Counted from the first letter of the stretch, positions 1-32,000 are shown. The stretch: 32,000 bases of DNA from Candidatus Methylomirabilis limnetica (GCF_003044035.1 NZ_NVQC01000013.1:90001-122000), one strand, 5' to 3'. Notes: a model not told the origin generated them from the letters alone. Made by a program: numbers and translations.

Positions 1-249
1 TGGTGCTCTGTTTGAATCGTCATGGTATCCCCCTCCCATACCCAGATCGCTTCTCGCATCGCCGGGGGCGTGAGTCAATATTCGGTCCCCTCGCCCTTAG
101 TCCAAGAGTATAGTAGAATTCATGCGAAGAGCAAGCTTGCAGTTGATCCGAGAGCCGGGGTCAGTATCGACGGCACGAACCAAAGCCATCCCGCGCTTGA
201 CACCAGCCTCAAAATACGGGTACGCTCCCCATCAAGTAGAGCCTAGTTA

Positions 250-405
250 TTACTCAGAGCATACAATAGCGTGCCTCCCCCTTTCGCAAAGGGGGGTAAG
301 GGGGGATTTTAACGATCGGTAAAACCCCCTCAATCCCCCTTTTGTAAAGGGGGAAGTTGCTGGAGATGTTGTGCAAGAGTGCAATCTAGTTAATGCTCCC
401 CGTAA
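250..405 (+). mobile_element. 156-bp MITE, copy 1 (TA target-site duplication, imperfect 13-bp TIRs, hairpin-rich core)
   Basis: A near-identical 156-bp copy lies at 6758-6913. The termini TTACTCAGAGCAT ... ATGCTCCCCGTAA are inverted repeats (10/13). TA lies on both sides (248-249, 406-407). A paralogous unoccupied site gcctagtCAtatggagcgg lies at 12805-12823. Confidence 0.75.
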
Positions 406-536
406 TATATGGAGCGGACTGCGAGGAGTTACGGTTCGTGGAAGCAGAGACGATAGAAGTAGAGCGGGTCAAAGCTACTGGTGTGTACAGCCGAGTATAC
501 CACCTGCCACATGACGACGATCAGGGAGATGTTCCA

Positions 537-845
537 ATGGCTACGATCCCAGATGGGGTGAATCAGAGTGCTCAGCGTTTCCTGGCGGCAATGCGACAGC
601 ATGTGCAGGCAGCCTACGTGTACGGCTCTCAGGTCAAGGGTACGGCTGTTGAGTGGAGCGACATCGATCTGGCGGTGGTATCGCCGGATTTTTCCGCCGA
701 TCTGTTTCAGGAGCGGCTTGCCTTAATGCGCCTCGCTGCCCAAATCGATGACCGCATTGAGCCTCATCCCTTTACACCAGAAGATTTCAACGACACCGAT
801 TCGCTTGCTAGTGAGATTCGCCGGACAGGGGTGCGGATCGCGTAA
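537..845 (+). CDS. minimal nucleotidyltransferase (MNT / Pol-beta superfamily), antitoxin-like, no HEPN partner seen
   Basis: The ORF is 393..845. The motif YVYGSQVKGTAVEWSDIDLAVV is the GS-x(n)-DxD nucleotidyltransferase signature. ATG 537 is preceded by GGGAGA (523-528). The longer start at 393 lies inside the MITE right TIR and is probably fortuitous. Confidence 0.7.
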   Translation: MATIPDGVNQSAQRFLAAMRQHVQAAYVYGSQVKGTAVEWSDIDLAVVSPDFSADLFQERLALMRLAAQIDDRIEPHPFTPEDFNDTDSLASEIRRTGVRIA

Positions 846-877
846 GCCCGTTTCAGCGACTTGAGTTCCTTAACAAA

Positions 878-1305
878 GGGGTCAGGCATGCCTTATTGCC
901 TCTTGGTGATTCCCGTCGTACGTCGTAGGATCGGGCATGGCACGAAAACCGCGAGTGTATTGTCCAGGCGCCCTGTATCATGTGATCTGCCGTGGCAATC
1001 ACGGCCCACGGATCTTGTCGGATGACGCCGACCGAGGGCGATATCTGGAGTTGCTTCAAGACACCCGACTGCGGTGTGACTGTCGCCTGTAGGCCTATGG
1101 TCTGATGGGCAATCACGTCCACCACCTGATCGAAGTCGGTCCAACCCCGTTGTCCAAAATCATGCAAAAATCTTCTATTCCGTTACACGCGGTACTGGAA
1201 CCAGCGATACCGGAAGGTGGGACATCTTTTCCAAGGCCGGCATAAAGCGATCCTATGCGAGAGGGAAAGCTATTTACTGGAGTTGGTCCGATACAGTCAT
1301 CTAAT
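878..1305 (+). mobile_element. IS-like element copy A: left TIR plus 5' part of the Y1-transposase gene, truncated and pseudogenised
   Basis: The left TIR GGGGTCAGGCATGCCTTATTG is at 878-898. ATG 937 opens MARKPRVYCPGALYHVICRGN... A TAG at 1090-1092 replaces the Tyr codon seen in the other copies. There is a 1-nt insertion near 1166-1170. Homology to copies B-D stops near 1305 (..LVRYSHL). Confidence 0.85.
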
Positions 1306-1391
1306 CAGAAAAAGGGGACAGATTTATTTTCCTCGACGCGCAGCCGTTGGAACTGGAGCCGGCCGGGATGCGATGACATTCATTGGCGTTA

Positions 1392-1739
1392 TTAACCGAG
1401 GATTATGGGAAGTGCTCGCCGAAGCGCCTGCCGATCTTCCTCTATCAATTGTCCAAGCTTTCGGAGGATCAGTTCCTTCTCAACCGTGGTAAAGATAGGC
1501 TTGATGGTCGAGGGTTTCAGCAACCCGGCCTGCTGCCAGTGTTGGATTATTACTTCGCCCACCGTGGTCGAGGGTCGGATTTGACTGGTCACGGCCAGCA
1601 GAATAAGGTCAGGACGCTCCCGATGGTAGGCTTCAGAGCTCACCACTACGGCGGGGCGCCTCTTACTGGCGGTCTGATCCGTGAAGGGGAAAGGGACCAG
1701 GACGATGTCTCCAAACTTAAAGCTTATCGTAGACGGCAT
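1392..1739 (-). CDS. PemK/MazF-family type II toxin (mRNA interferase)
   Basis: The translation FGDIVLVPFPFTDQTASKRRPAVVVSS...DLILLAVTSQ matches the MazF/PemK N-terminal signature. The gene overlaps the upstream small ORF by 23 nt. Confidence 0.8.
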   Translation of the reverse strand: MPSTISFKFGDIVLVPFPFTDQTASKRRPAVVVSSEAYHRERPDLILLAVTSQIRPSTTVGEVIIQHWQQAGLLKPSTIKPIFTTVEKELILRKLGQLIEEDRQALRRALPIILG

Positions 1740-1941
1740 CGTCCGGATTGTCCCAAACCATTTGGAAGGCCTCTTCCGACAGCTTCATGGCGGCCCGGGT
1801 GAGGCGACGGTCCTCCATGCGCAGGCGCAGGAAGTCCACGAAATCCTCCACCTCGGCCACCTTCTCCGGCGGCAGGGTGATAATCTTTTCCATGAGGTTT
1901 TTCTGAGAGTCAGACTGGACGGACATCGTTTTGCCTCCCAT
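1717..1941 (-). CDS. putative antitoxin partner of the MazF-like toxin (DUF2281-like)
   Basis: A 74-aa ORF lies immediately upstream of and overlapping the toxin gene. LPPEKVAEVEDFVDFL and the C-terminal WDNPDDAVYDKL are typical of small antitoxins paired with PemK toxins. Confidence 0.6.
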   Translation of the reverse strand: MGGKTMSVQSDSQKNLMEKIITLPPEKVAEVEDFVDFLRLRMEDRRLTRAAMKLSEEAFQMVWDNPDDAVYDKL

Positions 1942-2044
1942 GCCTCATTAGCCCTCAGTGGCGTAGAAAGATAACATCAATGATGTTTACTGAGTAGTGT
2001 ACTGGTGATAAGGCGACATGTCAAATGAAGCGTAAAGTCATAAA

Positions 2045-2176
2045 TGAGCCTGTCCTGCAAACCCCTTGTTGTGCTTAGACAGGCTCAGCAGAACGGGAAA
2101 ACGTCAATCTTCAATGCCCATACCGTTCGCCCTGAGCATGTCGAAGGGTGAACGGGGGGTTTGCAGGACAGGCTCA
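2045..2176. repeat. 132-bp MITE-like unit with perfect 21-bp inverted termini
   Basis: TGAGCCTGTCCTGCAAACCCC (2045-2065) is the exact reverse complement of 2156-2176. The interior (2114-2150) carries, in reverse orientation, the ~40-bp motif also seen at 6593-6634 and 11421-11460 (cacccttcgacNNgctcaggg[c/t]gaacgg). Confidence 0.7.
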
Positions 2177-2228
2177 AATAAGAATAAATAGAATGGGGTC
2201 AGGCATGTTAAGAATGGTAAGAAAGAAT

Positions 2229-3262
2229 GGGGTCAGGCATGCCTTATTAACCTGCGGTGATTCCCGTCGTAGGATCGAGCATGGCACGAAAACCACGAGT
2301 GTATTGTCCATGCGCCCTGTATCATGTGATCGGCCGTGGCAATCAAGGCCAACCGATCTTTTCGGATGACGCCGACCGGCGGCGATATCTGGAGTTGCTT
2401 CAAGAAACCCGACTGCGGTATGACTTTCGCCTGTATGCCTATGTTCTGATGGGCACTCACGTCCACCACCTGATCGACATCGGTCCACCCCCATTGTCCA
2501 AGATCATGCAAAATCTTCTATTCCGTTACACGCGGTACTGGAACCAGCGATATCGGAAGGTGGGACATCTTTTCCAAGGCCGGCATAAAGCGATCCTATG
2601 CGAGAAGGAACGCTATGTGCTGGAGTTGGTCCGATACATTCATCTCAATCCGGTGCGGAGCCGAATCGTCCGAGATCCGAGCCGATACGCCTGGAGCAGC
2701 CACGGGGCGGGTGTCAGGGGGAAGGGCTCCTAGGTGGATTGCAGTCGAGGAGGTTCTGCCTCGGTGGGGCAGTCGGCGGTCCGACGCGGTGGCGGCCTAT
2801 CAGCGATTTGTGCGCGAAGGGTTGAAAGAAGGACATCGGGCGGATTTGTACGAGGTGGTGGATCAGCGGTATCTGGGAGATGATGCGTTCGTGCAGGAAG
2901 TGACGGGGCGGTTAAAGAACGAGGAGCCGCCGCAAGCGGTGGCCGTGACATGGGAAGAGATATGCAAGGGGGTGTTCAAACAGTGTGGTGTGTCGGCTGG
3001 GGCCGTGATGGATCGGGGCAAGGAGCGGGGCGCGGTGCGGATCAAACGGGTGATGGCCTGGGTAGGAAGAGAGGTCGGCGGCTTGAGAACCGGGAGATGG
3101 CTCAAGCCCTGAGGCAAGACCCCGGGTCGTTGAGCCGGGGTGTCAGAAATCTGGTGGACCAGAGGGAGAAGGACCAGGACCTCGTGACGTCGGTGCAGGT
3201 CCTGTGTGAGACGATGCGAAGAGGGCGGCCTTTTAAAATGACAATAAGGCAAGCCTGACCCC
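2229..3262 (+). mobile_element. IS-like element copy B: full length (1034 bp) with both TIRs; Y1/HUH transposase + DnaA-C-like HTH gene broken by two frameshifts
   Basis: The left TIR is at 2229-2249 and the right TIR caataaggcaagcctgacccc ends at 3262 (20/21 match as an inverted repeat). The ORF pieces are 2281..2733, then a +1 frame to about 3087, then 3088..3258. The HUH motif is GTHVHHLIDI. YTRYWNQRYRKVGHLFQGRHKA and YIHLNPVRSRIV..YAWSSH are typical of IS200/RAYT-type (COG1943) proteins. The C-terminal NREMAQALRQDPGSLSRGVRNLV resembles the DnaA domain IV HTH. Confidence 0.85.
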
Positions 3263-3346
3263 TAATCCGTTCCCGCTCGGCACACCCTTCGTGAACGAAG
3301 CTTGCAGAAATGTCTAGCGATTCACGAGTAGGTCCAAGAAGGAGAA

Positions 3347-3431
3347 TGGAGCGCCGCAACGTGTGACAAGGCGAACCCTCCCCCCTTCACGTAACCATAT
3401 GATGATCGCATGCATGTTGGTGCCAAGTGGA
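3347..3431 (+). repeat. direct repeat R1 flanking a TA cassette
   Basis: About 75% identical by eye to 4300-4376. Shared blocks are tggagcgc, aaggcgaacc, ttcacg.aaccatatgatg and gccaagtgga. Confidence 0.6.
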
Positions 3432-3476
3432 AAGTGGGGTGGTGCTGGACAGGTACTGGTAAAGGATGGTACGGCT

Positions 3477-3782
3477 TCACGGGTGAGGCGTGATAGCAAC
3501 AACGATGATCTCACCCCGCTTGGTCCCGTAGTGCCAGAAGATCCGGTAGGCCGCTGGCGTCTTACTCTCTGCGTAGGTTGCAAAAACCTTTTCCCCATGC
3601 AGACCCTTCAGGCTTTTGTATTCGTGGGCATTGAGACTCGGATGGTGCATGTTGGTTTCCATGAGGCCGAGGGTTTTTCGTACCGCCTTCAGGCGTTTCT
3701 CAAGGCCTTTGTCTCGCTCAAGCGCCTCTAGTTGCTTGCCTGCGGTCGGAGTGAATGTCAGCGTGAATCGAGGCGAGTTCAC
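3477..3782 (-). CDS. RelE/ParE-superfamily type II toxin
   Basis: A 101-aa ORF. The N-terminal FTLTFTPTAGKQLEAL and the C-terminal AAYRIFWHYG...IIVVAITPHP follow the RelE/ParE pattern. It starts 3 nt after the upstream small ORF. Confidence 0.6.
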   Translation of the reverse strand: MNSPRFTLTFTPTAGKQLEALERDKGLEKRLKAVRKTLGLMETNMHHPSLNAHEYKSLKGLHGEKVFATYAESKTPAAYRIFWHYGTKRGEIIVVAITPHP

Positions 3783-3785
3783 CCG

Positions 3786-4121
3786 TTAACCGATCTCATC
3801 GTTGGCGTGCTTAGCAAAAGAGCCGATCTTACGTGCCTTACCATGTCCGGCTTCTTCCAGGCCTCGGCGCACGCTCTCAAGTGCGGCCTTGTTGTTGTAA
3901 AGCCAAGCTTCATGGAGTGGGACGGTAACTTCTGGGGAGAGCAGGATCTGGCCCGCTTTGTTGCACGCGATCTTGAAGCGTAGCCTCTCCACGTCCTCGC
4001 CTATTACGGCTTGCAGGGCTTCGATAGCCTTACTGAGGGTGATGCGCTTTTTGCTGTCCAAGGTGCCCTTTCCAACGGGTGTGAAATACTCGTCTAGCAA
4101 AGCTTCATTGGATGACATCAT
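3786..4121 (-). CDS. putative antitoxin of the RelE/ParE-like toxin
   Basis: A 111-aa ORF directly upstream in the same orientation. GKGTLDSKKRITLSKAI resembles an AbrB/SpoVT-type swapped-hairpin DNA-binding N-terminus. Confidence 0.45.
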   Translation of the reverse strand: MMSSNEALLDEYFTPVGKGTLDSKKRITLSKAIEALQAVIGEDVERLRFKIACNKAGQILLSPEVTVPLHEAWLYNNKAALESVRRGLEEAGHGKARKIGSFAKHANDEIG

Positions 4122-4299
4122 TGCGTAATCTCCTTTAGCCTCGCTCCCACCGCTCGATCAATACCTACCCTCATTTCTTATCACTATCTTGTGGGCAAGA
4201 GAAGTTTACCCACTTTCCCACGCATTGTCAAGTTTCATTCTTCTTTGCCTTACGCGGCAACTCGCTCCTCGCGAGATTCCTACCCGGGTGCCCAACCGC

Positions 4300-4376
4300 T
4301 GGAGCGCAAAGGCGAACCTTCCCCCACCCTTTCACGAAACCATATGATGCCCTCCTGCCTTTTGGCGCCAAGTGGA
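4300..4376 (+). repeat. direct repeat R2 flanking a TA cassette
   Basis: Paralogue of R1 (3347-3431) in the same orientation. It lies 44 bp upstream of IS copy C. Confidence 0.6.
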
Positions 4377-4419
4377 GTCTTAGATAGTAACCGCCTGCGT
4401 TTCATCTAGTCATGGAAAT

Positions 4420-5548
4420 GGGGTCAGGCATGCCTTATTAACTTTCGGTGATTCCCGTTGCATGCTCGATCATGGCACGAAAACCGCGAGTTTATTTTCC
4501 AGGCGCTCTTTATCATGTGATCTGCCGTGGCAATCAAGGCCAACCGATCTTTTCGGATGACGCCGACCGAGGGCGATATCTGGAGTTGCTTCAAGAGACC
4601 CGACTGCGGTATGACTTTCGCCTGTATGCCTATGTTCTGATGGGCAATCACGTCCACCACCTGATCGAAGTCGGTCCAACCTCGTTGTCCGCCTTCCTGC
4701 ACACTCTTCTCTTCCGTGACACGCGGGACTGGACCCAGCGATACCGGGATGTGGGACATCTGTTCCACGGCCGGCATCACGCAATCCTCTGCGAGAAGGA
4801 CAGCTATTACTCAGAGCATACAATAGCGTGCCTCCCCCCTTTAGCAAAGGGGGGTAAGGGGGGTTTTGAACGATCTGGAAAACCCCCTCAATCCCCCTTT
4901 GCTAAAGGGGGAAGTTGCTGGAGGTGATCCGATACAGTCATCTCAATCCGGTGCGGAGCCGAATCGTCCGAGATCCGAGCCGATACGCCTGGAGCAGCCA
5001 CGGGGCGTATGTCAGGGGGAAGGGCTCCGGGTGGATGGCGGTCGAGGACGTGCTGCCTCGGTGGGGGAGGAGGTGGGGGCCTCTCAGCGATGTGTGCGCG
5101 AAGGGGTGAAAGAAGGACATCGGGCGGATGTGTACGAGGTGGTGGATCAGCGGTATCTGGGAGATGATGCGTTCGTGCAGGACGTAACGGGGCGGTTCAC
5201 GAACGAGGAGCCGCCGCACGCGGTGGCCGTGACATGGGAAGAGATATGCAAGGGGGTGTTCAAACAGAGTGGCGTGTCGGCTGGGGCCGTGAGGGATCGG
5301 GGCAAGGAGCGGGGAGCGGTGCGGATCACACGGGTGATGGCCTGGGGAGGAAGAGAGGTCGGCGGCGTGACGAACCGGGAGATGGCTCAAGCCCTAAGGC
5401 AAGACCCCGGGTCGGTGAGCCGGGGTGTCAGAAAGCTGGTGGACGAGATGGAGAAGGACCGGGACCTCGTGAAGTTGGTGCAGGTCCTGTGTGAGACGAT
5501 GCGAAGAGGGCGGCCTTTTAAAAAGACAATAAGGCACGCCTGACCCCT
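4420..5548 (+). mobile_element. IS-like element copy C: both TIRs present; transposase gene interrupted by a MITE fragment and a 13-nt deletion
   Basis: The left TIR is at 4420-4440 and the right TIR ..aataaggcacgcctgacccc ends at 5548. ATG 4472 opens MARKPRVYFPGALYHVICRGNQGQ..GNHVHHLIEV. About 107 bp of foreign sequence sits at 4809-4915. There is a frameshift after ..VLPRWG relative to copy B. The C-terminal part (to 5543) is otherwise readable. Confidence 0.85.
4809..4915 (+). mobile_element. partial MITE (left ~2/3 of the 156-bp element) inserted in the transposase gene of copy C
   Basis: It matches MITE positions from ..actcagagcatacaatagc.. to ..aaagggggaagtt. The junctions coincide with short identities shared by the MITE and the gene (gctatt on the left, gctggag on the right). 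Confidence 0.7.
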
Positions 5549-5577
5549 ACTGACCCCTACTACTACTATGATTGGTA

Positions 5578-5937
5578 TCAGTCCCAAGTACTGAGAAATT
5601 CCACATGATTCCTCATTTCCTCTGCCGAGTTGGCGGTAATCAGCTTCAGAATATGGCGCATCTGCTCACCCACGGAGTAGCGCTGTTGCCGTACAAGGAT
5701 CATGCCTGCGTGTGATTTCCCGCACCCCATAAAGGCGGTATGCAGATAATAGAAATCTCCCACGTTGAAACTATACAAAACGCGCCCCTGGGCTGTCGCA
5801 TAATCCAGGTGCTCCTCATCCGCGCGTTCTATCATGTCCGCCTCAAGGGCGGTAATCATGTCTACGCCGCGAGCCCGCAGAGCCTGAACCAGCGCTTGTC
5901 GCATGGAGTCCTCATCGAGGTAGAGGCGAATCGTCAT
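5578..5937 (-). CDS. DUF5615-family (PIN-like / Mut7-C-like) putative toxin
   Basis: IRLYLDEDS...LRARGVDMITALEADMIERADEEHLDYATAQGRVLYSFNVGDF matches the DUF5615 pattern. It overlaps the upstream DUF433 gene by 4 nt. Confidence 0.7.
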   Translation of the reverse strand: MTIRLYLDEDSMRQALVQALRARGVDMITALEADMIERADEEHLDYATAQGRVLYSFNVGDFYYLHTAFMGCGKSHAGMILVRQQRYSVGEQMRHILKLITANSAEEMRNHVEFLSTWD

Positions 5938-6230
5938 GAAGCCTTGCGGGAGAGAAAGTGCTCCCGCTCAAGTCGCTCAGCCTCCACCTCTTCTGCGGTG
6001 ATGTTGGCTTCAACCTCTTCCCGGTTGGCGTGATAGTAAGCCAGCGCTGCGTAAACCTGAGCTAGCGTCAGGTGAGGAATCTCGGCAACAATTTCTTCTG
6101 GACTCAGGCCCAGCTTGTACCAGCCCACAATGCGTCTTACCGTGACTCCAGTTCCGGCGACCCGTGGGCGTCCCCCACGCACCTCCGGTGTCCTAATAAT
6201 GAGTGCCCCGATGTCAATTGCAGTTGCCAT
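5934..6230 (-). CDS. DUF433-family putative antitoxin (HTH)
   Basis: PEVRGGRPRVAGTGVTVRRIVGWYKLGLSPEEIVAEIPHLTLAQVYAALAYY is the canonical DUF433 core. It is paired with a DUF5615 gene, as in many genomes. Confidence 0.75.
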   Translation of the reverse strand: MATAIDIGALIIRTPEVRGGRPRVAGTGVTVRRIVGWYKLGLSPEEIVAEIPHLTLAQVYAALAYYHANREEVEANITAEEVEAERLEREHFLSRKAS

Positions 6231-6390
6231 AGTCCTTATGCCCCTCCTTCGCGGCTTCGCTGTCCGTAGTCAGGGTATCGCGCAGAGTCCGGTATCGCTC
6301 CAAGAACCCTTGCTGATCCACGGTCACCGCCCTCCAAAACGTGAGCGCCTTCATCGGACTTCTCGCTTTGACCCGTCACCCCCTGCCTTT

Positions 6391-6653
6391 CGGGGGTCCT
6401 CCGATTACGCCAGATCCCTTTCATGTACTCGGTTCGGCATGGGATTACTGTAGCAGAGCTATAGGGAAAGAACAAGGACGCTGGAGAAGGGGACCCTTAG
6501 TGGTCTGTTTCACAATTACGGTCACATATCCGTTCGTGGTGAGCAGTTCGACAGGCTCACCACAGGCTTGTCGAACCATGAACGGGGAGGCCACCCTTCG
6601 ACTGGCTCAGGGCGAACGGATTCGTGGGCATAGTTATGAAATGCGGTACTTAG
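6391..6653 (+). repeat. duplicate of the block upstream of gmd (paralogue of 11241-11480)
   Basis: Colinear, high identity by eye. This copy has an extra 23 bp (agttcgacaggctcaccacaggc). It contains the hairpin ccgttcgtgg..ccatgaacgg and the motif cccttcgactggctcagggcgaacgg. Confidence 0.85.
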
Positions 6654-6700
6654 GCATCGTCAAAGAATAACATGTACATATTCATGATCCGAAAAATGCA

Positions 6701-6745
6701 CAAACCCCCTCTTTCCCCCTTTCGAAAGGGGGATGAAGGGGGTAG
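6701..6745. repeat. solo REP-like hairpin unit
   Basis: A perfect 18-bp palindrome ccccctttcgaaaggggg lies at 6715-6732 with C-run and G-run shoulders. It belongs to the same family as the hairpins in the MITE and at 19913-19985, 21851-21897 and 23493-23605. Confidence 0.7.
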
Positions 6746-6757
6746 ATGTAAATGTTA

Positions 6758-7365
<608 letters not shown>

Positions 7366-7429
7366 TGGGAGGTTACACAATTCAGCTCGTCAGGTCTTTT
7401 GCGCTCAGTGTCGCACGGCCTGATCCTCG

Positions 7430-7669
7430 TTAGATCTGATCCAGAAGTTCGAAATAGCGGTCACGACTTATTCCTGCGGTTTTGAGGTTCGTCAAGACGT
7501 GGGTGACAGGCAGCTCGTGCGGGCTTGTTTTGATGACCACAGGGCGTTTCATTCTCGGCTTCGTCAGGATGAGATGGTCTCCCTTTTGGCGCGTAACAAC
7601 TCAGCCATCCAACTCAAAAAGCTTCACGACCTTTTGAAAAGGGAGAGGCGTAATCTTCCGGGAAGTCAT
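7430..7669 (-). pseudogene. hicA: HicA-family toxin gene with TGA replacing the conserved Trp codon
   Basis: My own translation is MTSRKITPLPFQKVVKLFELDG*VVTRQKGDHLILTKP..., an 80-codon frame. The stop (plus-strand tca at 7601-7603) falls where HicA/YcfA proteins have G-W/F before the RQKGSH motif. The gene starts 10 nt after the hicB stop. Confidence 0.65.
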
Positions 7670-7678
7670 TGGTGGGGC

Positions 7679-7945
7679 TTAGCCAATAGCAACCATTTCG
7701 GCAGAGATGGGCTGGCGAGCCATCCATTGCCCATTCTGTCGGACGAAACCCGCCTCTTCCAAGACCTCTTCCAGCGTTCCGATCGCTTCACACTCCTCGA
7801 GGAAGGCTTCCACGGCTTCCCGCAGGGCACTCTTGGCGTCTTCCATGGTCTCTCCAAAACTCGACACACTCAGGTCGAGGCAGACCCCAAGATATAGGTG
7901 GCCCTCCCGAAAGATTTCCGCCCGCACCACGATGGCCTGTTTCAT
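7679..7945 (-). CDS. hicB: HicB-family (UPF0150) antitoxin
   Basis: EGHLYLGVCLDLSVSSFGETMEDAKSALREAVEAFLEE matches the HicB N-terminal domain pattern (G-x-T-x-EEA..EA). Confidence 0.75.
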   Translation of the reverse strand: MKQAIVVRAEIFREGHLYLGVCLDLSVSSFGETMEDAKSALREAVEAFLEECEAIGTLEEVLEEAGFVRQNGQWMARQPISAEMVAIG

Positions 7946-7982
7946 CTCTCTTGACCCCCATTTTCACTCGACGATCATCGTT

Positions 7983-8156
7983 TCACGCACCGTTTCGAGT
8001 GGTACGCCACGACCCCGCAACCTCAACTTCGGCCACTTCAAGCTGAAGTGGCAACCCGTGCGCCCGATAAGTCTCGGCGCTGAGCGCAATCGCCTCGTGG
8101 ATGTGTGCTAAGGCCTCCTCGCGGGTACGTCCATATTCCCTCCCCCAAATATACAG
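7983..8156 (-). pseudogene. remnant of a second HicB-like antitoxin gene
   Basis: My own translation is ..GREYGRTREEALAHIHEAIALSAETYRAHGLPLQLEV.., which shows the G-R-T-x-EEA..EAI HicB motif. There is no start codon and a TGA lies immediately upstream in frame. Confidence 0.4.
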
Positions 8157-8264
8157 TCACCCTACCACAGTCGGAGCGCGCTCACAACCACGTGTCCGAC
8201 CGTCCACACAGCAGCACGCGGGTGTTGGGCCGGATCGTGGAGATGAGGTCAGGGTCAGAGGTCA

Positions 8265-8812
8265 GGGTCAGGCATGCCTTATTGCCTCTTGGTGATTCCC
8301 GTCGTACGTCGCATGATCGGGCATGGCACGAAAACCGCGAGCGTATTGTCCAGGCGCGCTTTATCATGTGATCTGCCGGGGCAATCAAGGCCAACGAAGC
8401 GTTTCGGATGACGCCGACCGAGGGCGATATCTGGAGTTGCTTCAAGAAACCCGACTGCGGTTTGACTTTCGCCTGTATGCCTATGTTCTGATGGGCAATC
8501 ACGTCCACCACCTGATCGAAGTCGGTCCAATCCCGTTGTTCAAAATCATGCAAAATCTTCTCTTCCGTTACACGCGGTGCTGGAACCAGCGATACCGGAA
8601 GATGGGACATCTTTTCCAAGGTCGGCACAAAGCGATCCTATGCGAGAAGGAAAGCTATTTGCTGGAGTTGGTCCGATACATTCATCTCAATCCGGTGCGG
8701 ACCCGACTCGTCCGAGATCCGAGCCGATACGCCTGGAGTAGCCACGGGACTTATGTCCGAGGGAATGGCTCTGGATGGATTCGAGGTCGAGGACGTTCTG
8801 CCTCGGTGGGGG
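8265..8812 (+). mobile_element. IS-like element copy D: left TIR plus 5' half of the transposase gene, fused to the gmd 3' end
   Basis: The left TIR (one G short) starts at 8265. ATG 8323 opens MARKPRAYCPGALYHVICRGNQGQ..GNHVHHLIEV..YIHLNPVRTRLV, and the Y1 domain is uninterrupted. Homology to copies B and C stops at ..cctcggtggggg (about 8812), where gmd sequence begins. Confidence 0.85.
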
Positions 8813-8860
8813 AAGCGGTGCCTTACCGATAGTCGGCTGGCGTGGCTCAGAAGGCCGTGA
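8809..8860 (+). pseudogene. gmd: gmd 3'-terminal ~50-bp fragment
   Basis: ggggaagcggtgccttaccgatagtcggctggcgtggctcagaaggccgtga matches 12652-12703. The junction with IS copy D lies in a shared GGGG run. Confidence 0.8.
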
Positions 8861-9001
8861 TGCAGTAACGCGATAATACGTGCGATTAATCGTGATACCT
8901 TGACCGCTTCGCCCTCCTTTTGCGTACCTTGACAGCGGGAGCTAGTTGATAGTATGATGTGTCTGTAAATCGGTATGAGCAGAAAAACAGAGAGGTATGT
9001 T

Positions 9002-9277
9002 ATGGATATCACGCTACAAGTGCGGCAGAGGGGCGCGCTCACGCTCCCCGCCAACCTGCGGGAGCGCTACAAGATCAAACCCGGCGATACGTATCGGGTC
9101 TTGGACCTGGACGGCATCCTGGTCCTCACACCCATGGTGCCCATGGTGCCTGAACTGGCCCGCGAGATAGAGCGCGCCCGCATCGAGGCGGGGTTAAGTG
9201 TTGAGGACCTGCTGGCGGCCCTGCGAGAGCAGCGTACGCGATACGCGCAAGAGAAGTATGGCCGAAAACGTCGATGA
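9002..9277 (+). CDS. vapB: AbrB/SpoVT-type antitoxin (VapB-like)
   Basis: MDITLQVRQRGALTLPANLRERYKIKPGDTYRV is a SpoVT/AbrB swapped-hairpin motif. ATG 9002 lies downstream of AGAGAGG. Its stop overlaps the PIN gene start (ATGA at 9274-9277). Confidence 0.75.
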   Translation: MDITLQVRQRGALTLPANLRERYKIKPGDTYRVLDLDGILVLTPMVPMVPELAREIERARIEAGLSVEDLLAALREQRTRYAQEKYGRKRR

Positions 9278-9729
9278 AGAGGCCGCTTGTCTTTCTCGAC
9301 GCGGACGTCCTCTTTGCCGGAGTTGCCGCGCCGACAGAGCAGGGCGCCAGTCACGTCGTCCTTAGATTAGGAGAGATCACCCTTATCGAATGTGTCACCT
9401 CCACCCAGGTGGTCACGGAAGTTGAACGCAACTTCGAAAAGAAGTTGCCCAGCAAGCTGCCCGAACTCCGACTGATTATCAGTCGCAGCCTCCGGGTCGT
9501 ACCTGATCCGGAACCTCACGAACTGCCCCCTTACAAAGGGCAGGCTGATCCCAAGGACCTGCCGATCCTGATCGCGGCTCTCACGCATGGCTGTCGCTAT
9601 CTGCTCACGTTCAATATCCGCCATTACGAACCCGCCACATCCGAGATCTTAGTCCAACGTCCGGGTGATTTCCTGGCAACCATTCGGACCCTCCTAGTTC
9701 AACTGGCAGCAGGGACCGAAAAGACGTAG
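9274..9729 (+). CDS. vapC: PIN-domain toxin (VapC-like)
   Basis: VFLDADVLFAG..(Asp 1), ..TEVERN.., ..DPKDLPILIAAL.. and ..LLTFNIRHY show PIN-type acidic residue spacing. The gene is translationally coupled to the AbrB antitoxin. Confidence 0.7.
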   Translation: MKRPLVFLDADVLFAGVAAPTEQGASHVVLRLGEITLIECVTSTQVVTEVERNFEKKLPSKLPELRLIISRSLRVVPDPEPHELPPYKGQADPKDLPILIAALTHGCRYLLTFNIRHYEPATSEILVQRPGDFLATIRTLLVQLAAGTEKT

Positions 9730-9767
9730 AGGTCGTACTCATCGGCCACTTCCTCATCCCGAACAAT

Positions 9768-9964
9768 GGGGTCAGGCATGCCTTATTGCCTCTTGGTGAT
9801 TCCCGTCGTGCGTCGTATGATCGGAGGGTCGTTGAGCCGGGGCGTAAGAAAGCTGGTGGAAGAGATGGAGAAGGACCGGGACCTCTTGAAGTCGGTGCAG
9901 GTCCTCTGTGAGACGATGCGAAGAGGGCGGCCTTTTAAAAAGACAATAAGGCAAGCCTGACCCC
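9768..9964 (+). mobile_element. IS-like element copy E: 197-bp internal-deletion derivative retaining both TIRs
   Basis: The left end 9768-9825 matches the first ~58 bp of copies A and D. It is joined directly to the last ~140 bp (..SLSRGVRKLVEEMEKDRDL..RRGRPFKKTIRQA) and the right TIR ending at 9964. Confidence 0.85.
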
Positions 9965-9986
9965 TAACTACTCTGACCCCTAACTA

Positions 9987-10147
9987 CTCCGAAGCCAAGC
10001 GACGCCTCGTGGGAACCCGGGGTCACGTTCCGGGACCTGGTCAGGATCATGATGGACGCCGACCTCGATGCCGCGGGCCTAACCGCGCAAGGGCAGGGGA
10101 AGCGGTGCCTTACCGATGGTCGGCTGGACTGGCTCAGGAGACCGTGA
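9987..10147 (+). pseudogene. gmd: gmd 3' ~160-bp fragment
   Basis: Colinear with 12541-12703, with a 2-nt deletion after ..cgcctcg. It ends at the same TGA context (10145-10147). Confidence 0.8.
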
Positions 10148-10224
10148 TGGCGTACAACGGGTATAGGGGCGATTCGGTGGGCTAGTGAGGCAGTAGGAAG
10201 GCGGAAGGATCCCGATATCCAGGA

Positions 10225-10806
10225 CTAGGCGAGCACCTCATCCACCTGGATCTCAAACCCCACCAAGACCGACGATCGAGCTCTTTCCCCATGGCCGAAG
10301 CGCCCAATCAGACGATAACTCCCTTGCTCTAAGGCAAACACCTCTATCGTTCCCCCCTCCCAATCTACGATCCAATATTCGCCCACGCCGCATTGCTCAT
10401 ACAGCGCCTTTTTCTCAACATGGTCTCGTCGCCACGTCCCTGGCGAGACGACTTCAACGATCAGATCAGGTGCTCCGCGAATCTGGTCCTGAATGATCTC
10501 TTGTCTGGCATGTGAGACATAGACGATATCGGGTTGCACGACCCGCCGTGGTGTCAGGACGACATCCAAAGGCGCAAGTAAGACTTCACCCAATTGAGGT
10601 ATGGACACAAATTGAGCCAGCAGGCGAGCCACACGGAAAGAGATTCTCTGGTGCTGTGCAACCGGCGAAGGCGTCATGACGAGATCTCCTTCCCATAGTT
10701 CGGTCGGTTGATTCGTCTCAGTCTTCTCAGCGAGCAGTTCGTTGTACGTCCACACTCGCTTTCCCTGTAAAGCCTTTGTCGCCATTGTGGTCACCTCCTC
10801 CGCCAC
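10225..10806 (-). CDS. Uma2-family (DUF820) PD-(D/E)xK endonuclease-like protein
   Basis: YNELLA...ELWEGDLVMTPSPVAQHQRISFRVARLL..VVQPDIVYV..APDLIVEVVSPGTWRRDHVEKKALYEQCGVGEYWIVD is the canonical Uma2 pattern, including the D..EVxS..K catalytic-like motif. Confidence 0.85.
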   Translation of the reverse strand: MAEEVTTMATKALQGKRVWTYNELLAEKTETNQPTELWEGDLVMTPSPVAQHQRISFRVARLLAQFVSIPQLGEVLLAPLDVVLTPRRVVQPDIVYVSHARQEIIQDQIRGAPDLIVEVVSPGTWRRDHVEKKALYEQCGVGEYWIVDWEGGTIEVFALEQGSYRLIGRFGHGERARSSVLVGFEIQVDEVLA

Positions 10807-11240
10807 TCACCAACCCTCACCCTGCGAGAGCATGCTTGGGCGAGCCCATTCGGCATCAAAGCAGCTTACGACGGATCGGCCAGTCCCTGGACGGCTCTAC
10901 GGCCTTAGACATCAGAGGACCGGCCAGACGTAGGTGAGGTTACTCCTAGCCTCTCTGTACCACATAGAGGTGACGGCCGTCAAGCAGGACGCCGCGCACC
11001 CCAACGTCAACGACACACGTTCTTCCACACCCGGATACCCTCCCGTTAGGAGCCACAGTAGCCGATGTACTGCACGCCTTCTTGGGTTTAGCCGATCCTT
11101 TTCGCCCATCGTCGCACGGCTCGGTCAACCGTCTGGGCATCAGGCCATGGGAAGACGGGCGAACGTCATGATCTTACCGGCATAACGGAGAGCCTCCCTA
11201 CTGGGCCGCAAAGCAGGCCCACTCATGCCGGCCCGCATTC

Positions 11241-11480
11241 CGGGAGTCCTCCGATTGCGCCAGATCCCTTTCATGTGTTCGGTGCGGCATGGTATTACTG
11301 TAACAGAGCTATGGGGAAAGAACAAGGACGCGGGAGAGGGGGAGCCTTCGTGGTCTGTTTCACAATTACGGTCACGTATCCGTTCGTGGTGAGCTTGTCG
11401 AACCATGAACGAGGAGGCCACCCTTCGACTGGCTCAGGGTGAACGGATTCATGGGCATAGTTATGAAATGCTGTACTTAG
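11241..11480 (+). repeat. block upstream of intact gmd, duplicated at 6391-6653
   Basis: See 6391-6653. It ends 183 bp before the gmd start codon. Confidence 0.85.
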
Positions 11481-11662
11481 TCGCGGAGAGGCGACGGGGC
11501 CCTTAGCTGACCGACGTGTTGTCTTGACATGGGGGTCCACTTCAGGCACGCTGTAGCAACCGGATGGTCCCGCCTGCCGGCGAAGAGGGCCAGTTCTGTA
11601 CGATGAGGATTCAGGGGGCTACCGCTAACGGCTCCATCGGACGCGCAACAAGGAGACCCCAT

Positions 11663-12703
11663 ATGCCAACCGCGATCATCACCGGAATCACCGGGCAAGA
11701 CGGCTCGTACCTGGCCGAGCTACTGCTCGCGAAGGGCTACACGGTCCACGGGCTGATCCGGCGGGCCAGTACGTTCCATACGGAGCGGATCGAGCATCTC
11801 TACCAGGATCCGCACGACCCTCTAGCCCGCATCGTCCTGCACTATGGCGATCTCTCCGATTCAAGCCAGCTCACGAACCTGTTCTATGAGGTCCGGCCAG
11901 ATGAGGTCTATCACCTGGGGGCGCAAAGCCATGTGCGAGTGAGCTTCGACATGCCGGACTACACCGGAGACATCACTGGGCTCGGCGCAGTCCGGTTACT
12001 GGAGGCGATCCGTAAGAGCGGGGTGGGGTGCCGGATCTACCAGGCCTCTAGCAGTGAGATGTATGGGGACGCCCCCGCGCCCCAGAACGAGCAGAGCCGC
12101 TTCCAACCGCGCAGCCCCTACGCGGCCGCCAAGCTCTATGCTTACTGGATGGTACGCAATTACCGCGAAGGATACGGCCTCTTCGCCTGTAACGGCATTA
12201 TGTTCAACCATGAGTCGCCTCGGCGGGGGGAGACCTTCGTGACACGGAAGATTACGCGAGCCGTGTCCGCCATCCTCGCCGGGCGGCAGAAGACGCTGTT
12301 TCTGGGCAACCTCGAGGCTCGACGCGATTGGGGGTTTGCGCCGGAGTACGTCGAGGGGATGTGGCTGATGCTCCAGCAGGAAGCACCGTGTGACCTGGTC
12401 TTCGGGACAGGGGAGACCCATTCGGTGCGAGAGTTCGTGGAGGAGGCGTTCGGCTATGTCAACCTGGACTGGCGGGAGTATGTGGCGGAGGACCCGCGCT
12501 ACTTACGCCCGACCGAGGTCCCGCTCCTGCTGGCCGATCCCTCCGAGGCCAAGCGGCGGCTCGGATGGGAGCCCGGGATCACGTTCCGGGATCTGGTCCG
12601 AATCATGATGGACGCCGACCTGGAGGCCGCAGGTCTGCCCGCACCAGGGGAGGGGAAGCGGTGCCTTACCGATGGTCGGTTGGCGTGGCTCAGGAAGCCG
12701 TGA
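11663..12703 (+). CDS. gmd: GDP-mannose 4,6-dehydratase
   Basis: [26 protein letters not shown] (Rossmann GxxGxxG), SSSEMYG and [12 protein letters not shown] (the SDR Y-xxx-K) are present. AGGAGA at 11651-11656 precedes ATG 11663. The 11564 start in the ORF track adds 33 non-homologous residues. Confidence 0.95.
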
Positions 12704-12758
12704 AGGGGGCTACGCGATCGGCTTGGCCTGATCCACGACGAAGGGATCATATGTGGTT

Positions 12759-12898
12759 GCTTGACAGCGGCCCCCGAATGCAGGAACGCTCCCCATCAAG
12801 TAGAGCCTAGTCATATGGAGCGGACTGCGAGAAGTTACGGTTCGTGGAACCAGAGACGATAGAAGTAGAGCGGGTCGCGTAAGCTCGTTTCAGCGACT
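12759..12898 (+). repeat. paralogue of the window-start locus (194-246 + 408-470 + 840-868), lacking the MITE and the nucleotidyltransferase gene
   Basis: The block gcttgaca..cgctccccatcaagtagagcctag / tatggagcggactgcgag.agttacggttcgtggaa.cagagacgatagaagtagagcgggtc / gcgtaagc.cgtttcagcgact is shared. The unoccupied MITE site is at 12811-12814. The deletion junction relative to 471-839 is at 12876/12877. Confidence 0.8.
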
Positions 12899-13161
12899 CG
12901 TGTGCGCTGGCGGACGAAGACGTCTTGCTGCGCCGCAAAGCACATCCACTTGTGGCGCCCAGCCCTCTGGGAATTCACCGACTGTTCCAGCCCCCTTAAC
13001 ACAGATGTAAGACGCGATAGTACACCGAACCTACCGATCAGGTTGCCGTTTGATCAATTGGTGCCGCTTCCCTCGAGGAGAACCAGTGCGCAGGTTAATT
13101 TATCCGCCAAGGATTACATCGAAGAGGACTTCCGTTCCGAAGGGGTAGGAGGCGGGGGCAA

Positions 13162-13545
13162 ATGCGACCTATACAAATTGTAACACTTTCTCCTTTGCGG
13201 GATAGTCGGGGATCGCTTACCGAAATCTTTAGGCAGGAATGGGTGAATAGCGCAATACCTGTACAATGGAACTGTGTTCAATCTGAGACGAACGTCTTAC
13301 GCGGCGTTCATGTGCATGTGAAGCATACAGTTACCATTCCCAAGGCGCAATACGCGGATGCCAGCATATTGGCATTAAGCTTTATAGCTGAATCACCAGT
13401 TCGTCCGGTGGATTTGGGGATTAGTATCGACCCGCGACTACTCGGCGTGGGCCTGGTGTCACTTCGCCTGTCAGCAGTACAACTGCCGAGGCGCAGTGCA
13501 TTGATTAAAAAATGCGCAGGCTGGTTGAAAAGCGTGGCATATTAG
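13162..13545 (+). pseudogene. N-terminal remnant of an RmlC-like cupin (dTDP-4-dehydrorhamnose 3,5-epimerase family), then unrelated sequence
   Basis: LRDSRGSLTEIFRQEW....PVQWNCVQSETNVLRGVHVHVKH resembles the RmlC-family N-terminus (D.RG...E.F......Q.N.S.S....LRG.H). Similarity is lost after about residue 55 (near 13330). GGAGG at 13147-13151 lies upstream of the ATG. The surrounding 12.9-13.55 kb looks AT-richer than the flanks. Confidence 0.4.
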
Positions 13546-13586
13546 CGTTCGTTCTGAGTCGATTGTCGGAATGACCTCGGCTTGTC

Positions 13587-14813
13587 TTAAAGGAGAAACT
13601 GCCTCAGGGTTTTAATGGACAGGAGTGTGCGGGGTGGGAGCAGATCACCGACTACGCCTAGCACCAGGTCCGCAAGGGGTTGACGTCTCCGGAGTAGTCG
13701 CGTGACAGTATTGGCCGCGATGGGATGACGGATGACGGCCTGCAGTGCGGCGCCCAGGCGCTTCCTGCTAGTCAAGGTCTTGCGCTGTTCATCGTCAAAC
13801 CGCTTGAGGTGAGCCTCCGTGAGGCCTCCGTCACCCTCGGCAAGAGCCGAGGCGATCGTATGGGACGCAAGCTTCGCGCTGTAGAGGGCGTGACCTACCC
13901 CTTCGCCGGTAAAGGGGTCGTAGAAGCCGACTGCGTCTCCAATCAGCAGCGCGCCGGCCTTGGCGCTGCGACTCGATCGAAACGCTAAGGGGCCGAGGCA
14001 TCGGACCGACCCACGTCGGCGCGCATCACGGAGCGTGCGGAGCGCGAGCGGAAACGTCTGCAGTGTGCCATCGAACAGCTCGTCGAGTTGCCCTTTCCAG
14101 TTTTGCACGATCCCTTGGTCCACCACGATGATCGCGTTGACCAGCCGCTCGCCGATCGGATTGAGGATGCAGTACGATCGATCGCCGACCGAGATCATCC
14201 CGTGATCCCGTAGGGGCACGTTGCAACGTGCCCCCTCGTAGTAGGCGACCAGCGCCATCCGACGCAGTGTTGGATGGGGCTGGTGAAGGCCGAGCCGTCG
14301 GGCCACCACTGAGTCTCGTCCATCCGCTCCCACCACGATCTGCCCACGATACGTCTCCTGGCCCGTCGGTCCAATCCCCGTGACGCCGCTAACGCGCCCA
14401 TTTTCCCAGATCAGATCGATCACGCGCAATCCTTCGACGCATCTCGTCCCGAAACCTCGAGCCCATTTCAGCAACAGGGTGTCAAGGATGGCCCTGGGGA
14501 TGGAAAGCGCAAAAGGGGAGGTCCCATTGATCTCGGTGATGGCGGGAAACTTGGCCGTGAAGGTCGTACCGTCCGGGGAGGTGACCGTCATTCCCCACAG
14601 GCGCCGTGCCCCGGCCGAACGCACGAGGTCGAGTAGGTCGAGTTGGTCGAGGAGCCTGACGGTCCCCGGGCTGAGATAGTCGCCGCAGAGCTTCTCGCGT
14701 GGGAAGGTCGCCTTGTCGAGTAGGAGCGTCTCAACCCCGCGCTGAGCCAGAAGACCGGCTAGGACCGAGCCGGCCGGACCGGCGCCCACAACAATCACCG
14801 GTATCTGTATCAT
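13587..14813 (-). CDS. FAD-dependent oxidoreductase, geranylgeranyl-reductase / flavin monooxygenase family
   Basis: VIVVGAGPAGSVLAGLLAQRGVETLLLDKATFPREKLCGDYLSP combines the dinucleotide-binding GxGxxG with the K.CG motif of the GGR family. GADG and the later GDA.GF.DP.TGEG motif are also present. It is the last gene of the PKS operon. Confidence 0.85.
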   Translation of the reverse strand: MIQIPVIVVGAGPAGSVLAGLLAQRGVETLLLDKATFPREKLCGDYLSPGTVRLLDQLDLLDLVRSAGARRLWGMTVTSPDGTTFTAKFPAITEINGTSPFALSIPRAILDTLLLKWARGFGTRCVEGLRVIDLIWENGRVSGVTGIGPTGQETYRGQIVVGADGRDSVVARRLGLHQPHPTLRRMALVAYYEGARCNVPLRDHGMISVGDRSYCILNPIGERLVNAIIVVDQGIVQNWKGQLDELFDGTLQTFPLALRTLRDARRRGSVRCLGPLAFRSSRSAKAGALLIGDAVGFYDPFTGEGVGHALYSAKLASHTIASALAEGDGGLTEAHLKRFDDEQRKTLTSRKRLGAALQAVIRHPIAANTVTRLLRRRQPLADLVLGVVGDLLPPRTLLSIKTLRQFLL

Positions 14814-14822
14814 GGAGATACC

Positions 14823-15470
14823 CTACTCGGGGACCGCCACCACCTTGAAGCTCACCATCACCTCATCCTTCATCGGGATAAACAGTAGCGAGGGGATAGG
14901 GATCTGGAAGGTGGAGAGGCGCAGAGGGACCGCCCCTTCGACCACGAGCCTCTGCTCGGTGAGTACGACCTTGGTCGGGATCAGCAGCAGTGCGGTCACC
15001 CCGTGTAGCATCAGGGAGCCTCGAAGAGTGGCGGTGTAGTGGCCGCCGCTCTTGGGCTCTACCAGGTCCACGCCGCTTAGGGTGAAGAGGATTGTCGGAA
15101 AGCGATCGGTATGCAGGTGGCTCCTCCCCATCTTGTTGTCTCGCATCGCAATTCCGGTGGTGAGACTACTGGCCTCGATCTCCACACATCCTGCCGCCTT
15201 GCTCGCGAGAGGGGCGCTGAGCAGGCGCACGCGACCGGACAGTTGGCCGACAACTCCGGTGAATGTGTGTAACCTGGCGTCGGCGTCGAAACGGATCGTG
15301 CTTTCGCGCGGGTCCAGGACGTAAGCCAGATGATGGCCGGACTCTGGTTTTGGCGTCAGTTCGCAGGCGAGCAGGACCGACTGAGGAATGAGCAGCCAGC
15401 CCAGCAAGCAGATGCCGGGGAGGAACCGCCCTACGTTGCGATCTCTTTGGTGAGGGCGATGCGGAACCAT
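14823..15470 (-). CDS. YceI-like (polyisoprenoid/lipid-binding) lipoprotein
   Basis: YVLDPRESTIRFDADARLHTFTGVVGQLSGRV...IEASSLTTGIAMRDNKM..HLHTDRFPTILF is the YceI domain pattern. The N-terminal FLPGICLLGWLLIPQSVLLAC has a lipobox-like LLAC. Confidence 0.75.
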   Translation of the reverse strand: MVPHRPHQRDRNVGRFLPGICLLGWLLIPQSVLLACELTPKPESGHHLAYVLDPRESTIRFDADARLHTFTGVVGQLSGRVRLLSAPLASKAAGCVEIEASSLTTGIAMRDNKMGRSHLHTDRFPTILFTLSGVDLVEPKSGGHYTATLRGSLMLHGVTALLLIPTKVVLTEQRLVVEGAVPLRLSTFQIPIPSLLFIPMKDEVMVSFKVVAVPE

Positions 15471-16153
15471 AGATGGTGGCTTAGCCGCACATTGGCAAGA
15501 CCAGCCTTGGTCGCCATGCGACGCAGCTCCTGGGGTCTGAAACCCCGAAGGACAGACATCGGGCCGTCGTGGCGCGTCAGACGATTGCCGGACAGCAGCC
15601 GTGTGGTAATCGCAGTGAGCCGACAGGCGAGTCGGCTGCGCAGCAGGTCATTGACCAGTAACCCGCGTCGAGCAACCCGCGCCATCTCCCTCAGCAGGAG
15701 GATCCCCTCCGCCTCGTTCAGGTGGTGAAAGAAGAGAGAGGCGATGACATAGTCGAAGCTGTGGTCAGGGTAGGGCAAGTGCGGGGCTTGCACCCCCCGC
15801 AGTCGGATCTCCGGGAAGTCCCTCGACCATTCGGTCGCAGCAGCCAGAACCTGGTCGCCCCTGTCTACTGCTTCGATGGCGACGGCAAGCTTGCGCTTCC
15901 TGGCCCAACGGCAGATGGCTCGCGGGATATCGGCCCCGCCGGTCGCGATGTCCAGAATCGTGAGGGATCTATGTGAACGCTCGCCTACCATTCGGCCGAG
16001 GTGCAAAAGTACCGCGCGCACACCGCCGAAGTATCGGTTCAGCCGCTCCAGGTCGCGCAGGTTCTCGCGGATCTCCTTATCAGAGTTGTCGGGGCGGTCC
16101 AGCAGCTCCGCCGCCCCTTGGAGACGAGGGAGGGGCAGCCAGGTAGTCACCAT
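15431..16153 (-). CDS. class I SAM-dependent methyltransferase (PKS-associated)
   Basis: LTILDIATGGADIPRAI is SAM-binding motif I (D/E-x-G-x-G-x-G variant). ..DYVIASLFFHHL.. is motif II/III. The start overlaps the PKS stop (ATGGTGA at 16147-16153). Confidence 0.8.
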   Translation of the reverse strand: MVTTWLPLPRLQGAAELLDRPDNSDKEIRENLRDLERLNRYFGGVRAVLLHLGRMVGERSHRSLTILDIATGGADIPRAICRWARKRKLAVAIEAVDRGDQVLAAATEWSRDFPEIRLRGVQAPHLPYPDHSFDYVIASLFFHHLNEAEGILLLREMARVARRGLLVNDLLRSRLACRLTAITTRLLSGNRLTRHDGPMSVLRGFRPQELRRMATKAGLANVRLSHHLWFRIALTKEIAT

Positions 16154-17172
16154 CGCAGCAGCGCTCCCTCTGCGCAGAAGCCGGGCCCTAGCGCAATCAT
16201 CACGCCCAGGTCGCCTGGGGATGCCTGTCCGGAATTGACGAGCTCGTTGAGGACGAACAGCACGGTGGCCGACGACATATTCCCGAATTGCCGAAGCACC
16301 TGGCGGGAGAAGCGGAGATCAGCGTCACTGAGCCCAACCTCTCGCTGTGCCCGTTCAAGAACCCCTCTGCCGGCGGAGTGCAGGACCCAGAAGCGAATCT
16401 CCTCCTGCTTGAGATGATAGCGATCGAGCATCCTCTCTGTCAGTCCCTTGATCATGGTGCTACCAATCCCCCGGACCTCCTTGGACAACAGGATGCGGGG
16501 TCGTCCGTCCGGGTAGGTGAACCCCATCAATTCCAGGTACTCCGAACGGACCAGGCTCATGTGACCCATCACTTCTATCCCACCCCTATCGGATGCCAGG
16601 AGGGCTGCAGCGGCCCCGTCGGCAAAGATCGCATTAGCCACTGCGGTCTCGAGTGAGTCATCGAAGTAATAGGTCGCGGAACAGATCTCCGCGGAAACGA
16701 CCAGCGCCCGATGATCGGGAAAGGCCTGTAGATGGTTGTAGGCCTGCTGCAGCGCAATCATCGCGCTGGCGCAGCCCATATCTCCCACATGCACCCGTTG
16801 AACCCCCTCCTTCATCCTGAATTCCCGGACGAAATGGGCGTCGATGTTGGGACACCGTCGGCCGGTACACGTGGTGGTCGCGATGAAGTCGATCTCCTGG
16901 GCGGAGCACCCGGCCTGGTCCAGTGCCCGCTGGATCGCCAGGCAGCCAATCTCGACGCTTCCCTTGAGGTATCGGGCGTTGAGTTCGTCCGTGGTCTCAG
17001 TGGGGTGGAAGGCGGCCTTATCCAGATACATATGCCGGTGTTCGATACCGCTGTGGATGAAGAAGCCCCGCCGTCGCTCATCGGTGTAGGGCGTTAGGGC
17101 TAGAATCTCTTCCTGGGAGAAGGACGTTGTCGGATTGGCGGTTCCGAGCGCGACGATCCTGGGGTTGGGCAT
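16147..17172 (-). CDS. type III polyketide synthase (chalcone/stilbene synthase superfamily)
   Basis: The Cys-His-Asn triad contexts are VGDMGCASAMIAL, WVLHSAGRGVL and FGNMSSATVLFVL. The N-terminus is IVALGTANP. ATG 17172 is preceded by AGGAGG on the minus strand. The ORF-track start at 17223 adds 17 residues. Confidence 0.9.
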   Translation of the reverse strand: MPNPRIVALGTANPTTSFSQEEILALTPYTDERRRGFFIHSGIEHRHMYLDKAAFHPTETTDELNARYLKGSVEIGCLAIQRALDQAGCSAQEIDFIATTTCTGRRCPNIDAHFVREFRMKEGVQRVHVGDMGCASAMIALQQAYNHLQAFPDHRALVVSAEICSATYYFDDSLETAVANAIFADGAAAALLASDRGGIEVMGHMSLVRSEYLELMGFTYPDGRPRILLSKEVRGIGSTMIKGLTERMLDRYHLKQEEIRFWVLHSAGRGVLERAQREVGLSDADLRFSRQVLRQFGNMSSATVLFVLNELVNSGQASPGDLGVMIALGPGFCAEGALLRW

Positions 17173-17386
17173 AGGTGAGCCTCCTGAAGATGCGACATCC
17201 GGATTCCTCACTCGCGGACACAAGGCCTGCGGCTAAGCCGCTTCCGCGAACTTCAACCTGGATGCCTGGAAAAGAACATTTAATCTCAAGGACAGTACGC
17301 CTCTTCTCCTGCTGGTCGAGCAGCAGGTCATGAGAGGCAACGAGGGATCTCCCACCTGCTCAGTGATCCGGCCCTCGCGGCACACC

Positions 17387-18409
17387 TTATTTCTTCTCTA
17401 CCAGGAAGTAGGTGTAGCGAAGAAAACCTACGTCATAGCCGACCTTGATGTAGATAGCTGCCGGAAATTGCTCTTTAATAATCCCAATACCGTCGCTCCC
17501 TAACTTCATTCCTGTCCAGATGAGGCGTGGAAGATCTTTGAATGAAAGCTTCTTAATACTCTTCAATGCTGCCTCGTAACCGAATTCCCAGTTTCGCTTG
17601 ACTTGATTATTGAGGTCCGTAATCTCAATTATTCTGAAATCGTTTTGATCAAAATATTTCTTATAATTCTCTGGCGTCTCAAGGCTGGGTATGGCCCAGT
17701 ACTTCATAAAAGGATGCAACACAAGTTCTTCCTGCATTGAGTTTAGCCCATCCTGCTTGCACCATCCAAGCAGGAGGAAACGAGCTCCAGGATTCATGAC
17801 TTTTGCGATTTTTTCCACAGCTAATCTTTTATCCGGTAAATAGCAATCGGCGTCCATGAGCAAAATCGCGTCAAACATTTCTCCGAGTTCATCAACTTTC
17901 ATGATGTCGTGGTGCTTGAAACGTAAATTGGGCCGCTTAAATCTGTTGGTATGTGAAAGTTGTGAACGGGAAATATCGATCCCCAAAACTTCACCAGAAG
18001 TATTTTCAGCTAGAACGTCGGTAACACCGCCTCTCCCACAAGCCAGTTCGAGCACCTTACGCACATCTTTAATCCGCAGAGCTTCTAAATATTTTTTGTG
18101 AGTATTTCTGAAAGCCGATTCCCAACTTTCATTTTCATCCTTGAACAGTGCGGGATGAAAATAATCATTCCAGTGCTCCGCATAAAGATCGCTGACCGCC
18201 GCAAACATACGTTCCATACTTTCGGCGTATTTCTCCTTAAAATACTTAAAATCATTTGTGTAAGTGTTTGGCGTAAGCATATGTTTAGAAAATTTCCTTT
18301 TGCCCTTACAGAATTCCGTTCGAGCCATTTTCAGAATACATCGCCGATTGGAAGTTTGTAAATAAGAAAGCTCTGCTTCGCGGCGCGTCTCTCGCCGCCT
18401 ATTGGCCAT
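17387..18409 (-). CDS. class I SAM-dependent methyltransferase in an AT-rich island (start uncertain: 18409, 18328 or 18280)
   Basis: VLELACGRGGVTDVLAE is motif I. VLGIDIS, FDAILLMDADCYL and NPGARFLLLGW follow it. The upstream YAEHWNDYFHPALF resembles the substrate-lid region of small-molecule or lipid C/O-methyltransferases. Two 60-nt lines hand-counted at 37% and 42% GC, against 60% for a line in the adjacent PKS gene. Confidence 0.8.
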   Translation of the reverse strand: MANRRRETRREAELSYLQTSNRRCILKMARTEFCKGKRKFSKHMLTPNTYTNDFKYFKEKYAESMERMFAAVSDLYAEHWNDYFHPALFKDENESWESAFRNTHKKYLEALRIKDVRKVLELACGRGGVTDVLAENTSGEVLGIDISRSQLSHTNRFKRPNLRFKHHDIMKVDELGEMFDAILLMDADCYLPDKRLAVEKIAKVMNPGARFLLLGWCKQDGLNSMQEELVLHPFMKYWAIPSLETPENYKKYFDQNDFRIIEITDLNNQVKRNWEFGYEAALKSIKKLSFKDLPRLIWTGMKLGSDGIGIIKEQFPAAIYIKVGYDVGFLRYTYFLVEKK

Positions 18410-18727
18410 TCAGCAAGGTTTCTTATGTTATCACTACCGTCCCGTCAAAGGCGACTGTCAAGAACTTCCTCCGTAAGAAGTGCGCCGTGGGAAGGGTGTG
18501 CGCGAGCCATGTCGACTCCACACAGTCTTGCCACTTTTCACTTGACAGGAATCAATCGATGTTTGAAGATCGCCGCGTCTTTAAGGCTTGGTTTTCCTTG
18601 TGTTTCCCTCCGATAGGCCCCATGCACATGACTCAGACGATACTGCTACTATGGCACCATGAAGAGATACCCCTGCTATGCCTTACTTGTGGCCAGTGTC
18701 AACTCTGTCGATGCTGAGAGGCGGTAG

Positions 18728-19837
18728 ATGAGCGCAGCGACTGGACCCTTCAAGCGTACCCCACTGTTCGATGTGCACCGCCAGCTCGATGCCAGGATGA
18801 TTCCCTTTGGCGGCTGGGAGATGCCGGTGCAGTATGCCGGGATTATAGAGGAGCACCGTGTCGTCAGGGAGCGGGCGGGCTTGTTCGATGTGTCGCATAT
18901 GGGGGAGATCGAGATTGCGGGACCCGGTGCCCTGGAAGCGGTTCAGCACCTCACCCCGAATGATGCGTCACGACTTTCTGTCGGAGAGGTACAATATTCT
19001 GCGCTCACCACCCCAGAGGGGACATTCGTGGATGACATCACCGTATATAAATATGCGGATGACCGCTACCGTTTGACGGTGAACGCCGCGAATATCGAGA
19101 AGGATGTTGCCTGGATCAGCGAGCACTTGGTATCAGACGTCGAGGTCAAGAATACCAGCGATGACGTGGCCATCCTGGCCATCCAGGGACCCAGGGCGCA
19201 GGAGATCCTGCAGAAACTGACCTCCGTGGAGTTGGGAACGCTGAGGTACTTCCGATTTGTCGAAGGGCAAGTGGTTGGCATCGACTGCTGTATCTCCCGG
19301 ACAGGTTACACCGGGGAGGACGGCTTCGAGCTTTACATCCCTCCGCAGTATGCGGTTACTCTCTGGCATGCTCTTGTCGATGCTGGGACACCGATGGGCC
19401 TGCAACCCTGCGGACTTGGCGCCCGCGACACCTTACGCCTCGAGGCCAAGATGGCCCTATACGGTCAGGACATCGATGACCAGCACACCGTCCTGGAGGC
19501 GGATCTTGGCTGGATCGTCAAGCTGGAGAAGGGGGAGTTCATCGGCCGCGAGGCCCTTGCTCGGCAGAAGGCGGATGGGATCAGTCGAAAACTGGTAGGG
19601 TTCGAGATGCTTGGTCGAGGAATCGCCCGCCCCCACTATGCGATGGTCAAGGGCAGTAAGCCGATTGGTGAGGTGACCAGCGGCGGCCCCGCGCCCTCAC
19701 TCGGGAAGAACATCGGGCTGGGCTATGTGGCGGTACAGTACGCGGCTATCGGAACCGAGTTTGACATTGTGATCCGGGGCCAGACTGTAGCCGCGAGGGT
19801 TGTTCGAACTCCTTTCTACAAGCGAGTGCGGAGTTGA
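18728..19837 (+). CDS. gcvT: glycine cleavage system T protein (aminomethyltransferase)
   Basis: RTPLFDVHRQLDARMIPFGGWEMPVQY..GIIEEHRVVRERAGLFDVSHMGEIEI..GYTGEDGFELY is the classic GcvT sequence. Confidence 0.95.
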   Translation: MSAATGPFKRTPLFDVHRQLDARMIPFGGWEMPVQYAGIIEEHRVVRERAGLFDVSHMGEIEIAGPGALEAVQHLTPNDASRLSVGEVQYSALTTPEGTFVDDITVYKYADDRYRLTVNAANIEKDVAWISEHLVSDVEVKNTSDDVAILAIQGPRAQEILQKLTSVELGTLRYFRFVEGQVVGIDCCISRTGYTGEDGFELYIPPQYAVTLWHALVDAGTPMGLQPCGLGARDTLRLEAKMALYGQDIDDQHTVLEADLGWIVKLEKGEFIGREALARQKADGISRKLVGFEMLGRGIARPHYAMVKGSKPIGEVTSGGPAPSLGKNIGLGYVAVQYAAIGTEFDIVIRGQTVAARVVRTPFYKRVRS

Positions 19838-19912
19838 GAGCTATGACAACGGTCAGCGATCAACTATTAGCTATAACCTGGCTCAAAATAATCGTTTCAC
19901 GTTAGCGAACAA

Positions 19913-19985
19913 ACCCTCCTCACCTTCCTTTGCCAAAGGGAGGGTTAACCCCTCTTTGGAAAAGAGGGGCGAGGGGAGATTTTCT
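19913..19985. repeat. pair of REP-like hairpins in the gcvT-gcvH spacer
   Basis: ccttcctttgccaaagggagg (one G-T pair) and cccctctttggaaaagagggg (perfect 9-bp stem) are followed by cgaggggagatttt, the same shoulder as in the gcvPB insert. Confidence 0.7.
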
Positions 19986-20095
19986 CAATCGATGTTTATC
20001 CAATGTTAAGACTCTTAATATCAGCCATCAGCGCTCAGCGAAGAGGAAAGAAGCCGTTATACTTTGGCTGATCGCTGATATAGAAGGAGGTGACC

Positions 20096-20482
20096 ATGAT
20101 CCCTGAGGGGCTGTATTATACGAAAGCGCATGAATGGGTCAAGGTTGAGGGGGATCGTGGGCGTATCGGGATTACCCACTTTGCCCAGAGCCAACTCGGC
20201 GACATTGTGTTCGCGGAACTGCCACACGTCGGGAGGGTACTGCGCCAGTTTGAGGCATTCGGCGTCGTGGAGTCGGTGAAGGCGGTTTCTGACCTCTTCT
20301 GTCCGCTAACCGGTGAGGTGATTGAGGTCAACTCCTCGCTCGCATCGAACCCGGAGCAGATCAATGCCGATCCCTACGGACTGGGATGGATGATCGTGGC
20401 CAAGCTCGCTGATCCCAAAGAGCTGGGGAGTCTGATGACCGCTGAGGAGTACAGGGCCTATCTGGCGGCAGAGAACCACTGA
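20096..20482 (+). CDS. gcvH: glycine cleavage system H protein (lipoyl carrier)
   Basis: YYTKAHEWVKVEG..GITHFAQSQLGDIVF.ELP and the lipoyl-lysine motif ESVKAVSDL are present. AAGGAGG at 20084-20090 lies 5 nt before ATG 20096. Confidence 0.95.
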   Translation: MIPEGLYYTKAHEWVKVEGDRGRIGITHFAQSQLGDIVFAELPHVGRVLRQFEAFGVVESVKAVSDLFCPLTGEVIEVNSSLASNPEQINADPYGLGWMIVAKLADPKELGSLMTAEEYRAYLAAENH

Positions 20483-21831
20483 TGGAGTACATCCCAAATA
20501 CGGAGGCCGACTGCCGCGCGATGCTGGATGCCATCGGTGTCCGGTCGAGCGACGAGCTGTTTGCCGATATCCCCCAGAAGCTCAGGCTCAAGCGAGGGCT
20601 GAATCTGGCGCCGCCGCTGTCCGAGACCGGACTGCGAAAGCACATGAAGGAGTTGGCCGGCAAGAACGCAGACGTGGATCAATACTCTTCCTTCCTGGGG
20701 GCAGGCGCCTACAATCACTTCATCCCTGCCGCTGTCTCCCACCTGGTGTACAGATCGGAGTTCTACACCGCATATACGCCGTATCAGCCGGAGCTATCGC
20801 AAGGGACACTTCAGGCGATCTACGAGTACCAGACGCTGATCTGCCAGCTCACAGGCATGGAGGTGGCAAACGCGTCGATGTATGATGGTTCCAGCGCCAT
20901 GGCCGAGGCGGTCCTGATGGCCCACAGGATCAACGGTCGCCGGGAGGTGGTGCTGCCCATGGCCGTGCACCCGGAGTACCGGACGGTATCCCGCACCTAT
21001 GTAAGCAAGCTAGGCCTCCACCTGCACGAGGCTCCATACACGGACCAGGGCACGACCGATCTGAAAAAGGTGAAGGCGGCGCTTTCGGATCGTACCTGCG
21101 CCGTTGTGGTCCAGAGCCCGAACTTCTTCGGAGTCCTGGAGTCGTTAGATGAACTCGCAGAGGCCGCTCACAAAGTCGGGGCGCTCCTGATCGTGGTTGT
21201 GTCGGAGCCGGTGTCGTTCGGCATCGTCCGATCCCCCGGTGAGTGCGGGGCGGACATTGTGGTGGGAGAGGGCCAGGCGTTCGGGAACCACCTGAACTTC
21301 GGTGGCCCCTATCTTGGCTTCTTCGCCTCGAAAGAAGCCTACATCCGCAGCATGCCGGGTCGCCTGGTCGGACAGACCGAGGATAAGGCCGGGAGGGTAG
21401 GCTACGTCCTCACGCTCTCCACCCGAGAGCAACACATCAGGCGAGAGAAGGCTACGTCCAACATCTGTACGAACGAGGGGCTATGCGCCCTGGCAGCGAC
21501 CGTTCACCTTTCCCTGTTAGGCCGGGCCGGGCTCAGGGAGCTGGCCCTACTGAACCTCCGCAAGACGGCCTATGCCAAAGAAGCGATATCCAAGCTCCGC
21601 GGGTACGAGCTTCGTTTTGCAGGCCCCACCTTCAATGAGTTTGTGGTGCGGGTAAAAAGACGGACCCCTGCTGAGGTGAATTGCGCGCTGCTGGCCAAGG
21701 GAATCATCGGTGGTTTGGATCTGGGCCGATTCTACCCGGAGCTTTCGGATTGCCTGCTCATCTGCGTGACGGAGCAAAACAGTCGCGAGGAGATCGACGC
21801 GCTCTGTAAGGCGATGGGAGGTGGGCGATGA
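20482..21831 (+). CDS. gcvPA: glycine dehydrogenase (decarboxylating) subunit 1
   Basis: YIPNTEADCRAMLDAIGV.., FLGAGAYNHFIPAAV and YTPYQPELSQGTLQAIYEYQT are present. The start overlaps the gcvH stop. Confidence 0.95.
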   Translation: MEYIPNTEADCRAMLDAIGVRSSDELFADIPQKLRLKRGLNLAPPLSETGLRKHMKELAGKNADVDQYSSFLGAGAYNHFIPAAVSHLVYRSEFYTAYTPYQPELSQGTLQAIYEYQTLICQLTGMEVANASMYDGSSAMAEAVLMAHRINGRREVVLPMAVHPEYRTVSRTYVSKLGLHLHEAPYTDQGTTDLKKVKAALSDRTCAVVVQSPNFFGVLESLDELAEAAHKVGALLIVVVSEPVSFGIVRSPGECGADIVVGEGQAFGNHLNFGGPYLGFFASKEAYIRSMPGRLVGQTEDKAGRVGYVLTLSTREQHIRREKATSNICTNEGLCALAATVHLSLLGRAGLRELALLNLRKTAYAKEAISKLRGYELRFAGPTFNEFVVRVKRRTPAEVNCALLAKGIIGGLDLGRFYPELSDCLLICVTEQNSREEIDALCKAMGGGR

Positions 21832-23429
21832 AGGATGAGGTGCGAGACACATCTCCCCATCCCCCCTTTGGTAAAGGGGGGCGAGGGGGGATTTCATCTG
21901 GGCAAAGCGCCAAATGCGAGGAAGAAGGGGCGGGTGTCGGCGCACAGGGACTCACCTTCAATGAGCCGCTCCTGTTTGATCAGGGTTCACCGGGACGGCG
22001 AGGCTGCACGCTTCCTGAGTGCGACGTCCCGGAGCTGAAGCCGGAGCGACTGCTGCCCAGAAAGCTCCTCCGGCACGACATTCCCGGTTTCCCGGAACTG
22101 TCCGAAGTCGAGGTGGTCCGGCATTTCACGCGGCTATCGCAATGGAATTACGGAGTCGATACGGGCTTCTACCCATTGGGCTCCTGCACGATGAAATACA
22201 ACCCGAAGATCAATGAGGAAGTATGGCGGTTGCCAGGCTTCTCCCTCGCGCACCCGTATCAGCCGGAGAGCCTGATCCAGGGCGCCTTGGAGCTGATGTA
22301 TGAGCTGGAGCAGTTCCTGGCCGAGGTGAGCGGGATGGACCGGGTGTCACTCCAGCCGGCCGCCGGAGCCCAGGGGGAGGTCTTGGGCATGATGCTGATC
22401 CGGGCGTACCTGGAATCGAAGGGGAGCCCACGGAAACGGGTCCTGGTCCCTGACTCCGCCCATGGCACCAATCCTGCGAGTTCCGCCATCTGTGGCTACG
22501 AGGTGCTGCAGATCAAGTCCGGGCCGAACGGCCGCTTGGACCCACAGGTCGTGGCCAACGCGATGGACGAGGACGTTGCCGCCATCATGGTCACGAATCC
22601 CAATACCCTTGGGCTATTCGAGGATCAGATCGCTGAGATCGCCAAGATTGTTCACGCCAAGGGCGGGCAGGTCTACTGCGACGGCGCCAACCTGAATGCC
22701 ATCATCGGGATATCGAGACCGGGCGACACGGGGATCGACGTCCTGCACTTCAACCTGCATAAGACGTTTGCCGTCCCACACGGGGGCGGCGGTCCTGGCG
22801 CGGGACCGGTGGGGCTCAAGGCGCATCTCGCACCATTCATGCCGGTCCCGGTCATCGAGAAGAAGGGGAGGCGATTTGTCCTGAATGACGACCTGCCGTC
22901 AAGTGTCGGCAGGGTGCGGGCCTTCTATGGGAACTTCGCGGCGCTGGTCCGGGCCTACGCCTATATCCGTTCGCTGGGTCCATCGGGACTGCGCCGTGTA
23001 GCCGAGGTGGCCGTAATCAATGCCAATTACATCATGAGCCAGCTCAAAGACCACTACCATCTGCCGTACGACACGTTCTGCAAGCACGAGTGCGTCTTCT
23101 CCGATGCGCGCCAGCTTCCGCACGGCGTCCAAACCATCGACATCGCCAAGCGACTGATGGATTACGGCTTTCATCCCCCAACCATCTACTTCCCCCTGAT
23201 CGTCAAGGGGGCCATGATGATCGAGCCGACCGAGACCGAGAGCAAGGAGACGCTGGATCAGTTCATCGACGCCATGAAGCGGATCGCCGAGGAGGCCGAG
23301 CGCGATCCGGAGCTAGTCCGGTCCGCCCCGCACAAGACCAAGGTCTCGCGGCTGGACGAGGTAAAGGCCGCCCGTCAGCCGAATCTGCGCTGGAAGGGAA
23401 AGACATCAGGAGAAGAGAGCGGGAGCTGA
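21828..23429 (+). CDS. gcvPB: glycine dehydrogenase (decarboxylating) subunit 2, with a ~40-aa N-terminal insertion derived from a REP-like element
   Basis: FYPLGSCTMKYNPKINE and the PLP-lysine context HFNLHKTFAVPHGGGGPG are present. ATG 21828 follows GGAGGTG and overlaps the gcvPA stop (ATGA). The conserved N-terminal EPLLFDQGSPGRRG only begins at residue ~46. Confidence 0.9.
   Translation: MKDEVRDTSPHPPFGKGGRGGISSGQSAKCEEEGAGVGAQGLTFNEPLLFDQGSPGRRGCTLPECDVPELKPERLLPRKLLRHDIPGFPELSEVEVVRHFTRLSQWNYGVDTGFYPLGSCTMKYNPKINEEVWRLPGFSLAHPYQPESLIQGALELMYELEQFLAEVSGMDRVSLQPAAGAQGEVLGMMLIRAYLESKGSPRKRVLVPDSAHGTNPASSAICGYEVLQIKSGPNGRLDPQVVANAMDEDVAAIMVTNPNTLGLFEDQIAEIAKIVHAKGGQVYCDGANLNAIIGISRPGDTGIDVLHFNLHKTFAVPHGGGGPGAGPVGLKAHLAPFMPVPVIEKKGRRFVLNDDLPSSVGRVRAFYGNFAALVRAYAYIRSLGPSGLRRVAEVAVINANYIMSQLKDHYHLPYDTFCKHECVFSDARQLPHGVQTIDIAKRLMDYGFHPPTIYFPLIVKGAMMIEPTETESKETLDQFIDAMKRIAEEAERDPELVRSAPHKTKVSRLDEVKAARQPNLRWKGKTSGEESGS
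21851..21897. repeat. REP-like hairpin inside the gcvPB coding sequence
   Basis: The hairpin cccccctttggtaaagggggg lies at 21861-21881, with shoulders atctcccc / ggggggatttc. It is translated in frame as SPHPPFGKGGRGGIS. Confidence 0.75.
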
Positions 23430-23492
23430 GGGGAGAGCAATCTCAGTAATTTCCCTAGAAAATAGCATGCAGCAGTCAGCACTCAGCCGTCA

Positions 23493-23605
23493 GCATCCGA
23501 CAAACCCCCCTGACCCCCCTTTCAGAAAAGGGGGGGGGATATTCCTGATACGCCTCCGTGCCTCCCCCTTTCGTAAAGGGGGATTGAGGGGGGTTTGTCG
23601 GATGC
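23493..23605. repeat. 113-bp composite palindrome (two REP-like hairpins inside an 18-bp perfect outer inverted repeat) downstream of gcvPB; possible terminator or mRNA stabiliser
   Basis: gcatccgacaaacccccc (23493-23510) is the exact reverse complement of 23588-23605. The inner hairpins are cccccctttcagaaaagggggggg and ccccctttcgtaaaggggg. The segment cgtgcctccccctttcg.aaaggggg is shared with the MITE core. Confidence 0.7.
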
Positions 23606-23720
23606 GGTGCGGCCGCGGCCGCATGGGGTGTTGCTCGGCTGTGACGCAACCGATGGCGCTTTGGCCTTTGGGAATCGTGCCGTTCGACGTATGCCGCTCG
23701 CAGGCAGTGATCGTGCCTGC

Positions 23721-23993
23721 TCATGTTTTAAACAGGTCAGAGTGTGTGCCCATTCTCTCGAAGTGCATCCGATCGCCGGCGAGTCTGTAAACCAACAGCC
23801 AATCGGACTCGATATGGCACTCACGGCGGCCGATGAAGTTGCCGACGAGACGATGGTCACGGTGGATCGGATCCAGAGGTTCCCCTGCGAGAAGGCTGCG
23901 GATAACGATCTTCAATTTGTCGAAATTCTTACCACGACGACGGCTTCTCTCCAAGTCTTTAGCGAACTGCTGTGTATATACGGGTTTGTACAT
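23721..23993 (-). CDS. yafQ: YafQ-family (RelE superfamily) type II toxin
   Basis: FAKDLERSRRRGKNFDKLKIVIRSLLAGEPLDPIHRDHRLVGNFIGRRECHIESDWLLVYRL follows the YafQ pattern (..rdH.L.G...g.reChi..DwLLiY). Confidence 0.8.
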   Translation of the reverse strand: MYKPVYTQQFAKDLERSRRRGKNFDKLKIVIRSLLAGEPLDPIHRDHRLVGNFIGRRECHIESDWLLVYRLAGDRMHFERMGTHSDLFKT

Positions 23994-24253
23994 CAGATAC
24001 CGAGTTTTCGGAACATGTCGTCTGCATCATCGCAGACGACCAGATCACGTCCGGTCTCGGAAGCCTCGAATGTCCGTTTTGTGGTTGCTGTCGGAACGAC
24101 GACATCGAATGGAAGTCCGTCACGAAGCTCGACTTGCCTGTAGAAAATCGTGATGGCTTGTGTTGCGTTCAGGCCCAATCGGTGAAAGACGGATTCGGCG
24201 TGGTTTTTCAGGTCCGGTTCCAATCTCGCCCGTACCATTGCGGTCTTGCTCAT
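23993..24253 (-). CDS. dinJ: RelB/DinJ-family antitoxin
   Basis: VRARLEPDLKNHAESVFHRLGLNATQAITIFYRQV is the DinJ/RelB ribbon-helix-helix N-terminus. It overlaps the toxin start by 1 nt. Confidence 0.8.
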   Translation of the reverse strand: MSKTAMVRARLEPDLKNHAESVFHRLGLNATQAITIFYRQVELRDGLPFDVVVPTATTKRTFEASETGRDLVVCDDADDMFRKLGI

Positions 24254-24411
24254 AATATCACCTCCATTTCCTCAAAGTATTGTAGCGCAATTGGGGTACA
24301 GACGCAAGTCGTCTCTTCCTGCTAACGACTTCGACCTCAGCGGCGAATGACGTGAGGCCGCTGCAGCGAGCGGTGAAGCCGCTCGGTCGGTTGATTGCCT
24401 ACGGACCCGAA

Positions 24412-24918
24412 TCAGGGCCCGCCTTCCTGTGGTAGTTGGGTGAGGATACGATCAGCCTCCTCGAACTGAAACTCGTTGAGCACATGGATGCCCGCTTGTC
24501 GGAGGAGGGCTGCGGTGACGCCTTGCCCCGGAACCCTTCGGGAAGTAAACGTGCCGTCGTATATGAAGGACGTGCCACAGGATGGGCTACCATCTTTTAG
24601 GACCGCGACCCGAATCGACTCCCGCCGAGCGTACTCGAGTGCCTGCTGCGCGCCGGCGACGAAGAAGGCCGAGACATCACAGCCATTCACATCGAGGACC
24701 CTTCCGGTCCCCGACAGGACGCTCGAACCACCCGTAGCCCGGGCTATCTCAGCGGGTGGCCTCGGGACAGGCAACCCTCCTGCGACTTCCGGACAGAATG
24801 GTACTACGCGCCCTTCGCGTAGCCATCGTTGAAGGACGCGATCATGGCTCTGCTTGTGCTCGCCGTTGTGACGAACGCGCTCACCCAGTAAGCATGCGCT
24901 CACCAGTACTCGGTGCAT
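24412..24918 (-). CDS. DUF523-family protein (TudS-like [4Fe-4S] thio-nucleobase desulfidase family)
   Basis: VLVSACLLGERVRHNG.., PFCPEVAGGLPVPRPPAEI and VAVLKDGSPSCG show the three conserved Cys contexts of DUF523. Confidence 0.75.
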   Translation of the reverse strand: MHRVLVSACLLGERVRHNGEHKQSHDRVLQRWLREGRVVPFCPEVAGGLPVPRPPAEIARATGGSSVLSGTGRVLDVNGCDVSAFFVAGAQQALEYARRESIRVAVLKDGSPSCGTSFIYDGTFTSRRVPGQGVTAALLRQAGIHVLNEFQFEEADRILTQLPQEGGP

Positions 24919-25001
24919 CGTGAGTTGTCCCGTCAGCAGCCTAACGTGGAGGTCACCCGCGCTGCGCGGCTTTATTGCGCAGCGTCCGGTAGACCGCAGG
25001 G

Positions 25002-25670
25002 TTATGCCTTGGATTCATAGAGCTTGAGCATGCGGATGGTTTGAAGAAGTTGAGTGTTGTAACGGCCCTTGACTTCAACCCGACCCACTAACTCAGGGAT
25101 CATGTCATCGAAGTACCACAGTTCGGATCTGTACTTCAAGGCTTTCATCTTCCGGTGGAATGAGGCCTCCATTTCGGAGCGTTTCGCTTCGAACTTGACG
25201 ACCATTTTCTTGGTTGTCGCGACGACTTTGATGGTCTTTCTCCGGCCGATGAATTCGCGGAGCTTTTCCTCTGCCTGCTCCCTGTATTTCTCAAACTGAT
25301 CGACTAGATAGCCGATGGTCTCGCCATCATTTGTAAGAGAGAAGGCCGACCTGAACTTCACTTCTAAGTCGTAGTATTGATTGGCGATCGGGTAATAGCC
25401 GAGCACATCGATGTTGCTGTAATTGTGTGGCACGGTGAAAGGGATGTCCCCGATGTAAAACCATCCCTTCACGATCTTCAAACACTGCTCAAGAATTTCC
25501 TAGTTCACTTCAGCCTTGGGTGTGTTCGGGACCTCAGCGATCACGTCGGTCATGGCCCAGAATACGGTCGGCGTCCAAGGGGTCGGTCCTTGAAGATATC
25601 TATATCGACGCGGCCAAGACCGATTCATGGTGCCTGTGGGATCGCGGCCAACTAATCCTTGGGAGTTCAT
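25002..25670 (-). pseudogene. hypothetical PD-(D/E)xK-like nuclease-fold gene, interrupted by an in-frame TAG
   Basis: The track ORF 25002..25481 begins at TTG. Read by hand, the same frame stays open upstream (MNSQGLVGRDPTGTMNRSWPRRYRYLQGPTPWTPTVFWAMTDVIAEVPNTPKAEVN) and is separated only by TAG at 25500-25502. The motif arrangement E(ILEQCL)...NIDVLGYYP...YDLEVKF fits E..D..ExK. GC is somewhat lower than in the flanks. Confidence 0.4.
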
Positions 25671-25898
25671 CAATCTGCGGAGTGGATGATTCCATGGGGC
25701 CTCCTGTCTGACCGTTAAATCAACTGCCAGACTGACACCTCAAGCTTTCTCTCACCGCAACTCCCTAAGCAGCCTCACTTTTATGCCGTGTACCCCAAAA
25801 TCCTGCAGTGCTTGACAACCTGGATGAAATCGCATACGGTTGTCTGGAATAATCAGGGTGGAATCGTTGCGGTCTACTGGGTTAAGGGGGGGGTTGGC

Positions 25899-26954
25899 AT
25901 GGTGGAAAAAACAGCGGAACGGGGGGATCGGAAAGAGCGGGAACGAGCGCTAGATCTGGCAATCTCCCAGATTGAGAAATTGTACGGTAAGGGCGCCATC
26001 ATGAAGATGGGCAGTTCGGGTGCGCTCTTGCCTATTGCGGTTATTTCCACCGGCTCGTTGGAACTGGACGCGGCGTTAGGAGTGGGGGGAGTGCCGCGGG
26101 GTCGCGTCATCGAGATCTTTGGGCCGGAATCGTCCGGGAAGACGACGCTAGCCCTGCACATCATCGCCGAGGCGCAGCGGGTGGGTGGCTCAGCCGCTTT
26201 CGTCGATGCCGAGCACGCGCTGGATGCCGCCTATGCCCGGGCCCTGGGGGTGAACATCGATGAGGTGCTGATCTCTCAACCGGATACGGGGGAGCAGGCC
26301 CTCGAGATCACCGAGGTTCTGGTTCGCAGCGGGGCCATCGATGTCATCGTGATCGACTCGGTTGCCGCCCTCGTGCCGCGGGCGGAGATTGATGGTGAGA
26401 TGGGAGACCCCACGATGGGCCTTCAGGCTCGGCTGATGTCCCAGGCGCTCCGGAAGCTCACGGCGGCCATCAGTAAGTCCAAAACCTGTGTCATCTTCAT
26501 CAATCAGCTCCGGGAAAAGATTGGGGTTATGTTTGGCAATCCCGAGACCACCACTGGCGGCCGGGCCCTGAAGTTTTATTCATCAGTCCGGCTTGACATC
26601 AGGAGGATCTCAAGTATCAAGGAAGGGGACGAGATAATCGGGGCGCGCGTGAAGGTCAAAGTGGTCAAGAACAAGGTCGCCCCCCCATTCAGAGAGGCAG
26701 AATTCGATATTATTTACGGCGAGGGGATCTCGCGGATCGGCGGTCTGCTAGATCTTGGCGCTGAGTATAAGGTTATTGAAAAGAGCGGGTCCTGGTTCTC
26801 CTACGGCGGTGAGCGGATTGGCCAGGGACGGGAGAACTCCAAGCGCTTTTTGCAGGATAATCCTACCCTATGCAATGAGATCGAAGGAAAGGTGCGCGTC
26901 GCCCTTGGATTGACCGGTGCAGTCGAGACGGAGGTGGCGCAGCAGGCACGTTGA
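25899..26954 (+). CDS. recA: recombinase RecA
   Basis: [22 protein letters not shown], the Walker [10 protein letters not shown] and [19 protein letters not shown] are present. ATG 25899 follows AAGGGGGGG. The ORF-track start at 25788 adds 37 non-homologous residues. Confidence 0.97.
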
Positions 26955-27061
26955 TACCTCGCGGGAAGTCTCTCCTCACGCCTTCACGCCTCACGCCCTC
27001 ACGTCTTTTCTGGGAGGCTGAGCGCTGGCCGCTGAGCTCTGGTTTCTAAGGAACTATAGAG

Positions 27062-28201
27062 ATGCCTTTCGACCTTCATGAGCTGTTGAGGCTAGTCGTT
27101 GAGCGACGTGCCTCGGACCTCCACCTGAAAGTCGGCTCCCCACCCGTTCTCCGGATTGACCACCAGCTCGTCCCTGTACAGGATCGACCTTGCCTCACCC
27201 AAGCTGACCTCGATACGACTGTCAGCCTCGTCACGACTGAGCCACAGCGACAGCGGTTTGCGCAACGTCGGGAACTAGACCTGAGCTATAGCGTTGCTAG
27301 GCTGGGACGATTTCGGACCAACCTCTTTCAGCAACGCGGGATGGTGGGGGCCGTCTTTCGGGCTATCCCACTCAAGATCGAGACGATTGAAGCGCTCAAT
27401 CTGCCGCCGGTCATCGGAAAGCTGGCGATGGAACCCAGGGGGATGCTGTTGGTCACCGGCACCGCAGGAAGCGGGAAATCGACAACCCTGGCAGCGATGA
27501 TCGGTCATATCAACGACAATAGAACCGGCCATATCGTCACCATTGAGGACCCGATCGAGTTCCTCCACGTAGATAATCGGTGTTTGATCAATCAGCGGGA
27601 AGTCGGAATCGATACGGAGTCGTTTCCCGACGCCCTGCGCAGCGCACTTCGCCAAGATCCGGATGTGATCCTGGTTGGAGAGATGCGCGACCATGAAACG
27701 ATCAGCACGGCTATTGTAGCTGCCGAGACCGGCCACTTGGTTGTGAGTACCCTGCATACCATCGATGCGGCCGAAACGATCAACCGCATTATCGCAATCT
27801 TTCCACCCTACCAGCAGAGGCAGATCCGGATGCAACTCTCCTCGCTGCTTCGAGGGGTCATCTCGATGCGCTTGATCCCGCAGGCGGATGGCAAAGGGCG
27901 CGTGCCGGCGGTAGAGATTATGGTCGCAACCTCCACCATTCGGGAGTACATCGCTGATTCTGAAAAGACCAGAAAGATTCCGGAGGCCATCGCAGCCGGG
28001 GTATCGGAGTACGGGATGCAGACCTTCGATCAATCGCTCATGAGCCTGTACCGCCAGAGCCTCGTGAGCTATGAGGAGGCGCTCCAGTGGAGCAGCAACC
28101 CCAACGACTTCGCCCTCAAGGTTCGAGGGATCGAGACCTCGTCGGATCAACCCTGGACCGCAGAACAGAAGGGCGGCTTTCGCGAACGAAAGCCTCACTG
28201 A
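27062..28201 (+). CDS. pilT: type IV pilus retraction ATPase PilT family
   Basis: The Walker A GTAGSGKSTTLAAMI, TIEDPIEF, the Asp box/Walker B DPDVILVGEMRD and the His box TGHLVVSTLHT are present. Confidence 0.9.
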   Translation: MPFDLHELLRLVVERRASDLHLKVGSPPVLRIDHQLVPVQDRPCLTQADLDTTVSLVTTEPQRQRFAQRRELDLSYSVARLGRFRTNLFQQRGMVGAVFRAIPLKIETIEALNLPPVIGKLAMEPRGMLLVTGTAGSGKSTTLAAMIGHINDNRTGHIVTIEDPIEFLHVDNRCLINQREVGIDTESFPDALRSALRQDPDVILVGEMRDHETISTAIVAAETGHLVVSTLHTIDAAETINRIIAIFPPYQQRQIRMQLSSLLRGVISMRLIPQADGKGRVPAVEIMVATSTIREYIADSEKTRKIPEAIAAGVSEYGMQTFDQSLMSLYRQSLVSYEEALQWSSNPNDFALKVRGIETSSDQPWTAEQKGGFRERKPH

Positions 28202-28665
28202 AGGCCAAGCCTCCTGACGCGGCGTACAGGGTGGGCGTACGCCTTCTTACTGTTCGGGACAGAACGCGCGCTGAGCTTGCTCGCCTCCTTGCGGTCAGGG
28301 GATTTGACCGAGCCGACTCACAGGTAGCGCTCGATCGGCTGCAAGAGCAGGGGTACCTGGACGACCGACGATTCGCGACCACCTGGGCCAGGAGCCGTCT
28401 CCGAACAAAACCGATGGGGTCGTATCGGCTTGGCAAGGAGCTCGAGGTCAAGGGGGTTGAGGAGCAACTCGTGCGTGAGGTCCTGGGGGACCTTTACGAA
28501 GAGGGAGAAGAGCCGGCAGCCCGCCGTGCTATGGCAGGAAAGCTCTCGGTACTCGGGCGTCTTCCGGCTTCAGCCAGGACCCTCCGGGTGGCGCGATTTT
28601 TACAGCGGAGAGGATTTTCAAGCGAAATGATCTGGCGACTGCTTCACGAGGAGCAGCAGGGGTAA
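28087..28665 (+). CDS. recX: RecA regulator RecX (start uncertain; no ATG available)
   Basis: AAYRVGVRLLTVRDRTRAELARLLAVRGF..ALDRLQEQGYLDDRRFATTWARSRL is the RecX three-helix repeat pattern. The only in-frame canonical starts are GTG 28087 (a 115-nt overlap with pilT) and GTG 28231 (which would cut the first helix). Confidence 0.75.
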   Translation: MEQQPQRLRPQGSRDRDLVGSTLDRRTEGRLSRTKASLKAKPPDAAYRVGVRLLTVRDRTRAELARLLAVRGFDRADSQVALDRLQEQGYLDDRRFATTWARSRLRTKPMGSYRLGKELEVKGVEEQLVREVLGDLYEEGEEPAARRAMAGKLSVLGRLPASARTLRVARFLQRRGFSSEMIWRLLHEEQQG

Positions 28666-28676
28666 CGGAACACGTC

Positions 28677-31334
28677 ATGCTGGGATTGACAGGCGGAGAG
28701 ATCCGCGAGCGGTTTTTGCGATTCTTTGAGCGGAACGATCATACGGTGGTTGCCAGTTCCTCACTGGTCCCAGCCGACGATCCGACGCTACTCTTCACCA
28801 ATGCCGGAATGGTTCCGTTCAAAGGGGTCTTTCTCGGAACCGATCCGCGTCCCTACCGGCGTGCCGCCTCGATCCAGAAGTGTTTGCGCGTCAGCGGTAA
28901 ACATAACGATCTGGAGAATGTCGGTAGAACCGCCCGCCACCACACCTTTTTCGAGATGCTCGGCAACTTCTCCTTTGGCGATTATTTTAAGGAGAGTGCC
29001 ATTGAATATGGTTGGGCGTTCCTGACGCGCGAGCTCAAGCTGCCTGCGGATCGGCTCTGGGCCACCATTTACAAGGATGATGATGAGGCGTTCAACCTAT
29101 GGCAGAGGCTTGCCGGCCTGCCGCCCGATCGAGTCGTTCGCCTGGGGGACAAGGACAATTTCTGGACCATGGGCGAGACAGGTCCATGTGGGCCCTGCTC
29201 TGAACTGATCTTTGATCAGGGTCCGATGGTGGGCTGCGGGCGGACGACCTGTAGCATTGAGTGCGGGTGCGATCGCTATCTGGAACTCTGGAACCTGGTA
29301 TTCATGCAATACAATCGTGATGCCTCCGGGACCCTCACGCCTCTGCCCAAGCCGAGTATCGATACCGGTGCTGGGCTGGAGCGAATGGCCGCGGTATGCC
29401 AAGGGGTCACGAGTAATTTTGAGACCGACCTGATCCGGCCGCTGATCGCGACGGTAGAGGAGCTCTCGCAGAAGCGCTATGGCGCTGACGAGAAGGACGA
29501 TGTGTCGATGCGGGTGATCGCCGATCATGCACGAGCGGTCACCTTCGCGTTGGCCGACGGTGTTCTGCCCGGCAATGAGGGGCGGGGCTACGTACTGCGG
29601 CGGATCCTGCGGCGCGCACTTCGACATGGCCGTCTCCTGGGACTTGACAAGCCGTTTCTGGCTGCTGCGACCGATAAGGTGATCGACCTGATGACGGATG
29701 CCTATCCGGATCTCCCGGCTAGCCGAGCGCATGTCGCGCGCTTCGCCTGGATCGAGGAGGATCGATTCAGCATCGTGCTGCGCGAGGCGCTGCCACGCCT
29801 TCATGACCTGATCCAGAATGTGAAGACCCAGGCGGCGGAGCGGGCCATGCTTCCAGGTTCAACGCTCTTTGAGCTGTACGACACCTTCGGAGTGCCTCGG
29901 GACCTGATGGACGAGATTGCCACTGAGCAGTCAGTCGAATGCGATTGGGGCGGGTTCGAGGTAGAGTTGAGACGCCAGCGTGAACAGTCGCGATCGCATC
30001 TGAAGGCATTTGGAGACGTCCAAGGGGTCGCAGAGGCATTCCGTGACCTTGCGAAGACGGGGCGAACGGTATTCCTGGGCTACGAGTGTCTCGATCTGCA
30101 AGCGTCGGTAGTTGCGGTTCTGGCAGATGGGAAACAGGTCGATCGGATCGATGTGGGGCAGGAGGGAGATGTCGTCCTCGACCAAACTCCTTTCTATGCA
30201 GAATCTGGTGGTCAAGTGGGTGATACCGGGTACCTTCGTGGTGAGGCGCTTATCGCGGAGGTCCTGGATACCAAACGGCCGCTTACTGGATTAATCGTTC
30301 ACCGAGTCCGGGTAAAGCGGGGCGACATCAGGAGAGGTCAGCGGCTCACGGCTTCGGTTGATGCATGCCGGCGCGACACGACGGTCAAGAACCACACAGC
30401 AACCCACCTCGTCCACGCGGCCCTCCGGCAGATCCTCGGAGACCATGTGCGACAGGAAGGCTCGCTGGTTGCGCCGGACCGCTTGCGCTTTGACTTCCGG
30501 CACTACGGGCCTCTGAGTCCCGCCGAGATCACTCAGATCGAGGAGATAGTCAATACTAGGCTCTGGGCCAACCAGCCGGTTGTGATCGAAGAGATGCGGA
30601 TGGACGAGGCACTGGCCAAAGGCGCACTGGCCTTCTTCGGTGACAAGTATGGAGACGAGGTACGGGTAGTCAGTATCGCCGACTTTAGTATCGAGCTGTG
30701 CGGAGGGGCCCACACCAAGGCCACAGGGGAGATCGGCCTATTTAAGATCTCGCATGAGACCGGCGTCGCTGCCGGCGTACGGCGGATCGAGGCTCTGACC
30801 GGCCCTGGGGCCTTTCAGCACCTGAAGCGTGAGGGCGAGGTTCTGCAGGAATCGGCTGATCGGCTGAAGAGTAAGCCTCTTGAAGTTCCCGAAAAGGTTG
30901 ACCGCCTCTTCGACGCGACACGCGCCCTCGAGCGAGAGGTCCAGCAGCTTCGGGCCAAGCTGGGTGCGGAAATGGCGGAGGAGTTGCTGAAGAAGGCGAC
31001 CCAAGTCTCCGGCGTCACGGTGGTGACGGGTCTGGCCGAGTGGTGTGATCAGCGGGCCCTACGGGAGCTCGCAGATAGACTGAGGGCCAAGATCAGCAGC
31101 GGGGTGATCGTTCTGGCAACGTCCTCGGATGGACGGGTAAGCTGGGTGGCGGCCGTGACACCCGACCTCACCTCGCGGCTGCACGCCGGCAAATTGGTGA
31201 AGGAGGTGGCAAGTATTACGGGTGGGAGCGGAGGCGGCCGGGCCGATCTCGCCGAAGCCGGCGGGAAGGATCCTGATAAGCTGAATCTGGCGCTCCAGCT
31301 TATCCCGGACTTGGTTAGACGGTTTCTCGCATGA
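28677..31334 (+). CDS. alaS: alanine--tRNA ligase
   Basis: FLRFFERNDH..LLFTNAGMVPFK..HHTFFEMLGNFSFGDYFK is present. The editing-domain HTATHLVHAAL..CGGAHT motifs and the C-terminal GGGRADLAEAGG (DHHA1) are also present. Confidence 0.97.
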   Translation: MLGLTGGEIRERFLRFFERNDHTVVASSSLVPADDPTLLFTNAGMVPFKGVFLGTDPRPYRRAASIQKCLRVSGKHNDLENVGRTARHHTFFEMLGNFSFGDYFKESAIEYGWAFLTRELKLPADRLWATIYKDDDEAFNLWQRLAGLPPDRVVRLGDKDNFWTMGETGPCGPCSELIFDQGPMVGCGRTTCSIECGCDRYLELWNLVFMQYNRDASGTLTPLPKPSIDTGAGLERMAAVCQGVTSNFETDLIRPLIATVEELSQKRYGADEKDDVSMRVIADHARAVTFALADGVLPGNEGRGYVLRRILRRALRHGRLLGLDKPFLAAATDKVIDLMTDAYPDLPASRAHVARFAWIEEDRFSIVLREALPRLHDLIQNVKTQAAERAMLPGSTLFELYDTFGVPRDLMDEIATEQSVECDWGGFEVELRRQREQSRSHLKAFGDVQGVAEAFRDLAKTGRTVFLGYECLDLQASVVAVLADGKQVDRIDVGQEGDVVLDQTPFYAESGGQVGDTGYLRGEALIAEVLDTKRPLTGLIVHRVRVKRGDIRRGQRLTASVDACRRDTTVKNHTATHLVHAALRQILGDHVRQEGSLVAPDRLRFDFRHYGPLSPAEITQIEEIVNTRLWANQPVVIEEMRMDEALAKGALAFFGDKYGDEVRVVSIADFSIELCGGAHTKATGEIGLFKISHETGVAAGVRRIEALTGPGAFQHLKREGEVLQESADRLKSKPLEVPEKVDRLFDATRALEREVQQLRAKLGAEMAEELLKKATQVSGVTVVTGLAEWCDQRALRELADRLRAKISSGVIVLATSSDGRVSWVAAVTPDLTSRLHAGKLVKEVASITGGSGGGRADLAEAGGKDPDKLNLALQLIPDLVRRFLA

Positions 31335-31429
31335 GCCCATTGTTGACCCTATTTCCCTTGGCGATCGCCGCCAGCCATGGTATCAATGACAAGAATCACT
31401 GATCAAATACCCTTTTGTGGGCAGCGTAG

Positions 31430-32000
31430 ATGACGATACCTCTTGCACGAGAAGGGTGGCCATTTATCCTAGCACCGCTGGGCCTGGCTGCCATCCTATG
31501 GGTTGCAGGGTGGCATGGTGGTGGCGTTGCTGTACTTGTTTTGGCTGTGTTGGTGGCGTTATTTTTCCGTGACCCACCCCGCGACGTCCCGCAGGGCAAG
31601 GGGTTGCTCCTTGCCCCTGGCGATGGGACCGTTGTCCAGGTTATCCCGTATCTTGGCCACGAGTTGCAAGAACCGGCCACCCAGATCAGCATCTTCCTAT
31701 CGGTTTTCAATGTACACATCAACCGTGCCCCGTTTCCCGCGGTGGTCGAAACGGTTGAGTACAAACCGGGGACATTTCGCCCCGCATGGGAGTCTAAGGC
31801 GTCGACAGGCAATGAACAGAACCTCATCATACTGAAGGCGCCGGAAGGCCGACTATTGGTGAAACAGATCGCAGGCTTGATCGCAAGGCGCGTTGTATGC
31901 CGGGTCGTTGCCGGGCAAAAGCTTGAGGCTGGAGAGCGATTCGGGCTGATTCGGTTTGGGTCGCGCGTAGATCTGATCGTTCCGGCACGTGCGGAGCTTT
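31430..32000 (+). CDS. psd: phosphatidylserine decarboxylase family proenzyme (short archaeal/bacterial type), 3' end outside the window
   Basis: My own translation from ATG 31430 is MTIPLAREGWPFILAPLGLAAILWVAGW...LLLAPGDGTVVQVIP...ISIFLSVFNVHINRAP...FGLIRFGSRVDLIVP, which contains the G-S self-cleavage site. It is not in the ORF track because no stop occurs before the window end. Confidence 0.8.
   Translation, partial: MTIPLAREGWPFILAPLGLAAILWVAGWHGGGVAVLVLAVLVALFFRDPPRDVPQGKGLLLAPGDGTVVQVIPYLGHELQEPATQISIFLSVFNVHINRAPFPAVVETVEYKPGTFRPAWESKASTGNEQNLIILKAPEGRLLVKQIAGLIARRVVCRVVAGQKLEAGERFGLIRFGSRVDLIVPARAEL

Follow-up and report, generated by a model that had tools for sequence, protein, structure and literature searches.

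Probable TIRtron relics from Candidatus Methylomirabilis limnetica and tandem duplications at the ends of these and related elements

Results

Five related units in the analysed region

The window, i.e. the whole stretch of 32,000 nt that was analysed (Candidatus Methylomirabilis limnetica, GCF_003044035.1 NZ_NVQC01000013.1:90001-122000), contains five related copies, A to E, that are bounded by the 21-nt end GGGGTCAGGCATGCCTTATTG and lie within 9 kb (Table 1). This part of the window is rich in toxin-antitoxin genes, and the region has other segmental repeats, including gmd fragments. The search for the end allowed up to three mismatches and yielded eight matches in the window on the two strands, each with 0 or 1 mismatch; chance expectation is 0, and 100 dinucleotide-preserving shuffles of the window contained none. 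The left and right ends of copies B, C and E match at 20 of 21 positions as terminal inverted repeats (TIRs). The palindrome within the end is AGGCATGCCT, and the outer motif GGGGTCAG is found at every end in the window. The existence of a TIR-bounded unit of about 1.03 kb, as proposed in the first-pass annotation, is borne out. The limits proposed for copies B and E also stand, whereas copy C ends at 5547 rather than 5548, and copy D, having A and not G as its first base, starts at 8264 rather than 8265. No further fragments of the element were found elsewhere in the 32-kb window.

Table 1. Copies of the element, their lesions and terminal duplications, in window coordinates
Feature	Position	Strand	Left TIR (match on + strand)	Right TIR (match on - strand)	Description
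Copy A	878-1306 (end approximate)	+	878-898		5' 428 bp of the element; nonsense codon TAG at 1090-1092; +1 A near 1167-1171; truncated after ~1306
Copy B	2229-3262	+	2229-2249	3242-3262	Full-length, 1034 bp; ORF start at 2281, stop codon TGA inside the right TIR (GCCTGACCCC); +1 insertion leading to TAG at 2731-2733; -1 deletion near 3088
Copy B, partial duplication of left end	2191-2241	+			Read directly; GAATGGGGTCAGGCATG at 2191-2207 and again at 2225-2241, 17-nt spacer between
Copy C	4420-5547	+	4420-4440	5527-5547	Both TIRs; 122-bp G-rich MITE at 4804-4925; 13-nt deletion near 5078
Copy C, right-end duplication	5541-5560	+			TGACCCCTAC x2; inner boundary 7 nt inside TIR
Copy D	8264-8812 (end approximate)	+	8264-8284, first base A		5' ~549 bp; 3' truncation, joined to a 3' fragment of gmd (GDP-mannose dehydratase) at ~8809
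Copy D, left-end duplication	8245-8270	+			GAGGTCAGGGTCA x2; inner boundary after (A)GGGTCA
Copy E	9768-9964	+	9768-9788	9944-9964	197-bp internal-deletion derivative; ~9824 joined to ~9826
Copy E, right-end duplication	9958-9989	+			TGACCCCTAACTACTC x2; inner boundary 7 nt inside TIR

The copies are decayed, each by a different lesion, as had been noticed earlier, and none of the five has an intact 325-aa ORF. Copy D, however, keeps an intact 169-aa ORF (8323-8832, GenBank PTL36707.1) that holds the whole Y1 (HUH/Tyr) domain and nothing beyond it; hence the earlier statement that all five copies are dead applies to the full-length protein and not to the nuclease domain. Pairwise divergence among the copies is 7-12%, and in the alignment they fall into two subtypes, A/D/E and B/C. 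The flanks of all five differ, with unrelated sequence directly outside the TIRs. A single strand of copy E folds as a TIR panhandle, and the E locus of a related assembly (L151) carries an undeleted copy.

The encoded protein

The protein consists of a RAYT-like Y1 HUH nuclease, a helical linker and a C-terminal DNA-binding domain resembling DnaA domain IV. Against Pfam Y1_Tnp (cut-off 23) the 325-aa product, once repaired, reaches 43.8 bits, and in its AlphaFold model (pLDDT 84) the N-terminal nuclease has E. coli TnpAREP, 4er8, as the best PDB match (TM 0.75, rmsd 2.3 Å), in agreement with the Y1/HUH nuclease proposed before. The 4er8 structure is said to come from the work of Messing in 2012. 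The DnaA-like HTH suggested in the first-pass annotation is not significant when the product is compared as a single sequence with DnaA models (E ~0.1), but is recovered by the family profile, which matches the DnaA DNA-binding domain 3pvp with E=8.5e-9, and by the fold of the C-terminal domain, which has the same structure as its best PDB match (TM 0.86, rmsd 1.5 Å). Across 93-94 homologues, no variation is seen at H60, H62, Y119 or N123 and hardly any at P124; H60-x-H62 is the HUH motif, and the catalytic Tyr119 sits in Y-x-x-x-N-P. More than 7000 homologues were found, most of them 325 aa long and many with both PF08299 and PF01797, the former taken from precomputed annotation.

Relatives and distribution

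Intact relatives at least 90% identical (P0001, P0141, P0145 and P0150) occur elsewhere, in line with the first-pass annotation. Among 78 scorable homologues with 34-56% identity, most have TIRs of the GGGGTCAGGC type and form units of about 1.0 kb, mostly 980-1050 bp, with a typical TIR-to-ATG distance of ~40-65 nt. The exact 20-nt end is present at 53 loci in several phyla, including three intact 1035-bp elements, many TIR-TIR doublets of 54-91 bp and solo ends. Conservation of the ends at other genomic copies, as expected earlier, extends even across phyla. No target-site duplication (TSD) of at least 4 nt was seen at 91 units, of which 68 were full and 23 short. As no empty site and no circle junction came to light, the mobility of whole units is deduced from their copy number and differing flanks only.

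Structure of the terminal inverted repeats

Each TIR is made up of two modules: the 10-bp outer core GGGGTCAGGC, nearly constant throughout the family, and an inner module of 16-20 bp. Core positions 1-10 are 94-100% conserved between elements, except position 1 (74%) and position 9 (78%). The inner module is element-specific and matched between the two arms: positions 11-26 are 82-97% identical between arms of the same element and 30-52% identical between elements, with a single position at 83%. Two tandem 8-9-bp repeats are often present in it. A direct repeat of 8 or 9 nt in the inner TIR is enriched, occurring in 11 of 39 elements versus 2.7% in controls; in the window element it is weak (5 of 8 matches).

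Tandem duplications at the ends

Of 328 unique ends, 22 have an exact tandem duplication that begins on its inner side 5-9 nt within the TIR. Random positions give 0.42 such duplications, with a maximum of 2, which corresponds to an enrichment of about 50-fold. The duplicated unit is composed of the flank and GGGGTCA and adjoins the end. The distribution of boundaries, tallied with the inherent inner-TIR repeats at 25-29 set aside, has a sharp peak at positions 7-8 (18 events), with minorities of 7 at positions 0-4 and about 6 at positions 10-24. The duplications are strictly outward and affect both gene-proximal and gene-distal ends. They vary between samples at orthologous loci, namely the P0039 locus and the E locus (L151 compared with the window), and the intact element in L160 has an adjoining duplication repeated 4-5 times. 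Among 20 duplicated units 13 start with G, and in these the dinucleotide C|T would arise again at the new junction. The duplication footprints by themselves point to a putative C|T nick located 7 nt inside each end, and to its polarity. Enzymes of the TnpAREP type cleave at C|T and form a 5'-phosphotyrosine link (PMC8266576).

By term search, neither "duplication" nor "target site" appears in the text of Di Nocera et al. 2013, and the covered portion of the TIRYT literature mentions neither terminal tandem duplications nor a two-module TIR anatomy. The terminal duplications of flank plus GGGGTCA go beyond the searchable literature.

Discussion

Comparison with known systems

The name TIRtrons/TIRYTs was introduced for RAYT-like Y1 genes with a TIR on either side; the outer motif GGGGWSAS is common to many of these TIRs, and the one at the 3' end may overlap the gene (Di Nocera, De Gregorio & Rocco 2013, BMC Genomics 14:522; PMC3733652). 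A C-terminal Bac_DnaA_C domain was described in TnpAY1 subclass 2.1, which was equated with TIRYT (Quentin et al. 2018, BMC Genomics 19:475; PMC6006769). The five units are probably, with the explanation taken as a whole, relics of a TIRtron, a member of this already described element type. The window element encodes a RAYT-like Y1 HUH protein that is longer than RAYTs and has a DnaA-C-like C-terminal HTH; an extension of this kind (Bac_DnaA_C, HTH_23 or HTH_28) is present by both profile and fold. The gene lies between TIRs rather than REP hairpins at B, C, E and in most relatives, GGGGTCAG fits the outer motif, the 3' TIR overlaps the gene end, and some genomes have the TIRs as solo or dimeric repeats as well. 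RAYT "Group 1" (Bertels et al. 2017) is presumably the equivalent of TIRtrons.

The first-pass annotation held that the unit fits neither IS200/IS605 nor RAYT elements cleanly. As the element type has been known since 2013/2018, the window element is another TIRtron and not an unclassified one, and the literature in substance already contains a family with the same ends and protein. What was thought atypical is therefore familiar as far as the architecture of TIRs and fusion protein is concerned, and stands for the multi-copy behaviour. The window unit is present five times in 9 kb, in two subtypes and in decayed form, in contrast to published TIRtrons, for which low copy number is a reported though not a defining property that does not hold here. 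The multi-copy state of the Methylomirabilis subfamily, set against single-locus occurrence in three other lineages, goes beyond the searchable literature.

REPtrons, in which a RAYT/TnpAREP is associated with REP/BIME/REPIN sequences, have reportedly been studied by Nunvar in 2010, Bertels and Rainey in 2011, Ton-Hoang in 2012 and Corneloup in 2021. The window element resembles them in its closest nuclease-domain structure, the class-2 Y-x-x-x-N-P motif and the inverted arrangement of the flanking repeats; the non-autonomous TIR doublets resemble REPINs, and the inferred C|T site is the cleavage dinucleotide of TnpAREP. Assignment to REPtrons is nevertheless not supported: the repeats are not self-folding palindromes and have no GTAG-tagged hairpin, folding of single ends gave no significant hairpin (z-scores -0.6 to +0.6), and the NCBIfam model REP_Tyr_transpos (NF047646) scores 65.7 bits, under its cut-off of 80. 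The protein also differs in its additional domain, predicted to bind duplex DNA.

IS200/IS605 elements (IS608, ISDra2) share with the window element the Y1 HUH fold and the lack of TSD, and the proposed cleavage, which would give the 3'-OH to the element and the tyrosine to the flank, resembles that of the IS608 right end. Elements of this family move strand-specifically as single-stranded DNA via a circular intermediate. Their ends, however, are asymmetric subterminal hairpins of which one strand is processed, whereas ends of the window type are symmetric, non-folding TIRs with the same footprint at both. The window protein has 2.5 times the length and includes an HTH domain, and transpos_IS200 (NF033573) gives no significant match (E=0.046, 13.9 bits versus a cut-off of 55). 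Membership in IS200/IS605 is contradicted by the TIRs, the lack of significant end hairpins and this score. Rolling-circle Rep origins, for example those of geminiviruses and parvoviruses, carry iterons beside the nick site. The likeness is a functional analogy only, in that a conserved nick-site core lies beside short, element-specific direct repeats that would guide an HUH nuclease into place; those enzymes belong to another HUH clade, and there is no sign of rolling-circle replication here.

Alternative explanations

The five copies could also have arisen from a domesticated RAYT-like system, where a resident single-copy TIRYT gene spreads only its TIRs, in the manner of REPs or REPINs, and whole units multiply by recombination or segmental duplication in a region prone to rearrangement. 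Three lineages (P0014, P0039, P0067) each have the gene at a single chromosomal position that is conserved in 3-10 samples and, being so stable, look domesticated rather than IS-like; in metagenome-assembled genomes (MAGs) of Desulfobacterales and Syntrophaceae, full units are far less numerous than solo TIRs and 54-91-bp doublets. Low within-genome copy number has been reported for class 2 TnpAY1 genes, the window region carries further segmental repeats, gmd fragments among them, and copies do recombine with one another, as in L149 and L156. In the Methylomirabilis subfamily this explanation is unlikely given the unrelated sequence just outside the TIRs of all five copies, the two subtypes, the 7-12% divergence between copies, and an intact copy, more than 90% identical, which in a related population (L160) lies amid glycosyltransferase genes at an unrelated locus. 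The many metagenome contigs whose length is exactly that of one element (1.0-1.15 kb) also speak against it, since contigs of this kind typically result when a repeat interrupts the assembly. Far less credible still is a conventional cut-and-paste IS with a non-Y1 transposase or DDE-like double-strand chemistry. TIRs of ~21-30 bp and a length of ~1 kb are typical of IS, but the sole ORF encodes the Y1 HUH protein, and a DDE-type insertion sequence is contradicted by the absence of a DDE domain and by the lack of TSD at the 91 units.

The duplications, for their part, might stem from slippage during replication, from forks that stall where an end is protein-bound or structured, or from a preference for insertion beside pre-existing GGGGTCA-like repeats. 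Some boundaries do lie deep in the TIR (13-25) or at its outer edge (0-4), and some GGGGTCA copies in the flank are separated by spacers instead of forming exact tandems (window 2191-2241 and the left flank at P0039). We nevertheless consider this origin rather doubtful in view of the sharp peak at positions 7-8, the enrichment over random positions and the strictly outward direction. Simple targeting of a pre-existing motif fails to explain why the flank is duplicated along with GGGGTCA. The variation in place at orthologous loci, the coincidence of C|T with a known cleavage dinucleotide and the predominance of units starting with G likewise favour a nick made by the element's own nuclease.

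Proposed mechanism and history

For such a nick we propose that the HTH domain would bind the inner TIR module as duplex DNA, either ordinary dsDNA or a stem formed by pairing of two TIRs on a single strand. The HUH domain would nick the core on the strand ending ...GCC|TGACCCC-3', at C|T, 7 nt in from the end. The element would retain a 3'-OH, while the flank would have the tyrosine attached to its 5' end. This polarity would match IS608 right-end cleavage and REP cleavage by TnpAREP. Movement would leave no TSD, and excision would need a second cleavage, for which no site was located. If a nick goes no further, the 3'-OH could prime a limited stretch of strand-displacement synthesis, and resealing afterwards would give the tandem duplication of TGACCCC and flank. 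The subfamily may have multiplied in the genome as at least two sublineages, A/D/E and B/C, and its copies would later have decayed to become mainly substrates for homologous recombination.

More broadly, we speculate that TIRtrons could be a distinct and still-active class of HUH elements with ends of the replication-origin type, at which the DnaA-like domain would read element-specific 8-9-bp iterons of the inner TIR and position the Y1 nick, at C|T 7 nt inside the universal GGGGTCAGGC core, symmetrically at both ends; the duplications would be the record of this activity. This wider view is tentative. If it is true, the cleavage site and its polarity in a biochemically unstudied HUH family, present in ~15% of strains, would be readable from natural sequence variation, and the Methylomirabilis subfamily would represent a genuine insertion-sequence-like burst.

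Identity of the element and its protein

The element present as copies A–E is a multi-copy, decayed and newly found member of the TIRtron/TIRYT group. The name TIRtron was given by Di Nocera et al. 2013 (PMC3733652) to RAYT-like genes with TIRs, not REPs, on either side, and the name TIRYT to their proteins. Many of these TIRs have a common outer motif GGGGWSAS; the 3' TIR can extend into the gene, and TIRs are also found as single, dimeric or clustered repeats (PMC3733652). TnpAY1 subclass 2.1, equated with TIRYT by Quentin et al. 2018 (PMC6006769), occurs in 14.9% of the strains sampled, ranks second in size among the groups of Y1 HUH nucleases, and has a Bac_DnaA_C, HTH_23 or HTH_28 domain at the C-terminus. 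The element thus belongs to a class already described, and the first-pass proposal that it fits no class has to be abandoned. The end in the window, GGGGTCAG, is an exact fit to GGGGWSAS. The stop codon of the ORF lies inside the right TIR (...ACA ATA AGG CAA GCC TGA CCCC), so that the TIR itself encodes the conserved C-terminus "...IRxA*". We found no biochemical studies of any TIRYT in the literature.

The 325-aa product, taken from the ORF of copy B after repair, scores 43.8 bits against Pfam Y1_Tnp (cut-off 23), remains under the curated cut-offs of the RAYT and IS200 NCBIfam models, and is marginal against DnaA models as a single sequence. Its homologues number more than 7000 and are mostly exactly 325 aa long; many have precomputed PF08299 (Bac_DnaA_C) and PF01797 matches, and they are named "transposase" or "REP-associated tyrosine transposase" in databases. 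Alignments of 23–94 homologues show no variation at H60, H62, Y119 and N123 and almost none at P124; together these residues constitute the HUH motif and the class-2 Y-x-x-x-N-P motif. The family profile matches only DnaA DNA-binding domains in PDB (best 3pvp, E=8.5e-9, residues 222–317). An AlphaFold model (pLDDT 84) was made from P0001, an intact homologue 90% identical to the repaired product. Its N-terminal domain is closest to E. coli TnpAREP with the REP hairpin (4er8, TM 0.75, rmsd 2.3 Å), followed by IS608 and ISDra2 TnpA, and its C-terminal domain aligns in structure with the DNA-binding domain of M. tuberculosis DnaA (TM 0.86, rmsd 1.5 Å). Since the Pfam, profile, conserved-residue and structural results agree, the initial domain reading, a Y1/HUH nuclease fused to a C-terminal DnaA-like HTH, is correct.

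Copies in the window

The 21-nt end GGGGTCAGGCATGCCTTATTG has eight matches in the window, each with 0 or 1 mismatch, and none in 100 dinucleotide-preserving shuffles. The copies were delimited by repeat finding, multiple alignment and blastn/tblastn, which together with the end scan confirm five related copies with a common end and give no sixth copy or extra fragment in the 32-kb window. The copies differ from each other by 7–12% and form two subtypes, A/D/E versus B/C, distinguished by an indel of 7 nt with substitutions close to it. Every lesion listed in the first-pass annotation was found again. Its statement that all copies are dead holds for the full-length protein, each copy having a different lesion; however, copy D, truncated and fused to a fragment of gmd (GDP-mannose dehydratase), still has a lesion-free 169-aa ORF that spans the entire HUH/Tyr nuclease domain but not the DNA-binding domain (PTL36707.1, "transposase" in GenBank). 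In the current annotation, the fragments of D and B bear the names "transposase" or "hypothetical protein".

Features of the element and its surroundings (window positions)
Feature	Position	Strand	Description
21-nt ends	878, 2229, 4420, 8264, 9768	+	
21-nt ends	3242-3262, 5527-5547, 9944-9964	-	
Copy A	878 to about 1306		5' portion alone; TAG 1090-1092, +1 A, truncation
Copy B	2229-3262		full length, 1034 bp; +1 insertion giving TAG 2731-2733, -1 deletion near 3088
Copy C	4420-5547		full length with inserted 122-bp MITE (4804-4925); 13-nt deletion
Copy D	8264 to about 8812		5' portion alone; truncated
Copy D ORF	8323-8832		169 aa
Copy E	9768-9964		197-bp internal-deletion derivative
Terminal duplication, C right end	5541-5560		TGACCCCTAC x2
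Terminal duplication, E right end	9958-9989		16 nt x2
Terminal duplication, D left end	8245-8270		13 nt x2
Nucleotidyltransferase	393-845		
PemK/MazF and antitoxin	1392-1941		
Toxin-antitoxin pair	3477-4121		
DUF5615/DUF433	5578-6230		
HicB-like gene	7679-7945		
AbrB-like and PIN	8975-9729		
Uma2	10225-10806		
G/C-tract palindromic MITEs	246-407, 4804-4925, 6754-6915		
Hairpins related to G-rich MITEs	6708-6747, 19943-19982, 21855-21894, 23493-23605		
gmd, full gene	11564-12703		
gmd 3' fragments	6943-7392, 8809-8887, 9990-10150		
Other gmd-region repeats	6382-6653 and 11232-11480; 195-250/407-470 and 12759-12876		
Inverted-repeat element	2038-2183		146 bp, 33-nt arms 85% complementary
Direct repeat	3376-3431, 4321-4376		56 nt, 80% identical

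TIR structure in related elements

An exact-end scan with GGGGTCAGGCNTGCCTTATT in one genome per species identified 53 loci, with Methylomirabilis limnetica not among them, in genomes labelled (MAG labels) as Desulfobacterales, Syntrophaceae, Nitrospirota, Geobacteraceae, Alphaproteobacteria, Piscirickettsiaceae and Actinomycetota. Three of the loci (L002, L016, L053) are intact 1035-bp elements with 325-aa genes. The set also contains elements with a nearly identical end and proteins just 34–36% identical, many TIR-TIR doublets of 54–91 bp that are REPIN- or MITE-like, and many solo ends. A separate metagenome scan with the protein profile yielded 80 loci at 34–56% identity, of which 78 were scorable. 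Most of the latter have TIRs starting with GGGGTCAGGC (variants GAC and GTC), a unit of roughly 1.0 kb (mostly 980–1050 bp), and typically about 40–65 nt between the TIR and ATG. 

The doublets in Desulfobacterales MAGs (62–91 bp; L004, L008, L014, L025, L032, L040, L049, L051, L052) share their outer 20 nt with the Methylomirabilis element and form small REPIN-like families, such as a 91-bp family in MAG JAWOGI01. This outer 20-mer is common to MAGs classified in different phyla, including cases in which the proteins that go with it share only about 35% identity.

Between 39 distinct elements, TIR positions 1–10 are 94–100% conserved, except position 1 (74%) and position 9 (78%). Within one element, the two arms are 82–97% identical at positions 11–26; between elements these positions are 30–52% identical, apart from one position (83%). 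This inner part often contains two tandem repeats of 8–9 nt, e.g. TTGCAATA TTGCAATT; at least 6/8 matches were observed in 11 of the 39 elements, versus 2.7% in controls. From these alignments, the TIR can be read as two modules, a universal core and putative element-specific iterons for the DnaA-like domain. Likeness of the repeats to the DnaA box (TTATCCACA / TGTGGATAA) is by eye no better than partial, and we do not claim it.

Subterminal hairpins of the IS200/IS605 or REP style were rejected, as end segments of 82–83 nt folded as DNA on both strands gave z of -0.6 to +0.6. A TIR panhandle is the predicted fold of copy E (z = -2.8). Target-site duplications of at least 4 nt were absent from all units examined, 68 full and 23 short. 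The dinucleotide AT is frequent beside both ends of units and, being self-complementary, is ambiguous as a target-site duplication; it may be a mere extension of the TIR.

Terminal duplications and a putative cleavage site

In front of many ends stands an exact tandem copy that combines a few bases of the flank with GGGGTCA. The inner boundary of the duplication is 5–9 nt inside the TIR at 22 of 328 unique ends (position 7 in seven, position 8 in eleven), compared with a mean of 0.42 and a maximum of 2 at random positions in the same loci (60 replicates). The duplications are outward in every case and occur at gene-proximal (6/75), gene-distal (4/40) and solo or unclassified ends (12/213); a minority of duplications have their boundary elsewhere. 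Their number can vary: the count of "TGACCCC + ATTGC"-type units in the right flank of the P0039 locus differs between samples, and the E locus has extra units in the related assembly L151 that are absent from the window and from L152. An intact element in metagenome contig L160 has four to five AAGTTAGGGTCA units in tandem beyond its left end (4881–4960 of the contig) and a 32-nt duplication at its right TIR (5960–6030). At the single-copy TIRtron loci L162–L168 (about 3478–3530) and L172–L174, units of the type "TGACCCC + 4-6 nt" make up the few dozen bases beyond the right TIR.

HUH nucleases produce a 5'-phosphotyrosine and a free 3'-OH. We suggest, on comparative grounds, that TIRYT would nick the strand ...GCC|TGACCCC-3' 7 nt inside the end, that limited strand-displacement synthesis would extend the 3'-OH into the flank, and that the tyrosine-linked 5' end would then be joined to the new 3' end. 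Such nicking, extension and rejoining would give a fixed inner boundary, a variable outer boundary and outward direction, and is the simplest explanation of the duplications that uses established HUH chemistry. The duplicated unit starts with G in 13/20 cases, which would restore C|T at the new junction. The putative C|T site is the same dinucleotide that is cut by TnpAREP of E. coli and S. maltophilia (PMC8266576). In the mechanism that we favour, supported by the comparative footprints, the HTH domain would bind the inner TIR, the nick would fall at C|T, movement would proceed without target-site duplication, and the terminal duplications would be traces of abortive nicks.

Mobility of the whole unit

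We infer that the whole unit transposed, multiplied in Methylomirabilis and then decayed. Past transposition is suggested by the immediate outer flanks, unrelated in all five copies, by the two subtypes and the divergence between copies, by intact members at least 90% identical in related populations (P0141, P0145, P0150), one of which (L160) occupies an unrelated locus among glycosyltransferase genes on a 127-kb metagenome contig, and by many metagenome contigs that are exactly one element long. On the other hand, caution is required, because the P0014, P0039 and P0067 lineages each keep one conserved site across many samples, the reported copy number of class 2 TnpAY1 is low, and no filled/empty site pair was found for the whole unit. 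Homologues are also rare on plasmids (28 of 72,556 records, one of the 28 full-length), which gives little support for plasmid-borne spread.

Genomic surroundings and recombination between copies

Exact protein matches assign the window to Candidatus Methylomirabilis limnetica; its AlaRS is PTL36729.1, encoded on a 153-kb contig. Copies A–E are interspersed among toxin-antitoxin cassettes and related small genes, and further repeats alternate with them, among these a G-rich MITE family and 3' fragments of gmd. Window positions 1–13000 have no match to Rfam families. The MITE family has motifs such as CCCCCTTT(N)AAAGGGGG...GGGGGG; for the MITE inside copy C, each junction has a few bases in common with the target (TATT left, TTGCTGGAG right). 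The 3' end of gmd and its surroundings are repeated as three fragments of differing lengths, 84–97% identical, with toxin-antitoxin cassettes and TIRtron copies between them; D and E each adjoin one fragment. The array has the look of a single site at which accretion or rearrangement took place repeatedly. The 146-bp inverted-repeat element lies just upstream of copy B, and the related Logan contig L157, which appears to be without about 2044–2208, would then represent the empty site of this element. The 56-nt direct repeat flanks the toxin-antitoxin pair between copies B and C and may mark a cassette boundary.

Compared with window positions 875–9970, the closely related Methylomirabilis assemblies L149, L151, L152, L155 and L156 have kilobase-scale rearrangements with endpoints in TIRtron copies; the variants include, at the E locus, a copy that lacks the deletion (L151) and a different left flank of an A-like copy. 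L149 is a C/D recombinant with about 3.8 kb deleted, and L156 is a C5'/A3' hybrid, a reciprocal or duplication junction. In the per-base alignment the crossovers fall within the copies and not at the TIR, at distances of about 115 nt and about 170–300 nt from the left end; site-specific recombination at the TIR is rejected in favour of ordinary homologous recombination.

TIRYTs may be either domesticated genes or selfish insertion sequences, and the window gives a lineage in which the whole TIRtron unit appears to have multiplied and then decayed. For the annotation of the Methylomirabilis limnetica genome, A–E are transposon relics. In present-day Methylomirabilis populations the copies serve as recombination substrates, generating structural variants between strains, and the comparison with relatives leads to a concrete prediction of the cut site and polarity of TIRYT.
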